From: an uncultured Actinomycetota bacterium | GTDB lineage: Bacteria; Actinomycetota; Actinomycetes; Actinomycetales; CAWJMD01 | Length of the DNA: 64,000 bases | Direction of reading: 5' to 3' | NCBI GenBank assembly: GCA_963825505.1 | Contig: CAWGTL010000010.1 | Coordinates: 128,080 to 192,079, forward strand | Shown here: positions 1-64,000 of the stretch, piece after piece | Position numbering within the stretch: the stretch's first letter is position 1 | Layout: every line of letters begins with the position of its first letter | The notes under the pieces: model-generated | Told to the model about the DNA's origin: nothing | The model's input: only the letters and a program-made list of their open reading frames with translations | The model's database searches: none | Translations under genes and position numbers: made by a program

Positions 1-426
1 CTCCTCGGCGCCGGCCGCGCCACCGACGTGGTGGCCGTCGCCGAGTTCTCGGTGCAGGTCGGCGAGCACACCGACACCGCCACGCTGATGCTGCCGCTGG
101 CACCGCTGCTGGCCCGGCTGTCCGCGCTGACCCCGCAGGAGGTGCGCACCCCGCAGGAGGTGGAGCGGGCCGCCCTGGCCGCCCGCACCCTGCGCTCGAC
201 CCTGCCCGAGGTGCCGGTCGAGGTCGGCGTCAGCATGACCGGCCTCCAGCTCCCGCCCGAGCAGCTGCTGACCCTCGCGGTCGGCGACGTGCTCCGCCTG
301 CCCCACCCCGCCGACCGCCCGCTGCAGGTCGCCGTCGCCGGCGTGCCGGTGGCGCGCGGCGTCACGACCACCCGCGGCCCCCGCCGCGCCTGCCTGATCG
401 TCGCCCACCAGGAGGACCCCCGATGA
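1..426 (+). CDS. fliM: Flagellar motor switch protein FliM, C-terminal part (5' end lies outside the window)
   Basis: Frame 1 is open from base 1. SpoA-like C-terminal segment (LTLAVGDVLRLPHPADRPLQVAVAGVPVARG). Stop overlaps the fliN start (ATGA 423-426). Sits ahead of fliN-fliO-fliPQR. Confidence 0.7.
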   Translation, partial: LLGAGRATDVVAVAEFSVQVGEHTDTATLMLPLAPLLARLSALTPQEVRTPQEVERAALAARTLRSTLPEVPVEVGVSMTGLQLPPEQLLTLAVGDVLRLPHPADRPLQVAVAGVPVARGVTTTRGPRRACLIVAHQEDPR

Positions 427-1175
427 CCGCCACCACCACCACCCCGCACGGCACCGGGACGCCCGGGTCCGACGCGATGGTGGCCACCGCCGCCCGGGCC
501 GCGGCCCCGCTGCTGCCGGCACCGCACCCGCTCGTGCCCGCTCCGGGCGCCGGCGCCGACCCCGTCGCCACCGCCGTCGTGCACGTCGCGAGCTTCACCG
601 GCAGCCGCAGCGGCGAGGTGGTGGTCGCCCTGGACGGCGCGCTCGTCGAGGCCCTCACCGCCGGGGCCCCGGGCCTCGAGGTGGCCGACGTCGTGCGTCC
701 CGCCCTCGAGGCGGCCGCCGCCTCCCTCGGTCCGTCGGTGCTGAGCACCGTGCGGCCCGCTCTCGTCGACGACTTCCCGAAGGGATCGTTCGTGGCGCTG
801 CTCGGCGACGGCGCGCCGCTGGGGTGGGTCGGTCTCACCGTCCGCGCCGAAGGTGCCCCGCCGGTGCCGCGACAGGGCACGGTGCACGCAGACAGCGGCG
901 CGCCAGCCGCGCAGGCGCTCGGCGGCCTCGGCCTGAACCTGCTCCGCGACGTCGAGATGACGCTGTCGGTGGAGGTCGGGCGGGCCCGGATGACCGTCCG
1001 CGAGCTGCTCGAGCTCACGCCGGGCTCGGTCGTCGAGCTCGACCGTGCCGCCGGCGCACCCGCCGACCTGCTGGTCAACGGCCGGGTGATCGCCCGGGGC
1101 GAGGTGGTCGTGGTCGACGAGGACTTCGGCCTGCGCATCACCGAGCTGGTCGAGCCCGGCGGTCCGCCCGCCTGA
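423..1175 (+). CDS. fliN: Flagellar motor switch protein FliN with a long Ala/Pro-rich N-terminal extension
   Basis: C-terminal SpoA domain LRDVEMTLSVEVGRARMTVRELLELTPGSVVELDRAAGAPADLLVNGRVIARGEVVVVDEDFGLRITELV. Confidence 0.85.
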   Translation: MTATTTTPHGTGTPGSDAMVATAARAAAPLLPAPHPLVPAPGAGADPVATAVVHVASFTGSRSGEVVVALDGALVEALTAGAPGLEVADVVRPALEAAAASLGPSVLSTVRPALVDDFPKGSFVALLGDGAPLGWVGLTVRAEGAPPVPRQGTVHADSGAPAAQALGGLGLNLLRDVEMTLSVEVGRARMTVRELLELTPGSVVELDRAAGAPADLLVNGRVIARGEVVVVDEDFGLRITELVEPGGPPA

Positions 1176-1222
1176 CCTGCTCGCACCGCACCGCACCGCC
1201 CGCGCCGACGACGCCGTCGCGT

Positions 1223-1258
1223 CCCTGCCCCACGCCCTGCCCCACGCCCTGCCCCACG
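1223..1258. repeat. 3 x 12-bp perfect tandem repeat CCCTGCCCCACG in the fliN-fliO spacer
   Basis: Read directly: ccctgccccacg ccctgccccacg ccctgccccacg. It is preceded by a (CACCG)x3 run at about 1184-1200. Confidence 0.9.
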
Positions 1259-1304
1259 CCGGACCCACGCCCGCACCGCACGACACCCGAGGGAGACGCC
1301 ACCG

Positions 1305-1805
1305 ATGGAGACCGCCGGCCTGCTGCTGCGCGTCGTCGTCGCGCTCGTCAGCGTGCTCGGTCTGGTCTGGCTGTTCTCCCGAGGCATGACCCGTGGCCGT
1401 GGTCGGCGCCTCGTCCCGGGAATGACCGAGGTGCTCTCGCGCCAGGTGCTCTCGCGCGCCGCCAGCGTCGTCGTCGTGCGGGTGGGGGACAAGGCGCTCG
1501 TGCTCGGCGTCACCGAGCAGCAGGTGAACGTGCTCGGCGAGACCGACCTGCCCGCCGAGGACGACGCCGCGGCCCCGCGTCGCACCGAGAAGATCGACCT
1601 CCCGGACGACCTCACCCCGCCGCCGGCGACGGCTCCCGCGGACGACGTCGCCGACGCGCTGGTGCCGCGCCAGCGTCGGCGCCGCGCCGCAGCCGCAGCC
1701 GCCCAGGGACCCCGCACGGACGGTGCGCTCGCCGGCTCGGCGCTCTCGCCGGCCACCTGGACCCAGGCGCTCGACGTCCTGCGCGAGCGGACCACCCGCC
1801 GATGA
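1305..1805 (+). CDS. fliO: Flagellar biosynthesis protein FliO
   Basis: Single N-terminal TM (LLLRVVVALVSVLGLVWLF) followed by VLSRQVLSRAASVVVVRVGDKALVLGVTEQQVNVLGE. GAGGGAG SD upstream. Stop overlaps the fliP start (ATGA). Confidence 0.8.
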   Translation: METAGLLLRVVVALVSVLGLVWLFSRGMTRGRGRRLVPGMTEVLSRQVLSRAASVVVVRVGDKALVLGVTEQQVNVLGETDLPAEDDAAAPRRTEKIDLPDDLTPPPATAPADDVADALVPRQRRRRAAAAAAQGPRTDGALAGSALSPATWTQALDVLRERTTRR

Positions 1806-2695
1806 GCGCCCCGCTGCGAGCCAGGACCGTCGTCCTGGTGCTCGCGCTCGCCGCCCTCGCCACGCTCGCCGGGCTGCTCGCCGCCGCCCCCGCGTCGGCC
1901 GTCGGCCCGCCGACCGCGGTGACGCAGGCCGTGCACGCCGGACCGACGTCTCCGGTCGCGCCGACCCCGCCGGTCGCGCCCTCGGGCGCTCCCACCAGCG
2001 ACCCGCTCACGGGCGACCAGCCGACCGTCTCGATCGACATCAACGGCGTCGACGGCAAGCCGAGCAGCTCGATCGTCGTGATCCTCGCGATCACCGCGCT
2101 GTCCGTGGCGCCGGCCCTGCTGCTGATGACGACGTCGTTCACCAAGATCTTCGTGGTGCTCTCGATCACCCGGAACGCGCTGGGGCTCACCGCCGTCCCG
2201 CCGAACCAGGTGATCGCCGGTCTCGCGCTCTTCCTCAGCCTGTTCGTGATGGGTCCGGTGCTGAGCGAGGTCAACGACCTCGGCGTCCAGCCCTACCTCG
2301 CGGGCGAGGTGACCCAGCAGCAGGCGTTCGAGGACGGCGTCGAGCCGCTGCGGGAGTTCATGCTCGACCACACCCGCGCCGAGGACCTCGCGCTCGTCAC
2401 CCGCGCCGCCGACCGGCCCAACCCCGAGAACCGCGGCGACACACCACTGCTCACCCTGATCCCGGCGTTCGTGCTGTCGGAGCTGCGGGCCGCGTTCATC
2501 ATCGGCTTCGTCGTGTTCGTGCCGTTCCTCGTGATCGACCTCGTCGTGTCCGCGGCGCTGATGTCGATGGGCATGATGATGCTCCCGCCGGTGACGGTGT
2601 CGCTGCCGTTCAAGCTGCTGCTGTTCGTCCTGGTCGACGGCTGGGGGCTGGTCATCACGGCCGTCATCGGCTCCTACGGATCAGGAGCCACTTAG
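1802..2695 (+). CDS. fliP: Flagellar type III export apparatus protein FliP
   Basis: ATG 1802 lies in the frame of ORF 824-2695. Signal peptide, then MTTSFTKIFVVLSITRNALG, PNQVIAGLALFLSLFVMGPV and IPAFVLSELRAAFIIGF motifs. Confidence 0.92.
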   Translation: MSAPLRARTVVLVLALAALATLAGLLAAAPASAVGPPTAVTQAVHAGPTSPVAPTPPVAPSGAPTSDPLTGDQPTVSIDINGVDGKPSSSIVVILAITALSVAPALLLMTTSFTKIFVVLSITRNALGLTAVPPNQVIAGLALFLSLFVMGPVLSEVNDLGVQPYLAGEVTQQQAFEDGVEPLREFMLDHTRAEDLALVTRAADRPNPENRGDTPLLTLIPAFVLSELRAAFIIGFVVFVPFLVIDLVVSAALMSMGMMMLPPVTVSLPFKLLLFVLVDGWGLVITAVIGSYGSGAT

Positions 2696-2696
2696 C

Positions 2697-2972
2697 GTGA
2701 ACGACGCCTCAGTCCTCGAGATCGCCATGGCCGCGCTCACCATCGCAGCCAAGCTCTGCGCGCCGATCCTGCTCACCGCGCTCATCGTCGGCTTCGCCAT
2801 CTCGCTGTTCCAGTCCGTGACCCAGATCCAGGAGGTCACGCTCAGCTTCGTGCCCAAGGCCGTCGCCGTGGGGATCGCCCTGCTGGTGTGCGGCAACTGG
2901 ATGCTGGCCGAGGTCACCTCGTTCACCACCGGCCTGTACGAGCGGATCCCCGACCTGCTGTCCGGGGGGTGA
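2697..2972 (+). CDS. fliQ: Flagellar export apparatus protein FliQ
   Basis: 91 aa with two TM segments and the FQSVTQIQEVTLSFVPK signature. Lies between fliP and fliR. Confidence 0.9.
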   Translation: MNDASVLEIAMAALTIAAKLCAPILLTALIVGFAISLFQSVTQIQEVTLSFVPKAVAVGIALLVCGNWMLAEVTSFTTGLYERIPDLLSGG

Positions 2973-2975
2973 CCG

Positions 2976-3746
2976 GTGGGCTTCGACGTGCCGCTGGAGC
3001 AGCTGGTGGCCCTGCTGCTCGCCACCGTCCGGTGCGCCTCGTTCCTGCTGCTCGCCCCGCCGTTCTCGCACCGCGCGATCCCCGCGCAGGTCAAGGCGAT
3101 GCTGGCGCTGGGCCTCGCGCTCGCCGTCCTGCCGGACGTGCCCGACTCGCTCGTCGCCGACGGGCTCGACACCGGCGCCCTGGCGGTCAGCGCCGCCCAG
3201 GAGGTCGTGGTCGGCAGCGGGCTGGGCTTCCTGGTCATGGTGGTCTTCGCCGCCGTGCGCGCCGCCGGTGACCTGCTCGACCTGTTCGGCGGGTTCAGCC
3301 TGGCGTTCGCGTTCGACCCGTTGACCCAGAGCGGCTCCGCCGTCCTCGGCCGCACCTTCCAGTGGACCGCCCTCGCCCTGCTGTTCGCCACCAACGGCTA
3401 CGCGCTGGTCCTGGCCGGGCTGCTGCGCACGTTCGAGGTGCTGCCGGTCGGGCAGCTGCTCGACCTGCAGAGCCTCGCCGCCAGCGCGAGCGCGTCCGTC
3501 ACCGGGATGTTCGTCGCCGCGCTGCAGATCGCCGGGCCGATGATCGCGGTGCTGTTCCTCGCCGACGTCGGGCTCGGCCTGCTGACGCGGGTCGCCCCGG
3601 CGCTCAACGCGTTCGCGCTCGGCTTCCCGCTCAAGATCCTCATCACCCTCGTCGTCGTCGGGCTGTCCTTCGTGGCGCTGCCGGCTGTCGTCGAGGGCCT
3701 GGTCGACGACGCGACCCGTGCCGTCGTCGGGACGGCCAGGGGGTGA
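2976..3746 (+). CDS. fliR: Flagellar export apparatus protein FliR
   Basis: 256-aa polytopic membrane protein placed after fliQ and before flhB. Confidence 0.88.
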   Translation: MGFDVPLEQLVALLLATVRCASFLLLAPPFSHRAIPAQVKAMLALGLALAVLPDVPDSLVADGLDTGALAVSAAQEVVVGSGLGFLVMVVFAAVRAAGDLLDLFGGFSLAFAFDPLTQSGSAVLGRTFQWTALALLFATNGYALVLAGLLRTFEVLPVGQLLDLQSLAASASASVTGMFVAALQIAGPMIAVLFLADVGLGLLTRVAPALNAFALGFPLKILITLVVVGLSFVALPAVVEGLVDDATRAVVGTARG

Positions 3747-3752
3747 GCGGGG

Positions 3753-4841
3753 ATGGCTGACGGCGCCGGTGGCGGCGAGAAGACAGAGGCCCCCACACCG
3801 AAGAAGCTCAAGGAGGGGCGCGAGCAGGGCCAGGTGGCCCGCTCGTCCGACCTCGGGGCGTGGCTCGGTGTCGGCGCTGCGGCCCTCGTGCTGCCCCTGG
3901 TCGCGCGCGGCACGCAGGGCGCGGTGGTCGAGCTGCTCGTCAGCCTCGACGCCGTCGCCGCCGACCCCGACCCGGCCAAGGCCCTGGCCGCCTTCACGCA
4001 GGCGCTGGGGCAGTGCGCCCTCGCCCTCGCACCGCTGCTCGCCGTGACGGTGGTGGTGGCGGTCGCGGCCGCCGCCGCCCAGGGTGGCATCCACCTCGCG
4101 ACCAAGGCGGCCAAGCCGCAGTTCTCGCGGCTGAACCCCGCCAAGGGGTTCAAGCGGATCTTCGGCCCGCAGGCGTGGTGGGAGGCGCTGAAGTCGCTGC
4201 TCAAGACCGTCGTGCTCGGACTCGTCCTCTACCAGGTGGTCACCGGCCTCACCCCGTTCCTGCTCGGCTCCGGCTCGATGCCGCTCGCCGCGACGCTGCA
4301 GGCCGTCGGTGGCGGGACGTCGGACCTCATCCGCACCGCCGTGCTGGCCGGCCTCGTGCTCGCCGCGGCGGACTTCGTCGTGCAGAAGCGGCGGATCAAC
4401 AAGCAGCTGCGGATGAGCAAGAAGGAGATCACCGACGAGCACAAGCAGAGCGAGGGCGACCCGCTGCTCAAGGGCGCCATCCGCTCGCGCCAGCTCGCGA
4501 TGAGCCGCAACCGGATGATGAGCGACATCGCCAAGGCCGACGTCGTGCTCGTCAACCCCACGCACGTCGCCGTGGCGCTGCGCTACGACCCGGCCAGGGG
4601 CGCGCCCAGGGTGGTCGCCAAGGGCGCCGGCGCGATCGCCGCGAAGATCCGCGAGAAGGCCACCGAGCACCGCGTCCCGATGGTCGAGGACGTGCCGCTG
4701 GCACGGGCGATCCACGCCGCCTGCGACATCGGCCAGGAGGTGCCGTCCGACCTCTACGCGGCGATCGCGCAGGTGCTCGCGTTCGTGATGCGGTTGCGCT
4801 CGCGCGGCGGCGCGTCGGGGATCCACAAGCTCGCCGCCTGA
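3753..4841 (+). CDS. flhB: Flagellar export switch protein FlhB
   Basis: N-terminal EKTEAPTPKKLKEGREQGQVARS, four TM segments, and the NPTH autocleavage motif (LVNPTHVAVALRY). Confidence 0.93.
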   Translation: MADGAGGGEKTEAPTPKKLKEGREQGQVARSSDLGAWLGVGAAALVLPLVARGTQGAVVELLVSLDAVAADPDPAKALAAFTQALGQCALALAPLLAVTVVVAVAAAAAQGGIHLATKAAKPQFSRLNPAKGFKRIFGPQAWWEALKSLLKTVVLGLVLYQVVTGLTPFLLGSGSMPLAATLQAVGGGTSDLIRTAVLAGLVLAAADFVVQKRRINKQLRMSKKEITDEHKQSEGDPLLKGAIRSRQLAMSRNRMMSDIAKADVVLVNPTHVAVALRYDPARGAPRVVAKGAGAIAAKIREKATEHRVPMVEDVPLARAIHAACDIGQEVPSDLYAAIAQVLAFVMRLRSRGGASGIHKLAA

Positions 4842-4956
4842 CGAGGCAGGACGCGCTCCGAAAACCTCGGCAACTGCTACAGGTGCCCTGCCGCACGGCC
4901 GAAGCACCAAGAGCCAGGACGGCGCACACAAGCGGGCCAGGGACGGGCCACCGCAC

Positions 4957-4991
4957 GACCGGAGCACCTCGACCGAGGTGGGCTCCCGGTC
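4957..4991 (+). promoter_or_regulatory. Extended stem-loop in the flhB-flhA spacer, just 5' of the flhA ribosome-binding site
   Basis: GACCGGAGCACCTC GACC GAGGTGGGCTCCCGGTC forms about 14 bp of pairing with one bulge. GGAAGGA SD at 5001-5007. Confidence 0.35.
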
Positions 4992-5019
4992 GGACGACCC
5001 GGAAGGACCTCGAGCCCGC

Positions 5020-7113
5020 ATGGCCCTGGTGACCCCTGGCACCGCACCGACGGCTGCCGCCCGCCGCCGCCCCGGCGTCGCCGCGCTCGCCGTCCCCGTC
5101 GGCGTCGTGGGCATCGTCCTGCTCCTCGTCGTCCCGATCCCCGCCGCGCTGCTCGACCTGCTGATCGCGCTCAACATCGTCAGCGCCCTGGTCATCCTGC
5201 TGACGTCCATGTACGTGCGGCGTCCGCTCGACTTCGCGATCTTCCCCTCGCTGCTGCTGGTCTTCACCCTGTTCCGGCTGGGCCTGAACGTCGCGTCGAC
5301 GCGGCTCGTGCTCTCGGACGGGTTCGCCGGCAAGGTGATCGACGCGTTCGGCCACTTCGTCGTCGGCGGCTCGCTCGTCATCGGCCTGGTGATCTTCCTG
5401 ATCCTGGTGGTGATCCAGTTCGTCGTCATCACCAACGGCGCGGGCAGGGTCGCCGAGGTCGGCGCGCGGTTCACCCTCGACGCGATGCCGGGCAAGCAGA
5501 TGGCGATCGACGCCGACCTCAACGCCGGCCTCATCGACGAGGACGAGGCGCGCCAACGGCGTGCGGACGTCGGCGCCGAGGCGGACTTCTACGGCGCGAT
5601 GGACGGTGGCTCGAAGTTCGTCAAGGGCGACGCGATCGCCGGCATCGTCATCACCGTCATCAACCTGGTCGGCGGCTTCGCGATCGGCATGCTGCAGAAG
5701 GGGATGGCGCCGGCCGAGGCGCTGGAGACCTACAGCCTGCTGACGATCGGCGACGGCCTGGTCACCCAGATCCCGGCGCTGCTGATGTCGGTCTCCACCG
5801 GCCTCATCGTCACCCGCGCCACCACCCAGGGCGACATGGGCTCCGACGCCGCCGAGCAGCTCGGCCGCAGCAAGCCGGCGCTGATGATCGCCGGTACCGC
5901 GGCCATCGCCCTCGCGCTCGTCCCCGGCATGCCGAAGCTGCCGTTCATCCTGGTCGGCGCGGGCGTGCTGCTGCTCGGCCAGCGGGTGGGGACGAGGGAC
6001 GCCGAGCAGGACGCGCTCTCGATGGAGAAGGCGGTGGTCCCCGCCGTCAACCCGGACACCCCCGAGGCGCTGCGCGCGCAGATGCGGGTCGACCCGCTCG
6101 AGGTGGTGCTCGCCCCCGACCTGGTCGACCTCGTCGACACCGCCGCCGGCGGCGACCTGCTCGACCGCGTCCGCGCCCTGCGCCGCAAGGTCGCGCTCGA
6201 CCTCGGCGTGGTCGTGCCGCCGGTGCGCACCCGCGACAGCGTCGACCTGCCCGTCTCCACCTACGCGATCCGGATCTCCGGGGTGGAGGTCACCCGCGGC
6301 CAGGCGCCCTCCGGCCGCGTGCTCGCCCTCGGCGACGGCCTCGAGGCCCTGCCCGGCACGCCCACCACCGAGCCGGTCTTCGGCCTCCCTGGCCGCTGGG
6401 TGCCGGTCGAGCTGCGGCACCAGGCCGAGCTGGCCGGCGCCACCGTGGTCGACCGCGCCTCGGTGCTGGTCACGCACCTGTCGCAGGTGATCACCACCAA
6501 CGCCGCCCGCCTGCTCAGCCGCGAGGACGTCCGCGCCCTGGTCGACGGCGTCAAGGCCGAGCACCCCGCGGTCGTCGACGAGCTCGTGCCCGGCGCCCTC
6601 TCGCTCGGCGACGTGCAGCGGGTGCTGCAGAACCTGCTCGAGGAGCAGGTCGGCATCCGCGACCTGCCCCGCATCTTCGAGGGCCTGTCCACCCGGGCCC
6701 GGGTCTCCACCGAGGCCGACGGCCTGGTCGAGGCGGCGCGCGCGTCGCTCGGCCCGGCGGTGGCGGCGCCGTACGCCCAGGAGGGTGCGCTCGTCGTCAT
6801 CACGCTGGACCCGCTGCTGGAGCAGTCCTTCGTCGACGCCGTGCGCCCCACCGAGAACGGCGCCGTGCTGTCGCTCGACCCGCACCGGGCCGAGCTCGTG
6901 GTCGACCAGCTGGCCCGTCTCGCCGAGGCGGCGGAGGAGCGGGGCCTGAGCCCGGTCCTGGCCGTCTCGCCGGGACTGCGCCCGGCCACCCGGCGGCTCG
7001 TGACGCTGGGCGTCCCGCGGCTGCCTGTCCTGTCGTACTCCGAGGTCGGAGCGTCCGGCCTGCGGATCGAGACCGTGGGGACGGTGACGCTGACCGATGC
7101 GCTTGCTGCTTGA
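5020..7113 (+). CDS. flhA: Flagellar export gate protein FlhA
   Basis: ATG 5020 is preceded by GGAAGGA; GTG 4978 is an alternative start. Contains FHFVVGG, KFVKGDAIAGIVITVINLVGGFAIG and a C-terminal cytoplasmic domain. Confidence 0.93.
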   Translation: MALVTPGTAPTAAARRRPGVAALAVPVGVVGIVLLLVVPIPAALLDLLIALNIVSALVILLTSMYVRRPLDFAIFPSLLLVFTLFRLGLNVASTRLVLSDGFAGKVIDAFGHFVVGGSLVIGLVIFLILVVIQFVVITNGAGRVAEVGARFTLDAMPGKQMAIDADLNAGLIDEDEARQRRADVGAEADFYGAMDGGSKFVKGDAIAGIVITVINLVGGFAIGMLQKGMAPAEALETYSLLTIGDGLVTQIPALLMSVSTGLIVTRATTQGDMGSDAAEQLGRSKPALMIAGTAAIALALVPGMPKLPFILVGAGVLLLGQRVGTRDAEQDALSMEKAVVPAVNPDTPEALRAQMRVDPLEVVLAPDLVDLVDTAAGGDLLDRVRALRRKVALDLGVVVPPVRTRDSVDLPVSTYAIRISGVEVTRGQAPSGRVLALGDGLEALPGTPTTEPVFGLPGRWVPVELRHQAELAGATVVDRASVLVTHLSQVITTNAARLLSREDVRALVDGVKAEHPAVVDELVPGALSLGDVQRVLQNLLEEQVGIRDLPRIFEGLSTRARVSTEADGLVEAARASLGPAVAAPYAQEGALVVITLDPLLEQSFVDAVRPTENGAVLSLDPHRAELVVDQLARLAEAAEERGLSPVLAVSPGLRPATRRLVTLGVPRLPVLSYSEVGASGLRIETVGTVTLTDALAA

Positions 7114-8604
7114 GGGACCGGCCATCGAGCCGCTGCTGGAGCGGGTGCGGACCGAGCACGGCCCGCAGGCCCGGATCGTGCACGCCGAGCGCGTGCGCAC
7201 CGGCGGCGTCGGCGGGTTCTTCACCCGCGAGCACTTCGAGGTCACCGTCGAGGTGGACGCGCCCGACCTCGGGCTCGCCCGCCAGCCGCTCCCGCCGCCC
7301 GTCCCACCGCCTCGGTCGTCCCGGGGCCCGTCGGGCTCGACGCGCTGCTCGCAGCGGCCGACGCCGCCGAGGGTCACGACTCCGACGCCCCCGTCCTGGC
7401 CGCCCCCGTCCTGGCCGCCCCCGTCCTGGCCGCCCCTGCCGCCCGACTCTCCCCGGAGCCCTCCGCCATGCCCGCCCACGCCCCCGCCCCCGCCGCCACC
7501 CCCTGGGTCTTCCCGCAGGCGACGCCCGCCCGCGCCGCCGGCCTGGACGCCTTCGCCCCCGCGACCTCGACGCTGCTGGTCGAGCCGGACCCGGAGCCCG
7601 TCGTGGCGCCCGCCGTCGCACCGGCGCCGGTCGCGGTCGTGCCCGAGCAGCGCACGGCGCCGGCCGCCGAGACGGTCACCGGACCCGTCCCCGGCCCGCA
7701 CCGGCCGATGTCGACCGAGTCGGTCGCGTTCGCCGACCTGCTCGACCGGCTGCAGCAGGAGAACGCCCACCCGATCCCGCTGCCCGCGGACCGCGGCGAC
7801 GAGCCGGTGGGACCCGAACCCGAGGGGGCCGATGTCGAGGCCGCCGAGGTCGAGCTCGAGCACGCTCAGGTGGACGAGGCGTTCCCGCCCGTGGTGCCTG
7901 CCCCGCGTCGCGGACGTCGTGCCGCCCGCAGCGCGCCGGACGACCTGGCCGGCCGGCTGGCCGCGCTGGGGCTCCCCGCCGAGCTGCTCGACCTCGTGCT
8001 CGAGGGCACGGACGGCGAGCTCGGAGCCGTGGTCTCCCGCCTGCACCTCGTGCTGGCCGACCTGCCCGTCCCGACCACCGACCTGACCCGTCCGGGCGCC
8101 GTCGTGCTCGTCGTGGGGGAGACCGCGCAGGCGACCGCCGCCGCCGCGGCGCTGGCTGCCCGGCACCGGCTCCCGGCCGACGCCGTGGTCGATCTCGGCG
8201 CCGCCGGCGCCGCACCCACTGCCGACCACGTCCGCCGCGAGCTCGCCCGCCTGCGGGGCGGCAGCACCGCCGCCGTCGTGGTCGTCGGCACCGACGCCGT
8301 GGCCGATCCCGCCGGCGACCCGTGGCTCGCGTCCGTGGCGCGCAGCCTCGGCGCCGACCAGGTCGTCGCCTGCGTCGACGCCACCCGCAAGGTCTCCGAC
8401 CTGGCGCGCTGGCTCGGTGGCCTGGAGCGGGTCGGCCTGCCGGTCGGCGCGCTCGACGTCCACCACGTCGGCTCGACCGGCGACCCGGCCGCCGTCCTCG
8501 ACCTCGGCGTGCCGGTGGTCGCTCTCGACGGCGCCCGCGCCGACGCCGCCACCTGGGCCGCCCTGCTGGTCGGCCGCCTGCTCGGTGGGGGAGGCGTCCG
8601 GTGA
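7097..8604 (+). CDS. FlhF-like protein with degenerate GTPase motifs; reading frame is broken as sequenced near 7290-7320
   Basis: N-terminus [53 protein letters not shown] is FlhF B-domain-like (frame 2). The SRP-GTPase-like C-terminal part ([20 protein letters not shown] ... VVVVGTDAV ... [12 protein letters not shown]) is in frame 1, which has no start codon before 7468. Confidence 0.6.
7387..7431. repeat. 3 x 15-bp tandem repeat GCCCCCGTCCTGGCC inside the FlhF-like linker
   Basis: Read directly. It encodes APVLA x3 in the frame that continues into the GTPase-like domain. Confidence 0.9.
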
Positions 8605-8828
8605 ACGTCGCGACGGTCGGGGTGCTGGCGCTGCTGCTCGCGGTACCGGCCGTCCTCGGCCTGGCCGGCGGCAGCATCGACCCCGACGAGGTCGGTCTGC
8701 GCGTCCTGATGGCGGTGGCCGTCGCCGTCGTCGCCGAGATCGTGCTGCGCCGCTTCGTCGACGCGGTCCGCCGTCCCTCCGAGCAGCCGGCTCTGGCCCG
8801 CCGCGAGGGCGACCCGCCCACCGCCTGA
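8601..8828 (+). CDS. Small membrane protein (75 aa), translationally coupled to the FlhF-like gene
   Basis: GTG start overlaps the upstream stop (GTGA). Two hydrophobic segments ([34 protein letters not shown]). Native GC3 bias. Confidence 0.5.
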
Positions 8829-8863
8829 GCGACCGGACCCCGGCGGGGCCATATGCTCGGCGG

Positions 8864-9118
8864 GTGCTGGTGCTGACCCGCCGCAGCGGCGAGAGCGTGA
8901 TGATCGGTGACCAGGTCGTGGTCACCGTCGTCGAGGTGCGCGGTGACGTCGTGCGGCTGGGTATCGAGGCGCCGCGCGAGGTGCGGGTGCACCGCGAGGA
9001 GGTCTACCGCGCCGTCGGCGAGGCCAACGCCGCTGCCGCCACGGCCTCCGAGGACGACATCACCCGGCTGGCCGCCCAGCTGCGCAGCTCCCCGCCGGCG
9101 CCCCCCGCCTCCGGCTGA
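8864..9118 (+). CDS. csrA: Carbon storage regulator / translational repressor CsrA
   Basis: (M)[47 protein letters not shown] matches the CsrA core. GTG start in the frame of ORF 8417-9118. Confidence 0.88.
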
Positions 9119-9120
9119 GC

Positions 9121-9429
9121 GTGCCCCCGCTCGTCTGGGTCGACGACTGGCAGCAGCAGTGCTGCGGCGAGCCGTTCTCGGTGGGCTCGCGCGTGACCTG
9201 GGTGCTGCGCCCTGCGACGGGACCGTCGACGACGGGCGTGGTGACCAGGATCAGGACCGCCTGCTGCGCCTACGCGTCCGACCCGGCCAGCACGGACCCC
9301 AGGGTGTTCGCGCCGGTCGCAAGCACGTCGGTCGTGACGGACGTCCAGGATGCCGACGCCTGGTACGAGGCACCGGAACCGCTGCAGCTCAACGGTTTCC
9401 TGGTCGACCTCCAACCGGTGGCAGGATGA
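9121..9429 (+). CDS. Hypothetical protein with a W-x3-CCG-x-F motif (possibly a DUF6578-type actinobacterial family)
   Basis: 102-aa ORF starting 3 nt after the csrA stop. Contains VWVDDWQQQCCGEPFSVGSRVTW. No function recognised. Confidence 0.45.
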   Translation: MPPLVWVDDWQQQCCGEPFSVGSRVTWVLRPATGPSTTGVVTRIRTACCAYASDPASTDPRVFAPVASTSVVTDVQDADAWYEAPEPLQLNGFLVDLQPVAG

Positions 9430-9433
9430 CCGC

Positions 9434-9736
9434 ATGCTGATCGCCTTCTCCGTCGCCCCGTCCGGTACCGGTGACTCGGTCGCGTCCGCCGTCGCCGACG
9501 CCGTGCGCGTCGTCCGCGACTCCGGGCTGCCGCACCGCACCGACTCGATGTTCACCACCATCGAGGGGGAGTGGGACGAGTGCCTGGACGTCGTCCGCCG
9601 GGCGTGCGAGGCGGTAGGGCAGCACGGCGACCGCGTGTCGCTGGTGCTCAAGGCCGACATCCGTCCAGGGCGCTCGGGGGAGATGCAGGCCAAGCTCGAC
9701 CGGCTCGAGGCGGCGATCGAGGCCGGCGAGGGATGA
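9434..9736 (+). CDS. MTH1187/YkoF-family (DUF77) thiamine-binding-like protein
   Basis: MLIAFSVAPSGTGDSVASAVADAVRVVRDSGLPHRTDSMFTTIEGEWDECLDVV is typical of the MTH1187 family. ATG in the frame of ORF 9350-9736. Confidence 0.75.
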   Translation: MLIAFSVAPSGTGDSVASAVADAVRVVRDSGLPHRTDSMFTTIEGEWDECLDVVRRACEAVGQHGDRVSLVLKADIRPGRSGEMQAKLDRLEAAIEAGEG

Positions 9737-9740
9737 GGCC

Positions 9741-10379
9741 GTGGGCAGCGAGCAGGTGAGCGGCGCGGTCCGGCGGGCGCGCCCTGCCGACGTCCCCGCC
9801 CTCGTCCGCGTGCACCTGACCTGCTGGCGGCAGGCGTACGGCCACCTGCTGAGCGAGCAGTTCCTGGCCAGTCGCGAGGCCGAGGTGGAGCGGCGCGGCC
9901 AGGTGTGGCGCGACGGCATCGCCCGCGGCAACGAGCCGTGGCTCGCCGAGTCGGACGGCGAGGTGGTGGGTCTGGCGCTCGCCGTGGACCCGGACGCACC
10001 GGGTCAGGAGCGTCTGGACTCCCACCTGGCCGACGACCAGCCGGCCGGTCTCGAGCTCGCGATGCTCTACCTGCTCGAGTCGCACCACGGCAGCGGGCTC
10101 GGGCAGCGGCTGCTCGACGCCGCGGTCGGCGACGGCCCTGCATTCCTGTGGGTCGCCGAGGACAACCCGCGCGCCCGCGCGTTCTACTCCCGCAACGGCT
10201 TCCGCTGGGACGGCCTGCAGCGCACCGAGCCCGAGCTTCGAGGACATGGCCGTCGTCCGGCTCGTGCGTCCGTGACCTCCGTCCACCTGGGGCACGGCGT
10301 GTGCCCACAGGCTGGCAAGCCCTCCCGCGCCATCCACAGGATCCGTTGCGGGACAGCGGTTGTCGGTGGTCGCACCTAG
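9741..10379 (+). CDS. GNAT family N-acetyltransferase; the 3' tail is probably frame-shifted near 10239
   Basis: GSGLGQRLLDAAV and AFLWVAEDNPRARAFYSRNGFRWDG are GNAT motifs A/B. A typical C-terminus (EDMAVVRLVRP, stop at 10273-10275) appears in the +1 frame, whereas the called frame runs on as low-complexity sequence. Confidence 0.75.
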   Translation: MGSEQVSGAVRRARPADVPALVRVHLTCWRQAYGHLLSEQFLASREAEVERRGQVWRDGIARGNEPWLAESDGEVVGLALAVDPDAPGQERLDSHLADDQPAGLELAMLYLLESHHGSGLGQRLLDAAVGDGPAFLWVAEDNPRARAFYSRNGFRWDGLQRTEPELRGHGRRPARASVTSVHLGHGVCPQAGKPSRAIHRIRCGTAVVGGRT

Positions 10380-10399
10380 TCTTCGGGTATGGCGGCGGA

Positions 10400-11905
10400 G
10401 GCGGTGGGCGACGGGGTCGGGGCACCCGGCCTTCGCCGCGTCTGGCGCTGATCGAGCAAGATCTCGCCCAGGTCCTGCAGGCCGCGACCTGGTCGCTGTC
10501 GGCCGCCAGGTCGCCGCGCTGATCGTCGGGCTCACCCAGGGCGGCGCGCGCACCGAGGCGGCCCGCGGTGCGGCGCTGCGCGAGTCGATCTGCCGGGAGG
10601 TCCCGGACGCCCGGGGTGAGCAGGGTGCGCGGACGGTGAACCTGCTCAAGGCCCGGTGCCGGGTCTCCGCGCAAGCCGGGCGTCGGCGGACGTGGAGAAC
10701 GCGAAGCTGACCTGCCCCGACACCGGGGCCCTGCGCGAGCTGGGTGCGGCGCTGGCGGCCGGTGCGGTGTCACGCGAGCACCTCGACGTCGCCCGGTGCA
10801 CGTTGAAGCGGCTGCCGGTGCGGGTGGTGCGGGAGCGGCGGGGCGAGGTCGACCACCTGCTGACCGAGCACGCCCGGACCTTCGACCCCGGCGGTGCGGA
10901 CCACCTGCCCGGCACCTGCTGTCGGTGATCACCCCGGACCGGGCGGACCGGTACGACGAGAACGCCCTGGACCGGCGCCACCGTCGGTATCGCGACCGAC
11001 CAGACCGGGATGGTCCTGCTCAGCGGCCAGCTCGACCAGGCCGGCGGGCTGACCGTGCGCGACCGTGCTGGACCACTTCGTCGAGAAGGACCGCGCCGCC
11101 GCGACCGACACCGACCCAGCCGCCGCCGACCGCGCGGACGGCGCGCTGATCCTGCGGCGGACGTGCGGACCCGGGGTCAGCGCCGAGCCGACGCCCTGGT
11201 CCAGATGGCCCGCGCCGCGGCCGAGCACGACGGCATCGGCTCGTGCCGGCCCGGGCGGTGTCCCGCGGGTCGTGGTCGTCACCACCCCGGACCAGCTCGC
11301 CGGCGCCGAAGGTGCAGGCGCCGCCACGACCACCGACGGCGACCTGGTCGACCGCGGCGCACTGACGCGGATCGCGTGCGACGCCGTCATCGACCGCGTC
11401 GTCCTGGACACGGCCGGTCGGGTGCTGGCGATGGACACCCTCGGCCGGCTCGCCACCGCCGCCCAGCAGACCGCCCTGGCCGCCCGCGACCGCGGCTGCG
11501 TCTGGCCGGGCTGCACCACCCCGCCCTCGCTGTGCGAGGCCCACCACGTGACCTGGTGGTCCCGCGGCGGCCCCACCACCCTCGACAACCTCGCGCTGCT
11601 CTGCCACCGCCACCACAGCCAGATCCACGCCCAACCCGACGACACGACCGACGGGCGACGGCTGGGTGATGGTGATGCGCGACGGCGTCCCGTGGTTCCG
11701 ACCACCCGACCGGCTCGACCCCGACCGCCGGTTGCGGCGCAACACCTTCCACCAGACCGTCCAGGCCACCCGCGCCACCGGCCTGCGCTGGCGCACGCCC
11801 GCTGCCGAGGACGATCCCGACTCCGCCCTGACGCCCGCGGACGCCCGGCTCAGTCCAGCGTGGTCGAGCCGGTCTGCTCGAGGGACGCGACGTCGAGGAG
11901 GGTGA
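10400..11905 (+). pseudogene. Degraded DUF222 / HNH endonuclease (13E12-repeat type) gene, about 8 frame breaks
   Basis: Family segments are scattered over all three + frames. They are ALRELGAALAAGAVSREHLDVARCTLKRLP; RHLLSVITPDRADRYDENALDRR; TVGIATDQTGMVLLSGQLD; DVRTRGQRRADALVQMARAAAEH; RDRGCVWPGCTTPPSLCEAHHVTWWSRGGPTTLDNLALLCHRHHSQIH; and GWVMVMRDGVPWFRPPDRLDPDRRLRRNTFH. Confidence 0.8.
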
Positions 11906-13961
11906 GCTCGGTGCCCTGCTCGCCGCCCGACAGCACGGCCACCGAGTCGCCGACGGGCATCGCCCGCACGAGCCACCGGTAGCCCTGGCCGGAGAGGTCG
12001 AACCGGCCGGCGTCGGCGAGCGTGCCGTCGTCGCCCACCCGGAACGCCTGCACCACAGCGGTTCCCATCGTGTCCATCGGCATCAGCACGGTGCGCTGCT
12101 CGGGGAGGTACGAGAACTGGCGGGAGTCGCCCTCGACGGCGGTCCACGTGTTCGCCTCGGTCCAGGTGTCCACCTGGGTGGGTGCGGCAGGGTCGGAGAC
12201 GTCGAAGGTCTGCACCAGCACGCCGGTGAGCATCCCCGAGTCCGTGGCGTCCTGGCCCACCCCGACCAGTCGACCGTCGCCGACCGGGTGCAGGTAGGCC
12301 GAGTACCCGGGCACCTTGAGCTCGCCGGTCACGGTGGGCGCGGCCGGGTCGGACAGGTCCACGACGTACAGCGGGTCGGTCTGCCGGAAGGTCACCACGA
12401 TCGCGACGTCGTCGAACCAGCGCACCGCGCGGATCGTCTCGCCCTTGCCGAGGCCGCCGACCCGACCCTCCTGCACCAGGTCGCCGTCCCGCTCCTCGAG
12501 CACGGTCACGAAGCTCTCGGACGGCGGCTGCTGGCCGTCCACCCCCCACATCTGCCCGACGGTCGTCGCCACCCGCAGCCGGCCGTCGCGCGCCGACATC
12601 GCCCAGCGTCCGAGCAGCACACCGTCGACCTCGCCCGAGGCCAGGTAGGTGGTGTCCGAGCCGTCGTCGATCGCGAAGCCGTGGAGCTCGGTGGTCGGGT
12701 CCTCGACCTGCGGGGCGTCACCGCGCAGGCCGGTCCAGAACGACCAGCCGCCACGGGTGGTCGCCACGTACAGCCGGTCTGCGCTGGCGTAGACGAGCTC
12801 CCCGTCGGTCGCGACGGACGTGCGGTCCACGACCGGGTCCGAGCCGGAGGCCAGGTCGAGCGAGCGGACGGTGAGCATCCCCGCGCCGGCGTCCGTCGTC
12901 GGGTGGGCGACCTCGGAGCAGGCCACGGCCGGCGCGCGGCCGACGACCGCACCGTCGGCGTCCCGGGTGATCTGCTCGGGCAGGAACTGCTCGCCGTTCA
13001 TCCGCACCAGTGCGAGCAGGTTCGCCTCGGTCGCCTCCGCCTCCCAGCCGGAGTCGAAGCCGCCGCCCGGCAGCACCGGCAGGTCGGCGGGCCGGTCCAG
13101 CGTCGGGGTCGAGGTCGTCACCACGCGCACGACGCCACCGCTCAGGCGGGCGCCGACCAGAGTCCCCTCCACCTCCTGCTGCGACACCAGCCGGGGCGAC
13201 CCGGGGTCGCTGACGTCGACCACCGTCGTCGTCGTGGTCGGCGAGCCGATCGGACCCGGCCAGATCGACAGGTCCTCGGTCGCGCCCGACCGGCCCTGGC
13301 CCTGCCCCGTCTCCTCGAGCCACGCCGAGGACAGCAGCAGGACGCGGTCGCCGTCGAGGAGCAGCTCGGCACCGCCGGGCTGCGCGGGACCCTGGTCCTG
13401 CACCGGCTCGCCGCCCCACCCGCGGGACGCAGCCGCGAGGGCCGGGACCTCCAGCGAACCGAGCTCGCGCGGCTCCTCGCCCGTGACGTCGAGGACGACG
13501 AGCCGGTCGCCGACGGTCGTGTACACGCGTCCGTCGGACGTCTTCATCACGTCGGGCTCGTCGACGCCCGCCTCCTGCAGGTTGGTGCCCGTGGCGCCGT
13601 TGCCCACCGCACCGTCCGACGACTGCGGAGCGGCGTCCTCGCTCGCGGCGCGCTCGGCGCCGCCCGCGGAGTCCATGGCGTACCCGAAGCCGCCCAGCCC
13701 GTACGGCCCGACGAGGGGCCGGAGCGCGTCGACGTACCACGTGCGCAGGTCGTCGCAGCCGTCGAAGGAGCGCAGCCCGTCGGCCGCCGCGGGGGCAGTG
13801 GTCGGTCCGAACGCACCGGTGGCGACGGCGGCCGTCGCCGCGGTCAGGACCGCCACCGCGGCGACCCGGACGGCCCCGCGCCGGCGCCCGGTGGGCCTGC
13901 GCGTGCCGGGGGAACCGGCACCCGGAGGGGTCGGGGGGACGGGGGCGGGAGTGACGTCCAT
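11850..13961 (-). CDS. Secreted beta-propeller domain protein (PF09826-like), Tat-type signal
   Basis: AIVVTFRQTDPLYVVDLSDPAAPTVTGELKVPGYSAYLHPVGDGRLVGVGQD signature. N-terminal RRRGAVRVAAVAVLTAATAAVATGA. ATG 13961 has GAGG upstream; the GTG at 14024 is an alternative start. Confidence 0.8.
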   Translation of the reverse strand: MDVTPAPVPPTPPGAGSPGTRRPTGRRRGAVRVAAVAVLTAATAAVATGAFGPTTAPAAADGLRSFDGCDDLRTWYVDALRPLVGPYGLGGFGYAMDSAGGAERAASEDAAPQSSDGAVGNGATGTNLQEAGVDEPDVMKTSDGRVYTTVGDRLVVLDVTGEEPRELGSLEVPALAAASRGWGGEPVQDQGPAQPGGAELLLDGDRVLLLSSAWLEETGQGQGRSGATEDLSIWPGPIGSPTTTTTVVDVSDPGSPRLVSQQEVEGTLVGARLSGGVVRVVTTSTPTLDRPADLPVLPGGGFDSGWEAEATEANLLALVRMNGEQFLPEQITRDADGAVVGRAPAVACSEVAHPTTDAGAGMLTVRSLDLASGSDPVVDRTSVATDGELVYASADRLYVATTRGGWSFWTGLRGDAPQVEDPTTELHGFAIDDGSDTTYLASGEVDGVLLGRWAMSARDGRLRVATTVGQMWGVDGQQPPSESFVTVLEERDGDLVQEGRVGGLGKGETIRAVRWFDDVAIVVTFRQTDPLYVVDLSDPAAPTVTGELKVPGYSAYLHPVGDGRLVGVGQDATDSGMLTGVLVQTFDVSDPAAPTQVDTWTEANTWTAVEGDSRQFSYLPEQRTVLMPMDTMGTAVVQAFRVGDDGTLADAGRFDLSGQGYRWLVRAMPVGDSVAVLSGGEQGTELTLLDVASLEQTGSTTLD

Positions 13962-14087
13962 GGCTGCGCCTCGCTGCTCGGACCGGTCGCGCCGGTCGGT
14001 TCGTGCGGGTGTGACGCCGCCCACGTCGTCCTGGTTCCCTCCACGTCACGGGTCCGCACCGATTGGGGTCTGCCCGGGGTCGCGCCT

Positions 14088-14840
14088 ATGGTGGAACGGC
14101 TGCTGTACGCCGGGGGTGGAGCTGAAGGAGACCGATTCGTGCTGGTTCGACGTGCCCTCGTGGCCCTGGTCGCGTTGCTCGGCGTCGCCGCGCTCGTGGT
14201 GGGCATCGGGATGCGCACGGTGTGGCTGCCGGCGGACACCGCCACGGCGACGACCGACCTGTCCGACGGGCCGGTGGCCCTCACCGCCCCGGGGGTGATG
14301 GAGATGCGCGCCGGACCGGTCACCGCGACCCTCACCGGCGACGGCACCCTGCACCTGGCGCGGATGCGCGAAGCCGATGCGCAGGCCTGGGTCGGCGCCG
14401 CGGGCCACACCACGATCACCGGTCTGTCCGACGCCGACACGCTCAGCACCGACGTCGCCGAGGGCGAGCCCACCGTGCCCGACCCGGCCGGCTCGGTCAT
14501 GTGGCTGGACAGCGAGTCCGGCGAGGACGAGGTCACCTTCACCTGGGAGGACCGGCCCGGACGGTTCCTGCTCGTGGCCGCGGGGGACGGCACCAAGGTC
14601 CCGCAGCAGCTCACCCTGACCTGGCCGGTCGAGGTCACCACGCCGTGGAGCACTCCGCTGATCGCCCTCGGGATCCTGCTCCTGCTGGCCGCCGTGGGTC
14701 TCGCCCTGGTGCTGCTGCGGCGGCCGTCGCGCCACGGCCGCCGGACCAAGCGCGACGCGGCAGCCGCCCGCGCGGGTGGCGGCGACCCCGCGACGGCGGC
14801 GACAGGACCCAGCACGCGCTCCGAGGAGGCACGGCCATGA
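14088..14840 (+). CDS. Hypothetical membrane protein (N- and C-terminal TM segments)
   Basis: 3' part of ORF 12288-14840 with ATG 14088. TM segments LVALVALLGVAALVVGIGM and LIALGILLLLAAVGLALVLL. Stop overlaps the next start (ATGA). Confidence 0.55.
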   Translation: MVERLLYAGGGAEGDRFVLVRRALVALVALLGVAALVVGIGMRTVWLPADTATATTDLSDGPVALTAPGVMEMRAGPVTATLTGDGTLHLARMREADAQAWVGAAGHTTITGLSDADTLSTDVAEGEPTVPDPAGSVMWLDSESGEDEVTFTWEDRPGRFLLVAAGDGTKVPQQLTLTWPVEVTTPWSTPLIALGILLLLAAVGLALVLLRRPSRHGRRTKRDAAAARAGGGDPATAATGPSTRSEEARP

Positions 14841-15862
14841 CGCGGCGCACCGCAACCATCCGACCCGCCCGGCTCAAGGTCGGCGCGCTCGGACTGACCG
14901 CGCTCGCTCTCGTGGCGGCCTGCGCGGCCGACCCGCTGCCAGAGCCCCTGCCGCATCCGAGCGACGAGGTGGTGCCCGTCGCCACCGACGCCCAGCTCGA
15001 CGCCTCGCTCACGGCGATCGGTGAGGCCCTCGCGGCAGGCGACGCAGCAGCGGACCAGCGCCTGCTCGCTCCGTCGGTCACCGGTGCGGCGTTGGCCCAG
15101 CGCACGGGCGCGTACGTCGTCGAGCGCCGTGACGCGTCGCTCGACCTCGCCGTACCCCTCGGCACCGAGCGTCTCCAGGACGTCGTCCCGGCCGAGCAGG
15201 AGTGGCCGCGCTCCGTCGTCACCGTCACGCGGCAGTCGGAGGACGACCAGGCACCGGACCTGCTCGTGCTCACTCAGGCCACGGCTCGCGACCCGTACCA
15301 GCTGGTGGCCTACACGGAGATGGCGGGCGGCGCCACGTTGCCGCTCACCGGGGGCACGGACCAGGGTGTCCCGGCGCTCGACCCGACGGCTGGCGGCCTG
15401 CTGCGCGAACCGGCGACCGCGTTGGCCGCCTACGCCGACGTGCTCACGAAGGGAACAGCCAGCGCCAGTGCGACGCTGTTCGAGGAGAACGCCTTCACGA
15501 CTGACGTGCTCGCGGTGCAGGACACCACCCGCAAGGCGCTCAGTGTCGACTGCGCCCGATGTTTCACCTACGGCGCCTCGCACCTGCCGCAGGACGGCCA
15601 GATCTGGTCGTACGGGACCGAGGACGGCGGAGCACTGGTCGTCGGCGTGATGACGGCGACCATGAGCATCAAGGCCAACAAGGGCTACAAGATGAACCTG
15701 CAGGCCGAGTTCAAGGCGGTCTCGGGGAAGAGCCAGATCACCAAGGCCGGTGTGTTCACGCACATCGAGGTGGTCGCGCTGTACGTCCCGCCGGAGGGCG
15801 GCGGCGACACCGTGCAGGTGCTCGCGGTCGACCGCGTGCCCACCTCCGGCACGGTGTCCTGA
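14837..15862 (+). CDS. Putative lipoprotein
   Basis: MTRRTATIRPARLKVGALGLTALALVAAC contains a lipobox (LVAAC). Translationally coupled to the upstream membrane protein. Confidence 0.6.
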   Translation: MTRRTATIRPARLKVGALGLTALALVAACAADPLPEPLPHPSDEVVPVATDAQLDASLTAIGEALAAGDAAADQRLLAPSVTGAALAQRTGAYVVERRDASLDLAVPLGTERLQDVVPAEQEWPRSVVTVTRQSEDDQAPDLLVLTQATARDPYQLVAYTEMAGGATLPLTGGTDQGVPALDPTAGGLLREPATALAAYADVLTKGTASASATLFEENAFTTDVLAVQDTTRKALSVDCARCFTYGASHLPQDGQIWSYGTEDGGALVVGVMTATMSIKANKGYKMNLQAEFKAVSGKSQITKAGVFTHIEVVALYVPPEGGGDTVQVLAVDRVPTSGTVS

Positions 15863-15909
15863 TCCCACGTGCTGAACCCCTCCGACCACTGACACGAGAG
15901 CGAGCCCCG

Positions 15910-16896
15910 ATGTCCCAGCAGCCCGGTGCGCACCCCGCCGCGACCAGCGGTCTGAACGTGCGAGGCGCGGTCGACCTGTCCGCCCTGCGCCGGCCGCAGC
16001 AGACGCAGCCCGGGTCGCCGGCCGGGGCGCCAGGCGCCCCTCCCGCCGGTGGCGGTCCGTCGCTGCCGACCCCGGTGCTCGACGTCACGGTCTCCACGTT
16101 CGAGCGGGTCGTCCAGCTGTCCACCACCGTCCCGGTGGTCGTCGACCTCTGGACGCCGAGATCGCCTGCCAGCCAGCAGTTCTCGGCCTCGATGGCTGGC
16201 ATCGCCGTCGAGCTCGACGGGCGCCTGCTGCTTGCGCGTGTCGACGTCGACGCCGAGCCGCAGATCGCGCAGGCGTTCGGTGTGCAGCAGGTGCCGGCCG
16301 TGATGGCCGTCATCGCGGGCCAGCCGGTGCCGCTGTTCGAGGGCGCCGCCACCGACGCGCAGGTGCGCCAGGTGTTCGACCAGCTGCTCGCGCTGGCCGC
16401 CCAGCAGGGCGTGACGGGCCGGCTCACGATCACCGGTGACGGCGCCGATGCGCCCGCCGACGACGAGTCCGAGGAGCCGCCGCTCCCGCCGCTGCACCAG
16501 GAGGCGTTCGACGCGATCGAGCGCGACGACCTCGACGGTGCCGAGTCGGCCTACCGTCGCGCGCTCGCGGAGAACCCCCGCGACGCCGAGGCGACGGCCG
16601 GCCTGGCACAGGTCGGGCTGATGCGCCGCACCAAGGACGCAGACCTCGCCGCCGCCCGGGAGGCCGCCGCGTCCGACCCCGACGACGTCGACGCCGCCCT
16701 CCTCGTGGCCGACCTCGACGTCCTCGGCGGCCACGTCGAGGACGCCTTCGTCCGACTGGTCGAGGCCGTGCGCCGCACCTCGGGCGACGAGCGCGAGCGG
16801 GTGCGGGTCCGGCTGGTGGAGCTGTTCGACGTCGTCGGCGGCGACGACCCGCGGGTGCTCGCCGCCCGCCGGGCCCTCGCCAGCGCCCTCTTCTAG
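15910..16896 (+). CDS. Thioredoxin-domain / TPR co-chaperone, YbbN-like (Rv1324-like)
   Basis: Thioredoxin fold without CxxC ([16 protein letters not shown]), then TPR-like [33 protein letters not shown]. Placed next to glgB, as in mycobacteria. Confidence 0.75.
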
Positions 16897-19211
16897 GCCT
16901 TCTCGGCGCCCGTCGGCGCCGTCGTCACCGGCTCGACGGCCGGTGCCGACGCGGGCGCGGCCGACGGTGCGGCCTCGTCCAGCACGTCCTCGATCTGCTT
17001 CTGCGCCAACGGCTCTGCCGGCCGCAGCCAGACCGCACCGAGCGGCGGGACGCTGATCGTCACGGACGCGGGGCGTCCGTGCCAGGAGGTCTCCTCGGCA
17101 TCGACGCCGCCGAGGTTCCCCACGCCCGAGCCGCCGTAGACCTCGGCGTCGGAGTTGAGCACCTCGTCCCAGCGCCCGGCGCGCGGCAGGCCGATCCGGT
17201 AGCCGTGGTGCGGGGTGCCGGCGAAGTTGACGACGCACACCAGGGGCTCGCCCGCGCCGTCCTTGCGCTCGAACGAGAACGTGTTGTGCAGCGTGTCGTT
17301 GGCGTCGATCCACTCGAACCCGGACGGGTCGTGGTCGTGCTCCCACAGAGCGGGGGTCTCGCGGTAGACCCGGTTGAGGTCGGTCACCATGTGCTGCAGG
17401 CCGGCGTGCACCGGCTGGTCGAGCAGCCACCAGTCGAGGCTGCGGCTCTCGGCCCACTCCGACTCCTGGCCGAACTCGCAGCCCATGAAGAGCAGCTGCT
17501 TGCCGGGGTGCGCCCACATGTACGCGAGGAAGGCGCGAAGGTTGGCGAGCTGCTGCCACCGGTCGCCCGGCATCTTGCGCAGCAGCGAGCCCTTGCCGTG
17601 CACGACCTCGTCGTGGCTGATCGGCAGCATGAAGGCCTCGGAGTACGCGTACATGAGGGAGAACGTCATCCGGTGGTGGTGGTACTGCCGGTGGACGGGG
17701 TCCTCGCGCAGGTAGCCGAGGCTGTCGTTCATCCAGCCCATGTTCCACTTCAGCCCGAAGCCGAGGCCGCCGACGTGCGTCGCCTGGGTGACGCCGGGCC
17801 ACGACGTGGACTCCTCGGCCACCATGACGATGCCGGGCACCCGCTTGTAGGCGGTGGCGTTGACCTCCTGCAGCAGCTCGACCGCCTCGAGGTTCTCCCG
17901 TCCGCCGTAGCGGTTGGGCTCCCACTCGCCCTCCTTGCGGGAGTAGTCGAGGTAGAGCATCGAGGCCACGCCGTCGACGCGCAGACCGTCGGCGTGGAAC
18001 TCCTCGAGCCAGTAGACCGCGTTGGCGACCAGGAAGTTGCGCACCTCCTTGCGGCCGAAGTCGAAGACGTACGAACCCCACTCGGCGTGCCAGCCCTTGC
18101 GCGGGTCGGCGTGCTCGTAGAGCGCCTCGCCGTCGAACTTCGCCAGCGCCCAGGCGTCGGTGGCGAAGTGACCGGGGACCCAGTCGAGGATGACGCCGAT
18201 GCCGGCCTGGTGGAGTCGGTCGACGAGGTAGCGGAAGTCGTCGGGGTGCCCGAACCGCGAGGTCGGCGCGAAGTACCCGGTGACGTGGTACCCCCACGAG
18301 CCGCCGAAGGGGTGCTCCATCACCGGCATCAGCTCGACGTGGGTGAACCCGGTGTGCAGGACGTGGCCGACGAGCTGGTCGGCGATCTCCCGGTACGACA
18401 GCCCCTGCCGCCACGACCCGAGGTGCACCTCGTACACGCTCATCGGCCCCGAGTGCGGGTCGCGCTGCGCACGGGCGGTCATGTACGCGTCGTCGCCCCA
18501 GGTGTAGCTGCTCTCGACCACGCGCGAGGCGTTGGCCGGCGGGACGTCGGTGCCCTGAGCCATCGGGTCGGAGCGGGTGCGCCACTCGCCGTCGCGGCCC
18601 AGGATCTCGTAGCGGTAGTGCGTGCCGGCGCCGATGCCGGGGACGAACAGCTCCCACACCCCGGACGCTCCGAGCGAGCGCAGCTGGTGCTGCCGGCCGT
18701 CCCAGTGGTTGGCGTCGCAGACCAGCCGGACGGCCTGCGCGCGCGGCGCCCAGACCGCGAACGAGGTGCCGTGCACCTCGCCCATCTGGCCCGGGTACCG
18801 GCGGACGTGGGCGCCCAGCACGGTCCACAGCTGCTCGTGCCGGCCCTCGGCGATCAGGTGCCGGTCGACCTCGCCGAGCGTGGGCAGGAAGCGGTACGGG
18901 TCGTCGACCAGCACGGCGGCGTGGCCGGCGTAGGCGACCTCGATCCGGTAGTCGGTGACCTCGGCGACGGGCAGCGCCCCTGCCCACACCCCGTGCGCCT
19001 CGTGCGCGAGGGCGTGCCGGCTCCCGTCCGGGAGCACGGCCGCGACCGCCTCGGCCAGCGGCCGCAGCGTGCGGACGGTCACCCCGCCGTCGTGCGGGTG
19101 GGCACCCAGGACGGCGTGGGGTGTGGCGTGCGCGCCCGCACCGAGGCGGGCGAGGTCGTCGGGGTCGGCAGGAAGGACGGCGGGCGGCGTCGCGGCGTCG
19201 GTGGACCTCAT
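16893..19211 (-). CDS. glgB: 1,4-alpha-glucan branching enzyme GlgB (GH13)
   Basis: 772-aa ORF with [28 protein letters not shown] and [15 protein letters not shown] motifs. Confidence 0.95.
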
Positions 19212-19628
19212 CCCGCCAGTCTGTCGCGGCCGGTCCCCGCGCGCGAGCGAGCCCCCCGCCCGGACGCTTCGTGCAGGTCCGCGGGCGCCGACGTGGCAAC
19301 CGGAGAACTTGATAGGCCGGTCGGAGGGTTGTCACCCCGTTCCGGTGACGTTGCGTGACCCGGTTCCTGGGGCGAACTCCGATCACTGTGAGTGACCGAG
19401 TGCGGGAAGGAGATCGGCGCTCTCACGGAACGAACCGGACATCCGAAGGCCGTTGCCGTGACTGAGCGCGACGGACTGAAAGGGGTCGGCGGGCCGGCGA
19501 CCGAGGAGCTCGTGAGCCGGGCGGGCGGAAGTCCGCAGCCGGACCGCCGGACGTGCCGATGGACCGGTGTCATAGAACACGTGCCGGACGAGGGGTCCGG
19601 CGGGGGAAGATCAAGGGGAGGTCAAGAG

Positions 19629-19727
19629 ATGGCTCAGTGGATGCAACGGACCCTCGCCGCATCGGCGTCGGTGACCACCGTGGCGGTCCTGGTGTCGATG
19701 GTCGGCGCCGGCTCGAAGTGGTGGTGA
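19629..19727 (+). CDS. Candidate 32-aa hydrophobic peptide MAQWMQRTLAASASVTTVAVLVSMVGAGSKWW
   Basis: Strong SD AAGGGGAGG 8 nt before the ATG. About 90% G/C at third codon positions. Followed by a 9-bp-stem hairpin. No homologue recognised. Confidence 0.35.
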   Translation: MAQWMQRTLAASASVTTVAVLVSMVGAGSKWW

Positions 19728-19776
19728 GCGCGATGTGCGCAGCAGGGCAGCCGGAGCGGCAGGGTTCCGGCGTCGA

Positions 19777-19799
19777 GCAGGTCGTCGAGCACGACCTGC
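19777..19799 (+). terminator. Perfect 9-bp stem hairpin GCAGGTCGT-CGAGC-ACGACCTGC between the small ORF and the GGDEF-EAL gene
   Basis: Read directly. No U-tract follows, so it could be an attenuator or processing structure rather than a classical terminator. Confidence 0.3.
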
Positions 19800-19838
19800 C
19801 CGGCTACAAGTGGGTCTGAGCGGAGTCTGAGGGGACCG

Positions 19839-22040
19839 ATGCCCAGCACCCGTGACACGGCACCCGGCGCGACCGACCACCACGTGGTCTCGCCGGGTGC
19901 CGTCGCACGTCCGCGAGCGCTCGCCCTGCCGCTGTACGCCGGCGTCACGGGCCTGGTGGGACTGGCGCTGGTCGCCCTCGTCGTGGTCCTGGCCCCGCCG
20001 TGGGACTCGCTGTCGGCCTTCCCCCTGCCCCTGGTGGCGCTCGCGCTCGGGCTGGCCCTCGGAGAGGTCTGGCCCATCCCGGTCTCGCGCGGCGACGACA
20101 CCATCTCGCCCGTCACGATCTCGACCACCTTCGCGGTCGCCCTGGTGCTCCTCGGGCCGCTGTCGTGGCTCCTGCTCGTGCACACCGTGGCCGTGGCCCT
20201 GGACGACGCCCGCAGCGGCCGCCGCCCGATCCAGGTGCTCTTCAACGCGGGCCAGTACGCGATCAGCGTGCTGCTCGCCCGCGGCGCGTTCAGCCTGCTG
20301 AGCGGGGACCCGTACTTCGGCGGGTACCAGCACTTCCAGGTCGCCGACCTGCTGCCCGCCCTCGTGGCCGGCGCGGTCTTCGCCCTGGTCAACGACTCCC
20401 TGGTCGCCGTCGTGGTGGCCCTCGCCTCCGGTCAGCGCGTCGGCGCGATGATGCGCGAGGACGTCCGGTTCAAGCTCGAGACCTCCGGCGTGCTGGTGGC
20501 CCTCGGCCCGCTCGCTGCCCTCGTGGTCGACGTCTCGGTGCTGCTGCTGCCGCTGCTGGTGGTCCCGGTGGTCGCCGTGCGGCGCACCACCTACCTCGCC
20601 GTGCTGCGCGAGCGCCAGTCGCTGCACGACCCGCTGACCGGCCTGGCCAACCGCGAGCTGTTCCGGCGCCGGGTGGAGCGGGTGCTCGACTCGCCGGGCG
20701 CGGCCGCTCAGAACCTGGCCGTGCTGATGGTCGACATGGACCACTTCAAGGACGTCAACGACACCCTCGGCCACCACGTCGGCGACGAGCTGCTGCGGCG
20801 GGTGGCCGAGCGCATCGACCGCACCGTGCGCGCCGCCGCGACCTCCGACACCGAGGACCCCGTCACCACGGTCGCCCGGCTCGGCGGCGACGAGTTCGCC
20901 GTCCTGCTGCGCAGCGAGTCGCCCATCGCCGACGCCGAGGAGCTCGCCGAGCAGGTCCTCGCGGTGCTGGCCCGGCCCGTCGACGTGCACGGGCAGGTGC
21001 TGTCGGTGCACTGCAGCATCGGCATCACCGCACCCCGCGGGCGGGAGGTCGACGTGCACACGCTGCTGTCCGAGGCCGACATCGCGCTGTACGAGGCCAA
21101 GCGCGAGCGCGCCCGCTGGTGGGTCTTCACGCCGGGGACCGTGACGGGCTCGGCCGAGCGCCTCGCCCTGCTGCCCGGGCTGCGCGAGGCCATCGCCGAC
21201 GGCGACCTGCAGGTGCAGTTCCAGCCGCAGCTCGACGTCGCCACCGAGCGGTACCTCACCGTCGAGGCGCTGGTCCGCTGGCAGCACCCGAGGCACGGCC
21301 TGCTCGGACCGGACCAGTTCATCGGCCTCGCAGAGAGCGCCGGCCTCATCCGACCGCTGACGCTGCACGTCCTCGAGCTCGCGCTCGAGGCGGCGAGCGG
21401 CTGGCGCCGCCAGGGCTGGGACGTGGGCGTCGCCGTCAACCTGTCCGCGCGCCAGCTCACCGACCACTCGCTCCCGACGCACCTCGCCGACCGGCTCGAG
21501 CACTGGCGGCTGCCGCCGTCGCGCCTCGTCGTCGAGGTGACCGAGAGCAGCCTGATGGACGTGCACCAGGCGAGCTCGGTGCTGCGCGCCCTGCGGGACA
21601 TCGGGATCCGGTTGTCCATCGACGACTTCGGCACCGGCTACAGCTCGCTCGTGCGGCTGCAGCGCCTCGACGTCGACGAGCTGAAGATCGACAAGAGCTT
21701 CGTCGGCGGGCTGCTACGCGGCGGGAACGACGAGATCCTCGTCCGCTCGATCGTCGAGCTCGCCCACAACCTCGGACTGCAGGTGGTGGCCGAGGGCGTG
21801 GAGACCGAGGAGGTGGCCGAGCACCTGCGGATGCTCGGGTGCGACCGCCTGCAGGGCTTCCTGCTCGGACGCCCGATGCACCACGAGGCGGTCACCGCGC
21901 TGCTCGCCGCCCAGCACGTCCGCGGGCCGCGCGGGCTCGGCTACACCGTCCCCGCGCCCCAGGTCGGCCCCGGACGGGCCGAGCCGGTCCCGGCCCTGCG
22001 GGTCGTCGGCGGACGGCCGGCCCGGGAGGACCTGTGCTGA
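19839..22040 (+). CDS. Membrane-bound GGDEF-EAL protein (diguanylate cyclase/phosphodiesterase)
   Basis: N-terminal polytopic domain (contains FNAGQY). GGDEF (ARLGGDEFAVLL). EAL domain with VEALVRWQHP, VAVNLS, EVTES, DDFGTGYSSL, KIDKSF, AEGVETEE and QGF. Confidence 0.9.
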   Translation: MPSTRDTAPGATDHHVVSPGAVARPRALALPLYAGVTGLVGLALVALVVVLAPPWDSLSAFPLPLVALALGLALGEVWPIPVSRGDDTISPVTISTTFAVALVLLGPLSWLLLVHTVAVALDDARSGRRPIQVLFNAGQYAISVLLARGAFSLLSGDPYFGGYQHFQVADLLPALVAGAVFALVNDSLVAVVVALASGQRVGAMMREDVRFKLETSGVLVALGPLAALVVDVSVLLLPLLVVPVVAVRRTTYLAVLRERQSLHDPLTGLANRELFRRRVERVLDSPGAAAQNLAVLMVDMDHFKDVNDTLGHHVGDELLRRVAERIDRTVRAAATSDTEDPVTTVARLGGDEFAVLLRSESPIADAEELAEQVLAVLARPVDVHGQVLSVHCSIGITAPRGREVDVHTLLSEADIALYEAKRERARWWVFTPGTVTGSAERLALLPGLREAIADGDLQVQFQPQLDVATERYLTVEALVRWQHPRHGLLGPDQFIGLAESAGLIRPLTLHVLELALEAASGWRRQGWDVGVAVNLSARQLTDHSLPTHLADRLEHWRLPPSRLVVEVTESSLMDVHQASSVLRALRDIGIRLSIDDFGTGYSSLVRLQRLDVDELKIDKSFVGGLLRGGNDEILVRSIVELAHNLGLQVVAEGVETEEVAEHLRMLGCDRLQGFLLGRPMHHEAVTALLAAQHVRGPRGLGYTVPAPQVGPGRAEPVPALRVVGGRPAREDLC

Positions 22041-22636
22041 TCGTCGCGCTGTTCGTCCTCGGCCTGGTCCTGGTGCCGCTGACAGGCGGCACCTACCGCG
22101 GGCTGGTCGACCTGCGGCTGCGGCTGCGATGGCTGGTGCTGATCGCCTTCGCGCTGCAGTTCCTGGTGCTCCAGGGCCCGGCCGTCCTCGACCCCGTCGG
22201 TCCGGTGCTGCACGTGCTCACCTACGGCGCGGCCGGCGTCTTCGTGGCGGCGAACCGCCGGGTCCCCGGGCTGCTGGTCGTCGCAGCCGGGGCCGCGTGC
22301 AACGGCGTGACCATCGCCCTCAACGGCGGCACCCTGCCCGCGTCCGCGTCGGCGCTGCGCACGGCCGGCATCGAGGTCGGCGAGGGCTTCGTCAACTCCG
22401 GCGTCGTCCACGACCCCGTTCTGCCGTGGCTCGGCGACGTCTTCGCCGTCCCGTCGGGCGTGCCGTTCGCGAACGTCTTCAGCGTCGGCGACGTGCTGAT
22501 CGTCGCCGGCGCCTGGTGGCTGATCTGGGCCACCACCCGCCGTCGCGCCGACGCCGGGGGCAGCGGTCAGGCCAGCGCCGACCTGACCGCCGACAGCGGG
22601 ACGTCGAGCCAGTCGGGGCGGTTCCGGGTCTCGTAG
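22034..22636 (+). CDS. DUF5317-like integral membrane protein, translationally coupled to the GGDEF-EAL gene
   Basis: GTG 22034 overlaps the upstream stop (GTGCTGA). Contains LNGGTLPASASAL, FVNSGVV and VFSVGDVLIVAGAWWLIW. The 3' end overlaps the convergent mak gene by about 70 nt. Confidence 0.6.
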   Translation: MLIVALFVLGLVLVPLTGGTYRGLVDLRLRLRWLVLIAFALQFLVLQGPAVLDPVGPVLHVLTYGAAGVFVAANRRVPGLLVVAAGAACNGVTIALNGGTLPASASALRTAGIEVGEGFVNSGVVHDPVLPWLGDVFAVPSGVPFANVFSVGDVLIVAGAWWLIWATTRRRADAGGSGQASADLTADSGTSSQSGRFRVS

Positions 22637-23958
22637 ACGACCTCGTAGAGCGCCTTGTCGAGCCAGAGCGCCTCGACGAGCAGACCGAGGTCGTCCAGGT
22701 CGGTGCCGGACGCCTCCTCGTACCCCGCCAGGAACGCCGTCCGCGCCTCCTGCGCCCAGTGCCGGGCCCGCTCGGCGACCGCCGGCTCCTCGGTGTGCAG
22801 CGCGACGTGGCCGGCGGCGTAGTCGAACGAGCGGAGCATGCCGACGACGTCGCGCAGGGCGACGTCGGGGCGGGTGCGCTCGCGCAGCGGACGCAGCGGC
22901 TCACCCTCGAAGTCGAGCAGCACCCAGCCGCGGCCGGGGGCGTGCAGCACCTGACCGAGGTGGTAGTCGCCGTGCACGCGCTGCAGGGGCGGGACGCCTC
23001 CGCCCGCGAGGTCGGCCAGGCGCTCACGGTGACGGGCCAGCGGCTCGCGCAGCGTCGTCAGCGCGTCCGAGCTGCCCACCGCCCAGTCGACCCGCCCCTG
23101 CAGGGCGGTCACGAGGTCGTGGCGGACGGCGTCGGTGGCCTCCTGCGTCCCGAACTGCTCGCGCAGCGCGGTGTGCACCGAGGCGGTGGCGGCGCCGAGC
23201 TCGTCGGCCTCGGTGGTGAACGGGCGCCCGGCGACGGCGGCGGCCAGGGCCTCGCGCCAGGCGTCCTGGCTGCCGGCGAGGAACTCGGTGGCGACGGCGA
23301 GGTGGCCGCGGCAGGGCTGCTCGTCGACGACCCACTCGCCCGAGACCCAGCCGGCCACGCGCGGCACGGCCCGCACACCGGCGCGGGACAGCGCCGAGGT
23401 GACCTCGACGTCGGGGTTCGGTCCGTCGCTGAGGACGCGGAAGAGCTTGACGATCAACGGGTCCGGTGCCCCCGCACCGACGACGACCGACGTGTTCGAC
23501 TGCTCGCCGGAGAGCACCGTGGCGGCGGCTCCCGGGTCGACCCGCGGAGCGTCCGGTGCGTCGGAGAGCGTCCCGGCGGCGCCGGGCACCTCGGCCTGGT
23601 CGGCAACCAGCCGGAGCCAGGCGCGGACGAAGACGGGGTCGTGCACGCCGTCGTAGACCCAGCGCTCGCCGAGGGTGGAGTGGGTCGCCGTGCCGATCAG
23701 CGCGTGCTCGTGCCCCTCCAGCGGTGCGCCGCGGAAGGTGAGCGGCACCTGCACGACATCGAGCCGGTCGCCGGAGTCGAGCCCCACGAGGTGCACCTCC
23801 AGGCCCACCTCGCCGTCGGGGTCCGCGAGCCGGTACGCGCCGACCTCGCGCAGCGAGACGCCGCGGCCCTTGGCCGGGTACCAGCGCTGCGCCGGCATCC
23901 AGCCGTGGAGCAGGTGCGGCAGCGGCGGGTCGAGCGTGGCCTCCCCGGGAGCGTCCAC
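22567..23958 (-). CDS. mak: Maltokinase (Mak/Pep2), stand-alone and not fused to TreS
   Basis: 3' part of ORF 22567-25731. Contains LLHGWMPAQRWYPAKG, SNTSVVVG, VHGDYHLGQVL, LLDFEGEP and LRDVVGMLRSFDYA. GTG start 2 nt after the glgE stop. Confidence 0.85.
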   Translation of the reverse strand: MDAPGEATLDPPLPHLLHGWMPAQRWYPAKGRGVSLREVGAYRLADPDGEVGLEVHLVGLDSGDRLDVVQVPLTFRGAPLEGHEHALIGTATHSTLGERWVYDGVHDPVFVRAWLRLVADQAEVPGAAGTLSDAPDAPRVDPGAAATVLSGEQSNTSVVVGAGAPDPLIVKLFRVLSDGPNPDVEVTSALSRAGVRAVPRVAGWVSGEWVVDEQPCRGHLAVATEFLAGSQDAWREALAAAVAGRPFTTEADELGAATASVHTALREQFGTQEATDAVRHDLVTALQGRVDWAVGSSDALTTLREPLARHRERLADLAGGGVPPLQRVHGDYHLGQVLHAPGRGWVLLDFEGEPLRPLRERTRPDVALRDVVGMLRSFDYAAGHVALHTEEPAVAERARHWAQEARTAFLAGYEEASGTDLDDLGLLVEALWLDKALYEVVYETRNRPDWLDVPLSAVRSALA

Positions 23959-23960
23959 GC

Positions 23961-26129
23961 TCAGACCCTCCTGACGTGCACCACGTGCGCCGGGGTCTCG
24001 AAACCCAGTCGGACGAAGACGTTCTCGCCCCAGTTCCAGGACTGGCCGGAGAGCAGGTCGTGGGCGACGAACGAGTCGTCCCACGTCATCCCGAGCCCGG
24101 GCATGTCGAGGTGCACCGTGGTCTCCCGCTGCGAGTGCGGGTCGAGGTTGACCACGGTGATGACGGTGTCCTCGCGGCCGGTGGGGGAGTGCTCGGCCGC
24201 GATCCGGCGCGAGTAGGCGAGCACCGCGTCGTCGTCGGTGGGGTGGAACACGAGGTCGCGCAGCTGCTGCAGCGCCGGGTGGTCGCGCCGGATCTCGTTG
24301 AGACGGGTCAGCAGCGGCTGCAACGACTCCCCGCGCTCGAGCGCGCCGGCGAAGTCGCGCGGCTTGTACTCGTACTTCTCGTTGTCGATCTGCTCCTCCG
24401 CGCCCGGCCGGGCGACGTTCTCGACCAGCTCGTAACCGGTGTAGATGCCCCAGGTGGGGACTGCCGTCGCCGCGATGACCGCCCGCAGCGCGAACGCCGT
24501 CCGCCCGCCGTACTGCATGTAGGGGGTGAGGATGTCGTGGGTGGTGGGCCAGAAGCTCGGCACCATGTAGTCCGCCGTGCCGGTCTTCCCCGTCGGGCTC
24601 ACCACGTGGCTGCCGGTGGTGAGCTCGGTGAGGTAGTCGGTGAGCTCGGCCTTGGTGTTGCGCCAGGCGTAGTAGGTGTACGACTGCTGGAAGCCGACCT
24701 TCGCCAGGGTCCGCATCATCGGTGGCCGCGTGAACGCCTCGGCGAGCCACACCACGCCGGGATGGGTCTTCTCGACCTCCGCGATGATCCACTCCCAGAA
24801 CTGGACCGGCTTGGTGTGCGGGTTGTCGACCCGGATGAGCGTGACGCCGCGCTCCACCCAGACCATCACCACGCGCAGCACCTCGCGGTAGATGCCGTCG
24901 GGGTCGTTGTCGAAGTTCAGCGGGTAGATGTCCTGGTACTTCTTCGGCGGGTTCTCGGCGTAGGCGATCGACCCGTCGGCGCGGGTGGTGAACCACTCCG
25001 GGTGCGCGGTCACCCACGGGTGGTCCGGCGAGCAGTTCAGCGCGAGGTCGATCGCCACCTCGAGCCCGAGGCCCTTGGCCCGCGCGACGAACGCGTCGAA
25101 GTCCTCGAAGGTCCCGAGGTCGGGGTGGATCGCGTCGTGCCCGCCGTCGGCCGACCCGATCGCGTACGGCGAGCCCGGATCGCCCGGCTCGATCGTGAGC
25201 GTGTTGTTGCGCCCCTTGCGGTTCGTCTCGCCGATCGGGTGCAGCGGCAGCACGTACGCGACGTCGAAGCCCATCTCGGCGATCGCCGGCAGCCGCTCCG
25301 CCGCGGTGCGCAGGGTGCCGGACGTCCAGGCACCCGTGGCGGGGTCGCGGACCGCGCCTTCCGAGCGGGGGACGAAGGAGTACCACGCGCCGTAGAGCGC
25401 GCGCCGGCGCTGCACCCGCAGCGGGAACGGGCCGGCCACGGTGACGCCCCGGCGGACGGGCACGCGCTCCAGCGCCTGGTGCACGTGCGCCGAGGTGCCG
25501 GCGGCGAGCCGCGCCTGCGGCGGGCGCTCGGTGTCGCGCAGGCCCGTCACGGCGTCGAGCAGGTGCGCGCGGTGCGTCGCGTCGTGCGCGGCGTCGTGGG
25601 CGGCGTCCTCGAGCAGCAGGGCGCCCTCGGTGAGCATCAGCTCGGTGTCGACGTCGGCGGCCACCTTGATGACGGCGTCGTGCTCCCAGGTGCCGTAGGG
25701 GTCGTCCCACGCCTCGACCGTGAAGGTCCACTCGCCCGGGGCGTCCGGCACCACGTGGCCGAGCCAGCGGCCCAGGCCGTGGTCGGTCTCGGTCAGCCGG
25801 ACCCGGCTGTGCTCCGAACCGTCCGGCCGGTGCAGCACCGCGGTGGCACCGACGGCGTCGTGGCCCTCCCGGAACACGGTGGCCGTGATCGGCACGACCT
25901 CGCCCTCGGACGCGCGCGCCGGCCAGCGGCCGCCGTCGACGACGGGACCGACCTCGAGCACCGGGAACCGGCCGGTGAGGCCGGACCGGTCGATGGCGGC
26001 GGCCGCCGGTGGGGCCGCTGCTGGCGCTGCCGGCGGTGCGGCGCCTGCCGGCGGCGCGGCAGGGGTCTGGGGAGGGGGTGCTGCGGACGTGGGGCGCCTG
26101 CTGCGCTTGTCGCGGCTCACCTCGGCCAC
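23961..26129 (-). CDS. glgE: Alpha-1,4-glucan:maltose-1-phosphate maltosyltransferase GlgE
   Basis: GRFPVLEVGPVVDGGRWPARA, WYSFVPRSEG, IRVDNPHTKP, WLAEAFTRPPMM and QQSYTYYAWRN. Ala/Pro-rich N-terminus. Start at GTG 26129 or 26120. Confidence 0.92.
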   Translation of the reverse strand: MAEVSRDKRSRRPTSAAPPPQTPAAPPAGAAPPAAPAAAPPAAAAIDRSGLTGRFPVLEVGPVVDGGRWPARASEGEVVPITATVFREGHDAVGATAVLHRPDGSEHSRVRLTETDHGLGRWLGHVVPDAPGEWTFTVEAWDDPYGTWEHDAVIKVAADVDTELMLTEGALLLEDAAHDAAHDATHRAHLLDAVTGLRDTERPPQARLAAGTSAHVHQALERVPVRRGVTVAGPFPLRVQRRRALYGAWYSFVPRSEGAVRDPATGAWTSGTLRTAAERLPAIAEMGFDVAYVLPLHPIGETNRKGRNNTLTIEPGDPGSPYAIGSADGGHDAIHPDLGTFEDFDAFVARAKGLGLEVAIDLALNCSPDHPWVTAHPEWFTTRADGSIAYAENPPKKYQDIYPLNFDNDPDGIYREVLRVVMVWVERGVTLIRVDNPHTKPVQFWEWIIAEVEKTHPGVVWLAEAFTRPPMMRTLAKVGFQQSYTYYAWRNTKAELTDYLTELTTGSHVVSPTGKTGTADYMVPSFWPTTHDILTPYMQYGGRTAFALRAVIAATAVPTWGIYTGYELVENVARPGAEEQIDNEKYEYKPRDFAGALERGESLQPLLTRLNEIRRDHPALQQLRDLVFHPTDDDAVLAYSRRIAAEHSPTGREDTVITVVNLDPHSQRETTVHLDMPGLGMTWDDSFVAHDLLSGQSWNWGENVFVRLGFETPAHVVHVRRV

Positions 26130-26240
26130 GCTACCGAGGGCGACGCCGGGGGCGCGATCCGGAGCAACTTCTTGCACCACGCGCAACGTCTTGCCGGGCC
26201 CCGGCGTGTCGGCCTCCGGGCTCCCGTACGCTGCCCCGTC

Positions 26241-28805
26241 GTGAGAGCGATCCGGCGGTTCACCGTCCGCACCGTCCTGCCCGGCACCATCTCGGCCCTG
26301 GGCCAGCTGGCGATCAACCTGCGCTGGTCGTGGCACCCCGCCACCCGCGACCTGTTCGAGCAGATCGATCCGAAGCGCTGGGCCGAGCTCGGGCACGACC
26401 CGATCCGCCTGCTCGGCGACCTGGCGCCGGAGCGCCTCGCCGAGCTGTCGGACGACCCCGTCTTCGTCGCGAAGGTGGAGCAGGCCGCCGCCGACCTGCG
26501 CGAGTACCTCAGCGAGCCGCGCTGGTACCAGGACCTGCCCGAGCCGAAGCCGGCCTCGATCGCCTACTTCAGCCCGGAGTACGGCATCACCTCGGTGCTG
26601 CCGCAGTACTCCGGCGGCCTCGGCATCCTCGCGGGCGACCACCTCAAGAGCGCCTCCGACCTCGGGGTGCCGATCACCGGCGTCGGCCTCATGTACAAGA
26701 GCGGCTACTTCAAGCAGGCCCTGTCGGCCGACGGCTGGCAGACCGAGACCTACCCGGTGCTCGACCCCGACGGCCTCCCGCTGACCCTCCTGCGCGAGGA
26801 GGACGGCACGCCGGCGCTGGTGACCGTCGAGCTCCCTGGCGGCCGCGCGCTGCACGCCCACGTCTGGAAGGCCGACGTCGGCCGCGTCCCCCTCCTGCTG
26901 CTCGACTCCGACGTGCAGGAGAACGACGAGCTCGCCCGCACCATCACCGACCGCCTCTACGGCGGCGGCGGCGAGCACCGGCTCCAGCAGGAGATGCTGC
27001 TCGGCATCGGCGGCGTGCGCGCGCTGCGGATCTGGTCCCGGCTGTCCGGCGCCCCGGCCCCCGCGGTGTTCCACACCAACGAGGGCCACGCCGGCTTCCT
27101 CGGGCTGGAGCGCATCCGCGAGCTGATGGGGGAGGGCCTGACCTGGGACGAGGCGCTGGCCGCCGGCCGCGCCGCCACCGTCTTCACCACGCACACCCCC
27201 GTCCCGGCCGGCATCGACCGGTTCGGCGACGACCAGATCGACCAGTACCTCGGCGGCTCCGGCGCGCTCGAGGGGCTGCCGATGGACCGCGTCCAGGCGC
27301 TCGGCGCCGAGGACTACCCCGGCGGCGAGGCCGGTGTGTTCAACATGGCCGTGATGGGCCTGCGGCTCGCGCAGCGCGCCAACGGCGTCTCCCGGCTGCA
27401 CGGCGAGGTCAGCCGCGGCATGTTCGACGGCCTGTGGCCGGGCTTCGACGACACAGAGGTCCCGATCACCTCGATCACCAACGGCGTGCACGCCCCCACC
27501 TGGGTCGACCGGCGCGTGTTCGAGGTCGCCGAGAAGCACGTCGGCACCCGGCTCACCGAGGGCGCCCGGGGCTGGGAGCAGGTCGGCGAGGTGCCGCCCG
27601 CCGAGATCTGGGCGGTGCGCCGCGAGCTGCGCGCGCAGCTGGTCGCCGACGCCCGCGCGCGGGTGCGCTCGTCCTGGTTGAAGCGGGGCGCGAGCCCGGC
27701 CGAGCTGGGCTGGGTCGACGACGTGCTCGACCCGGACGTGCTGACCATCGGCTTCGCCCGCCGCGTGCCCACCTACAAGCGGCTCACGCTGATGCTGCGC
27801 GACCCGGCCCGGCTGAAGGCGCTGCTGCTCGACCCGGAGCGCCCGGTGCAGCTGGTGATCGCCGGCAAGTCGCACCCCGCCGACGACCAGGGCAAGCGGC
27901 TGATCCAGCAGCTCGTGCAGTTCGCCGACGACCCCGAGGTGCGGCACCGCATCGTCTTCCTGCCCAACTACGACATCAAGATGGCCCAGATCCTCTACCC
28001 GGGCTGCGACGTCTGGCTGAACAACCCGCTGCGCCCGCTCGAGGCCTGCGGCACGTCCGGCATGAAGGCGGCGCTCAACGGCTGCCTCAACCTGTCCATC
28101 CTGGACGGCTGGTGGGACGAGTGGTTCGACGGCGAGAACGGCTGGGCGATCCCGACCGCCGACGGCGTCGAGGACGCCGACAAGCGCGACGACCTGGAGG
28201 CGGCCGGCCTGTACGACCTGGTCGCCAAGCAGGTCGCGCCGATGTTCTACGACCGCGACGCCGAGGGCCTGCCGGGCCGCTGGCTGGAGATGGTTCGACA
28301 CACCCTCGGCACCCTCGGTCCGAAGGTGCTGGCCTCGCGGATGGTCGGCGACTACGTGCAGAGGCTGTACCTGCCGGCGTTCGAGAGCGGCACCGCCATG
28401 AACGGTCCGGGCTACCCCGGCGCGAAGGAGCTCGCCACGTGGCTGGCGAAGGTGCGCCAGGGCTGGTCCTCGGTGCGGGTCGACCACGTGGAGTCCTCAG
28501 GCATCGGCGACTCCCCGCAGATCGGCGAGGTGCTGCACGTCAGCGCGTTCGTCTCGCTCGGCGACCTCGACCCGTCCGACGTCAGCGTCGAGGTCCTGCA
28601 CGGCCGGGTGAACGACTCCGACGAGCTCACCGGGACGGCCTCGCAGGTGCTCGAGCACACCGACACCTACGAGGACGGCCGGCACCGGTTCGCCGGCGAC
28701 CTCACCCTGCGCCGCACCGGCGCGTTCGGCTACACCGTGCGGATCCTCCCGCGCCACGCAGGCCTCGCGAGCACCGCCGAGACCGGCCTGGTCGTCAACG
28801 CCTGA
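26241..28805 (+). CDS. glgP: Alpha-glucan phosphorylase GlgP (GT35, maltodextrin phosphorylase type)
   Basis: 3' part of ORF 23976-28805, GTG 26241. Contains LAINLRWSWHP, AYFSPEYG, SGGLGILAGDHLKSASD, TNGVHAPTW and EACGTSGMKAALNG. Confidence 0.92.
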   Translation: MRAIRRFTVRTVLPGTISALGQLAINLRWSWHPATRDLFEQIDPKRWAELGHDPIRLLGDLAPERLAELSDDPVFVAKVEQAAADLREYLSEPRWYQDLPEPKPASIAYFSPEYGITSVLPQYSGGLGILAGDHLKSASDLGVPITGVGLMYKSGYFKQALSADGWQTETYPVLDPDGLPLTLLREEDGTPALVTVELPGGRALHAHVWKADVGRVPLLLLDSDVQENDELARTITDRLYGGGGEHRLQQEMLLGIGGVRALRIWSRLSGAPAPAVFHTNEGHAGFLGLERIRELMGEGLTWDEALAAGRAATVFTTHTPVPAGIDRFGDDQIDQYLGGSGALEGLPMDRVQALGAEDYPGGEAGVFNMAVMGLRLAQRANGVSRLHGEVSRGMFDGLWPGFDDTEVPITSITNGVHAPTWVDRRVFEVAEKHVGTRLTEGARGWEQVGEVPPAEIWAVRRELRAQLVADARARVRSSWLKRGASPAELGWVDDVLDPDVLTIGFARRVPTYKRLTLMLRDPARLKALLLDPERPVQLVIAGKSHPADDQGKRLIQQLVQFADDPEVRHRIVFLPNYDIKMAQILYPGCDVWLNNPLRPLEACGTSGMKAALNGCLNLSILDGWWDEWFDGENGWAIPTADGVEDADKRDDLEAAGLYDLVAKQVAPMFYDRDAEGLPGRWLEMVRHTLGTLGPKVLASRMVGDYVQRLYLPAFESGTAMNGPGYPGAKELATWLAKVRQGWSSVRVDHVESSGIGDSPQIGEVLHVSAFVSLGDLDPSDVSVEVLHGRVNDSDELTGTASQVLEHTDTYEDGRHRFAGDLTLRRTGAFGYTVRILPRHAGLASTAETGLVVNA

Positions 28806-28832
28806 GGGCGGGAGCTCGGGACCGGGCACAGG

Positions 28833-31046
28833 TCAGGTGCGGTAGAGCCGCACCGTCCGACCGGGCAGCGCCACCGTCGTGCCGCCGTCGGCCCGCTCCG
28901 GGAGCGGATCGCCGGCGGCATGGGCGGCGCTGTCCCACAGCGGTTCCCACGCCGAGCCCCACGGCTCGCCGGGCAGCGTCACCTCGACCGGGTCGTGGTG
29001 GCCCTGGACGACGAGCAGCACCGCGGGCCCGCCGAGCGGGTGGCCGTGCAGGAACATCTGCAGCGTCCGCAGCACCGGGTCGTGCCAGCGGTCGTGGTCC
29101 ATCGGACGGCCGTCGGGGCCGAACCAGGCGAGGTCGGTGGTCCCGTCCTCGTGCACGGTCCGTCCGTTGGGGCGGGTGGCCTGGCGCAGCGGGGCGAGCT
29201 CACGCCGCAGCGCGGTCAGGCGGCGCACGGCCTCGCGCGTCGAGCGGCCGGTGGCGGTGAGGTCCCAGTCGACCCAGGTGGTCTCGTCGTCGAGGCAGTA
29301 GGCGTTGTTGTTGCCGCCCTGGCTGCGGGCGATCTCGTCGCCGGCGAGCAGCATCGGCGTGCCGGTCGACAGCAGCAGCGTCGACAGCAGCGCCAGCCCG
29401 GACGCGTGCCGCGACCGCAGCACGGCCTCGTCGCCGGTCGGGCCCTCCACGCCGTGGTTCCACGAGCGGTTGTCGTTGTGGCCGTCGCGGTTGCCCTCGC
29501 CGTTGGCGCCGTTGTGCTTGTGCGCGTAGGCGGTGGTGTCGGCGAGGGTGAAGCCGTCGTGCGCCGACACGAAGTTGACGCTCGCCCAGGCCGACCGGGC
29601 CACCCGGTCCGCCGAGGCTGCGGTCGCGAAGTGGTCCGACGACCCCGCGAGCCGGGTGGCGAGGTCGCGCAGGTCCGAGCGCGGGTGGCCGTCCGAGGCG
29701 CCGAGGGCGTGGGCGGCGTCGGCCAGCCAGAACGACCGGACGGCGTCCCGGAACCGGTCGTTCCACTCGGCGAACGGCGGCGGGAACTGACCGGTGCGCC
29801 ACCCGTGCGTACCGACGTCCCACGGCTCCGCGACGAGCTTGACGCCCTGCAGCACCGGGTCGGCGCGGGCCGCCACGAGGAACGGGTGGTCGGGCTTGAA
29901 CGAGTCGGCGCCACGGCGCGAGTCGCCGCGAGCCAGCGCGGGGGCGAGGTCGAACCGGAAGCCGTCGACCCCGTACGTCTGCACCCAGTGCCGCAGCGAG
30001 TCCAGGGCCAGCGCCACCACCCGCGGGTGCGAGAAGTCGACGGTGTTGCCGCAGCCGGTGACGTCGAGGTCCCGACCGTGCTCGTCCATCCGGTAGTACG
30101 AGGCGTTGTCGATCCCGCGGAAGGACAGCGTCGGCCCGTCGGCCCCCGCCTCGCAGGTGTGGTTGTAGACGACGTCGAGCCAGACCTCGAGCCCGGCCTC
30201 GTGCAGGGCGTCGACGGCACCGACGATCTCCGCGGCCACCGCTGCCGCCCCGGCCGAGCGCGAGGCCGCGGTGGCGTACCGCGGCTCGGGTGCGAAGAAG
30301 GACAGGTGGTTGTAACCCCAGTAGTTGCGCATCCCGCGCTGCACCAGCGCCGGCTCGTCGCCCACCGCGAACACCGGGAGCAGCTCGACCGCGGTGACGC
30401 CGAGACCCACGACGTGCTCCACCACGGCCGGGTGCGCGAGCCCCGCCCAGGTGCCGCGCAGCTCCTCCGGGACGTCCGGGTGGCGCATCGTCAGTCCCCG
30501 CAGGTGGGCCTCGTAGACCACGGTGCGGTCCCACGGCACGTCCGGACGGGCGCTCCGGGGCGGGTCGGTCGGAGCGAGCAGGATGCCCGTGGGGGCGTGG
30601 CCGAGGCTGTCGGTGGAGTCCTGCCAGCGAGCACCGCCGTGCGCCGCCGGACCGTCCTGCGGACGCCACTGGTCGTCGACGACGTGCCCGAAGACCGGCT
30701 GCCCCCAACGGATCTCACCACTGACCGCGCGGGCGTACGGGTCGATCAGCAGCTTGGCGGGGTTGTGCCGATGACCTGCCGTGGGGTCCCACGGACCGTG
30801 CACGCGCAGCCCGTACCGCTGGCCGGGGCGCGCACCCGGCACGTGCCCGTGCCAGACGCCGTCGGTGCACCGGGGCAGGGTCGTCCGGGACTCGGCGCCG
30901 TCGTCGTCGAGCAGGCACACCTCGACCTGCTCGGCGTGGGCGGCGAAGACCGCCGCGTCGGCGCCGTCCCCGTCCGCGCGCAGGTGCACGCCCAGCGGGT
31001 ACGGCCGGGTGCTCACGGCGGCGGACGCGCCGCTCGGTGCTGTCAC
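28833..31046 (-). CDS. glgX: Glycogen debranching enzyme GlgX (GH13)
   Basis: YPLGVHL, NYWGYN, VVYNHT, GFRFDLA, VAEPWD and NFVSAHDGFTL motifs. GTG 31046 chosen because the ORF extension upstream overlaps the neighbouring gene. Confidence 0.92.
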   Translation of the reverse strand: MTAPSGASAAVSTRPYPLGVHLRADGDGADAAVFAAHAEQVEVCLLDDDGAESRTTLPRCTDGVWHGHVPGARPGQRYGLRVHGPWDPTAGHRHNPAKLLIDPYARAVSGEIRWGQPVFGHVVDDQWRPQDGPAAHGGARWQDSTDSLGHAPTGILLAPTDPPRSARPDVPWDRTVVYEAHLRGLTMRHPDVPEELRGTWAGLAHPAVVEHVVGLGVTAVELLPVFAVGDEPALVQRGMRNYWGYNHLSFFAPEPRYATAASRSAGAAAVAAEIVGAVDALHEAGLEVWLDVVYNHTCEAGADGPTLSFRGIDNASYYRMDEHGRDLDVTGCGNTVDFSHPRVVALALDSLRHWVQTYGVDGFRFDLAPALARGDSRRGADSFKPDHPFLVAARADPVLQGVKLVAEPWDVGTHGWRTGQFPPPFAEWNDRFRDAVRSFWLADAAHALGASDGHPRSDLRDLATRLAGSSDHFATAASADRVARSAWASVNFVSAHDGFTLADTTAYAHKHNGANGEGNRDGHNDNRSWNHGVEGPTGDEAVLRSRHASGLALLSTLLLSTGTPMLLAGDEIARSQGGNNNAYCLDDETTWVDWDLTATGRSTREAVRRLTALRRELAPLRQATRPNGRTVHEDGTTDLAWFGPDGRPMDHDRWHDPVLRTLQMFLHGHPLGGPAVLLVVQGHHDPVEVTLPGEPWGSAWEPLWDSAAHAAGDPLPERADGGTTVALPGRTVRLYRT

Positions 31047-31079
31047 GGGAGCAGTGTGGCCGACGGTTACCGTGGACCG

Positions 31080-31520
31080 GTGAGCGACCCGACGTCCGTT
31101 CCCAGCTTCCCGCCGCCCGCCGACGAGCACCCCCTGCGCGGACGGGTGCTCGACGTCCTGGTCGACGACGGCCTCGCCCCGAGCCTGGACGACGACGGCG
31201 ACGTCGCGTTCCTCACCGCCGAGCAGAAGCTCTTCGTCCGCTGCGTCGACGCCGACCCGGCCCTGATGCGCGTGTTCGGCCAGTGGCGCATCACCGCGCC
31301 CGCGGAGCACGACGAGGTCGACTGGCTGCGGGCCGCCAGCGTGGTGAGCGCCACCCACAACCTGGCCAAGCTCAGCGTGCACGGCGGGGTGCTCGTGGTG
31401 GCGGTCGACTCGGTGGTGACCGAGGGGGCCGACCTCCCGGTGCTGGTCCGCACGAGCGTGCAGGCGGTCCTGGCCGCGGTCGGCGGCTGGCACGAGCAGG
31501 TCGAGGGCACTGCCTCCTGA
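31080..31520 (+). CDS. YbjN-domain (T3SS-chaperone-like) protein
   Basis: 146 aa from GTG 31080 in the frame of ORF 28920-31520. Contains DDDGDVAFLTAEQKLFVRCVDADPALMRVFGQWRI. Confidence 0.5.
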   Translation: MSDPTSVPSFPPPADEHPLRGRVLDVLVDDGLAPSLDDDGDVAFLTAEQKLFVRCVDADPALMRVFGQWRITAPAEHDEVDWLRAASVVSATHNLAKLSVHGGVLVVAVDSVVTEGADLPVLVRTSVQAVLAAVGGWHEQVEGTAS

Positions 31521-31559
31521 CCGGCTCGTGCCGCGCGGATAGGCTCGCCTCCCAGCGAG

Positions 31560-31573
31560 CCCGGGTACCCGGG
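31560..31573. promoter_or_regulatory. Perfect 14-bp palindrome CCCGGGTACCCGGG, 21 nt upstream of the enoyl-CoA hydratase start
   Basis: Read directly. Could be an operator or a small hairpin after the ybjN-like gene. Confidence 0.25.
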
Positions 31574-31594
31574 CCGGGCGAGAGGGGCGAGCGG

Positions 31595-32380
31595 ATGGTG
31601 GCGTCGCAGCACGTGCGGCTCGAGGTCGAGGGCGGGATCGGCACGATCAGGATCGACCGGCCGCCGATGAACGCGCTCGACTCCACGATCCAGGCCGGGC
31701 TGGCCGCGGCGGCGGCCGAGGCCACCGAACGGCGCGACGTGTCCGCGGTGGTCGTCTACGGCGGCGAGAAGGTGTTCGCCGCGGGTGCCGACATCAAGGA
31801 GATGCAGGGCCTGGCCTACACGGACATGGTCGACCGGGGCCGCGCGCTCCAGTCGTCGTTCACGGCGATCGCGTCCATCCCCAAGCCCACCGTCGCCGCG
31901 ATCACCGGGTACGCGCTCGGCGGCGGTTGCGAGCTCGCGCTCTGCTGCGACTTCCGGGTGTGCGGCGACAACGCGAAGCTGGGCCAGCCCGAGATCCTGC
32001 TCGGCATCATCCCGGGGGCCGGCGGCACCCAGCGGCTGCCGCGCCTCGTCGGGCCGTCGAGGGCCAAGGACATCATCTTCTCCGGACGCTTCGTGGCCGC
32101 CGAGGAGGCGCTCGCGATCGGGCTCGTCGACAAGGTGGTGGCACCGGACGACGTGTACTCGGCTGCGCGAGAGCTGGTCTCGCGCTACGTGGGCGGACCC
32201 GCCTACGCCCTGCGCGCCGCGAAGGAGGCGATCGACAGCGGGTTGGAGGTCGACCTCGCGACCGGTCTGGAGATCGAGCGCGCCGCGTTCGCCGCGCTGT
32301 TCGCGACCCAGGACCGCGCGATCGGGATGGAGTCGTTCGTGCAGGACGGTCCCGGCAAGGCGAAGTTCACCGGTCGCTGA
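31595..32380 (+). CDS. Enoyl-CoA hydratase/isomerase family protein
   Basis: IRIDRPPMNALD, FAAGADIKEM, AAITGYALGGGCELALCCDFRV and LGQPEILLGIIPGAGGTQRL. Confidence 0.9.
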   Translation: MVASQHVRLEVEGGIGTIRIDRPPMNALDSTIQAGLAAAAAEATERRDVSAVVVYGGEKVFAAGADIKEMQGLAYTDMVDRGRALQSSFTAIASIPKPTVAAITGYALGGGCELALCCDFRVCGDNAKLGQPEILLGIIPGAGGTQRLPRLVGPSRAKDIIFSGRFVAAEEALAIGLVDKVVAPDDVYSAARELVSRYVGGPAYALRAAKEAIDSGLEVDLATGLEIERAAFAALFATQDRAIGMESFVQDGPGKAKFTGR

Positions 32381-32381
32381 C

Positions 32382-33332
32382 GTGGACCAGCAGCAGCCCG
32401 CCACCGCCGACCAGGTGGCGAAGGCGTACGAGGACAACAAGCTCGCCCAGGTGCTCTACCACGACTGGGAGGCGGGCAGCTACGACGAGAAGTGGTCGAT
32501 CTCGTTCGACCAGCGCTGCATCGACTACGCCCGCGACGTCTTCCTCGACGTGCTCGGTCCGGTGCGGTCGACCGAGCAGTGGCCGTACGGCCGCACGCTC
32601 GAGATCGGCGCCGGCACGGGCTTCTTCGCGCTCAACCTGCGGCAGGCCGGCGCTCTGGACCACGTGACCGTCACCGACCTCTCGCCGGGCATGGTCGAGG
32701 CCGCGCAGGAGAACGCCCGCCGGCTCGGTTTCGAGGTCGACGGCGCGGTCGCCGACGTCGAGGCGCTGCCGTTCCCCGACGAGAGCTTCGACCTCGTCAT
32801 CGGCCACGCCGTGCTCCACCACCTGCCCGACGTCGAGGCGTCGCTGCGCGAGGTGCTGCGGGTGCTGAGACCCGGCGGCCGGTTCGTCATCGCGGGAGAG
32901 CCCACGCGGGTGGGCGACTGGTACGCCCGCCGGCTCGGTCGTCTCACCTGGGCGGTCACCACCCGGGCCACCCGGCTCGGCCCGCTGCGCCAGTGGGCCC
33001 GTCCCCAGGCCGAGCTGGACGGGTCCTCGCGCGCCGCGGCGCTCGAGGGCGTCGTCGACCTGCACACCTTCGTGCCGTCCGAGCTCGCGCGCACCGCCCT
33101 GCGGGCCGGGGCCGTCGACGTCACCACGTCGACCCAGGAGCTGACCGCCGCGCTGCTCGGCTGGCCGGTGCGCACCTTCGAGGCAGCCGTGGCGCCGGAG
33201 CGCCTGGGGTGGGGCTGGGCCTCGTTCGCGTTCGGCGCCTGGAAGCGGCTGTCGGCCGTGGACCGGGTGCTGCACCGGGCGCTGCCGGAGGGGCTGTTCT
33301 ACAACGTGGGGATCACCGGGGTCCGGGGCTGA
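32382..33332 (+). CDS. Class I SAM-dependent methyltransferase
   Basis: GTG 32382 lies 2 nt after the upstream stop. Motif I LEIGAGTGFF, then DLSPGMV and LRPGGRFVIAGEP. Confidence 0.8.
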   Translation: MDQQQPATADQVAKAYEDNKLAQVLYHDWEAGSYDEKWSISFDQRCIDYARDVFLDVLGPVRSTEQWPYGRTLEIGAGTGFFALNLRQAGALDHVTVTDLSPGMVEAAQENARRLGFEVDGAVADVEALPFPDESFDLVIGHAVLHHLPDVEASLREVLRVLRPGGRFVIAGEPTRVGDWYARRLGRLTWAVTTRATRLGPLRQWARPQAELDGSSRAAALEGVVDLHTFVPSELARTALRAGAVDVTTSTQELTAALLGWPVRTFEAAVAPERLGWGWASFAFGAWKRLSAVDRVLHRALPEGLFYNVGITGVRG

Positions 33333-33333
33333 C

Positions 33334-34077
33334 GTGCCGCTCGCCGACGTCGCGCGGGCCTGGGCCGTGCGGGTGCGGACCGGCCGCGACCCCCGCCAGG
33401 TGCGGTACCTGACCGCGGAGTCGCTGCGGTGGGTGCTGCGGCACCGGGCGCTGACCCCCTGGTACCTGGTGCGGTACGCACGGCTCGCCCGGTTGCGCCT
33501 CACCAGCCCGCACGTGGTCACCACCGGCCTGGTCCTCCTCGGGCGCGGGGTCCGGGTCGAGGCGAGGCCGGGGTACGGGCGGGTGCTGCTCGGTCGCTGG
33601 GTGCACGTCGGCGACCTCACCCGGCTGCGCGCGCACGAGGGCACGCTGCGGGTCGGCGACAAGACCGTGCTGGGCCGGGACTGCACCGTGAACTGCTACC
33701 TCGACGTCGACCTCGGCGAGGCCTGCCTGCTGGCCGACTGGGTCTACGTCACCGACTTCGACCACGTGCACACCGACCTCGACGTGCCGATCAAGGACCA
33801 GGGCATCAGCAAGGCGCCGGTCGTCGTCGGCGCGGGGTCGTGGCTGGGCGTGCGGGTCAGCGTCCTGCGGGGCACGGTGATCGGCCCGGGGTCGGTGGTC
33901 GCCGCCCACGCCGTCGCCCGCGGCACGTACCCGCCCGGCGCCGTGGTCGCCGGCGTCCCCGGCGTGGTGGTGCGCGACCGGGCCGCGCTGGCCGCCGCCG
34001 ACGCCGACCGCAGAGCCGCCCTCGCCGACATGGATCGCAAGCACCGCGAGGCCGTCCGCCGCGCCGCCCGCTCCTGA
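33334..34077 (+). CDS. Hexapeptide-repeat (LbH) acyl/acetyltransferase
   Basis: VVGAGSWLGVRVSVLRGTVIGPGSVVAAHAVARGTYPPGAVVAGVPG. Start 2 nt after the methyltransferase stop. Confidence 0.7.
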   Translation: MPLADVARAWAVRVRTGRDPRQVRYLTAESLRWVLRHRALTPWYLVRYARLARLRLTSPHVVTTGLVLLGRGVRVEARPGYGRVLLGRWVHVGDLTRLRAHEGTLRVGDKTVLGRDCTVNCYLDVDLGEACLLADWVYVTDFDHVHTDLDVPIKDQGISKAPVVVGAGSWLGVRVSVLRGTVIGPGSVVAAHAVARGTYPPGAVVAGVPGVVVRDRAALAAADADRRAALADMDRKHREAVRRAARS

Positions 34078-34086
34078 GCTCTTGGC

Positions 34087-35154
34087 TCAACCCACCGCAC
34101 GCTGTGCTCCTCCCACCCACACGGTGCGGCCGCCGACGTGTGGGTGGGACGAGCAGAGGCGGGGGTGGAGGGGATGCGTCGCCGGCGCCGGTACCAGGTG
34201 CGCCCGCACCCGCGCCGGGTCGCCGCGTCCGAGCTCGGTACGGATGGTCTGCGCCCAGCGCGGTTCCTGGCGCAGGTCGGACGACCCCCAGCGGACGACG
34301 TGCAGGCCGGTGCGGCGCAGCAGGTCCTCGCGCTGCTTCTCGGCCACGACCGCCTGCACGGCACGCCGGACGTCGGCGGCGTCGGACGCCGCGGCGCCGA
34401 GCCCGTACTTCGTGAGGCCGTCGACCTCGCCCACCACGCCGTGCTCGGGCCACCACGCGTCGACCCGCCCGAGGAACACGCCGTCCTCGTCGTAGACGTC
34501 GGTCTGCGGCTCGGGCACCGGTAGCCCCTGTCGGATCGCAGCCACCCACGACCACGACTCCAGTGGGGACTCGCGGCGACCGTCGACCAGGGTCCACGCG
34601 TCGAGGCCGCGCCGTGAGTACGGCCAGCCCGCGCAGAAATCGAGCACCTCCTGCACCTGGCCCCACACGGCCGGGGACGCGCGCAGCGCGGCGTCCGAGA
34701 CCGCGACGGCATCGACGGTCGTGAGGTGGCGCATGCAGTCCGCGACGGTCCGGGCGGCAGAGGTGCGGCGGATGCGACCGGCGGTCCGGACGTGGCCGTC
34801 CGGGAGCGAGGCCGCCATCACGGCGGTCCCGGTTCCGTACCGCGTGGGGAGCCCGCGCGGCACCGTGCCCCACACCGGCGTCGGCGCGAACGGCTGCGGC
34901 AGACCGAGCAGGGCGGCCGCACTGGCGTGGCTCACCGCGCCTCCCACCGGTGCCAGGGCCAGTCCCAGGCCGGTGGCCGCCACCCGGTGCCGCCCGGCGG
35001 GGCCGGCAGCACGCCAGCGCCCGCCGTCGGTGTACACGCCACGTCGGAGCCGGTGCAGCGCTCCGGTGCGCAGGGCGTGGTCGACCTGGCGCGCGGTCCA
35101 CCCCGCCGCGAGCAGCTCGTCGCGACGCGAGACGGCGAACGGGAGATCCCTCAC
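34087..35154 (-). CDS. AbiEi_4-like wHTH / DUF559 (Vsr-like endonuclease fold) protein
   Basis: RRDELLAAGWTARQVDHALRTGALHRLRRGVYT at the N-terminus. C-terminal ESPLESWSWV, GRVDAWWPEHGVVGEVDGLTKY and REDLLRRTGLHVVRW. GTG 35154 chosen; the longer ORF to 35373 runs through repeat copy B. Confidence 0.7.
   Translation of the reverse strand: MRDLPFAVSRRDELLAAGWTARQVDHALRTGALHRLRRGVYTDGGRWRAAGPAGRHRVAATGLGLALAPVGGAVSHASAAALLGLPQPFAPTPVWGTVPRGLPTRYGTGTAVMAASLPDGHVRTAGRIRRTSAARTVADCMRHLTTVDAVAVSDAALRASPAVWGQVQEVLDFCAGWPYSRRGLDAWTLVDGRRESPLESWSWVAAIRQGLPVPEPQTDVYDEDGVFLGRVDAWWPEHGVVGEVDGLTKYGLGAAASDAADVRRAVQAVVAEKQREDLLRRTGLHVVRWGSSDLRQEPRWAQTIRTELGRGDPARVRAHLVPAPATHPLHPRLCSSHPHVGGRTVWVGGAQRAVG
34101..34159. 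repeat. Palindromic element copy A (GCTGTGCTCCT CCCACCCACAC loop GTGTGGGTGGG ACGAGCAGAGG)
   Basis: 11-bp perfect inner stem (34112-34122 / 34138-34148) with a loop containing GCGGCCGC, plus imperfect outer arms. Lies at the convergent junction of the acyltransferase and AbiEi-like genes. Confidence 0.85.
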
Positions 35155-35238
35155 CGGGCCGAGCCTCGACGGCGCCGGGGCCGACGGCGAGACGTCCGGC
35201 GTGATCTGTGGACGGCCCGGCGGCTGTGGACGGGCAGG

Positions 35239-35321
35239 CCTCTGCTCGTCCCACCCACACGTCAGCGGCCGCAGCGTGTGGGCTGGGTGAGCACAGCGCG
35301 TGGCGCCACGAGCAGAGGCGG
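35239..35321. repeat. Palindromic element copy B (reverse complement of copy A) plus an extra ACGAGCAGAGGCGG arm
   Basis: CCTCTGCTCGT CCCACCCACAC GTCAGCGGCCGCAGC GTGTGGGCTGGG TGAGCACAGCG aligns to the reverse complement of copy A with few mismatches. A second ACGAGCAGAGGCGG copy sits at 35308-35321 and abuts the GT4 stop codon. Confidence 0.85.
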
Positions 35322-36537
35322 TCAGGCCGGGTAGAGGGCGGTGGTGGCCTCGGCCATGGCCGCGGGGGTCCACGCCTGCACCGCCGCGCGACCGGCCTCG
35401 CCGAGGGAGGTGGCGCGCCGGGGCTCGGCGAGCAGCGCCGACACCTGCGCGGCGAGGTCGTCGACGTCGCCGGAGGCGATCCGCAGGCCGGTGACGCCGG
35501 GCTCGACGGCCTCGGCGAGACCGCCGACCTCGGTGACGACGACGGGCGCACCGGCGGCCTGCGCCTGCCGCGCCACCAGCCCGAACGGCTCGTAGCGGCT
35601 CGTGACGAGCACGGCACCCGCCACCGACAGCAGCGCGCGCAGCGGTGCGTGCTCGAGCCAGCCCGTCCAGGTCACCCGGTCGGCCACGCCGACCTCGGCC
35701 GCCAGCGCCTCGAGCTCAGGACGGTACGAGCCGTCGCCGGCGACGACGAGCCGCACGCCCGGGTGACGGCGTGCCACGGCCGGCAGCGCGCGCACCACGG
35801 TGGACAAGCCCTTCTCCCACTCCAGCCGTCCGGCCGCCACCAGCAGCGGTCCGTCAGCCGGCACCCACAGCTCGCGGGCGCGGTCGGCGTCCGCAGGCGG
35901 CGCGACCCACGCGGCGGCATCGACGGCGGCGGGGACGACGTGCACGCGGGACGGGTCGGCGCCCAGCACCCCGACCACCTCGGTGCGCATCGCCTCCGAG
36001 CACACCAGCACCACGTCCGGACGACGTTGTGACGAGAAGGCCTGCACCGCAGCACGTTCGGCGCGGTGGACGAGCCGGGGCAGGTCGCCGTCGAGGCGGC
36101 CCGACCGCCGGCCGAACTCGGTGGCGTGCACGCTGTGGACCCACGGCGCACCCAGCGCCTGCGCGGCGGCGGCACCCGCGGCGGCGGTCATCCAGTCGTG
36201 CGAGTGGACGACGACGGCGTCCTCGGTGGCGGGCAACCGCGGCCGCCGTGGCGGCGACGGGGCCTGCCAGCGCGGCGGCGGCGTCCACGAGGTCGGTCGC
36301 GCCCCACGGGCCGTCCGGCGCTCCGGGCAGCGGCACGCGCTGCACCCGCACGCCGTCGCGCACCTCCATCGCGGGTACGTCGCGCAGCCGGTCGGCACCG
36401 GTGACGTCGTGGCCGAGGGCCAGCACCCCGACCTGGTGACCGGCTGCGGCCTGCGCGGCGGCCAGGTCGGCGACCAGGTGGCCGAGACCGCCGTAGACCA
36501 CCGGCGGGTGCTCCCACGCGACGTGCAGCACCCTCAT
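35322..36537 (-). CDS. GT4 family alpha-glucosyltransferase (Rv3032/GlgA-like); frame broken as sequenced near 36230-36240
   Basis: N-terminus MRVLHVAWEHPPVVYGGLGHLVADLAAAQAAAGHQV lies in the frame of ORF 35854-37098. The rest (VVHSHDWMTAAAG ... GRLEWEKG ... SRYEPFGLVARQAQAAGAPVVVTEVGGLAEAV) lies in the frame of ORF 35322-36398. Start overlaps the GH57 stop (ATGA). Confidence 0.8.
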
Positions 36538-38110
36538 CCGGCCCACCGGGCGGCGAGCGGCCGGGCGTCGAGCCACGGGAACGGGTCGTCGGTGCTGCGC
36601 TGGCGCCGCGCCTCCTGGGCCGCCTGGGCGGACGGGCCGCCCTCGACCAGCGCGGCGAGCCGGTGGAAGCGCGCACGGTGGCCGGCCTCGCGGTCGCGCG
36701 CGTACGCGGCCGCCTGGTCGCGGGTCACCATGAACGCCCAGTCGCTGGAGAGCACGAGGAGAGCCTGCCGCACGAGCTGGTCGAGGTCCGGACGCCGCCC
36801 GTCGGCGAGCCCGCCACCGGCCCGCTCGCGCGCCAGCACGTCGAGCAGGCGTCGCTGCACCCAGCAGCCCTCGTCGGCGAGGTCGCGCACGGCCGGGCCC
36901 GACCAGACCGAGAAGTCCTTGCCCGCACCCCACGACCCGTCGGCGAGGTCGACCTCGCCGTCGACCACGGCGTCCGGCCCGTGCAGAGCCGTGCGCAACG
37001 ACGCGGTGCGCACCCCGGCCGCCGGGAGCGCCCGCAGCACGGCCTCGAGGAACGCCGGGCCCTCGTGCCACCAGTGGCCGAACAGCTCGGTGTCCCACGC
37101 CACGACGACCAGCGCCGGGGAGCCGCGCTCGTCCCGCAGCGCCAGCAACCGCTCTCGCACCGCCGCGACGAAGGCCCGCGCGTCACGTCGCACCTGCTGC
37201 GCGGCGAGATCTTGCTCGGTACCAGCGCTTCTCATCGACATCGAGCCCGGTGACGGCGTAGGGCCGCAGCCCGGACCCGTCGTCGACGGCGTGGAAGTCG
37301 CGGTACAGGGGATGGGTCGGGTAGCCCGACCGCGAGGACCAGACCAGGTCGGTCACCGACAGGTCGCGCGCCGCGGACGACGACCGGCGTCCCCGCCATC
37401 CGCCACCCGGCACCGACCGACCGTCCGGACGCGAGCAGCGTCGCCTGGTCGTGCACCGCGTGGCGCACCCCCAGCCCGGCGAGCACCCGCTCCAGCCCGG
37501 CGCGGTGGCCGCACTCGGGCGACCAGACCCCGACCGGTGTGCGGCCGGTGCGCCACCGCGCGTCGTCGAGGCCCGCCTGCAGGGCGAGCCCGGCCACGGC
37601 GTCGTCGAGCAGCGGGAGGAAGGGGTGGGTCGCCGGGCCGCCGAGGAGCTCCACCACGCCGCGGTCGGTGAGGTCGCGCAGCACGGGGCTGCCCCCCGCC
37701 CGCCACGGACCCGCCAGCGCCTCCTGCGCGGCGGCGGCGGCACGGAACTGCTCGGCAGCGTGGGCGCGCATCCCGGGCTCGGGGCGCAGCGCCGCCTCCT
37801 GCGCCCGCAGCGACCAGTCGGCCGTCCACTCCCGCACGGCGCGCAGCCCGGCGGGGGAGTCGAGCTGGGCGGCGAGCACCGGGGTCACCCCGAGGGTCAG
37901 CAGGTCGCGGCGTCCCTCGTCGGCCAGCCGGCGCAGCACGTCGACGACGGGCAGGTAGCACCCCGTCCACGCCTGGTGCAGCCACTCCTCGCCGACCGGC
38001 CAGCGCCCGTGGCCGAGCAGCCACGGCAGGTGCGAGTGCAGGACCACGGCGAGGGTGCCGACCGTCCCACCCCCGGACGGTGGCGGTCGCACGGGTACGG
38101 GCGCGAGCAC
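36534..38110 (-). CDS. GH57 family glucan branching enzyme-like protein (Rv3031/DUF1957-like); two frame breaks near 37370 and 37215
   Basis: LAVVLHSHLPWLLGHGRWPVGEEWL is in one frame, RDLSVTDLVWSSRSGYPTHPLYRDFH in a second, and WDTELFGHWWHEGPAFLE ... LVLSSDWAFMVT in a third. All three are collinear. Confidence 0.75.
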
Positions 38111-38308
38111 GGACGAGACTGTGGCACAAGCCGTCCCGTGTGCCGGGCGTCACGTCGCCTCCGGTGGAGCCGGAGGTTACCCGCGGGTAACGTGGCTGTG
38201 CGTTCGCTCACCCGAGCCGCAGCCGGTCCTTGCGGGGTGGCAGGGTGGACGCCGAGAGCCGCACCGACCGTGCGTGCCAGCCCGCCAGCAGGGAGGACCC
38301 GTCCCGCC

Positions 38309-39088
38309 ATGAAGATCGTCGTCTGCGTCAAGTACGTCCCGGACGCCCAGGCCGAGCGCACCTTCACCGCCGACAACACCACCGACCGCACGAACGTCGA
38401 CGGCCTGCTGTCCGAGCTCGACGAGTACGCGGTCGAGGAGGCGCTCAAGCTCGTGGAGGCCGCCGACGGCGAGGTCGTGGCGCTGACCATGGGTCCGGAG
38501 CAGGCCACCGACGCCGTCCGCAAGGCGCTGCAGATGGGCGCCCACTCCGGCGTCCACGTGCTCGACGACGCGATCGCCGGCTCGGACGCCCCCGCCACCT
38601 CCCTGGTCCTGGCCAAGGCGGTCGAGAAGATCGGTGGGGCCGACCTCGTCCTCACCGGCATGGCGTCCACGGACGGCACGATGAGCGTCGTCCCCGCGAT
38701 GATCGCGGAGCGTCTCGGCCTGCCGCAGGTGACGATGGCCTCCGAGCTCGGCGTCGAGGGCGGCACCGTCACCATCCGCCGCGACGGCGACGCGTCGACC
38801 GAGACCATCACCGCGCAGCTGCCCGCGCTCGTGAGCGTCACCGACCAGATCAACGAGCCGCGCTACCCCTCGTTCAAGGGGATCATGGCCGCGAAGAAGA
38901 AGCCGCTGGAGACCTGGTCGCTCGCCGACCTCGGGGTCGACGCGGGCGAGGTGGGCCAGGGTGCCGCGTGGACGACCGTCGAGTCGTTCGCGGCGCGTCC
39001 GCCGCGCGAGGCCGGGCAGGTCGTCCAGGACGAGGGCGACGGCGGCGCGAAGCTCGCCGAGTTCCTCGTGTCCAAGAAGTTCGTCTGA
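38309..39088 (+). CDS. etfB: Electron transfer flavoprotein beta subunit
   Basis: MKIVVCVKYVPD, NELDEYAVEEAL-type segment, LVLTGMASTDG and PRYPSFKGIMAAKKK. Confidence 0.93.
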   Translation: MKIVVCVKYVPDAQAERTFTADNTTDRTNVDGLLSELDEYAVEEALKLVEAADGEVVALTMGPEQATDAVRKALQMGAHSGVHVLDDAIAGSDAPATSLVLAKAVEKIGGADLVLTGMASTDGTMSVVPAMIAERLGLPQVTMASELGVEGGTVTIRRDGDASTETITAQLPALVSVTDQINEPRYPSFKGIMAAKKKPLETWSLADLGVDAGEVGQGAAWTTVESFAARPPREAGQVVQDEGDGGAKLAEFLVSKKFV

Positions 39089-39134
39089 GCGACAACCCAT
39101 CTGCGTACACCCGTAGCGAAGGAGCAGTACCCCC

Positions 39135-40094
39135 ATGGCTGAGGTCCTCGTCCTCGTCGACCACGTCGACGGCGCCGTCCGCAAGACCACGTCCGAGCTG
39201 CTGACCATCGCCCGTCGTCTCGGCGAGCCGTCGGCGGTGTTCGTCGGTCAGGGCGCCGACCAGGCCGCCGCGGCCCTGGCCGAGTTCGGCGCCGAGAAGA
39301 TCTACACCGTCGACGACGAGCAGGTCACGAGGTACCTCGTGGCCCCGAAGGCCGAGGTGCTCGCCCAGCTGGTCGAGCAGACCTCGCCGGCGGCGGTCCT
39401 CATCGCCTCCAGCGCCGAGGGCAAGGAGATCGCGGCGCGGCTGTCGATCAAGACCTCCTCCGGCCTGATCACCGACGCCGTCGACGTGCAGGCGGGCGAC
39501 GGCGGCCCGGTGACCACCCAGTCGGTGTTCGCCGGCTCGTACACGGTGCAGGCCAGGGTCACCCAGGGCACGCCGATCATCACGGTGAAGCCGAACTCGG
39601 CCACGCCCGAGGCCGTCGAACAGCACGCCGGCCACCGAGGCCGTCAGCGTCAGCCTCTCCGAGGCCGCCACCAGCGGCCGAGGTCACCGACCGCAAGCCG
39701 CGCGAGCGCACCGGCCGTCCCGACCTGAACGAGGCCGCGATCGTGGTCTCCGGGCGGTCGTGGCACCAACGGCGACTTCGCCGCCGTCGAGGCCTTCGCC
39801 GACTCGCTGGGCGCCGCGGTCGGCGCGAGCCGCGCGGCCGTCGACGCCGGCTGGTACCCGCACGCCAACCAGGTCGGCCAGACCGGCAAGCAGGTCTCGC
39901 CGCAGCTGTACGTGGCCGCGGGCATCTCCGGTGCGATCCAGCACCGGGCCGGCATGCAGACGTCCAAGACGATCGTCGCGGTCAACAAGGACGAGGAGGC
40001 GCCGATCTTCGAGCTGGTCGACTTCGGCGTCGTCGGCGACCTGTTCACGGTGCTGCCGCAGGCCACCGAGGCCGTCGAGAAGTCCAAGGGCTGA
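39135..40094 (+). CDS. etfA: Electron transfer flavoprotein alpha subunit; three +1 frame breaks between about 39630 and 39757 as sequenced
   Basis: N-terminus [13 protein letters not shown]... and C-terminus [44 protein letters not shown] are both in frame 0. The conserved middle ([16 protein letters not shown] / [25 protein letters not shown] / [33 protein letters not shown]) steps through the other frames. Frame 0 hits TGA at 39726-39728. Confidence 0.88.
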
Positions 40095-40146
40095 CCCGCA
40101 CGGCACTCGACGAGAGGGCCGGGGCCACGGGATCTAGACTCAGGTC

Positions 40147-41351
40147 GTGACACCGCCCCTCGGTCCGACGTCGGTCTACCTCGACCACGCGGCGACCACC
40201 CCGATCCACCCGCTCGCTCTGCACGCCCTCACCGAGGAGCTCGCGGTGGGCGGCAACGCCTCGTCGCTGCACACCTCGGGACGCCGCGCGCGCCGCGTGG
40301 TGGAGGAGTCGCGGGAGCGGCTCGCGGCCGCGGTCGGTGCCGCCCCGAACGAGGTGGTGCTCACCTCCGGCGGCACCGAGGCCGACAACCTCGCCACCAA
40401 GGGCCTGTACTGGCAGCGCCGCGCCGAGGACCCCCGGCGCCGCAAGGTGCTGCTCAGCGCGATCGAGCACCACGCCGTCGTCGACCCCGCGGTCTGGCTC
40501 GGCGAGCACGAGGACGCCGAGCTGGTCTGGCTGCCGGTCGACGCCGAGGGTCGCGTCGACGTCGACGTCCTGCGCACCGAGATCGCCAAGGACCCGGACG
40601 CCGTCGCGCTGGTGTCGGTGATGTGGGCGAACAACGAGGTCGGCACGGTGCAGCCGGTGGCGGAGGTCGTCGCGCTGTGCGCCGAGCACGGCATCCCCGT
40701 GCACGCCGACGCCGTCCAGGCGGTGGGCCACCTGCCCGTCGACTTCGCGGCCAGCGGGCTCGACGCGCTCACCCTGTCCGGCCACAAGATGGGCGGTCCG
40801 ATCGGCGTCGGCGCGCTGGTGCTGCGCAGCGGGCTCGACCTCGTGCCGGTGCTGCACGGCGGTGGCCAGGAGCGCGGCATCCGGTCGGGCACCCTCGACT
40901 CCCCGTCGGTCGTCGCGCTCGCGGTCGCCGCGGAGCTGGCCGTGCGTGACCGCGAGGACGAGGCGCTGCGGGTCGGCCGGCTGCGCGACGGCTGGTCGAG
41001 GGCGTGCTCGAGGCCGTTCCCGACGCCGTGCTGCGCGGCGCGGCCCCGGGTCCGGACCGCCTGCCGGGCAACGCGCACCTGACCTTCCCCGGCTGCGAGG
41101 GAGACTCGCTGCTCTACCTGCTCGACGCCCGCGGCATCGAGTGCTCCACCGGCTCGGCGTGCCAGGCCGGCGTGCCGCAGCCCAGCCACGTGCTCAGCGC
41201 GATGGGAATCCCCGACCCCGAGGCGCGCGGTGCCCTGCGGTTCAGCCTCGGCCGCACCACCACCGAGGTCGACGTCAAGGCCGTGGTCACCGAGATCGGC
41301 GCGGTCGTCGAGCGCGCCCGCGGTGCAGGTCTGGCCGCCCGCCTGCGATGA
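40147..41351 (+). CDS. iscS: Cysteine desulfurase (IscS/NifS-like, Rv3025c-like); frame break near 40990
   Basis: [20 protein letters not shown]-lysine [10 protein letters not shown] and RSGTL are in the first frame. [16 protein letters not shown] ... [11 protein letters not shown] ... [10 protein letters not shown] is in the frame of ORF 41004-41351. Confidence 0.88.
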
Positions 41352-42442
41352 AGGTGCTGGCCGCGATGAGCGGCGGCGTCGACTCCGCGGTGGCTGCAGC
41401 ACGTGCGGCCGACGCCGGCCACGACGTCGTCGGCGTGCACATGGCGCTGGCCCGCAACCCGGCCACCGGCCGCACCGGCGCCCGCGGCTGCTGCACGATC
41501 GAGGACGCCGGCGACGCACGTCGCGCGGCCGACGTGATCGGGATCCCGTTCTACGTCTGGGACCTCGCGGAGCAGTTCACCGAGGCCGTCGTCGACGACT
41601 TCGTCGAGCAGTACGCCGCCGGGCGCACCCCCAACCCGTGCGTGCGCTGCAACGAGCGGATCAAGTTCGCCGCGCTGCTCGACAAGGCGGTCGCGCTCGG
41701 CTTCGACGCCGTGGCCACCGGGCACTACGCGCGGGTCGAGCCGGGCGACCCGCCGCGGCTGCTGCGCGCCGCCGACGCCGCGAAGGACCAGTCCTACGTC
41801 CTGGCCGTGCTGCCGCCGCAGCGGCTGGCCCGGTCGCTCTTCCCGCTCGGCACGGCTGCCTCGAAGGACGAGGTGCGGGCCGAGGCGGCCCGACGCGGCC
41901 TGTCGGTGTCGGCCAAGCCCGACAGCCACGACATCTGCTTCATCCCCGACGGCGACACCCGCGGCTTCCTCGACGCCCGCATCCCGCGGCGGCCCGGCGC
42001 CGTGCTCGACCGCGACGGCCGAACCGTCGGCACCCACGACGGCGCCCAGGGGTACACGGTGGGCCAGCGCCGCGGGTTGCGGCTGGGGGACCCCGCAGGC
42101 GACGGCCGTCCCCGGTACGTGCTCGAGGTGTCGGTCGCCGACAACACGCTCACCGTCGGCCCCGCCGAGGCGCTCGCGGTCGGGACGGTGACGGCCGAGG
42201 AGGCCGTGGTCTGGCTCGACGCACCGCCGGCGCCCGGCAGCGCGCTGCACGCCCAGGTGCGGGCGCACGGCACCGCGGTCCCGTGCACGGTGGCGAGGGC
42301 CGACGACGCCGGCCTGCTGGTCGAGGTCGGGGGCGCGCTCACCGGCGTGAGCGCGGGTCAGACCGTGGTCCTCTACGACGGCGACCGCGTGGTCGGGAGC
42401 GCGACCATCACCGCCACCGCGGCGGCCGCCGTCCCCGCCTGA
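41348..42442 (+). CDS. mnmA: tRNA 2-thiouridine(34) synthase MnmA
   Basis: [31 protein letters not shown] and ATGHYAR. ATG overlaps the upstream stop (ATGA). Confidence 0.95.
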
Positions 42443-42464
42443 GGGCCTGCGTCCGGAGCGGCAG

Positions 42465-42506
42465 CGCGACAGGACGGAAACTTCCTGAGCCTGTGGGCTT
42501 GTCGCG
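42465..42506 (+). promoter_or_regulatory. Conserved upstream motif CGCGACAGGACGGAAACTTCC plus downstream inverted half TGTCGCG
   Basis: Gap-free alignment to the sites at 59214-59234 and 59707-59727, with 14 of 21 positions invariant. CGCGACA pairs with TGTCGCG and CAGGA pairs with TCCTG. Confidence 0.55.
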
Positions 42507-42533
42507 GTGCGCACCTCGCTGCACCGTGTGCTC

Positions 42534-43475
42534 ATGAGCACAGAGACCTTCCAGGGGGCGGACGTCCAGGCGCTGCGCGCGCTGCGGACGACGATGCAGG
42601 GCGTCGTGGCCGAGCTGCAGCGCTCGGCCGCCACGACGTCGTCGGCGCTGGACGCGCTGGCGTGGGCCGGCAACGACCAGTCGTCGTTCCGCACGGCGTG
42701 GACCGAGTGGTTCCGTCCGGTGATGCAGTCGGTGTCCGACGCCGTCACCCGCGCCGCCGACCAGGTGGAGGCCAACGCGGCCGACCAGGAGCGGGCCAGC
42801 GCCGACAACGGCACCGGTGGGACCGGCGGCACGACGGGCACGACCCTCGGCGCCCGCACCGACCCGGACCTCGGCGCGCTGAGCCGGCAGTACGAGTCCA
42901 ACGGCGACCCCGGCACGGTCTCCACCGGACGCGGCGACCGCGGCGGCGTCTCCTACGGGATGTACCAGTTCTCGTCCACCCAGGGCTCGGTGCAGGAGTT
43001 CGTCCGCGGGCTGCGCGACACGCACCCGGAGTACTACGCGGCCCTGAACGGGTTGCGCCCCGACACCCCCGAGTTCAACGCGGCCTGGCGCGAGCTCGCG
43101 CGCACCGACCCGACGGGCTTCGCCGCCGCGCAGCACGAGGCGATCGAGCGCACCCACTACACGCCGCAGCTCACGGCGACCGAGCAGCGGATCCCGGGCC
43201 TGGACTTCGAGCAGCGCTCGCCGGCACTGCGCGACGTGCTGTGGTCGACGTCGGTGCAGCACCGGCGGATGACCGACGACATCTTCGAGCGGGCGCTGGC
43301 CGGCCGCGACCCGGCGACGTTGACCGACGCCGAGATCATCCGGTCCGTCTACGCAGAGCGCGGGCGCGACAACGGGATGGCGTACTTCTCCGGCAGCAGC
43401 GCGGCCGTCAGGCGGGGTGTGGTCAACCGGTTCCGCAACGAGGAGCGCGACGCGCTGGGGATGCTCGGGCAGTAG
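42534..43475 (+). CDS. WXG100-like N-terminal domain fused to a lysozyme/chitosanase-fold (VgrG3-C-like) peptidoglycan hydrolase domain
   Basis: N-terminus is paralogous to the WXG100 protein at 60874 (LAWAGNDQSSFRTAW, ADQERAS). Gly/Thr linker. C-terminal YESNGDPGTVSTGRGDRGGVSYGMYQFSS and AYFSGSSAAVRRGVVNRFRNE. ATG 42534 preferred; GTG 42507 is possible. Confidence 0.65.
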   Translation: MSTETFQGADVQALRALRTTMQGVVAELQRSAATTSSALDALAWAGNDQSSFRTAWTEWFRPVMQSVSDAVTRAADQVEANAADQERASADNGTGGTGGTTGTTLGARTDPDLGALSRQYESNGDPGTVSTGRGDRGGVSYGMYQFSSTQGSVQEFVRGLRDTHPEYYAALNGLRPDTPEFNAAWRELARTDPTGFAAAQHEAIERTHYTPQLTATEQRIPGLDFEQRSPALRDVLWSTSVQHRRMTDDIFERALAGRDPATLTDAEIIRSVYAERGRDNGMAYFSGSSAAVRRGVVNRFRNEERDALGMLGQ

Positions 43476-43504
43476 GCCGCGTCGCAGGTGCAGCGGGCCG
43501 AGGG

Positions 43505-45664
43505 TCAGGAACGCGGCAGCTGCGCGGGCACGGCGTCGTCGACGCGCAGCCGCTGCAGGGACGACAGCCACTGCTCGCTCCACGCGACCACCGCGTCGGC
43601 GGCCATCGGACGGGCGACGTGCCAGCCCTGCGCCTGGTCGCAGCCCAGGGTGGTCAGGCGGTCGAGCACCTGGCCGGTCTCGACGCCCTCGGCGACCACG
43701 GTGAGGCCGAGAGCGTGCGCGAGCTCGGCGACCTTGGCGACGATCGCCTGGTCCATGTCGGAGTCGACGGCGCGGCTGACGAAGGAGCGGTCGAGCTTGA
43801 CCTCGTCGACGGGCAGGCTGCGCAGCATCAGCAGCGAGGACCAGCCGGTGCCGAAGTCGTCCATCGACAGCACGACGCCGAGGTTCTTGAGCTGCACCAT
43901 CGAGCGGCGGGCGCCGGCGAGGTCGTGGGCCAGGACCCGCTCGGTGACCTCGAGGGTCAGCATGGACGGCGGGATCGCGTGCCGGCGCAGGCGGGCGGCG
44001 ACGCCGTCGACGAAGTCGGGCTCGAGCAGGTCGCGCAGCGACACGTTGACGGCGACCGGCGCCTCCAGCCCCTGCCGCCGCCAGGCGGCGCACTGGGTGA
44101 GCGCCATCTCCAGGACGGCGTCGGTGACCTGCGGCATCAGCCCGGACTGCTCGGCGGCGGGGATGAACTCGTCCGGCGGGACGGTGACACCGGAGGGGTG
44201 CCGCCAGCGCACCAGCGCCTCGACGCCGACCAGCTGCCGCCCGGCGAGGTCGATCTTGGGCTGGTACTCCAGGTAGAGCTCCTCGAGCTCGAGCGCGCGA
44301 CGCAGCGACCCGAGGATGCCGAGCCGGGTCATCGAGACGGCGGCGGCGGTGGGGTCGAACACGGCGCAGCCGAGCTGCTCGCGCTTGGCGGTGTACATCG
44401 CGACGTCGGCGCGGGACAGCAGCGTCTCGAGGTCGAGGCCGTGCTCCGGCGCCATCGCGATGCCGACGCTGGCGTCGATGTCGATCAGCTGGCCGCCGTC
44501 GTGGGTGTACGGCTTTCGCAGCACCTCGCCGATCGCCTCGCCGGCGGCCACGGCGGCGGCCGCGTCCGGTACCTCGAGCAGGACGGTGAACTCGTCGCCG
44601 CCGAGGCGGGCGACGAGCTCGGCCGCGGGCAGGGCCTCGGTGAGCCGGGCCGCCACCTCCTGGAGCACCCGGTCGCCGGTGGCGTGGCCGAGGACGTCGT
44701 TGACCTCCTTGAACCGGTCGAGGTCGAGCAGCAGGATCGCGAGCTGGGGGACGTCGCCCTCGGCGAGGGTCCGCAGGGCCTTGCGGGTGGTGCCGTTGAA
44801 CTGCGACCGGTTGGCCAGGCCGGTGAGGTCGTCGTGCAGCGCGGCCCACTCGTTCTTCATCTGGCCGGCGGCGGACAGGTGGATGGCGGCGACCGGGATC
44901 ACGGCGAGGATCGTCATCAGCGGCGAGACGACCATCATCGCGGCGACCATCGGCCCCATCGCCAGCTGCGAGCCGTTGACGGAGATCTCGAACAGCAGGG
45001 TCGAGCGGAACTCGTTCCAGAACCGGGTGGCCGTCATCTGGCCGATGACGAAGCTGACGACCACCTCGTTGACCAGGAAGTACGCGACGGCCGCGAGCAG
45101 GCAGACCAGGAGCTCGAACGGCGACGACGGGTGCCACGGCTGGTCGAGCGAGGCGTGGACGCCGAACAGGTGCAGCACGGCGTCGGCGGCGAAGATCGAC
45201 AGGCCGTACTGGCCGGCGTTGAACGCGAGCCGGAACGGCGCGTGCCGGTCGAGCAGGCCGGACAGCAGCGTGGCGATCGTCAGCAGGATGACGGCCGGGA
45301 GGGCGTCGAACGCGATGAGCAGGGCGAAGGCGAAGGGGGTCGACCAGGACACGCCGGTGGGGTCCTTGAACCGGGTGCCGATCACCGGCAGCAGCTCGCC
45401 GCCCAGGATCAGGACGACGGCGGAGGCGAGGGCGACCCAGGTCGTGCCGGAGACCAGGCCGAACGAGGGCAGCGGGTCGGTGACGAGCTTCCAGGCCACG
45501 AGGGCGGCCGCCAGCGCCGGCGCGCCCCACACCGTCGCCCAGAAGGCGATGGGGTCGGGGGGCTGCGGCCGGTTCCGGGCACGGCTGGCGGCGACCAGCT
45601 CGTCCGTGGTGGCGGTCGACATCAACCTCTCCGGCTCGCGCGGGTGCGACCGGTCGGTCGGCAC
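43505..45664 (-). CDS. Membrane-bound GGDEF-EAL protein, paralogue of the 19839 gene
   Basis: N-terminal polytopic domain with FNAGQY. ARLGGDEFTVLL. EAL motifs VEALVRWRHP, VAVNVS, EVTER, DDFGTGWSSL, KLDRSF, AEGVETGQ and QGW. ATG 45622 is an alternative start. Confidence 0.9.
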   Translation of the reverse strand: MPTDRSHPREPERLMSTATTDELVAASRARNRPQPPDPIAFWATVWGAPALAAALVAWKLVTDPLPSFGLVSGTTWVALASAVVLILGGELLPVIGTRFKDPTGVSWSTPFAFALLIAFDALPAVILLTIATLLSGLLDRHAPFRLAFNAGQYGLSIFAADAVLHLFGVHASLDQPWHPSSPFELLVCLLAAVAYFLVNEVVVSFVIGQMTATRFWNEFRSTLLFEISVNGSQLAMGPMVAAMMVVSPLMTILAVIPVAAIHLSAAGQMKNEWAALHDDLTGLANRSQFNGTTRKALRTLAEGDVPQLAILLLDLDRFKEVNDVLGHATGDRVLQEVAARLTEALPAAELVARLGGDEFTVLLEVPDAAAAVAAGEAIGEVLRKPYTHDGGQLIDIDASVGIAMAPEHGLDLETLLSRADVAMYTAKREQLGCAVFDPTAAAVSMTRLGILGSLRRALELEELYLEYQPKIDLAGRQLVGVEALVRWRHPSGVTVPPDEFIPAAEQSGLMPQVTDAVLEMALTQCAAWRRQGLEAPVAVNVSLRDLLEPDFVDGVAARLRRHAIPPSMLTLEVTERVLAHDLAGARRSMVQLKNLGVVLSMDDFGTGWSSLLMLRSLPVDEVKLDRSFVSRAVDSDMDQAIVAKVAELAHALGLTVVAEGVETGQVLDRLTTLGCDQAQGWHVARPMAADAVVAWSEQWLSSLQRLRVDDAVPAQLPRS

Positions 45665-45701
45665 GTCCTCCTGTCGGACGAAACGGACCCCGACTTGAGC
45701 C

Positions 45702-49117
<3,416 letters not shown>

Positions 49118-49211
49118 GACGCCTCCCTCGGGTCCGGGTCGGGAAGAGGGCGGAGAGCCGATCGATGCTACGCCTGCGGAGGCGGCCCGGACCAGAGCCC
49201 GGACGGAGCGA

Positions 49212-50234
49212 CTAGGCCGCGGCCACCTCGGCGAGCGCGCCCGCGAGCTCGACGGTGCGCACCGTGAGGGCACGTGCCTGGCGCGGCGTGCAGCCGGCCA
49301 GCCCGCAGGCGGGGGTGACGACCACGTCGGCGAGCAGGTCGGCGCCGAGCCCGACGTCGCGCCACGGACGGTGCAGCCGGTCGACCAGCTCGGTCGTGGC
49401 GGGCAGCTCGCCGGACGTGGGCACCAGACCCGCCCACAGCCGGGTGCCCGCCTCGACCGCGACGGCCACCGACTCCCAGCCGCGCGACCCGAGCAGGGAG
49501 GTGTCGAGGGCGACGGCGTCGACGCCCGCGGCCCGCAGCAGCCCGACCGGCACGTCCGGCGCGCAGCAGTGCGCCACCACCGTGGCGACGTCGGCGGCCC
49601 GCAGCCGCTCGACCACGCGGGTGAGCGCCGCCTCGACCACGACGGCCTCCACCGCGGACAGCTTCCCGAACCCGCTCACCGTGGGCAGGCCGCCCCTCAG
49701 CACCGCCGGCAGCGACGGCTCGTCGAGCTGCACCACGACCTCGGCGCCCGGCACCAGCCGCCGCACGTCGCCCACGTGCTGCGCCAGTCCCTCGGCCAGC
49801 GAGTCGACCAGGTCGCGGACGGCGCCGGGGTCGGTGACCACCCGCTCGCCGCGGGTGAGCGACACGGTGGCGGCGAGCGTCCACGGCCCGCAGGCCTGCA
49901 CCTTGAGCGGACCGGACCAGCCGTCCGCCGCCTCGGCGAGCGAGTCGAGGTCGGCGTGCAGGAACGACCGGGCCCGCTCGAGGTCGCGTCCCGGCCGGTC
50001 CACGAACCGCCAGCCGCTGGGCTGCAGGTCGACCGGCATCTCGACGAGGAGGGCCGCCCCGCGCCCGGTGAGGTCGGCGCCGGGCCCGCGTCCGGGCAGC
50101 TCGGGCAGGTAGGGCATCCCCGGTGGTGCCCCGAGCTCGCCGATCACGGCCCTGGCCACCTCGAGCGGGTGGTCGCCCGGCTCGGCCGGCCACGACCCGA
50201 TCCCGGTGGCGGCGGTCGGGCTCGGCTCGGTCAC
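49212..50234 (-). CDS. Cobalamin-independent methionine synthase (MetE C-terminal)-like / URO-D-like protein (Rv3015c-like)
   Basis: 340 aa with [41 protein letters not shown] and TPACGLAG. Conserved neighbour of ligA in actinobacteria. Confidence 0.6.
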
Positions 50235-50289
50235 CGGGCAAACCTACGCGGGACGAACCGGGTCGACGGCCCTCACTAGACTCGCCGCC

Positions 50290-50589
50290 ATGTCCGCCCT
50301 CTCCACCGACCAGGTCGCGCACCTGGCCCGGCTGGCCCGGATCGACCTCACGCAGGCCGAGCTGGAGCGCCTCGCCGGGCAGCTCGACCAGATCCTCGAC
50401 GCCGTGGCCCGGGTCGAGCAGGCCGCCGGGGCCGACGTGCCCGCCACGTCGCACCCGCTGCCGCTCACCAACGTCTTCCGCGACGACGAGGTCCGCCCGT
50501 CGCTCGGCGCCGAGGCCGCTCTGTCCGGCGCCCCGGCGTCCGAGCAGGACCGGTTCCGCGTCCCGCGGATCCTGGAGGAGGAGCAGTGA
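50290..50589 (+). CDS. gatC: Asp/Glu-tRNA amidotransferase subunit C
   Basis: [39 protein letters not shown]. Confidence 0.93.
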
Positions 50590-52151
50590 CCGACTGGACC
50601 CGGCGCACCGCCGCGGAGCTGGGCGAGGCGATCGCCGCGGGGCAGACCACCAGCGAGGAGGTCACCACCGCCCACCTCGACCGGATCGCTGCGGTCGACG
50701 GCACCGTCGACTCCGGCGTGCACGCCTTCCTGCACGTCGCCCGGGAGGAGGCGGTCGAGCGCGCCCGGGCGATCGACGAGCGGATCGCGGCCGGGGAGCG
50801 GATCGGCCCGCTCGCCGGCGTGCCCGTCGCGGTCAAGGACGTCGTCGCCACCCGGGGTCTGCCGACCACGGTCGGCTCGCGCATCCTCGAGGGCTGGGTG
50901 CCGCCGTACGACGCCACCCTGGTCGCGCGGCTGAAGGAGGCCGGCCTCGTCGTCCTCGGCAAGACCAACATGGACGAGTTCGCGATGGGCTCGTCCACCG
51001 AGCACTCCGCCTACGGTCCCACCCGCAACCCGTGGGACCTCGGCCGGATCCCGGGCGGGTCCGGCGGCGGGTCGGCCGCGGCCGTCGCCGCGTTCGAGGC
51101 GCCGCTCGCGATCGGCACCGACACCGGCGGCTCGATCCGGCAGCCGGCGGCCGTCACCGGCACCGTCGGCGTCAAGCCCACCTACGGCGGGGTCTCGCGC
51201 TACGGGCTGGTCGCCCTCGCCTCCAGCCTCGACCAGGCCGGGCCGTGCACGCGGACGGTGCTCGACGCCGCGTTGCTGCACCAGGTCGTCGGCGGGCACG
51301 ACCCGATGGACTCCACCTCGCTGCTCGACCCGCTCGGCACCGACGCCGACGGCGCACCCATCTCGCTCGGGGCGCTGGTGACGGCCGCCCGCGAGGGCGC
51401 CCGGGCCGACCTGTCCGGCGTCCGCGTCGGCGTGGTCCGCGAGCTCGGCGGCGAGGGCTACCAGCCCGGCGTCCGGGCCCGGTTCTCCGAGGCGGTCGAC
51501 CTGCTCACCGGCGCCGGTGCCGAGGTGGTCGAGGTGTCCTGCCCGAACTTCGAGCACGCGCTCGCGGCCTACTACCTGATCCTGCCCAGCGAGGCGTCGT
51601 CCAACCTGGCCAGGTTCGATGCCATGCGGTACGGCCTGCGGGTCGAGCCCACCGACGGCGACGTCAACGCCGAGCGGGTCATGTCCGCTACTCGCGCAGC
51701 GGGTTTCGGCGACGAGGTGAAGCGCCGGATCATCCTCGGCACCTACGCCCTGTCGTCCGGGTACTACGACGCCTACTACGGCAGCGCGCAGAAGGTGCGC
51801 ACGCTGGTGCAGCGCGACTTCCAGAGCGCCTTCGACCAGGTCGACGTGCTCGTGTCGCCCACCGCGCCCACCACGGCGTTCCGGTTCGGCGACAAGCTCG
51901 ACGACCCGATGGCGATGTACCTCAACGACGTCGCCACGATCCCGGCCAACCTGGCCGGCGTCCCCGGGCTCAGCCTGCCGAGCGGCCTGGCCGACGAGGA
52001 CGGTCTCCCCGCCGGGATCCAGCTGCTGGCACCGGCCCGCGGCGACGCCCGGCTCTACCGGGTCGGCGCCGCGCTGGAGTCGCTGCTGACGGCGAGGTGG
52101 GGCGGCCCGCTGCTCGACCGCAGCCCCGACCTCGTGGAGGTTGCACGATGA
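50586..52151 (+). CDS. gatA: Asp/Glu-tRNA amidotransferase subunit A
   Basis: Amidase signature [13 protein letters not shown]-type ([35 protein letters not shown]). Start overlaps the gatC stop. Confidence 0.96.
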
Positions 52152-53689
52152 GCGAGCCGACCGTCCTGTACGACGACGTCGTCGACCGCTACGACCCCGT
52201 CCTCGGCCTGGAGGTGCACGTCGAGCTGAGCACGGCGTCGAAGATGTTCTGCGGCTGCGCCACCGGCTTCGGGGGCGCGCCGAACTCCCAGGTCTGCCCG
52301 GTCTGCCTGGCGCTGCCCGGTGCCCTCCCGGCGCTCAACCGCACCGCGGTCGAGTCGGCGGCGCTCATCGGCCTGGCACTGGGGTGCCAGATCGCCCCGA
52401 CCTGCCGGTTCGCGCGGAAGAACTACTTCTACCCGGACATGCCGAAGAACTTCCAGACCTCGCAGTACGACGAGCCGATCGCCCACGACGGCGAGCTCGA
52501 GATCGAGGTGCCGGCGTCCGAGCACGGCGAGGCGTTCACCTTCCGGGTCCCGATCGAGCGGGCCCACATGGAGGAGGACACCGGCAAGTCGCTGCACGTC
52601 GGCGGCGCCACCGGCCGCATCCACGGCGCCGAGTACTCGCTGGTCGACTACAACCGCGCCGGCATCCCCCTGATCGAGATCGTCACCAAGCCGATCGAGG
52701 GGACGGGCCACCGCGCGCCCGAGGTCGCCAAGGCGTTCGTCGGGGCCCTGCGCGACATCCTGCGCGGGCTCGGCGTCTCCGACGTGCGGATGGAGCAGGG
52801 CTCGCTGCGCTGCGACGCCAACGTCTCGTTGCGCGCGAAGGTCGGCGAGCCCACGAGCGCCGAGCAGCACGCGGTCCCCCTCGGCACCCGCTCGGAGACC
52901 AAGAACGTCAACTCGCTGCGCAGCGTCGAGCGGGCGGTCCGGTACGAGATGACCCGGCACGCCGCGCGGCTCGACGCCGGGCAGCGGGTCGTGCAGGAGA
53001 CCCGGCACTGGCACGAGGACACCGGCGTCACGACGTCGGGCCGGTCCAAGGAGCAGGCCGAGGACTACCGCTACTTCCCCGAGCCGGACCTCGTGCCGAT
53101 CGAGTGCACCCCCGAGTGGGTCGACGCCCTGCGCTCGCGGCTGCCGGAGGCACCGACGGTGCGCCGGGCCCGCTGGGCCGCCGACTGGGGCCTCACCGAC
53201 CTCGAGCTGCGCGACGTCGTCAACGCCGGCGCGGGCGAGCTGATCGAGGCGACGGTGGCCGCAGGGGCCACGCCGGCCGCGGCCCGCAAGTGGTGGATGG
53301 GCGACCTGGCCCGTCGCGCCAACGCCACCGGCACCGAGCTCGCGGCCCTGCCGGTGACCCCGGACCAGGTGGCCGGGCTGGCCGGCCTCGTCGCCTCCGG
53401 ACGGCTCAACGACAGCCTGGCCCGCCAGGTGCTCGACGGCGTCCTGGAGGGGGAGGGGTCGCCGGAGCAGGTCGCCACCACCCGCGGGCTCGAGGTCGTC
53501 AGCGACGACGGCGCCCTCGGCGAGGCGGTCGACGACGCGATCGCCGCCAACCCGGACATCGCGGACAAGATCCGCGCCGGCAAGCACGCCGCGGCCGGTG
53601 CCCTGATCGGGGCCGTGATGAAGCAGATGCGTGGTCAGGCCGACGCCGCCCGTGTCCGGGAGATGGTGCTGGAGCGGCTCGGCGGGTGA
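52148..53689 (+). CDS. gatB: Asp/Glu-tRNA amidotransferase subunit B
   Basis: [49 protein letters not shown] and a C-terminal YqeY-like tail. ATG 52148 overlaps the gatA stop. Confidence 0.96.
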
Positions 53690-53768
53690 GCGCGGTGGTG
53701 CGAAAGGGTGAGACGGGTCACCCGATCCGCTCAATCAGCCGGGGGCCCGACCGGCCGATACAGCAGGC

Positions 53769-56123
53769 ATGGTCGGCGACAGGGCGTTCCTCGCCGCGCG
53801 ACGAGGTCACCTCGTCCCGCTCGCGGGTGTGCCTCTGGCCGCCGCCGCCCTGGTGCTCCGCGGCGCCGTGGAGGGCGAGCCGTACGCCCTGACCTCGGCC
53901 CTGGCGCTGGCAGGCTGCATCGCCGTGCTCGGTGGGGCCGCCGTGGCCGCGCTGGGCATCCGGTCCAGCGGTCTGCAGTGGTTCCGCATCCTGCTCGGGG
54001 CGGCCGCGATCGTCTTCGGCACCGGCCAGCTGCTGGTCGCCTGGCAGGTCCAGGGCGGCCACCCGGGGTACCCGACGTGGGGCGACCTGGTCTCCGGGTT
54101 CGCGGTGGTCCCGGCCGTGCTCGGCATCGCGCTGGTCCCGCGCCGGACCCGCGAGGCCGGCCGCGCGCTGCGCCTGGTGCTCGAGGGCCTGATGATGGGC
54201 AGCGCCGCCGGGCTGCTGCTGTGGCGCACGGTGCTGATGGACGTGGTCGACACGCCCGACGTCGAGCTCAGCTCGCTCGCGATGCTCGTGCTCGAGATCG
54301 TCGTCGCCTCGATCGCCGTCATCGCCGCCGTCCGCGAGCTCGACCGCGGGCTGGTGCTGCTGGCCGGCGGCTTCTCCCTCTACACCGTCTTCGACGTGGT
54401 CGCGGTCCACGCGGTCCTGCAGGGCCGGCCGTGGCCGTTCGTGAGCGCCCTGGCCGGCTGCGTGGTCTGGCCCTTCATCATCGCGGGTCTGAGCACGATC
54501 AGCGCCAGACCGCGCGAGATGCCCGAGCGCCGGCTCCCCGGTGCGGAGACCCGGCGGCAGGTCGTCGTGGGCGGCGCGTCCACGCTGATGCTCCTGGTGG
54601 CGCTGGTCTCGTTCGTCGACTCGCCGGGGCTCGACACCACCGGCCTGGTGCTCTCGATCGTCTTCGTCGTCGCCTTCGGCGCGTGCGAGCTCGTGCGCGC
54701 GCAGCAGAACCGTCGCCTGCTCGAGCGGCTCGCGGGACTCGCCGGTCGCGACCCGCTCACCGGCGTGCGCAACCGACGTGCGCTGTCCGAGCGCCTGGAC
54801 GAGCTCGCCGGGGGGCGGCCGTCGTCGCGGTCGAGCGACAGCGGCTGGTGGTTCCTCACCCTCGACCTGGACGGGTTCAAGGACGTCAACGACATGCTCG
54901 GCCACGAGACCGGCGACCTGGTGCTCCAGCTGGTCGCCAAGGCGCTCGAGGACCACGTGGGCAACGACGGTGCCGACGTCTTCCGCCTCGGTGGCGACGA
55001 GTTCGGGGTCCTGGCCTCCGGCACCGAGACCGAGGTGCGGGAGCTGGCCGAGTCGCTGCTCGTGGCGGTCTCGCGCAGCGTGCGCGGCGCCCCGGGCGTC
55101 GCGCGCCTCGACGTCTCGGTGAGCATCGGCGCCGACCGGCTCCGGCTCGGCACCGGCACCCGCGCCACCCAGGTGGGCATCGCGGCCTCCGGACAGGCGA
55201 TGCGCCAGGCCAAGCGGGACGGGCGCGGCCGCGTCGTCGTGTTCAGCGAGCCGCTCGCCGCCCGCAGCCGCCGCCGCCAGCTGATGGAGCGCCAGCTGCG
55301 CGACACCATCGCGGCAGGAGGCGTCGACGTGCACTTCCAGCCGGTCTACGACGTGTGGACGGGCTACCTCACCGGCGTCGAGGCGCTGGCCCGCTGGAAC
55401 GACCCCGTCCTCGGCGACGTCAGCCCGGGCGAGTTCATCGAGGTCGCGGAGGAGTCGGGCCTCATCGGCGAGATGGGCCAGCAGATCATGCGCAAGGCGC
55501 TGCGGCTGATGGTGGGCTGCGGCGGCGTGGGCCGCGGCGTCCGGGTCGCGGTCAACGTCTCGACGATCCAGCTGCGCGACCCGTCCTTCGTCGGCTTCGT
55601 CAAGCAGGCGCTCGTGGAGGTCGGCGTCGAGCCGGCCACGCTCGTGCTCGAGGTGACCGAGTCGGTCTTCGTCCGCCCGGACGACCCGGCCGTGCAGTCG
55701 ATCACGCGTCTGGCCGAGCACGGGTGCACCGTCGCCATGGACGACTTCGGCTCGGGCTACTCCTCGCTCGGGTACCTCAGCCGGCTGCCCGTGAAGATCC
55801 TCAAGGCCGACATGTCGCTGACGCGGCAGCTGCACGAGCCGCGGACGCTCGCGATCGGGCGGACCATCGTCCAGCTGGCGGCGGGTCTCGGCCTCGACGT
55901 CGTCTTCGAGGGCGTCGCCACCCCGCAGCAGGAGGCCCTCGTGCGCGGCCTCGGCGCCCAGTACGTGCAGGGCTGGTTGTACGCCCGGGCGATGCCCGTC
56001 GAGGAGCTCGTCGCCGAGATGGACCGCAGCTGCGCCCCTCTGCCCGGCGGGACCACCGCGCTGCCCGCCGCTCCGCGCCCCCGGCGCCCGGCCGACGGCC
56101 AGCGCTGGGCCAGCGCCGGCTGA
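53769..56123 (+). CDS. Membrane-bound GGDEF-EAL protein (third in the window)
   Basis: Polytopic N-terminus. FRLGGDEFGVLA. EAL domain with VEALARWNDP, VAVNVS, EVTES and DDFGSGYSSL, but KADMSL and FEGVATPQ in place of the usual KIDxSF and AEGVET. Confidence 0.88.
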   Translation: MVGDRAFLAARRGHLVPLAGVPLAAAALVLRGAVEGEPYALTSALALAGCIAVLGGAAVAALGIRSSGLQWFRILLGAAAIVFGTGQLLVAWQVQGGHPGYPTWGDLVSGFAVVPAVLGIALVPRRTREAGRALRLVLEGLMMGSAAGLLLWRTVLMDVVDTPDVELSSLAMLVLEIVVASIAVIAAVRELDRGLVLLAGGFSLYTVFDVVAVHAVLQGRPWPFVSALAGCVVWPFIIAGLSTISARPREMPERRLPGAETRRQVVVGGASTLMLLVALVSFVDSPGLDTTGLVLSIVFVVAFGACELVRAQQNRRLLERLAGLAGRDPLTGVRNRRALSERLDELAGGRPSSRSSDSGWWFLTLDLDGFKDVNDMLGHETGDLVLQLVAKALEDHVGNDGADVFRLGGDEFGVLASGTETEVRELAESLLVAVSRSVRGAPGVARLDVSVSIGADRLRLGTGTRATQVGIAASGQAMRQAKRDGRGRVVVFSEPLAARSRRRQLMERQLRDTIAAGGVDVHFQPVYDVWTGYLTGVEALARWNDPVLGDVSPGEFIEVAEESGLIGEMGQQIMRKALRLMVGCGGVGRGVRVAVNVSTIQLRDPSFVGFVKQALVEVGVEPATLVLEVTESVFVRPDDPAVQSITRLAEHGCTVAMDDFGSGYSSLGYLSRLPVKILKADMSLTRQLHEPRTLAIGRTIVQLAAGLGLDVVFEGVATPQQEALVRGLGAQYVQGWLYARAMPVEELVAEMDRSCAPLPGGTTALPAAPRPRRPADGQRWASAG

Positions 56124-56127
56124 GCGC

Positions 56128-57376
56128 TCACCCCAGCGGGAACCGCACCACCCGGTCGTCGCCGTCGCGCGGCGCGCGGCCCACGTTGTTGGTCAGCACC
56201 AGCAGCGACGGCTCGTCGGCGGTGAGGTCGACCAGGACGTCGCGCAGGCGGCCGAGCTCGCCGGTGGCGTAGGCCTGCGGCGCGCCGAGCACCGCGGGGC
56301 CGTCGATCAGCGGCAGGCGCCAGAGCCGTTCGCCGCGCAGCGCCGCCACGTAGACCGCGTCGGCCGTCACCGCCAGCCCGGACGGGGACGCCTCGTCGGT
56401 GCCCCAGGTGACGAGCGGGTCGACGTAGTCGGGGTCACCGCCCGCGCCCTCGACGACGGGCCACCCGTAGTTCGCCCCGGGCTCGATCAGGTTCACCTCG
56501 TCGAAGGTGTTCTGGCCGAACTCGCTGGCGAACATCCGCCCCTGGGCGTCCCAGCCCACGCCCTGCACGTTGCGGTGCCCGGAGGACCAGACGGGCGAGC
56601 CCTCGACCGGGTTGCCCGGGGCCGGGTCGCCCTCGGGCGTCAGGCGCAGGATCTTGCCGCCGACGCTCGCGAGGTCCTGCGACAGGTCGGTGTCGCCGGC
56701 GTCTCCGGTGGTGACGTAGAGCATGTCGTCCGGCCCGAAGGCGAGCCGCCCGCCGTTGTGCCGGGTCGACGCCGGGATCGCGGTGAGCAGCGGCTCGGGC
56801 GTCCCGAGCGCGAGCGAGGACGGCGGCGAGCCGGTGAGGAGCATCCGCACGACCTGGTTCGAGGGCGAGCCCTGGCCGCCGACGGTCTGGTACGCGTACA
56901 CCCACGTGCTCCCGGCGTCCTCGCGCAGCGCCAGGCCGAGCAGCCCGCCCTCGCCGAGCGGCGTGGTGCCGGGGACCCTGCCGTCCGCCGTCGGAGGTGG
57001 CGACGGGCGAGGCCGTGCCGTCGACCGCGAGGTGCAGCACGGTCGCCTGGTCGCGCAGCGAGAGCAGCCAGCCCCGGCCGGCACCGTCCTCGGCCGGCGG
57101 GAGCGGCACCAGGCTCCACGGCAGCGGCAGGCCGGTGGTCAGCGCCTCCGGGGTACCGGGCACGCCGCTGGGCAGCGGCGTGGCGCCGGTCGTGGTGCTC
57201 GTCGAGGCGGAGGGCTGCGTCGTCGTGGCGGTGGCCGTGGGGGTCACGCCCGTCCCCACCCGGTCCGGGCCGGCCGACGTGCAGCCGGCGACCAGGCCGG
57301 CGGCCGTGCCCGCAGCGAGGAGCAGCACCGCGGCGGGTCGGACGCGGGGCGGGGGCACCCGGCCAGTCTGAGGCAC
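56128..57376 (-). CDS. PQQ-dependent sugar dehydrogenase (SGDH-type beta-propeller) lipoprotein; frame break near 56980
   Basis: The C-terminal 318 aa (HNGGRLAFGPDDMLYVTTGD, GHRNVQGVGWD, DEVNLIEPGANYGWP) are in one frame. The lipoprotein signal AAVLLLAAGTAAGLVAGC and N-terminal blade are in the frame of ORF 56435-59302. Confidence 0.78.
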
Positions 57377-57385
57377 GATGTGCGG

Positions 57386-58351
57386 ATGACGCAGCACGTG
57401 GTGACCGTGCCGGACGCGGACTGGGCCGAGCGGCTCGGGCCGTGGCCCGACGCGGTGGAGGCGGTGGAGTGGGACGTGCGCTCGGACCCGGCGGCTGCCC
57501 TGGGGCCGGCGCTCGACCGGCTGCTCATGGTGGTGCTGCCCTACCAGCGCCCGGCCACCGTGCTGCCCGCGCTGGCGGGCGTCCCGTCGCTGCGCCTGGT
57601 GCAGGCGCTGACCGCCGGGTACGACGGGCTCGCCGACCAGATGCCTCCCGGTGTGCCGCTGGCCAACGCGGTCGGCGTGCACGACGCCAGCACCGCCGAG
57701 CTCGCCCTCGGGCTGACGATCGCCTCGCTGCGCGGCATCGACGCCGCGGTGCACGACCAGGAGCGAGGACGCTGGGCGCCCTCGGTGCACACCTCGCTGG
57801 CCGACCGCAGGGTGCTGGTGGTGGGCACGGGCGGCGTCGGCACGGCGATCGCTCGGCGGCTGGAGCCGTTCGAGGTGGCGATCACGCGGGTGGCGTCGTC
57901 GGCGCGGTTGGACCACCTGTCCGGCCGGTTCGGGACGGTGCACGGGGTGGACGAGCTGCCCACCCTGCTGCCGCGGCACGACGTCGTGGTCCTGGCCGTC
58001 CCGCTCACGCCGGCCACGCAGGGCCTCATGGGCCGCGAGCTGCTCGGCGCGATGCCCGACGGCGCCCTGCTGGTGAACGTGGCCCGCGGTCCCGTCGTCG
58101 ACACCGGTGCGCTGCTCGCCGAGCTGCGCTCGGGCCGGCTGCGCGCCGCGCTCGACGTCGTCGACCCCGAGCCGCTGCCGGACGACCACCCGCTGTGGGG
58201 CGCCCCGAACCTGGTGCTGACGCCCCACGTCGGCGGCGCGACCACGGCGATGGTGCCTCGGGCGCGGCGCCTGGTGCACCACCAGCTCGCGCTGCTGCTC
58301 GCCGGTGAGGACCCGGAGCACGTGGTGCACCTGGACCGGCCGGAGGGCTGA
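57386..58351 (+). CDS. D-isomer-specific 2-hydroxyacid dehydrogenase family protein
   Basis: VLVVGTGGVGTAIARRL (NAD fold), LLVNVARGPVVD and LTPHVGGAT. ATG in the frame of ORF 56723-58351. Confidence 0.88.
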   Translation: MTQHVVTVPDADWAERLGPWPDAVEAVEWDVRSDPAAALGPALDRLLMVVLPYQRPATVLPALAGVPSLRLVQALTAGYDGLADQMPPGVPLANAVGVHDASTAELALGLTIASLRGIDAAVHDQERGRWAPSVHTSLADRRVLVVGTGGVGTAIARRLEPFEVAITRVASSARLDHLSGRFGTVHGVDELPTLLPRHDVVVLAVPLTPATQGLMGRELLGAMPDGALLVNVARGPVVDTGALLAELRSGRLRAALDVVDPEPLPDDHPLWGAPNLVLTPHVGGATTAMVPRARRLVHHQLALLLAGEDPEHVVHLDRPEG

Positions 58352-58363
58352 CACACTCACGCC

Positions 58364-59200
58364 ATGCTGAGGGTGACGCTGCGGGGGGCGGGGGTGCCGG
58401 CCGCCGTGCTGGGCACGGGGGACCGGCTGCTGTTCGGCCGGGCACCGGGTGAGCGCCTCGACGGGCTCGACCCCGACTCCCAGCTGAGGCTCACCACGCT
58501 CGCGCTGCCCCGCACCGCGCCGCACGTCTCGCGGGTGGTCGGCGAGGTCGTCGTGGGCGAGGAGATGGTGCGGCTGCGCTGGCACGGGTCGACCGAGGCC
58601 CAGCTGTCGAGCCTGTTCGACGCCCCAGGCGGCGCGCGCAGGGTCGCTCTGGCGCAGGGGATGTCGGCCTTCCTCGACGAGGGCGAGAACCACCTGCTGC
58701 TGCTGCGCGGCCGGGAGACCGCGCAGGGCCGGTACACCGACCTCGTCCTGGTGGTCGTCGTCGACGACGTGGAGCAGGAGCAGGCGACCGAGCCCGGCGA
58801 GGAGCCCTCGGCCGACCTCGACGCCGCTCCCACGGCCCCCGCCCCCCGGCTGGAACCCCGGTCGCGGGAGTGGTTCGTCGCGCTGGCGCTGGCGGAGCCG
58901 TGGCTCACGGGGGCCGACGACTACCCCCGCCCGCCCTCGAACCGCGAGGTGTACGAACGGGTCCGACGCTGGCACGGCTACGCCTGGAACCTCGACCGCG
59001 CCCAGCGGGTCGACGACGCCATCCGGGTCGTGGCCCGGATGGCGTTCGGGCCGCAGGACGACCCGTTCACCTCCACCGCCGGCCGGGTCCAGAACGTGCG
59101 GTTCGCGGTCGGCCGCCGCGCGGCGGAGGTGCGGCTGGTCACGGTCGACCAGCTCGAGCAGGTCGAGGCCGAGGCGGCCGCCCGTCCGGTCCGCCACTGA
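58364..59200 (+). CDS. Hypothetical protein with an FHA-like N-terminal region
   Basis: GDRLLFGRAPGERLD ... ALPRTAPHVSRVVGEVVV ... WHGSTEAQL resembles the FHA core (GR ... SR.H ... GS). Acidic linker. C-terminal domain not recognised. Confidence 0.45.
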   Translation: MLRVTLRGAGVPAAVLGTGDRLLFGRAPGERLDGLDPDSQLRLTTLALPRTAPHVSRVVGEVVVGEEMVRLRWHGSTEAQLSSLFDAPGGARRVALAQGMSAFLDEGENHLLLLRGRETAQGRYTDLVLVVVVDDVEQEQATEPGEEPSADLDAAPTAPAPRLEPRSREWFVALALAEPWLTGADDYPRPPSNREVYERVRRWHGYAWNLDRAQRVDDAIRVVARMAFGPQDDPFTSTAGRVQNVRFAVGRRAAEVRLVTVDQLEQVEAEAAARPVRH

Positions 59201-59213
59201 CGAGATCCGGTTC

Positions 59214-59253
59214 GGCGACAGGGAGGAACGTTCCGGCGCGCTCGCCCTGTCGC
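59214..59253 (+). promoter_or_regulatory. Conserved upstream motif GGCGACAGGGAGGAACGTTCC plus inverted half CCCTGTCGC
   Basis: Shares the G.GACAG-N3-GGAA-N2-TTCC core with the sites at 42465 and 59707. GCGACAGGG pairs with CCCTGTCGC (9 bp). The inner GGAACGTTCC is itself a perfect palindrome. Confidence 0.55.
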
Positions 59254-59313
59254 GCCGCCCTCGCGCCGTGCGAGGGTCGGCGGACGCCAGCAGAGACGAC
59301 ACCGGGAGGGGCC

Positions 59314-59604
59314 ATGGTCGACAGGAGCCAGTTCTACGGGATGGACACCGAGAGCTCGCGCGAGGGAGCCCGGCAGCTCGACTCCGGCGCGACCGAGGTG
59401 CAGGGCATGCTCGATCTCGCCAACCAGGCGATCCAGGCGCTGCGCAGCTCGCCGTACGGCGCTGCCGGCCCCGGCTTCGCTCAGTGGGACCAGACCTGGA
59501 CCGGCGAGGTCAACCCCCAGCTGCAGCGCGCCGTCGAGAACCTGCGCAGCAACGCCTCCGAGCTGAACCGGCGCGCGCAGATGCAGGAGGAGGCCAGCGC
59601 CTGA
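59314..59604 (+). CDS. WXG100-like small helical protein (96 aa)
   Basis: GGGAGGGG SD. W-x-G at QTWTGEV. Predicted helix-turn-helix length. C-terminal QMQEEASA is similar to the DDQERASS of the 60874 protein. Confidence 0.7.
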   Translation: MVDRSQFYGMDTESSREGARQLDSGATEVQGMLDLANQAIQALRSSPYGAAGPGFAQWDQTWTGEVNPQLQRAVENLRSNASELNRRAQMQEEASA

Positions 59605-59627
59605 CGCGCCTCCACCGCTCTCCCCTT

Positions 59628-59657
59628 CAGCCGCCGTCCCGACCGGGACGGCGGCTG
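59628..59657 (+). terminator. Perfect 13-bp stem hairpin CAGCCGCCGTCCC-GACC-GGGACGGCGGCTG after the first WXG gene
   Basis: Begins 24 nt after the stop codon. Followed by a CTGCTGCTGTGCTGC tract with only scattered T and no clean U-run. Confidence 0.55.
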
Positions 59658-59706
59658 CTGCTGTGCTGCAACGGTTCTTGCTCTGGCACCGGGTCGGGCG
59701 CCGATC

Positions 59707-59727
59707 CGGGACAGACCGGAACCTTCC
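59707..59727 (+). promoter_or_regulatory. Third copy of the conserved motif: CGGGACAGACCGGAACCTTCC
   Basis: Same strand and order as the other two copies, 98 nt upstream of ATG 59825. A CCTGTC inverted half follows at 59760-59765. Confidence 0.5.
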
Positions 59728-59824
59728 ACCCCTCCCGCTCTGGCGCGGGACCGCCCCGACCTGTCAGCGTCTGCGGCACAGGCAGTTTCGAGGCTCGGTA
59801 CGCCGGGCGAGGGGAGGTGGGACG

Positions 59825-60799
59825 ATGAGCGGCTTCCAGGGATCCGACGTCGACGCACTCGACCAGATCGCGGGCTGGACCAAGAAGGCCGCGGACTTCG
59901 CCACGCTCGTGGCCGGCGTCCTGGAGGCGGTCGCCACCGCTCTCGAGGCGTTCTCGTGGACCGGCTGGGCCGCCGCCTTCGCCAGGTACCTGCGCACCGT
60001 CGTGATCCCGTGGGTCAGGTCGGCGGCGAAGATGCTCAGCTCTGCCTCGCAGTTCCTGGCGCTGATGAGCGGCAAGCAGAAGGACGCCAGTGGCGACACC
60101 CCGCAGGTGTCCACCGGCAGCACTCCGGGCTACCAGGTGCCCAGGCTCCCGACCGTGAGCACGGGCGACGCCCCGCAGGTCGCGGCGATCACGATCACCT
60201 TCGGCTCGCCGGGCGCGAGCGCTGGGTCCACCGGCGTCCAGGTGACCCCACCCTCGCTCACCGGCACCGGCCCGGTCGTCCCCGGCCAGGTGGTCGGGAG
60301 CACCGGGGCGGGCGCCACCGTCACCGTCCCGGCCGCCGCGCTGACAGGTGCGCTGACAGGCGGGGGGCTGGCTCGTGGGGGGCTGGCCGGCGGCGCACTC
60401 ACGGGTGCGGCGCTCGCCCGCGAGACCACCGGCGGCCTGTCCTCCGGCGGCGGGTCGGGCTCCGGCCTCGGCTACCGGACCCCCTCCGGCGCGGGCGCCC
60501 TCACGGGCAGCGGCGACGGCGTCGCCGACACCGCCCTCGGCGGCGGGACCGGTGGTGGGAACGGCACCTCGTCCGGCCTGTTCACCGCCGGCTCGGGCGC
60601 GTCGGGCTCGTTCGACCGGACCCTGCCCGCGACCCCGTCCGACCAGGGAGACGGCCCCGGCGCCGCGGTCCTGGCGGCACCCCTCGGCGTGCTCGGCCTC
60701 GGAGCGGCGGCGCTGTCCGCCCACGCGGCCCGCACGGCGACCCAGACCCCGGAGTCCGACGGAGGGAGCGTCCAGGACGACGGCAGCACGACCGCATGA
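59825..60799 (+). CDS. WXG-like N-terminal domain protein with a Gly/Thr-rich repeat region and a C-terminal TM anchor
   Basis: MSGFQGSDVDALDQIAGW... with FSWTGWAAAF (W-x-G) and QKDAS at the end of the domain. ALTGALTGGGLARGGLAGGALTGAAL repeats. C-terminal AAVLAAPLGVLGLGAAALSA. Confidence 0.65.
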   Translation: MSGFQGSDVDALDQIAGWTKKAADFATLVAGVLEAVATALEAFSWTGWAAAFARYLRTVVIPWVRSAAKMLSSASQFLALMSGKQKDASGDTPQVSTGSTPGYQVPRLPTVSTGDAPQVAAITITFGSPGASAGSTGVQVTPPSLTGTGPVVPGQVVGSTGAGATVTVPAAALTGALTGGGLARGGLAGGALTGAALARETTGGLSSGGGSGSGLGYRTPSGAGALTGSGDGVADTALGGGTGGGNGTSSGLFTAGSGASGSFDRTLPATPSDQGDGPGAAVLAAPLGVLGLGAAALSAHAARTATQTPESDGGSVQDDGSTTA

Positions 60800-60873
60800 C
60801 GCACGCGCAGTAGCTCGACGCCCGTTTCCACATCCGGTTCCACCAGACACCCACGCACAGAAGGAGAACCACC

Positions 60874-61140
60874 ATGAGCACCGTCCTCGGGATGGACATC
60901 AACGCCGCACGCGACCTCGTCCGCGTGATGAGCTCCGACGCCGACACGATCACCCAGCTCTCCGGCCGGCTGACCAACCAGCTGGAGCAGACCACCTGGT
61001 TCGGCCCGGACGCCAACGCCTTCCGGTCGGCCTGGCAGGGCGAGTACGTGCCCGCCCTGCAGCGGATCGTCCAGGCCCTGCAGGAGAACTCCCAGGCGCT
61101 GTCGGCCCAGGCGGACGACCAGGAGCGCGCGTCGTCCTGA
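60874..61140 (+). CDS. WXG100 family (EsxA/EsxB-like) protein, 88 aa
   Basis: AAGGAGAA SD. TTWFGPDANAFRSAWQGEY contains W-x-G at mid-length. Sits directly upstream of the FtsK-like ATPase gene. Confidence 0.85.
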   Translation: MSTVLGMDINAARDLVRVMSSDADTITQLSGRLTNQLEQTTWFGPDANAFRSAWQGEYVPALQRIVQALQENSQALSAQADDQERASS

Positions 61141-61245
61141 TCGGCCGCTGAACCCGCCGACCGGCGGCGGACCCGCCCTCGCGGCGGCCGCCGCCGGCCG
61201 GCACGTCCGGCCCCGTCTCTCACGCACTCGTCCAGGAGGTCCGCC

Positions 61246-64000
61246 GTGTGGCGACTGAGCATCGTGCCCACCGAGGGCACGGGCCTGACCGGCGCCGACG
61301 TCGTCGTGCACGCCGAGCCGGGCGCCCGCGTGGTCGACCTGGCGGGTGTGCTGGCCGAGCACCTCGGCGGAGGGGCCGCCGCCGCCCCGCCGCTCCTGGT
61401 CCCGCTCGTGGACGGCGGGGTGTGGCCGGCCGACCGGCGGCTGTTCGACTGCGGCCTGCGCCAGGGGGACGTGCTCGAGGTGACCTCCGTGCCGGCCTCG
61501 TGGCGCACGACGCCGGCGCGTACCCGGCGCACCACCGCCACCGTGCGGGTCGTGGCCGGACCCGACGCCGGGAAGAGCGTCCGGGTCGACGGCGACAGCC
61601 TCACCGTCGGACGCAGCCGCGAGTGCACGGTGCGGCTGTCGGACCCGCTCGTCAGCCGGGTGCACACCCGCGTCCTGCTCAGCGGCGGGCCGGTGGTCAG
61701 CGACGAGGGCTCTGCCCACGGCACCCGGGTCGGTGGCCACGAGGTGGTGCGCCCGCAGGCGGTCGGGTGGGGGGAGCGCGTCGACCTCGGCGGCAGCGCC
61801 TTCGTGGTCGAGCCGCCCGACGGCGGCGCGGCCCGGGCCGACGACGGCGTCGCCGTCCTGCGCCCGCCGCGCTTCGGCGAGGCGGTCGACGAGCTCGAGC
61901 TCGACACCCCGACCCCACCCAGCCGCCCGAAGCCGCAGCCGCCCCCGTGGGCGATGCTCGCCATGCCGGTGGTGCTCGGCGGCGCGCTGTTCCTCTCCGG
62001 CCGCAGCACCTACGCGCTGGTGTTCGTCGTCGGCTGGCCGGTGATCATGCTCATCACCTGGCTGACCGCCCGGCGCCAGCAGCGCAAGGAGTTCGAGCGC
62101 GAGCTCGCGGCCTGGCGGGAGGACATGCAGGCCGTGCTCGACCAGCTCGACCACGCTGCGACCGTCCAGCGCGAGCACGCCGAGGACGACGACCCCGACG
62201 TCGACGTCGTGCGGTCCCGGGTGGTCTCGCGCGACCGCCGGCTCTGGGTGCGCGGTCCCGACGACGACGACTTCGGCCTGGTCCGCGTGGGCCGCGGCGG
62301 GGTGCCCGCCAAGGTCACCGGCAAGCGGTCCTCCAGCGGGGACCGCGAGGTGCTGCTCGAGGCCCGCGAGCTGCTGTCGTCGCGCACCGTCCTGGAGCAG
62401 ATGCCGGTGACCGTGCCGGTGCTCGAGCACGGCGTGGTCGCGGTGACCGGCGACCCGGACGAGCTCGACGCCGCCGTCCGCGCGATGGTGCTGCGGCTCG
62501 CCGGAGGCCACTCACCGGCCGAGGTGCAGCTCGTCGCGCTGCTCGGCCGCGGCCGCGAGCACCTGGAGAGCTGGCTGCGCTGGCTGCCGCACTGCGCACC
62601 GCGCAGCGGCGGGGTCGCGCCGGTGGCGGTGGGTCCCGTCGAGGCCACGCCTCTGCTCGAGGTGCTCGCGGCGGAGGGCGCCGGACGCGGGCGGACGGTC
62701 TGCCTGGTCGACGCCGGCTGCGGTCTGCCGCGGCGCGTGGTCGAGGCCGCAGCGGCCGCAGGGCCCGAGCAGGGCCTGCACCTGATCTGGTTCGGGACGG
62801 CGGCCGACGAGATCCCCTCCCGCACAGCCGTGCACGTCGACCTCCGGGCGAAGCGGGTCGAGCAGGCCGGTCGACGCGGACGGGTGGAGCTCGACAGCAC
62901 CGACGCGGTCGGGCTCGTCCCCGCCTGGCACGCCGCGCGCGGCATGACCGGCTACCAGGACGCCGTCGCGCTCGTGCAGCCCGACTCGGCCCTGCCCGAG
63001 CAGGTGCGCCTGCCGGACCTCGGCACCGACCTGCGCAGCTGCGACGACGTCGACACCGTGCTCGGCCGCTGGACCGCGGCGCGCGGCCTGCGGGCCCAGA
63101 TCGGTTCCGGCGTCGACGGTGTCGTCACGCTCGACCTGCGCGAGGACGGCCCGCACGGTCTGGTCGCGGGGACGACCGGCTCGGGCAAGTCCGAGCTCCT
63201 GCAGACCCTGATCAGCTCGCTCGCGGTGAACAACCCGCCGACGCGGATCACCTTCCTGCTGGTCGACTACAAGGGCGGCGCGGCGTTCCGCGAGTGCGCC
63301 GACCTGCCCCACACGGTCGGGTACATCACCGACCTCACGCCGGCACTGGTGCAACGGGCGCTGGTGTCGCTGCACGCCGAGCTGACCCACCGCGAGGGCC
63401 TGCTCGCCGAGCACGGCGCCAAGGACCTGGTCGCGCTCGAGCGCGACCACCCGGAGGTGGCTCCACCCAGCCTGCTCATCTGCGTGGACGAGTTCGCCGC
63501 GCTCACCGCCGAGGTGCCGGACTTCGTCGACGGGATGGTGTCGATCGCCCAGCGGGGCCGCTCGCTCGGGATGCACATGCTGCTCGCCACGCAGCGCCCG
63601 GCCGGCGTCGTGACGCCCCAGATCAAGGCGAACACCGACCTGCGCATCGCCCTGCGGGTGGCCTCCGGCGACGACAGCACCGACGTCATCGACGCGCCCG
63701 ACGCGGCCCAGCTCTCCCGCCGCACGCCCGGACGCGCCTGGGTGCGGCGCACGGGTCACGGCACCACCGAGCTGGTCCAGGTGGCGTGGGTCGGCGGGCG
63801 CGAGCCCCTGCACGACGCCGCCGCCACCGTGCGGGTGGCACCGTTCTCGGCGCGCGACCTCGGCGGCGACGGCCAGGTGGCCGGCGAGCGCGTGCACCCG
63901 CGCTCGGACCTCGACCGCCTCGTCGGGACGACCACGGCCGCCTTCGTGCGGTCGGGCCTGCCCCAGCCGCGCCGGCCCTGGCTTCCGGCGCTCGGCCAGG
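61246..64000 (+). CDS. Type VII secretion FtsK/SpoIIIE-family ATPase (EssC/EccC-like) with N-terminal beta-grasp-like and FHA domains; 3' end outside the window
   Basis: CAGGAGG SD with GTG 61246. The frame stays open to the window end (checked codon by codon). FHA domain: LTVGRSRECTVRLSDPLVSRVHTRVLL...SDEGSAHGTRVGG. Two TM segments (AMLAMPVVLGGALFL, ALVFVVGWPVIMLITWL). ATPase motifs: Walker A GTTGSGKSE, Walker B LLICVDEFAAL, and LLATQRP. Confidence 0.85.
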   Translation, partial: MWRLSIVPTEGTGLTGADVVVHAEPGARVVDLAGVLAEHLGGGAAAAPPLLVPLVDGGVWPADRRLFDCGLRQGDVLEVTSVPASWRTTPARTRRTTATVRVVAGPDAGKSVRVDGDSLTVGRSRECTVRLSDPLVSRVHTRVLLSGGPVVSDEGSAHGTRVGGHEVVRPQAVGWGERVDLGGSAFVVEPPDGGAARADDGVAVLRPPRFGEAVDELELDTPTPPSRPKPQPPPWAMLAMPVVLGGALFLSGRSTYALVFVVGWPVIMLITWLTARRQQRKEFERELAAWREDMQAVLDQLDHAATVQREHAEDDDPDVDVVRSRVVSRDRRLWVRGPDDDDFGLVRVGRGGVPAKVTGKRSSSGDREVLLEARELLSSRTVLEQMPVTVPVLEHGVVAVTGDPDELDAAVRAMVLRLAGGHSPAEVQLVALLGRGREHLESWLRWLPHCAPRSGGVAPVAVGPVEATPLLEVLAAEGAGRGRTVCLVDAGCGLPRRVVEAAAAAGPEQGLHLIWFGTAADEIPSRTAVHVDLRAKRVEQAGRRGRVELDSTDAVGLVPAWHAARGMTGYQDAVALVQPDSALPEQVRLPDLGTDLRSCDDVDTVLGRWTAARGLRAQIGSGVDGVVTLDLREDGPHGLVAGTTGSGKSELLQTLISSLAVNNPPTRITFLLVDYKGGAAFRECADLPHTVGYITDLTPALVQRALVSLHAELTHREGLLAEHGAKDLVALERDHPEVAPPSLLICVDEFAALTAEVPDFVDGMVSIAQRGRSLGMHMLLATQRPAGVVTPQIKANTDLRIALRVASGDDSTDVIDAPDAAQLSRRTPGRAWVRRTGHGTTELVQVAWVGGREPLHDAAATVRVAPFSARDLGGDGQVAGERVHPRSDLDRLVGTTTAAFVRSGLPQPRRPWLPALGQ

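Follow-up and report, generated by a model that had tools for sequence, protein, structure and literature searches.

A palindromic motif as the probable operator of a tripartite promoter module at T7SS genes and a distant peptidoglycan hydrolase gene in Actinomycetales

A motif that occurs three times in 64 kb of actinobacterial DNA (the window, that is the whole stretch of 64,000 nucleotides analyzed) is probably an operator that forms the upstream part of a conserved three-block promoter, where it would serve as an activator-type site at the sigma-A-type promoters of a T7SS (Esx) regulon. In the preliminary description of this DNA a 21-nt element was taken as the unit as a whole; instead, the functional unit appeared to be about 55 nt long and to comprise operator, -35 and -10. 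Judged from the aligned sites, this module marks T7SS genes and scattered toxin genes in many actinobacterial genera. Its conservation, spacing, orientation, gene association and orthologue footprint were established. No earlier description of the motif was found in literature searches.

Results

Three copies of the motif in the window

The three 21-mer copies, all on the + strand, were located at 42465-42485 (site 1), 59214-59234 (site 2) and 59707-59727 (site 3), in agreement with the coordinates given before. The pattern GNGACAGNNNGGAANNTTCC with 14 specified bases had three exact matches in the 64-kb window, which corresponded to the 14 of 21 positions described as invariant. No match with one or two mismatches was present in the window, and the only match with three mismatches, at 22606, was at chance level in the window scan. 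The core GGAANNTTCC, that is GGAAnnTTCC, occurred three times in the window, always within the motif copies, while 0.09 occurrences were expected, and none of 100 shuffles reached a count of three. As had been stated, all copies were intergenic and on the same strand as the downstream gene; they ended 48, 79 and 97 nt upstream of ATG 42534, 59314 and 59825, respectively. A WXG100-like N-terminus is common to the products of all three downstream genes. Their coding N-termini were about 30-37% identical whereas the motif cores were identical, in line with the described greater divergence of the coding parts.

With the family matrix, site 1 scored 4 bits (inside the shuffle range), site 2 18.4 bits and site 3 37.2 bits, the last being far beyond every shuffle. 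Site 1, which is of the degenerate class without the ACCCC extension, is a weak copy by this family-wide matrix and appears credible only through its palindrome and the conservation in orthologues. Site 2 was kept in the closest relative (L001). The GACAG box was indeed invariant in the window copies, but only its AC dinucleotide was conserved outside the lineage, and site 2 of L001 reads GCACG at this place. The features of the window are collected in Table 1.

Table 1. Positions of the genes, operator blocks and predicted promoter elements in the window
Feature	Position	Strand	Description
Site 1 operator block	42465..42485	+	AC 42469-42470, then CGGAAACTTCC; palindrome core GGAAACTTCC at 42476-42485
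Site 1 predicted -35	42499..42504	+	TTGTCG; in register with T-n-G-a/c-c (positions 24-29) in the 74-site profile
Site 1 predicted -10	42522..42527	+	CACCGT; A2 and T6 kept; 17 nt beyond -35
Distal effector gene	42534..43475	+	WXG100-like N-terminus (~90 aa) and VgrG3-like C-terminal peptidoglycan hydrolase domain
cl5, conserved protein, 278 aa	58364..59200	+	N-terminal FHA fold, acidic linker, orphan five-helix C-terminal domain
Site 2 operator block	59214..59234	+	AC 59218-59219; perfect palindrome GGAACGTTCC at 59225-59234
Site 2 predicted -35	59248..59253	+	TGTCGC; family-profile register; identical in L001
Site 2 predicted -10	59272..59277	+	GAGGGT; 18 nt beyond -35
First WXG100 gene, 96 aa	59314..59604	+	Orthologues in related loci
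12-bp GC-rich hairpin	59630..59655	+	GCCGCCGTCCCG-AC-CGGGACGGCGGC; 3' of the first WXG gene; read from sequence
Site 3 canonical operator block	59707..59732	+	AC 59711-59712; CGGAACCTTCC-ACCCC; core 59718-59727, extension 59728-59732
Site 3 predicted -35	59741..59746	+	TGGCGC; family-profile register
Site 3 predicted -10	59765..59770	+	CAGCGT; family consensus TAGCGT; 18 nt beyond -35
Variable effector-like gene, 324 aa	59825..60799	+	WXG-like N-terminus MSGFQGSDVDAL...
Second WXG100 gene, 88 aa	60874..61140	+	57-74% identical to most close relatives' copies
EssC/EccC-type FtsK/SpoIIIE ATPase, N-terminal FHA	61246..64000	+	GTG 61246, MWRLS...; extends past window end

The T7SS locus and its type

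The product of the first WXG100 gene scored below threshold with both Pfam WXG100 (18.7 bits, cut-off 27.3) and NCBIfam TIGR03930 (23.3, cut-off 44.85), and no known C-terminal domain was found in the product of the variable effector-like gene. The hairpin between these two genes was kept in L001, where a C-to-T change yields a G-U pair. It was not called in a scan for T-tail terminators, and is likely a terminator which keeps the transcription unit of site 2 apart from that of site 3. A motif copy specific to EssC was not present in this window.

Two WXG100 genes and an EssC with FHA and FtsK domains are the Esx-Esr components contained in the window. The other Esx-Esr genes, beyond the window end, were found in the relatives L014 and L016, and in L001 via clustering. 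In relatives the locus type comprises FHA-EssC, an Fn3 surface protein, MoxR, DUF58, a transglutaminase and a Ser/Thr kinase, so that the locus, judged by gene content, matches an Esx-Esr type cluster. In a comparison of 51 loci, the conserved gene clusters included no sigma or anti-sigma gene.

The palindrome in related T7SS loci

In 49 related T7SS loci (896 kb), 108 GGAAnnTTCC palindromes were counted compared with 5.2 expected; 96 of them were intergenic, almost always in a single orientation, and the median distance from palindrome to start codon was 92 nt. The genes downstream of the 96 intergenic palindromes included 36 WXG100-like genes, 15 EssC genes and 9 WXG-effector genes. The enrichment ahead of WXG/T7SS genes, for which the preliminary description had proposed a test, was seen in these loci. 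The motif was also located ahead of EssC and Fn3 genes, which are non-paralogous to the WXG genes, and the palindrome preceded T7SS genes in dozens of genera. Cultivable carriers include Georgenia sp. 1P01AC, Actinotalea caeni, Pseudactinotalea terrae and Nocardioides spp.

A profile was built from 74 non-redundant related sites, 72 of which were used for the re-registered -10 block. The invariance of GGAA and TTCC in this profile is by construction, as they were the site-selection criterion, and C12-C13 were also in the selection pattern. Beyond these bases, conservation was found in the operator flanks (C0 in 68/74, A11 in 66/74 and C14 in 70/74), in the -35 block (T24 in 71/74 and G26 in 66/74) and in the re-registered -10 block (T in 67/72, A in 72/72 and T in 70/72). 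The resulting consensus was AC-N4-cGGAAnnTTCC(ACCCC) for block A, a weak -35 (T-n-G-a/c-c, positions 24-29) for block B, and cCTAgcgTC, that is TAnnnT, the classic actinobacterial -10, for block C. The gap between blocks A and B was 7 nt in 68 of 72 sites, and that between blocks B and C was 15-16 nt in 70 of 72.

The two central bases of the palindrome took all values among the 74 sites, and stand-alone perfect 12-mer copies CGGAAnnTTCCG were located 22-25 bp upstream in six loci; a free centre together with such stand-alone copies is typical of a dimer-binding site. Block A thus showed the properties of an operator, namely dyad symmetry, conserved half-sites and a free centre, in 74 sites that had been selected for GGAA/TTCC. 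A 17-base pattern of blocks A and B returned 120 loci from a large metagenome collection. Most were chance matches in low-GC DNA, and the informative ones were about 16 high-GC loci which also carried the -10 block. The chance matches in unrelated low-GC DNA indicated that, beyond these taxa, the short core has no diagnostic value by itself.

Predicted -35 and -10 elements

The TAnnnT form of a primary-sigma (sigma-A/HrdB-type) -10 was found in the 72 related sites. The three -10 hexamers of the window (CACCGT, GAGGGT and CAGCGT) were without the first T, with A2 and T6 present. The -35 was TTGACA-like with a weak match to the consensus. The spacer was 18 nt, but in the hydrolase class, whose -35 reads TTGTCG, it was 17 nt. 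A promoter scan based on the E. coli consensus gave no strong promoter at these sites, which is consistent with activator dependence. For site 2 a 5'UTR of about 30 nt was predicted, with the Shine-Dalgarno sequence GGGAGGGG at 59304-59311, and for site 3 one of about 48 nt, with GGGGAGG immediately upstream of the ATG. The interior and flanks of the -10 (CC-TAGCGT-C) were conserved beyond the needs of a generic primary-sigma -10, and this excess might reflect a dedicated sigma factor or an additional contact with protein.

The distal hydrolase gene and its orthologues

The C-terminus of the distal gene product was assigned to Pfam PF21277 (VgrG3-like peptidoglycan hydrolase) with E = 1.9e-53, and its N-terminal 90 aa aligned to WXG100 proteins with 30-37% identity. 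Protein P0121 was identical to this product and called from the same ATG, and one homologue of the hydrolase carries the NCBI name WXG100 family target. A WXG100-like N-terminal domain joined to a C-terminal toxin domain is the architecture of the WXG/LXG-type polymorphic T7SS toxins, and secretion of the product is predicted.

Four further orthologue loci, with three distinct sequences (identities of 82%, 64% and, for two loci, 47%), occupy three other genomic contexts. Alignment of the orthologous upstream regions revealed that the palindrome, the TTG of the -35 and the -10 were kept at all four further loci while the spacers differed; the site 1 operator block was kept in the upstream regions of L060-L064. 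In the five hydrolase sequences (window, L060, L062, L063 and L064) the TTG was invariant and the start codon followed the -10 by 6-8 nt; in the window, ATG 42534 stands 7 nt beyond CACCGT. The preliminary description was correct in noting no Shine-Dalgarno sequence ahead of this ATG. With no Shine-Dalgarno sequence and a start codon 6-8 nt past the -10, the mRNA of the distal hydrolase is predicted to be leaderless, which would explain the missing Shine-Dalgarno sequence. The palindrome at T7SS genes and at the four further hydrolase loci supported the proposal of one regulon for the distal gene and the T7SS locus, to which this distant cell-wall hydrolase gene very probably belongs.

A candidate regulator

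The gene of cl5, a highly conserved protein, adjoins site 2, and an invariant Thr is carried in a TAPAP motif of the cl5 linker. The FHA domain was the sole fold found by Foldseek on the AF2 full-length model. The C-terminal domain, modelled separately (pLDDT 84.5, net charge about 0), had no significant Foldseek match (best E = 4.3). No match was obtained in Pfam and NCBIfam searches with the 278-aa protein or in a PDB sequence-profile search, and nothing was found in a weak-match Pfam scan of 13 cl5 members. An exhaustive profile search returned 31 clusters only, each of which showed the cl5 architecture in full or in part, and no informative domain fusions. A DNA-binding fold was not detected in cl5, in which no HTH, winged-helix or SARP domain was recognisable. 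The protein co-occurs with the motif, and this co-occurrence also tracks phylogeny. As the only regulator candidate found, cl5 is put forward tentatively as a protein that may bind the palindrome, perhaps under control of the Ser/Thr kinase of the locus.

Discussion

The arrangement of the three blocks suggested a mechanism in which the palindrome (AC-N4-)cGGAAnnTTCC(g/ACCCC) would have its centre about 54 nt ahead of the predicted transcription start. It would be followed seven bases beyond the palindrome block by a weak -35, which reads TTGTCG in the hydrolase class and otherwise T-n-G-a/c-c, and 17-18 nt after the -35 by a housekeeping-type actinobacterial -10 (TAnnnT, or nAnnnT in the window). 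A putative dimeric transcription factor at the palindrome would aid primary-sigma RNA polymerase on these poor core promoters. In this way the factor may jointly switch on the genes for WXG100 substrates and WXG-tagged toxins, in relatives also that of the EssC ATPase, and orphan effector genes elsewhere in the genome. In the window, the module at 59214-59277 would drive the first WXG100 gene, and that at 59707-59770 the variable effector gene and probably also the second WXG100 gene and EssC. For the distal peptidoglycan hydrolase, the module at 42465-42527 would yield a leaderless mRNA starting at ATG 42534. From the sequences we infer where transcription starts, that the factor activates and does not repress, and which protein binds the palindrome.

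Several other explanations for the motif were weighed. The GGAA half could belong to an ECF-sigma promoter like the SigM promoters of mycobacterial ESX-4, with GGAAC as -35 and CTnGAC/TGTCG 17 nt downstream as -10. A GGAAC-like -35 with an A-rich stretch just upstream has been reported for M. abscessus SigM (PMC13491425), the distance of 18 nt from GGAA to block B is within the ECF range, and GTC stands at the expected -10 place in sites 1 and 2. This explanation is quite unlikely, because the C at position 5 of GGAAC was not conserved (C 35, G 27, A 8 and T 4 among 74 sites), and block B was without CGT/GTC consensus, its conserved bases being T24 and G26 (C-T-n-G). Moreover, all promoter copies contain TTCC, for which they were selected and which completes the palindrome, and an ECF -35 has no need of it; the model would explain neither the TAnnnT that stands 17-18 nt from block B nor the start codon that follows TAnnnT by 6-8 nt in the five hydrolase sequences; and no sigma or anti-sigma gene was among the conserved neighbours. 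The palindrome might also be the operator of a dimeric repressor which silences T7SS genes and toxins until a signal arrives, and the symmetry, the extra upstream copies in six loci, where looping or cooperative binding is possible, and the regulon-wide spread would fit equally. Repressors usually act over the -35, the -10 or the start, whereas the whole of this site, at about -60 to -45, precedes the -35 and in no case reaches into any of the three. The weak core promoters, with poor -35s, window -10s without the first T and no match in the consensus scan, argue for activation as well, and a repressor is considered unlikely.

The preliminary description had left the choice between an operator and an RNA stem, and selection on DNA or on RNA, open. 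Comparative conservation supported the DNA level and an operator as the kind of object, but the RNA part did not hold. A cis-acting stem in the 5' leader would pair GCGACA with TGTCGC and CAGGA with TCCTG, and complementary segments are present in the sequence at site 1 and partly at site 2. This pairing gained neither statistical nor comparative support: the folding z was -1.44 with 18 of 200 shuffles folding equally well, an Rfam search was without match, and 3.1 of 7 pairs were formed over 114 related sites compared with 2.9 in the null (shuffled partners and shifted registers). The pairing was lost in the closest orthologue, L060, which is 82% identical; a hairpin of GGAAnnTTCC itself is impossible with a 2-nt loop; and in the promoter model the element is upstream of the transcription start. 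The TGTCGCG that had been named as stem partner is instead placed in the -35 region of the site 1 promoter, and the stem is very improbable. Joint origin of gene and upstream region is made plausible by the shared WXG100-like N-termini, and the motif would then be a functionless leftover of gene duplication, copied along with the WXG genes. That is hardly credible in view of the identical cores ahead of diverged N-termini, the blocks kept across two orders of Actinomycetes with randomised spacers between them, and the occurrence ahead of the non-paralogous EssC and Fn3 genes.

The operator-based module resembles the SigM regulon of M. smegmatis and M. abscessus, which covers ESX-4 substrates and scattered effector loci (PMC13491425). 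In both, one short promoter signature is common to secretion-substrate genes and scattered effector or toxin loci and is usable to predict new T7SS substrates, and a GGAAC-like element has an A-containing stretch just upstream (PMC13491425). The SigM signature, however, is the -35/-10 of an ECF sigma with a dedicated anti-sigma, whereas no sigma or anti-sigma gene is linked here, and GGAA is half of a variable-centre palindrome upstream of a separate, housekeeping-type -35/-10.

The module is also similar to activator-dependent promoters in that a short or palindromic site lies upstream of a poor -35 and abuts it, at a constant spacing and always facing the gene in the same way. Such promoters of the sigma-70 family include those with CRP class I, PhoB/OmpR-type and WhiB7-type activation beside sigma-A region 4, and EmbR is a precedent for a transcription factor that contains an FHA domain and is controlled by a kinase. 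The present locus likewise encodes a Ser/Thr kinase and an FHA protein. A difference is that cl5, as the candidate, shows no HTH, winged-helix or SARP domain that could be recognised. We know of no factor that binds cGGAAnnTTCCg, and to our knowledge almost nothing is known about how actinobacterial T7SS are switched on outside mycobacteria.

The Esx-Esr (epibiont sensing and response) clusters of Actinomycetales have been described by Wang et al. (bioRxiv 2026, PMC13622651), and their Esx genes are transcriptionally induced in defence against epibiotic Patescibacteria. In that preprint no promoter motif and no DNA-binding factor were described, and the step from EsrG phosphorylation to transcription was stated as unknown (PMC13622651). 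The gene set in relatives of the present locus is like that of Esx-Esr clusters, with an FHA-bearing EccC/EssC, a large repeat-rich surface protein, a MoxR ATPase, a DUF58/vWA-type protein, a transglutaminase, a Ser/Thr kinase and an FHA output protein. EsrG1 differs from cl5 in architecture, the former being pseudophosphatase-IDR-FHA and the latter FHA-linker-orphan helical domain. It is conceivable, though rather doubtful, that cGGAAnnTTCCg is the missing cis-element of Esr threat sensing and that cl5 is a transcription factor of a new type, whose DNA binding or dimerisation is switched by Thr phosphorylation. The pathway would then induce Esx secretion in Actinomycetales and Propionibacteriales, with the locus kinase phosphorylating the invariant Thr in TAPAP.

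For the biology of these bacteria, the conserved promoter module offers a concrete DNA target for identifying the regulator, and its context offers cl5 as a specific candidate protein. It may also provide a route to T7SS effectors whose genes are remote from those for secretion; the leaderless peptidoglycan hydrolase of the window would carry its own promoter wherever it is inserted. If the Esr cis-element reading were true, a motif scan would predict the whole T7SS effector repertoire, orphan leaderless toxins included, in hundreds of genera.

Motif copies in the window and in related T7SS loci

All three 21-nt copies of the motif lay where the preliminary description had placed them, in intergenic DNA and on the coding strand. 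In the 64-kb window (74.5% G+C), the pattern G.GACAG...GGAA..TTCC (14 specified bases) had exactly three exact matches, no match at one or two mismatches, and one chance-level match at three. The ten-base core GGAANNTTCC was restricted in the window to sites 1-3 (0.09 copies expected), and none of 100 shuffles reached three copies. Alignment of the three upstream regions revealed a second shared box (TGTCGCG, TGTCGCG and TGGCGCG) 13-14 nt 3' of the motif. The gene behind site 3 was followed by a second WXG100 gene and then by an EssC/EccC ATPase gene with FHA domain.

For comparison, 59 loci encoding EssC relatives were used, one genome per species, including Actinotalea, Pseudactinotalea, Occultella, Georgenia, Serinibacter, Phytoactinopolyspora, Nocardioides, Rhodococcus rhodnii, Kibdelosporangium, Actinophytocola, and several Dermatophilaceae, Beutenbergiaceae and Ruaniaceae MAGs. 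The closest EssC, 99% identical, was that of an uncultured Actinomycetota MAG (L001; L-numbers denote related loci or contigs). Most loci with EssC at least 53% identical held one to five GGAAnnTTCC copies between genes of the T7SS region, oriented like those genes; those without it were five short, incomplete contigs. Across 49 non-redundant loci (896 kb), 108 copies were counted against 5.2 expected, 96 of them intergenic, including 36 within 260 nt 5' of WXG100-like genes, 15 before EssC, 9 before a WXG-N-terminal effector family and 29 before ORFs missed by the crude gene caller. The copies lay a median of 92 nt from the start codon. The ORFs missed at the 29 sites were equivalents of the window gene behind site 3. 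In the window this gene had a codon-position G+C signal far below its neighbours (score 11.5 vs 20-200) and homologues of its protein covered no more than the first ~90-100 residues, a pattern that fits a polymorphic effector evolving fast.

Coordinates of the motif copies and other features (window positions unless a related locus is named; -35 and -10 boxes predicted)
Feature	Position	Details
Site 1	42465-42485 (+)	palindrome 42476-42485; -35 TTGTCG 42499-42504; spacer 17 nt; -10 CACCGT 42522-42527
Gene after site 1	42534-43475	WXG100-like N-terminus plus VgrG3-like peptidoglycan hydrolase domain (PF21277, E = 1.9e-53)
Site 2	59214-59234 (+)	palindrome 59225-59234; -35 TGTCGC 59248-59253; spacer 18 nt; -10 GAGGGT 59272-59277
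Gene after site 2	59314-59604	WXG100 protein
Site 3	59707-59727 (+)	palindrome 59718-59727 plus ACCCC; -35 TGGCGC 59741-59746; spacer 18 nt; -10 CAGCGT 59765-59770
Extended -10 block, site 3	59763-59771	positions 46-54 after GGAA
Gene after site 3	59825-60799	effector-like protein, WXG-like N-terminus
Hairpin	59630-59655	GCCGCCGTCCCG-AC-CGGGACGGCGGC
Half-motifs	60825-60844	GTTTCCAC ATCCGG TTCCACC
Gap before EssC	61141-61245	105 nt; EssC GTG at 61246
cl5	58364-59200 (+)	280-aa protein
GGDEF-EAL proteins	19884-22040 (+); 43505-45664 (-); 53769-56123 (+)	first two also with MASE9 domain
flhA	5107-7113	FHIPEP, E = 1.7e-248
Glycogen/maltose cluster	16893-31493	GlgB, maltokinase, phosphorylase, second CBM48/alpha-amylase-family enzyme
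Upstream palindrome CGGAAnnTTCCG		L003 7188; L038 7017; L042 5582; L015 4461; L044 3746; L029 7626
GGAAGGTTCC inside EssC		L016 13903; L018 13903; L031 13900; other Nocardioides-type loci
Module before small predicted membrane protein		L073 1139; L095 924; L136 5580(-); soil metagenome contigs

Anatomy of the proposed promoter module

A profile of 74 non-redundant sites aligned on GGAA showed three blocks at fixed spacing, in which the bases of GGAA..TTCC[A/G]CC were fixed by construction because sites were selected for that pattern. Block A consisted of A(-6) C(-5), C0 (68/74), GGAA, two free bases, TTCC, A11 (66/74) and CCC(c). Block B followed after seven nt in 68 of 72 sites, with C23, T24 (71/74), n, G26 (66/74), a/c and c, and block C, 15-16 nt further on, read C-C-T-A-g-c-g-T-C (T in 67, A in 72 and T in 70 of 72 sites). 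Block C matches TAnnnT, the -10 of actinobacterial primary-sigma promoters, and block B (T-n-G-A-C-c), 18 nt 5' of it, would be a weak TTGACA-type -35; block A would then lie at about -60 to -45, with its dyad centre near -54. The -10 block was conserved past TAnnnT (CC-TAGCGT-C, interior G/C/G in 47-53 of 72 sites), which exceeds the needs of a generic primary-sigma -10. The free centre, conserved half-sites and stand-alone copies of the palindrome point to a putative dimeric DNA-binding protein. Six loci had a further perfect 12-bp palindrome, CGGAAnnTTCCG, 22-25 bp upstream of the canonical site and without blocks B and C; these extra copies suggest that two dimers bind cooperatively at some promoters. 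Among the 12 intragenic copies, 11 were one GGAAGGTTCC recurring at one position inside Nocardioides-type EssC; since blocks B and C were absent there, it was assigned to coding conservation, not to regulation.

Scored with a matrix built solely from other genomes, site 3 reached 37.2 bits, site 2 18.4 and site 1 4.0, the maxima of 20 shuffles being -0.8 to 18.4. Site 3 is the canonical copy; site 1, which kept the palindrome and AC without ACCCC, is degenerate, its score falling within the shuffle range. The predicted 5'UTRs at sites 2 and 3 were about 30 and 48 nt, both with a Shine-Dalgarno sequence. In most relatives a canonical motif of its own preceded EssC by about 90 nt; the gap before EssC in the window held none, and EssC therefore probably shares the transcript that starts at the site 3 promoter. 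A perfect 12-bp GC-rich hairpin directly 3' of the first WXG100 gene, retained in L001 with a C-to-T change giving a G-U pair, is probably a tail-less terminator between the site 2 and site 3 transcription units. Two TTCCAC half-motifs lacking the GGAA half, 5' of the second WXG100 gene, could be a decayed block A copy or coincidence.

Site 1 and the hydrolase orthologues

The distal hydrolase had an identical database copy (P0121), and relatives at 82%, 64% and 47% identity were traced to contigs. The mnmA / GGDEF-EAL / ligA neighbourhood was kept in L060 and L061; the contexts were acetyltransferase / HSP70 in L062, pyrimidine genes in L063 (Knoellia), and again different in L064. The comparison of orthologous upstream regions was positive: palindrome, -35 and -10 were kept before all traced orthologues as cGGAAnnTTCC, 13 nt, TTGTCG / TTGCTC / TTGTCC, 17 nt and nAnnGT, followed after about 6-7 nt by ATG or GTG, while the spacers between the boxes were scrambled in the alignment. 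Judged from these alignments, site 1 is credible by itself, and the module travels with the hydrolase gene. Of the GACAG box described as invariant, only the AC dinucleotide was conserved (GCACGGGAC in L060, GCACGGGGA at site 2 of L001). The ATG of the hydrolase gene is the 7th base after the predicted -10, and its mRNA is predicted to be leaderless, which would explain the missing Shine-Dalgarno sequence. Three GGDEF-EAL proteins were encoded in the 64 kb; one of their genes lay directly downstream of the hydrolase gene in convergent orientation, an arrangement conserved in L060.

Specificity outside the clade

When a metagenome collection was scanned with blocks A and B (17 specified bases), at least 120 loci matched. 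Most of the matches listed were chance occurrences in DNA of 40-65% G+C without block C; about 16 of those listed lay on contigs of at least 70% G+C with CTAnnnT at the right distance. Such three-block matches preceded WXG100 genes (L066, L116, L122, L179), WXG-N-terminal effectors (L076, L093, L111, L116, L134, L179), EssC (L125), an Fn3/EsrA-like protein (L139) and, instead of a WXG gene, a small predicted membrane protein, which may also belong to the regulon. What is specific is the combination of all three blocks; the short core is not.

The locus and a candidate binding protein

The conserved order in relatives was cl5, WXG100, variable WXG-effector, WXG100, FHA-EssC, an approximately 1100-aa Fn3-repeat protein, MoxR ATPase, DUF58, a transglutaminase-like protein and, on the opposite strand, a Ser/Thr kinase. 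This is the Esx-linked 'Esr' cluster of a September 2026 preprint (PMC13622651). Elsewhere in the window, the flagellar export gene flhA indicates a motile actinobacterium, and a glycogen/maltose cluster was present.

cl5 is the sole locus-specific candidate for the palindrome-binding protein. In nearly all loci its gene directly preceded the first promoter with the motif; cl5 was located elsewhere in L027 and L040, next to a palindrome and a WXG gene. Across families cl5 was 64-76% identical, compared with about 35-40% for the first WXG100 substrate. Every full-length locus with cl5 carried the motif, and both were missing from nine full-length loci whose EssC was distant (28-36% identity). 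Two Phytoactinopolyspora loci had the motif with cl5 absent within 10 kb; those species do have cl5 homologues (P0003, P0005). The AF2 model (pLDDT 80.6) showed an N-terminal FHA fold (Foldseek E about 3e-4 to PNKP, APLF and Rv0020c-type FHA domains), an acidic, variable linker and a five-helix C-terminal domain of near-zero net charge. Modelled alone (pLDDT 84.5, pTM 0.82), this domain had no significant structural neighbour (best E = 4.3) and no match in Pfam, NCBIfam or PDB sequences. When 1.84 billion representatives were searched exhaustively with a profile, only 31 clusters matched, always of the same architecture or fragments; this narrow distribution parallels that of the motif, but also phylogeny. 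Direct binding of the motif by cl5 is held to be rather unlikely, and cl5 could equally be a secretion accessory factor. An invariant Thr in TAPAP (residue 157), at the end of the acidic disordered linker, is a plausible phospho-acceptor for the locus Ser/Thr kinase and a plausible ligand for an FHA domain.

Discussion

The proposal that the distal gene shares one regulon with the secretion locus was strongly supported, the module being kept before T7SS genes and hydrolase orthologues alike. The alternative of an RNA element with a GCGACA/TGTCGC stem, previously left beside an operator, was rejected: Rfam gave no match, the 82-nt leader folded no better than shuffles (z = -1.44), and the two halves paired at 3.1 of 7 positions versus 2.9 with shuffled partners (114 sites), in no preferred register. 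A GGAA/TTCC hairpin is precluded by its 2-nt loop, and the promoter model places the element outside the transcript of its own promoter. An ECF promoter resembling those of SigM has a precedent in M. abscessus and M. smegmatis, where the promoters of esxU/esxT and of scattered effector operons, all driven by SigM, have a GGAACCG -35 preceded by an A-rich stretch (PMC13491425). Here, no more than 35 of 74 sites had the C of GGAAC; TTCC, not needed by an ECF -35, completed the dyad in every copy, block B lacked CGT, and no sigma or anti-sigma gene was among the conserved neighbours of related loci. Block C and the start codon following it in the hydrolase class would be left unexplained, and this reading is considered improbable.

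These results argue with high confidence for a module that acts at the DNA level, as a regulatory element or promoter, and that defines a T7SS regulon. The more specific model, in which an activator site is combined with a sigma-A promoter, is favoured with less assurance; here an operator, probably for an activator, would lie 5' of weak promoters of primary-sigma type. As a kind of element this is ordinary, but this member appears undescribed, a full-text literature search having found no earlier description. Contact with Saccharibacteria is reported to induce transcription of the Esx genes of Schaalia by way of a surface sensor, a kinase and an FHA output protein; the preprint mentions no promoter motif or DNA-binding factor and states that how phosphorylation alters transcription is not known (PMC13622651). 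The motif bears on that step of the Esx-Esr pathway, its transcriptional output.

Follow-up and report, generated by a model that had tools for sequence, protein, structure and literature searches.

The reading frame at 42534-43475 of the window (the whole stretch of 64,000 nucleotides that was analysed) encodes a three-part protein, in which an N-terminal WXG100-type hairpin is joined by a flexible linker to a C-terminal domain of the VgrG3 muramidase family. We consider it probable that this fusion is a peptidoglycan hydrolase exported by a type VII secretion system (T7SS), whatever its target may be. The fuller reading, in which it is a modular T7SS substrate whose muramidase payload acts as a bacteriolytic effector, is put forward tentatively, as a possibility that falls a little short of probable. 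Confirmation would make the protein the first muramidase delivered by a T7SS, and T7SS-borne attack on or remodelling of the cell wall would reach Micrococcales and Nakamurellales, beyond Bacillota and Mycobacteriales. Coordinates are given in Table 1.

Table 1 Features of the fusion gene, its downstream neighbours and the T7SS-like module. Positions refer to the window; aa, amino acids.
Feature	Position	Strand	Remark
WXG100 hairpin-linker-VgrG3-like muramidase fusion, whole reading frame	42534..43475	+	313 aa
WXG100-type helix-turn-helix domain, aa 1-91	42534..42806	+	helices 8/11-41 and 47-91
WxG motif W44-A45-G46 in inter-helix turn	42663..42671	+	loop 42-46 of AF2 model
A82-x-x-Q85-[E/D]-x-x-S89 (AADQERAS), end of helix 2	42777..42800	+	candidate recognition/partner-contact motif
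Flexible Gly/Thr/Ala-rich linker, aa 92-111	42807..42866	+	pLDDT <50
VgrG3-like glycoside-hydrolase domain (muramidase, chitosanase-fold), aa 113-304 (Pfam envelope)	42870..43445	+	PF21277
Glu121 codon, predicted catalytic acid	42894..42896	+	YES motif
Asp135 codon, predicted catalytic base	42936..42938	+	GRGDRGG motif
Convergent MASE9-GGDEF-EAL gene, downstream neighbour	43505-45664	-	29-nt gap (43476-43504)
ligA	45702-47867	-	beyond GGDEF-EAL gene
278-aa protein, first gene of conserved T7SS-like module	58364..59200	+	no family match
96-aa WXG100-like protein, ends ...MQEEASA	59314..59604	+	TIGR03930 E=5.6e-5; Pfam WXG100 E=0.0022
324-aa protein: N-terminal WXG-like segment (SWTGW, by eye), long Gly/Ser/Thr-rich tail	59825..60799	+
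88-aa WXG100 protein (WXG88), closest paralogue of fusion N-domain	60874..61140	+	candidate secretion partner
FHA-containing FtsK/SpoIIIE ATPase, EssC/EccC type, past window end	61141..64000	+	~1,480 aa in relatives; start approximate

The frame of 313 codons and a stop runs from ATG 42534 to TGA 43475 on the forward strand. Its GC content by codon position is 0.67/0.55/0.98 in a window of 74.5% GC, and this pattern, with 0.98 at the third position, is the signature of a true coding sequence. An alternative in-frame GTG is present upstream at 42507; the ATG was preferred because the orthologues in the alignment begin at its position (MSTETFQGAD / MTTNLRGAD) and not at that of the GTG. No obvious Shine-Dalgarno sequence was seen ahead of the ATG, and a scan of 42300-43700 for consensus promoters and terminators found none. 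Full-length relatives of the fusion comprise 16 protein clusters at 98-100% query coverage; the orthologue alignment used here consists of 15 sequences, the window protein included. No Sec- or Tat-type signal peptide or membrane helix was seen in the 313 residues.

The initial annotation had likened the C-terminal domain to the chitosanase/lysozyme-fold module of VgrG3-type spikes, and profile, sequence and fold all match that module. PF21277 (T6SS_VgrG3-like_C) was found at residues 113-304 with E=1.9e-53 and 181.6 bits (cut-off 27), over profile positions 1-183 of 183. The C-domain structures of Vibrio cholerae VgrG3 (4NOO/4NSO) were matched in sequence at E~3e-30 with 35-36% identity, and Foldseek returned 4NSO_A with E=5.4e-7, a TM-score (target) of 0.75 and 36% identity. 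Helices continue past the Pfam envelope, up to residue 311 of the fusion. The predicted catalytic residues E121 and D135 are invariant in the 15 aligned orthologues, and in 4NOO their aligned counterparts are the Glu of KYES and the Asp of NGDYGG, which we take to be E827 and D842 of VgrG3. The predicted catalytic loop (residues 123-140) is modelled with low confidence by AF2.

The same cassette is found elsewhere fused to VgrG and PAAR (T6SS), to XVIPCD (T4SS) and to LysM, with 42-54% identity for the XVIPCD and PAAR proteins, and its homologues are often joined to peptidoglycan-binding modules (LysM, PG_binding_1). This distribution clearly illustrates how effector modules are exchanged between secretion systems and between phyla; with the WXG100 tag as a T7SS signal, one peptidoglycan-cutting cassette would be seen on four export routes, namely VgrG/PAAR for T6SS, XVIPCD for T4SS, LysM (presumably Sec) and WXG100 for T7SS. 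In the tree all WXG-fused C-domains form one clade, the branching of which roughly follows taxonomy. Two other origins were rejected. A T6SS relic is contradicted by the Pfam result, which gives only PF21277 and a weak WXG100 match with no gp27/gp5 core of VgrG, and by the actinobacterial host; a phage endolysin, by the finding of no phage genes nearby and the syntenic position of the gene among housekeeping genes.

The paralogy that had been claimed for the first ~95 residues is seen as a gapless BLASTP alignment of fusion residues 5-90 with WXG88, in which 26 of 86 positions are identical (E=1e-10) and the W-x-G, FRxAW and DQERAS strings named in the initial annotation are all there. The 96-aa WXG100-like protein of the same module also aligns with this domain. 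W44 and G46 do not vary in the 15 orthologues, nor in the 59 longer relatives that carry other payloads. A82, Q85 and S89 are invariant or nearly so across the fusions, WXG88 and the 96-aa protein; the resulting A..Q[E/D]..S motif forms the very end of the small WXG proteins and is internal in the fusion. Judged from sequence, it is a candidate recognition or partner-contact site. The Gly/Thr linker is present as claimed, with NGTGGTGGTTGTT at residues 92-104, and the whole of residues 92-111 is disordered in the AF2 model (pLDDT <50) and differs in length and composition between orthologues.

In order to place the N-terminal domain, we compared both profile scores and folds. Pfam WXG100 (PF06013) gave 13.4 bits with the full protein and 17.2 bits with the isolated domain, below its cut-off of 27.3 (E from 0.0062 to 0.09), and TIGR03930 scored 15.2 bits against a cut-off of 44.85. 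WXG88 itself is likewise below both cut-offs, with 25.0 bits for PF06013 (E=2.3e-5) and 33.8 bits for TIGR03930 (E=2.8e-8), while 20 of the 59 longer relatives match PF06013 at E<=1e-3, with 2e-7 as the lowest value. Because the fusion and WXG88 score below the cut-off while these relatives match, the domain is assigned to a divergent subfamily of WXG100, to which it is linked transitively. A search of PDB sequences with the domain profile gave non-significant Esx matches only (EsxA 2VRZ, E=0.39), and fold comparison was therefore needed for the assignment; the top match of that search, MotA/ExbB, was set aside as spurious. The AF2 model of the domain has a pLDDT of 88.7, with helices at 11-41 and 47-91, and the first 47 PDB matches in Foldseek are Esx, WXG100 or PE-PPE proteins or the WXG100-like HP0062 of Helicobacter pylori, most with TM-scores of 0.7-0.85 and rmsd of 1.2-2 A and a minority with TM-scores of 0.3-0.5. 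Of the families with which a profile comparison had been proposed, WXG100 is thus below the cut-off in profile and matched in fold, and LXG was rejected, as no LXG family matched at E<=1 and the tag is a 90-aa two-helix hairpin, not a ~200-aa helical domain of LXG type.

The link to a T7SS that the initial annotation had drawn is upheld by this paralogy, since the WXG proteins in question adjoin an FtsK ATPase of the EssC/EccC type. The ATPase lies 17.7 kb downstream of the fusion gene on the same contig, and the module as a whole 15-17 kb away. It matched TIGR03928 (EssC) at E=1.6e-103 and TIGR03924 (EccCa) at E=2.3e-97 together with the FHA and FtsK_SpoIIIE families of Pfam, and it shares 32% identity with the ATPase encoded ahead of a WXG-CHAP gene in Actinomyces. 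Counterparts of the first gene of the module, with 282 and 284 aa, take its place in Serinibacter and Occultella; its 278-aa product showed no sequence similarity to that of the 256-aa Actinomyces gene ahead of the ATPase. The 324-aa protein had no family match; its gene is called in locus L081, and its position encodes 536 and 395 aa in Serinibacter and Occultella, respectively. Occultella carries the same module, and Serinibacter arcticus has both the module and the WXG-muramidase fusion, at two loci.

The N-terminal domain heads a large family. An exhaustive profile search matched 4,140 actinobacterial clusters, and it was required because a word-indexed profile search had found small WXG proteins only and missed the fusions. 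Of the best 150 matches, 59 are longer and carry the domain at residues ~1-90; their payloads include VgrG3C, CHAP, Lipase_3, Endonuclea_NS_2, Peptidase_C2 (calpain), Exo_endo_phos (EEP) and membrane-like tails. This points to a mostly unannotated WXG-tagged effector family of that size, and to a conserved FHA-EssC-type module, in non-mycobacterial actinobacteria. The WXG-CHAP relatives directly follow the EccC and WXG88 genes in Actinomyces and in a second lineage, which ties the WXG tag physically to this ATPase type; the place of a WXG-CHAP relative within the T7SS operon in Actinomyces is unusual. A WXG-nuclease relative is followed by a 136-aa reading frame overlapping its stop, a layout that would be that of a toxin with its immunity protein.

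By its architecture the fusion belongs to the known 'T7SS (WXG)' polymorphic effectors, which have a common N-terminal tag and diverse C-terminal domains; N-terminal WXG domains on variable toxin payloads in Actinobacteria were catalogued by Zhang, Iyer and Aravind (Biol Direct 2012, PMC3482391). Like other members of this class, it has a WXG hairpin of ~90 aa, followed by a linker and then by an enzyme that differs between members (nuclease, lipase, protease or CHAP in relatives with the same hairpin). The earlier statement that such a protein is not a described effector class was therefore too strong, as WXG-payload fusions have been catalogued since 2012 and the T7SS envelope toxins TelC and EatA are known. 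The sole glycosidase toxin of the 2012 catalogue is Tox-Glucosaminidase, which is assigned to T6SS/PVC and not to T7SS, and a VgrG3-type payload is unlisted there (PMC3482391); in the literature searched, the combination of a VgrG3-type muramidase with a WXG100 tag appears to be undescribed.

From the three parts that are seen, namely the hairpin, the linker and a VgrG3-family hydrolase whose Glu/Asp pair is intact, we propose the following course. The hairpin would pair with the 88-aa or the 96-aa WXG100 protein to give a four-helix bundle of the usual kind. The FHA-EssC/EccC-type ATPase would recognise either this bundle or the A..Q[E/D]..S motif at the free C-terminus of the partner, and the complex would be exported across the cytoplasmic membrane. 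As expected from its family, the C-domain would then cut the glycan strands of peptidoglycan outside the membrane, like V. cholerae VgrG3. The last step is the least certain: the protein may act as a bacteriolytic effector against neighbouring bacteria, a role that we think the most likely because the hairpin is the tag of a polymorphic effector family and the cassette is also carried on T6SS and T4SS delivery domains. The producer might be protected without an adjacent immunity protein, for example by an intrinsically resistant wall chemistry or by an unlinked inhibitor.

Several observations run the other way. The WXG100 scores are below the cut-offs, and the Esx matches among PDB sequences are non-significant. 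The tail motif is internal in the fusion, and the catalytic loop is modelled with low confidence. All well-studied peptidoglycan- or envelope-targeting effectors (VgrG3/TsiV3, EatA/EatI, TelC/TipC) have an immunity gene, and no candidate for one flanks the fusion gene.

Compared with V. cholerae VgrG3, which is paired with TsiV3, the fusion has a homologous catalytic module, which keeps the Glu of the YES motif and the Asp of the GDxGG motif, and presumably the same glycan-strand hydrolysis; it differs in having a WXG100 tag and a monoderm actinobacterial host, with no gp27/gp5 spike, no T6SS and no TsiV3-like neighbour. An X-T4SS effector of Lysobacter capsici (PF21277, PG_binding_1 and XVIPCD) carries the same cassette with a C-terminal T4SS tag, and a PAAR-PF21277 protein carries it with an N-terminal T6SS tag, both in diderm hosts. 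Within the T7SS, EatA of Mycobacterium abscessus is an ESX-4-dependent cell-wall toxin, a GH183 endo-D-arabinanase accompanied by TapA1/A2 and the lipoprotein inhibitor EatI (PMC13444075, 2026); NlpC/P60 payloads were also predicted in the survey of that study (PMC13444075). Both proteins are actinobacterial T7SS-linked glycoside hydrolases with an N-terminal helical targeting domain and, as predicted for the fusion, a cell-wall polysaccharide as target. EatA has a long LXG-like domain, two adjacent Tap genes, an adjacent lipoprotein immunity gene and an arabinan substrate, whereas the fusion has a minimal 90-aa WXG100 hairpin, no such genes adjacent, a predicted peptidoglycan substrate and a host outside Mycobacteriales. 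TelC of Streptococcus intermedius, an LXG-domain lipid II phosphatase of the T7SSb with TipC as its partner (PMC5555719, PMC6193138), is T7SS-exported, as is predicted for the fusion, and targets the cell-wall pathway of Gram-positive cells on the outer side of their membrane; it differs in its LXG domain, its phosphatase activity on lipid II, its membrane-anchored immunity protein and its host in Bacillota.

The genomic setting bears on what the enzyme is for. As initially annotated, mnmA lies upstream (stop at 42442; gap of 91 nt, 42443-42533) and the convergent GGDEF-EAL gene downstream, and the gaps are too short, at 91 and 29 nt, for a small immunity-type reading frame on either side. The picture is the same in other genera: no adjacent immunity or Lap/Tap-like gene was found in the window, at two further loci of the genus (L001, L085) or in Janibacter, Knoellia, Serinibacter and Nakamurella, and no neighbour of the fusion gene is conserved across seven other loci. 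All reading frames within 2.5 kb of PF21277 genes were clustered for 80 loci. This gave lineage-specific synteny only, such as a Caulobacter lipoprotein in 13 loci, and no neighbour family common to PF21277 loci of different phyla; the Caulobacter lipoprotein was rejected as an immunity candidate, having no homologue in the window. The fusion is thus unusual in that at least four genomic contexts hold no immunity or accessory gene, whereas the WXG-nuclease member of its class has a candidate immunity gene downstream. This absence would mean either that Gram-positive producers can withstand the muramidase that they secrete or that the enzyme serves the secretion machine.

The fusion gene is single-copy and sits in a housekeeping neighbourhood, and its mnmA-ligA placement is kept only within the genus. 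The orthologue in Intrasporangiaceae lies between the pyr operon and nusB/efp, and those in Serinibacter and Nakamurella are at other sites. The gene seems patchy in occurrence: only about 8 actinobacterial loci, among them one in Janibacter and one in Knoellia, were among the best 80 matches in a motif-limited scan of 185,579 species genomes. A single copy, synteny within the genus and WXG-fused C-domains in one clade roughly following taxonomy fit an enzyme retained in its lineage better than a mobile weapon.

The placement between mnmA and ligA had been read as a backbone position shared with the esxQ/esxR/esxS and PPE genes of M. tuberculosis. In that species ligA is Rv3014c. The placement itself stands within the genus; an ancestral site common to the esxQRS locus is unsupported, as the gene is elsewhere in Intrasporangiaceae, Serinibacter and Nakamurella, and the likeness is probably coincidental because the placement is limited to the genus. 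The M. tuberculosis order can be checked in part in PMC8872769, as trmU(=mnmA, rv3024c)-rv3023c-pe29-ppe48-ppe47-esxS-esxR-pe27A-ppe46-esxQ-lpqA.

The strongest competitor of the bacteriolytic role is a self-directed enzyme, an explanation that we hold to be rather unlikely. The T7SS would export the muramidase for local cuts in the producer's own thick peptidoglycan, making way for the apparatus or for bulky substrates, analogous to S. aureus EssH and to FlgJ-like self-export, and an activity that is local and regulated would need no immunity protein. The lack of an immunity gene in every context examined, unlike the case of the WXG-nuclease relative, argues for it, as do the single copy, genus-level synteny, housekeeping neighbourhood and one-clade pattern. 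So does the in-operon WXG-CHAP gene directly after the FHA-EccC ATPase and WXG88 genes in Actinomyces and a second lineage, which suggests that a wall hydrolase is needed repeatedly and that different catalytic domains fill this need, although T7SS toxins just as typically hold the in-operon place seen in Actinomyces. The fusion would resemble EssH as a peptidoglycan hydrolase that works with a T7SS in a thick-walled monoderm and has no immunity protein beside it; EssH is a CHAP amidase/peptidase and not a muramidase, and the fusion gene is 15-17 kb from its T7SS module. EssH leaves the cell by a Sec signal and not by the T7SS, which weakens the analogy, and is not known to have a WXG domain; its gene lies in the ess cluster, much as the WXG-CHAP genes of Actinomyces are part of an operon. 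It is a CHAP peptidoglycan hydrolase required for T7SSb secretion in S. aureus (PMC13059805; Bobrovskyy et al. 2018), and it is needed for EsaA assembly as well (PMC13059805, PMC9333272). The seemingly patchy occurrence of the gene in the motif-limited scan, with ~8 actinobacterial loci among the best 80 matches, and the use of the hydrolase cassette as a weapon in its other settings also stand against a self-directed enzyme.

In its general form, this explanation would make the WXG100-tagged hydrolases dedicated, self-exported wall-openers of a distinct FHA-EssC-type T7SS in non-mycobacterial Actinomycetota, and not weapons. We think this wider claim unlikely, and somewhat more so than the self-directed role of the fusion itself. 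Non-orthologous domains on one tag would then serve the same end, a muramidase in Micrococcales and Nakamurella and a CHAP domain in Actinomyces, and this would explain the lack of accompanying immunity genes.

The exported enzyme might also be a GH46-like chitosanase acting on chitosan or chitin (fungal walls) or on the producer's own exopolysaccharide, for nutrition or as an antifungal, which we regard as highly improbable. The host, close to Actinotalea, comes from a lineage of soil actinobacteria that degrade polysaccharides, the fold is chitosanase-like, and the first Foldseek match after the VgrG3 structures, the third overall, is the B. subtilis GH46 chitosanase 7C6C. That match is weak (E=0.2, TM-score 0.34-0.42, 18% identity) in comparison with VgrG3 (36%, 0.75), and the homologues are commonly fused to LysM and PG_binding_1. 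In favour of this reading, VgrG3 reportedly shares conserved residues with lysozyme-like chitosanases (PMC12663445).

The least credible reading is that the fusion is no T7SS substrate at all, its hairpin being a dimerisation or regulatory coiled coil and the enzyme a domesticated endolysin or one reaching the wall by holin-like release, cell lysis or moonlighting export: the sub-threshold WXG100 scores, the 17 kb between gene and T7SS locus and the Nakamurella orthologue divergently adjoining a Holin-X family gene (PF07332, E=2.6e-35) would fit it, but no phage genes lie nearby, the paralogy to the T7SS-locus WXG proteins is gapless and includes the WxG turn and the tail motif, the Foldseek list is essentially exclusive to T7SS substrates, and proteins that begin with this domain are encoded immediately after the EccC gene. 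At NCBI the Pedococcus orthologue is named "WXG100 family type VII secretion target".

The fusion, whose reading frame is a genuine coding sequence (codon-position GC 0.67/0.55/0.98; window GC 74.5%), has a three-part architecture of WXG100 hairpin, linker and VgrG3-like muramidase with an intact catalytic pair. An alternative in-frame start (GTG 42507) lies upstream, and every aligned orthologue starts at the ATG position. The initial annotation had proposed a VgrG3-type chitosanase/lysozyme fold for the C-terminal domain, and this was borne out: PF21277 (T6SS_VgrG3-like_C) covers residues 113-304 end to end (181.6 bits, E=1.9e-53, Pfam), and at sequence level the domain matches 4NOO and 4NSO, both crystal structures of the V. 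cholerae VgrG3 C-domain, with E~3e-30. We also carried out the superposition on the VgrG3 C-domain that it had suggested. In an AlphaFold2 model computed from 15 orthologues, Foldseek superposed 4NSO/4NOO (E=5e-7, TM 0.75, 36% identity), with GH46 chitosanase as the next match after the VgrG3 structures. Glu121 (YES motif) and Asp135 (GDRGG motif), the latter on a loop of low model confidence, are invariant across the orthologue alignment. Their aligned counterparts in VgrG3 are the Glu in KYES and the Asp in NGDYGG, which we take to be the catalytic E827 and D842.

The paralogy claimed between the first ~95 aa and the 88-aa WXG100 protein of the secretion locus also held, since residues 5-90 align with it gaplessly (30% identity, E=1e-10) and the WxG, FRxAW and DQERAS strings were all found in register. 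Common to the N-domain and the two small WXG proteins of the locus are G8-x-D10, WxG, F52, W56, P62 and, at the end, the motif A82-x-x-Q85-[E/D]-x-x-S89. Of the Pfam profiles named earlier, T6SS_VgrG3-like_C matched and WXG100 (PF06013) stayed under the cut-off (E=0.09 with the entire protein as query, 0.006 with the isolated domain), as did TIGR03930 (E=0.018 for the fusion); the N-domain profile had no significant match among PDB sequences. The assignment to the WXG100 fold is settled by the modelled structure. The predicted domain is a two-helix hairpin (pLDDT 88.7) with W44-A-G46 at the turn, and all of its first 47 Foldseek matches in the PDB belong to the Esx/WXG100/PE-PPE proteins or are HP0062, a WXG100-like protein of H. 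pylori; most reach TM 0.7-0.85 at rmsd 1.2-2 A, with a minority of chains at 0.3-0.5. The full-length model gave the Esx/WXG100-type list again, ranked after VgrG3. By inspection, the fusion has no Sec/Tat-like N-terminus or hydrophobic segment.

Features of the fusion region and of the T7SS-like locus, in window coordinates.
Feature	Position	Strand	Remark
Cysteine desulfurase (IscS/NifS-like)	40147-41351		5' of mnmA; two frames, 40147-41082 and 41004-41351
mnmA	stop 42442		upstream of fusion gene
Fusion gene	42534-43475	+	313 aa
MASE9-GGDEF-EAL gene	43505-45664	-	convergent with fusion gene; MASE9 is the sensor domain
ligA	45702-47867		
Insertion	47894-49225		1.33 kb, between ligA and MetE-like gene; ORF 47897-49273, minus strand
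Second GGDEF-EAL gene	53769-56123	+	<10 kb from the first
278-aa protein	from 58364		first gene of locus in window
96-aa WXG-like protein	59314-59604		
324-aa protein	59825-60799		WXG-like start, Gly/Ser/Thr-rich tail
88-aa WXG protein	60874-61140		between 324-aa gene and ATPase
FtsK/SpoIIIE ATPase, N-terminal FHA	continues past window end		EssC E=1.6e-103, EccCa E=2.3e-97

The EssC/EccC-type ATPase is present beside these WXG paralogues, and in having an FHA domain it resembles firmicute EssC, not mycobacterial EccC. The gene order of the locus is repeated in Serinibacter arcticus and Occultella aeris and on other contigs bearing the identical 88-aa protein. Serinibacter arcticus has a fusion orthologue besides the module, so tag and T7SS type co-occur in at least two lineages. 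The Micrococcales module (window 58364-64000; L090 in Serinibacter, L091 in Occultella, contigs L081-L083) encodes a protein of ~280 aa, a WXG protein of ~91-96 aa, a WXG-like protein of ~324-536 aa with a low-complexity tail, a WXG protein of 88-89 aa and an FHA-EssC/EccC ATPase of ~1,480 aa. A membrane-anchored protein of 500-1,100 aa follows (which we read as a beta-propeller in the window lineage and which has an fn3 match in Occultella), and MoxR/DUF58/transglutaminase genes come next in the window lineage and Serinibacter. EccB/D/E, MycP and EssA/B were not recognisable in this module.

The fusion has full-length matches (98-100% of the query covered) in 16 protein clusters, those with a named source being from Pedococcus, Janibacter and Knoellia. 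A genome scan added an uncultured Actinomycetota MAG (98% identity), Actinotalea ferrariae (gene truncated by the contig end), Pseudactinotalea and Serinibacter, and a later profile search Nakamurella lactea. In a neighbour-joining tree without bootstrap all WXG-fused C-domains form one clade, adjoined by myxobacterial LysM proteins 54-58% identical, which suggests that the fusion arose once, long ago. The neighbours first described, mnmA upstream and a convergent GGDEF-EAL gene downstream, agree with the coordinates, and the reported absence of an adjacent small immunity-type ORF is upheld, as the flanking gaps, 91 nt and 29 nt long, are too short to hold one. The location between mnmA and ligA stands, with synteny within the genus only (L001, and L085 with 82% identity), and the 29-nt convergence is kept at both loci. 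In Janibacter, Knoellia and their relatives the fusion gene is flanked by the pyr operon and nusB/efp, and Serinibacter and Nakamurella have it at other positions. In all these contexts we found no conserved neighbour, small secreted or lipoprotein ORF, or Lap/Tap-like helical partner. WXG100-family genes adjoin mnmA/trmU both in the window (41351-47867) and in M. tuberculosis (rv3014c-rv3025c), where the order is trmU-rv3023c-pe29-ppe48-ppe47-esxS-esxR-...-esxQ (PMC8872769). The parallel drawn with these esx genes is not supported: it is probably coincidence, given that other actinobacterial families carry the fusion at different positions.

The muramidase module also occurs with XVIPCD and PG_binding_1 in Lysobacter (T4SS-type effector), with PAAR (T6SS), with LysM in myxobacteria and Caulobacter, and behind a plain signal peptide in planctomycetes. 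It is thus a mobile lytic cassette, paired with the delivery domain in use in each host. In 13 Caulobacter loci (within L013-L030, L041; e.g. L021 10659-11420) a predicted lipoprotein of ~250 aa lies directly 3' of LysM-VgrG3C; in this branch it is a candidate for the immunity role, and it has no homologue within the window. In Archangium gephyra (L006 9392-11308) LysM-VgrG3C carries an extra C-terminal C39-like module (...PWYSQFVGGNGFTPS...C...DHFVxITG...), which stands alone behind the WXG tag in actinobacterial P0145, P0196 and P0199, so that two lytic cassettes are common to myxobacteria and actinobacteria.

The tag belongs to a very large family: used as a profile in an exhaustive search, the N-domain alignment retrieved 4,140 clusters (50% identity) at E<=1e-3, of them 1,058 at E<=1e-10. 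The hairpin serves family-wide as an N-terminal tag. Among the best 150 of the 4,140, 87 stand alone at 87-99 aa, and 59 are longer (194-528 aa) with the tag N-terminal, at residues ~1-90 in nearly all. C-terminal parts among those 59 include VgrG3C (n=4), CHAP (n=3; for example in Actinomyces bouchesdurhonensis), class-3 lipase, other alpha/beta hydrolases, Endonuclea_NS_2, calpain-type protease (for example in Arthrobacter and Paenarthrobacter), EEP nuclease/phosphatase, the C39-like module and many Gly/Ala-rich membrane-like tails. A number of recurrent C-terminal modules without annotation (among proteins P0125-P0269) accompany the Pfam-recognisable payloads, such as a ~170-aa module ending ...ADFS..(8-12)..DPGGAF.AA..AV.DY[IV]P (P0183, P0187, P0198, P0202, P0209, P0260 and others) and a set of Gly/Ala-zipper membrane-like tails; they are candidate new T7SS toxin domains.

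Both domain families are already known, as are this class of architecture and the idea of cell-wall enzymes delivered by a T7SS, and NCBI lists fusion orthologues under partly correct names ("WXG100 family type VII secretion target", "VgrG-related protein", "hypothetical protein"). The claim of an undescribed effector class therefore has to be narrowed. The WXG-tagged proteins share the architecture of the "T7SS (WXG)" polymorphic toxins catalogued by Zhang et al. 2012, whose sole glycosidase toxin is T6SS/PVC, not T7SS (PMC3482391); for the combination of a WXG100 tag with a VgrG3-type payload we found no description in the literature searched.

Whatever its target, the fusion is probably a T7SS-exported peptidoglycan hydrolase. 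The hairpin would pair with a small WXG partner, the EssC/EccC-type ATPase would recognise the fusion and export it, and peptidoglycan would be cleaved outside the membrane. A bacteriolytic effector exported against other cells is a serious possibility, just short of an even chance, given the polymorphic tag family, the use of the same cassette as a weapon in T4SS and T6SS contexts, and the TelC and EatA precedents. Immunity genes are consistently absent, unlike in the nuclease relative, a 272-aa WXG-Endonuclea_NS_2 protein (L094 8001-9226) whose stop codon is overlapped by a 136-aa ORF with no Pfam match, in what looks like a toxin-immunity pair; this locus is an orphan, away from any T7SS gene. 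That absence, genus-level synteny amid housekeeping genes, WXG-CHAP in the Actinomyces T7SS operon and the EssH precedent argue for a muramidase acting on the producer's own wall, which we rate as less likely than the effector reading. WXG-CHAP genes lie directly 3' of FHA-EccC and small WXG genes in Actinomyces and a second lineage. The operon (L088/L089 2297-11009 in Actinomyces; L092 1-4746) encodes a 256-aa protein, FHA-EccC, the 88-aa-type WXG protein, WXG-CHAP and a WXG-tagged protein of 264-295 aa (Gly-rich in L088), followed by small ORFs (L088: 197 and 175 aa; L092: 222 aa); three tandem products are thus WXG-tagged, one a peptidoglycan hydrolase. Somewhat less likely still is that wall hydrolases with a WXG tag are parts of an FHA-EssC-type actinobacterial T7SS which the machine itself exports. 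We give little weight to chitosan or another polysaccharide as substrate, or to release by a non-T7SS route, for which the Holin-X gene (PF07332, E=2.6e-35) divergent from the Nakamurella orthologue (L087 7338-9077) speaks; that adjacency may be chance or a sign of holin-assisted release.

The split cysteine desulfurase has an intact 402-aa counterpart in L085, and similar breaks affect several genes in L001 and L081-L083, the EccC-type ATPase among them; the likely cause is frameshift errors in long-read MAGs, not pseudogene formation. The insertion between ligA and the MetE-like gene has no terminal repeats, and its ORF has no match in Pfam, NCBIfam, PADLOC or PDB. Neither the near-identical MAG L001 (flanks 94.6% nucleotide identity) nor the related genome L085 has the insertion, and about 30-50 bp separate the flanking genes there. 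The ORF is coding-like (GC3 0.93, ~410-458 aa) and is a strain-specific gene.

Follow-up and report, generated by a model that had tools for sequence, protein, structure and literature searches.

A putative promoter module with a palindromic core precedes substrate and toxin genes of an actinobacterial T7SS

The three copies of a GACAG-N3-GGAA-N2-TTCC element in the window (the whole stretch of 64,000 nucleotides analysed here) probably represent the upstream part of a promoter module of about 55 bp, composed of a palindrome followed by weak −35 and −10 boxes and conserved in many actinobacterial genera. Judging from sequence comparison, we give this reading a probability of roughly 70%. The module marks the substrate and toxin genes of one T7SS and predicts new sites, and we found no description of it in the literature. 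Read from 5′ to 3′, it would consist of a semi-conserved aCA extension (GACAG in this genus), the core GGAA-NN-TTCC, 12–13 nt, cTGK, 17–19 nt and nAnnnT. In the mechanism that we propose, this composite promoter, activator-dependent in look, would be read by the housekeeping sigma factor, with a dimeric factor on the core recruiting or stabilising RNA polymerase at the weak −35 and −10 boxes, and the dispersed genes of one T7SS regulon would be switched on together. We infer the transcription starts, the identity of the factor and activation as opposed to repression, the last of these from the position of the core and the weakness of the boxes alone.

Three copies of the element face WXG-type genes

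Copies of the element lie at 42468–42485 (site 1), 59217–59234 (site 2) and 59710–59727 (site 3), all on the + strand and all oriented towards WXG-type genes, which confirms the two copies that a first-pass annotation had placed within 59214–59727 and the third that it had reported in the region of 42465. The window would be expected to hold 0.03 copies by chance, and none of 100 dinucleotide-preserving shuffles reached three or more. Across the whole 3.85-Mb genome the pattern occurs at these three sites only, and even the bare core, GGAANNTTCC, has just 10 copies. With three copies found against 0.03 expected, the earlier view of the motif as a non-random cis element common to T7SS substrate genes is borne out. 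The sites and the genes around them are as follows.

42468..42527, + strand: site 1 module, beginning with GACAG and containing the core GGAAACTTCC (42476–42485)
42499–42504, + strand: site 1 −35-like box, TTGTCG
42522–42527, + strand: site 1 −10-like box, CACCGT; the ATG at 42534 follows only 6 nt later (predicted leaderless)
42534..43475, + strand: gene for a WXG-like domain fused to a VgrG3-C-like peptidoglycan hydrolase (PF21277, E 1.8e-53), a T7SS toxin candidate
58364..59200, + strand: gene for the 278-aa FHA-fold protein, first gene of the conserved locus
59215..59221, + strand: site 2 5′ extension, GCGACAG, which contains GACAG; not kept in the sister-genome ortholog
59225..59234, + strand: site 2 core, GGAACGTTCC, predicted to lie at about −59 to −50
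59247..59252, + strand: site 2 −35-like box, CTGTCG, 12 nt past TTCC; unchanged in the sister genome
59272..59277, + strand: site 2 −10-like box, GAGGGT, 37 nt past TTCC; predicted start near 59283–59285
59304–59311, + strand: Shine-Dalgarno sequence GGGAGGGG of the WXG100-like gene
59314..59604, + strand: WXG100-like gene, 96 aa, ATG at 59314 (PF06013, E 0.002; TIGR03930, E 5.6e-05)
59628..59657, + strand: 13-bp GC-rich hairpin between the WXG gene and site 3
59710..59731, + strand: site 3 GACAG, ACC, core GGAACCTTCC (59718–59727) and ACCC; identical in the sister genome
59740..59745, + strand: site 3 −35-like box, CTGGCG, 12 nt past TTCC, as in Occultella, Cellulomonas and Georgenia
59765..59770, + strand: site 3 −10-like box, CAGCGT, 37 nt past TTCC; predicted start near 59776–59778
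59825..60799, + strand: Gly-rich gene, 324 aa, with a WXG-like N-terminus, ATG at 59825
60874..61140, + strand: WXG100 gene, 88 aa (PF06013, E 2.3e-05), without a module of its own
61246..64000, + strand: eccC, an EccC/EssC-type ATPase with an N-terminal FHA domain (FtsK_SpoIIIE, E 6e-35; FHA, E 1.4e-08)

Two of the genes behind the elements can be followed into Occultella: the WXG100-like gene at 59314 is 38–41% identical to its ortholog there, and the Gly-rich gene, for which Pfam gave no match, shares 39% identity over 175 residues with an Occultella gene that is also preceded by the module. The annotation had further remarked that the motif is missing at two genes, 60874 (WXG100) and 61246 (ATPase). 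This is correct, as no core was found between 60650 and 61300 with one mismatch allowed. The WXG100 gene is probably co-transcribed from site 3. For eccC, a separate module is missing here but present at the Occultella and Georgenia orthologs. A core directly past eccC (C10:193777) does not match the module geometry.

The core is conserved as DNA across genera

We compared the three sites with those of nine other genomes, drawn from Occultella, Cellulomonas, Georgenia, Nocardioides, Phycicoccus and Phytoactinopolyspora and including a sister MAG of the same genus, and built a logo from 26 sites. GGAA and TTCC are invariant in all 26, and the central NN is free. On the 5′ side, C at −1 is found in 24 sites, G at −2 in 19 and G at −3 in 18; on the 3′ side the core is usually followed by ACCC (A+11 in 19 of 26, C+12 and C+13 in 24 each, C+14 in 21). 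A second block, C-T-G-G at positions +23 to +26 (CTGG or CTGT), includes a T at +24 in 24 of the 26 sites, and the sequence between the two blocks varies freely, even among Occultella species. Of GACAG there is a remnant (a−7 and c−6 in 17 sites each, a−5 in 13); what had been taken for an integral part of the motif is thus a lineage-variable and only semi-conserved 5′ extension.

With its flanks, the core reads GGGC-GGAA-NN-TTCC-ACCC, an 18-bp imperfect palindrome with half-sites one helical turn apart. Its inverted symmetry is complete in the invariant GGAA and TTCC and largely retained in the gGGC and ACCC flanks. The earlier proposal of a perfect 10-bp palindrome typical of a dimeric-regulator site therefore stands as far as the GGAA/TTCC symmetry is concerned and fails at the centre, where the CG of site 2 is CC in the sister ortholog.

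The sister genome carries orthologs of all three sites. Between the two genomes, identity collapses 5′ of the element and resumes at the element; at site 2, GCGACAGGGA is replaced by CGCACGGGGA. The next closest locus is that of Occultella glacieicola, with an EccC 59% identical to that of the window. It holds four copies of GGAA-NN-TTCC-ACCC within 19 kb, none of them with GACAG, which precede a WXG-toxin-like gene, a WXG gene, a Gly-rich gene and eccC. The same arrangement recurs in O. aeris, O. gossypii, Cellulomonas iranensis, Georgenia phoenicis, Nocardioides marinquilinus, Phycicoccus avicenniae, two Phytoactinopolyspora species and one further genome; in Occultella, a single core is shared by divergent promoters. 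The last codons of the FHA-like gene in Cellulomonas and Nocardioides contain the core, which is read there in two different frames (...NPEGSTP... versus ...RKVPP...), so the constraint acts on the DNA and not on the protein.

A −10-like box follows the core at a fixed distance

One argument for a promoter comes from spacing, which we examined in 30 gene-directed sites from 10 genomes. All 30 carry a hexamer nAnnnT 36–38 nt past TTCC, where the chance of finding such a box is about 0.05 per site (0.007 for TAnnnT). Outside the genus of the window, 20 of 23 sites have the full TAnnnT, and in most genera the box is TAGCGT, TAGGTT or TACCGT, with TAGCGT the usual form; a −10 hexamer with A at its second and T at its sixth position is thus found at a fixed place, as expected of an actinobacterial housekeeping-sigma promoter with its TANNNT −10 box and loose −35 box. 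The three window boxes, CACCGT, GAGGGT and CAGCGT, all lack the first T, and that of site 3 aligns with the TAGCGT of Occultella, Cellulomonas and Phycicoccus sites. Upstream of this hexamer, a −35-like CTGK box lies 12–13 nt past TTCC and is followed by 17–19 nt up to the −10 box; taking CTGKnC as the −35 hexamer gives a long spacer of 19 nt. A generic sigma-70 scan called no promoter. The annotation had disfavoured a pure promoter explanation on the ground that a downstream GTC is missing at the third copy, and this objection falls away, as the predicted −10 box sits further 3′, 36–38 nt after TTCC.

A start codon stands 6–9 nt past the −10 box at site 1 of the window and at five sites in relatives, among them those of a distal WXG-toxin gene and a Ser/Thr kinase gene. 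In actinobacterial leaderless mRNAs the −10 box is TANNNT, and its spacing to the start codon serves as a signature (Cortes et al. 2013, PMC3898074); the short distances therefore indicate leaderless mRNAs. Because transcription is predicted to start 6–9 nt after the −10 box, the core would occupy about −59 to −50.

The module is specific for one T7SS and predicts new sites

We then scanned about 7.7 million genome positions with a weight matrix trained on 23 sites, none of them from the genus of the window. The three window sites took ranks 1 to 3 in the genome, with scores of 37.8 for site 3, 24.3 for site 2 and 19.1 for site 1; sites 1 and 2, which score lower than site 3, lack the ACCC flank. 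Rank 4 fell to a site at C3:37678 (score 18.5), which precedes a predicted leaderless gene for a fusion of WXG and a C39/BtrH-like peptidase, a toxin candidate. The pattern used in the annotation had missed this site because GACGAG replaces GACAG there.

We also ran a simple pattern across genomes: GGAANNTTCC-N36-38-TANNNT gave 22 matches against 1 control match in seven genomes, clustered at T7SS loci with a few distal ones, and a looser version ending in NANNNT returned background only. Where a T7SS locus has no 278-aa gene, the core is missing too, as seen for the second such locus here, on contig C2, and for three relatives. The module defines the regulon of a widespread, little-studied actinobacterial T7SS with an FHA-domain EccC and Esr linkage, and it locates effectors far from the locus, namely the peptidoglycan hydrolase gene 17 kb away and the C39-like peptidase toxin gene on another contig.

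A separate search with the full GACAG pattern in 401 genomes of the order returned mostly coding-sequence matches, along with sites that have nothing to do with the module, namely a SigH-type hsp20 promoter and a LacI-type operator. Being too lineage-specific, GACAG is unsuited to a scan of this breadth.

Sequence changes and spacing weigh against RNA, ECF and repressor-operator readings

The element might instead belong to a structured RNA leader or attenuator, with the motif and an inverted half forming 5′ UTR hairpins that steer translation or termination, a reading that we regard as extremely improbable. The sequences behind it are present as described: site 2 has the inverted half CCCTGTCGC at 59245–59253, which makes a 9-bp inverted repeat with GCGACAGGG, and a second, 7-bp hairpin, CCCTCGC/GCGAGGG, at 59258–59276; site 1 too has arms GCGACA/TGTCGC, and read-through out of the FHA-like gene could transcribe site 2. 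However, the leaders fold no better than shuffled sequence at any of the three sites (z = −0.62 at site 2, −0.90 at site 3 and −1.66 at site 1), and an Rfam scan gave no relevant match for them. In the sister genome both 5′ arms have changed (GCGACAGGG to CGCACGGGG and CCCTCGC to CCCGCAC), whereas the 3′ arms are identical, so that pairing in both proposed stems is lost with no compensation. The arms that persist have a simpler explanation: CCCTGTCGC is nothing other than the −35-like box, and the −10-like box shares bases with the second hairpin's 3′ arm. Other genera retain the core and both boxes without the inverted half. The element also lies 5′ of the −10 box, and some of the target genes are predicted to be leaderless. 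Being about 50–59 bp upstream of the predicted start, it would fall outside the leader of its own promoter, and the earlier description of the copies as embedded in structured leaders does not hold.

Two further alternatives keep the element as DNA. A SigM-type ECF sigma promoter, with GGAAC as −35 and GTC as −10, would parallel the control of mycobacterial ESX-4 by SigM, whose promoters carry GGAACCG as their −35 box and control esx genes as well as scattered effector genes (PMC13491425). GGAAC is indeed present in two of the three window sites, and GTC follows 19–20 nt downstream in sites 1 and 2. Across the 26 sites, though, the residue after GGAA is C in 8 and G in 13, so that the ECF "AAC" is not conserved; the supposed GTC is CTGG in most sites, the 19–20 nt exceed the ECF norm, and a conserved GGAAC followed after about 16–18 nt by CGT or GTC is not seen. 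A housekeeping-type TAnnnT stands at a fixed distance further 3′ and is followed by predicted leaderless starts. We thus find the ECF reading very unlikely, and the annotation was right to disfavour it. A repressor operator, or a general UP-like element at the most A/T-rich patch that touches the alpha C-terminal domain of RNA polymerase, is unlikely as well, if with somewhat more in its favour. A palindrome suits any dimeric factor, and structure and profile searches of the neighbouring 278-aa protein gave no activator. In E. coli promoters, the distal UP subsite coincides with −59 to −50, which is where the core is predicted to lie. Against this, repressors usually bind over the −35 box, the −10 box or the start, whereas the core sits 5′ of the weak −35; a general UP element would not be confined to some four promoters per genome, each linked to a T7SS; and the conserved GGGC and ACCC flanks are G/C-rich.

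Relation to known systems

In logic, the closest analogue of the promoter module is the mycobacterial SigM regulon (M. smegmatis, M. abscessus; PMC13491425), in which one promoter signature is likewise found on in-locus T7SS substrates and scattered effectors and can be used to list the regulon. The sites themselves differ in kind: those of SigM are ECF promoters with GGAACCG as −35 and an ECF-type −10, whereas in the module AAC is not conserved, TAnnnT follows 36–38 nt after TTCC and the palindrome lies upstream of the −35; the T7SS itself also differs from SigM-driven ESX-4 in its EccC with an FHA domain and its Esr-type linkage. Class I CRP-type promoters share with the module a symmetric site 5′ of a weak −35 in fixed helical phase to the −10, but there the site is centred at −61.5 or −41.5, in contrast to a module centre near −54.5, and the half-sites of the module core are only 6 bp apart, or 10 bp when the GGGC/ACCC flanks are counted.

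A second comparison concerns the genes rather than the promoter. Esr-type threat-sensing genes are linked to Esx across Actinomycetales, and the authors of that work state that the route from phosphorylation of EsrG, an FHA output protein, to transcription is unknown (Wang et al., bioRxiv 2026, PMC13622651). Downstream of eccC we found a weak beta-propeller match, bpMoxR (PF20030), DUF58 and Transglut_core, with no kinase gene in the stretch examined in this genome, and FHA folds are present in the locus in the 278-aa protein and in EccC. The Schaalia odontolytica Esr/Esx system (PMC13622651) resembles this locus in that both are Actinomycetales Esx loci by MoxR, vWA/DUF58, transglutaminase, beta-propeller and FHA genes, and in both a small WXG-like gene is followed by a Gly-rich substrate gene. 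Induction of esx is transcriptional in S. odontolytica, and the study names neither a cis element nor a transcription factor. The module provides a concrete DNA bait for the factor linking threat sensing by Ser/Thr phosphorylation to the transcription of esx genes, the link that PMC13622651 calls unknown.

A conserved FHA-fold protein upstream of the first module

The 278-aa gene directly upstream of site 2 is the most conserved gene of the locus. Its product is 73% identical to the Occultella ortholog and 65–76% identical to those of Cellulomonas, Georgenia, Nocardioides, Phycicoccus, Phytoactinopolyspora and others; we found the gene in 3 of 31 relatives and, in a class-wide sample of 151 genomes, in 2. 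Pfam and NCBIfam gave no match for the whole protein. In an AlphaFold (AF2) model with a pLDDT of 84.6, the N-domain matches FHA and SMAD-MH2 folds, and the five-helix C-domain found no PDB match (best E 1.1) and no Pfam signal. The family of this C-domain comprises 32 clusters among 1.8 billion representatives and appears in no other domain architectures. Searches with Foldseek, Pfam and NCBIfam gave no helix-turn-helix match. As these structure and profile searches gave no recognisable DNA-binding fold, we do not put the protein forward as the regulator; it is a candidate regulator or output protein.

Taken further, and only tentatively, the module might be the missing cis target of Esr threat sensing, with the 278-aa protein, whose gene always directly precedes the first module, as a new kind of phospho-threonine-controlled activator. 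It would turn on dispersed toxins and the substrates of the T7SS once a competitor or epibiont has been sensed, either binding GGGC-GGAA-NN-TTCC-ACCC or bridging to RNA polymerase. We consider this proposal speculative and on balance rather unlikely.

Predicted transcription units of the locus

The three promoters would divide the marked genes into separate units. The promoter with its core at 59225 would transcribe the WXG gene at 59314, after which the hairpin follows; that with its core at 59718 would transcribe the Gly-rich gene, with the WXG100 gene and eccC probably included; and that with its core at 42476 would serve the leaderless toxin gene. The transcription-unit map is corrected accordingly in its predicted form, to a pair of distinct promoters separated by a hairpin, plus a toxin gene without a leader. 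A soil metatranscriptome contig spans 59295–59478, but its ends coincide with DNA-contig breaks, which makes it uninformative about transcript ends.

The hairpin at 59628, which the annotation had suggested as a possible terminator, is real as a structure. It has a perfect 13-bp stem (59628–59640 paired with 59645–59657) and a folding energy of −31.9 kcal/mol (z = −5.06), and none of 200 shuffles folded as well. It is terminator-like but lacks a U tract, and a consensus terminator scan made no call. Its position between the WXG gene and the site 3 promoter fits two transcription units. The sister genome retains the hairpin, where a C-to-T change gives a G-U pair.

A fourth module and a bare core outside the window

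The genome carries a fourth copy of the module, a predicted promoter unit in which a GGAA-NN-TTCC core is combined with a −35-like CTGK box and an nAnnnT −10 box lying 36–38 nt after TTCC. This copy, located on another contig (C3), was detected solely through a weight matrix trained on other genera.

C3:37678-37736, outside the window: fourth module of the genome, gacgagtc-GGAACCTTCC ... CACCCT, 6 nt, ATG

The gene 3′ of this module is leaderless, and its 271-aa product combines a WXG-like N-terminus with a C39/BtrH-like peptidase domain; we consider the protein a candidate for a new distal T7SS toxin.

On the contig that holds the window, a bare core was found downstream of the T7SS ATPase gene eccC.

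C10:193777-193786 (positions 1778-1787 of extracted locus L084), 1.7 kb past the window end: bare core gggc-GGAACGTTCC

It lies 73 nt 3′ of the eccC stop codon and ~100 nt 5′ of a gene for a 779-aa beta-propeller-like protein. Next come genes for bpMoxR, DUF58, and a transglutaminase, a set resembling Esr, the threat-sensing genes linked to Esx loci in Actinomycetales. The module's −35/−10 geometry is absent at this core.

Elsewhere in the order, two matches to the GACAG-N3-GGAA-N2-TTCC pattern of the first-pass annotation proved unrelated. One (L005, G009:C1:2634369) is a SigH-type GGAAC-N17-CGTT promoter 5′ of an hsp20-like gene, and the other (L011, G151:C1:283573) is a repeated TGGAACGTTCCA operator 5′ of a LacI-family gene.

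Sequence context in the window genus

In the window genus, the 5′ extension of the core (GCGACAG) and the −35-like box (CTGTCGC) are reverse complements of each other, such that the modules at 42468 and 59217 are flanked on both sides of the core by inverted arms of 6–7 bp placed 32–34 bp apart (window 42465-42505 and 59215-59253). These arms are partially retained in the sister genome and missing from other genera; they could be a coincidence or a second operator specific to the genus.

The WXG100 gene and eccC are separated by a 105-nt spacer (window 61141-61245), which is extremely GC-rich and forms a long imperfect hairpin with a raw folding energy of −56.8 kcal/mol; it may represent an attenuator or a processing site located between the substrate genes and that for the ATPase. 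In the sister MAG, the match to the FHA-like gene that opens the T7SS locus is split between two frames (G006:C11:217682-218513, residues 1-51 and 45-277), which points to a frameshift or, alternatively, to an error in the assembly.

Module sites in Occultella

In both O. aeris and O. gossypii, an intact FHA-like gene directly adjoins the WXG-gene module. In O. glacieicola, a duplicate of the final ~41 codons of this gene (78% identity) lies immediately 5′ of the WXG-gene module (L043:8228-8350), and the intact gene is found 1.3 kb from the duplicated 3′ end, an arrangement suggestive of a past insertion that left the promoter context in place.

At G028:C21:26885-26980 (L043:886-981), a single core, GGAAGGTTCC, appears to be shared by two divergent promoters. 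One promoter drives a WXG-toxin-like gene; the other, on the opposite strand, has TAAGGT at a distance of 38 nt, with a leaderless ATG 7 nt further.

Two Occultella species each carry, within the T7SS locus, a module-like site 5′ of a Ser/Thr protein-kinase-like gene (L078, G549:C36:27062; L082, G548:C21:58995); the start codon of this gene lies 9 nt past the −10 box. This arrangement would tie kinase expression to the same regulon.
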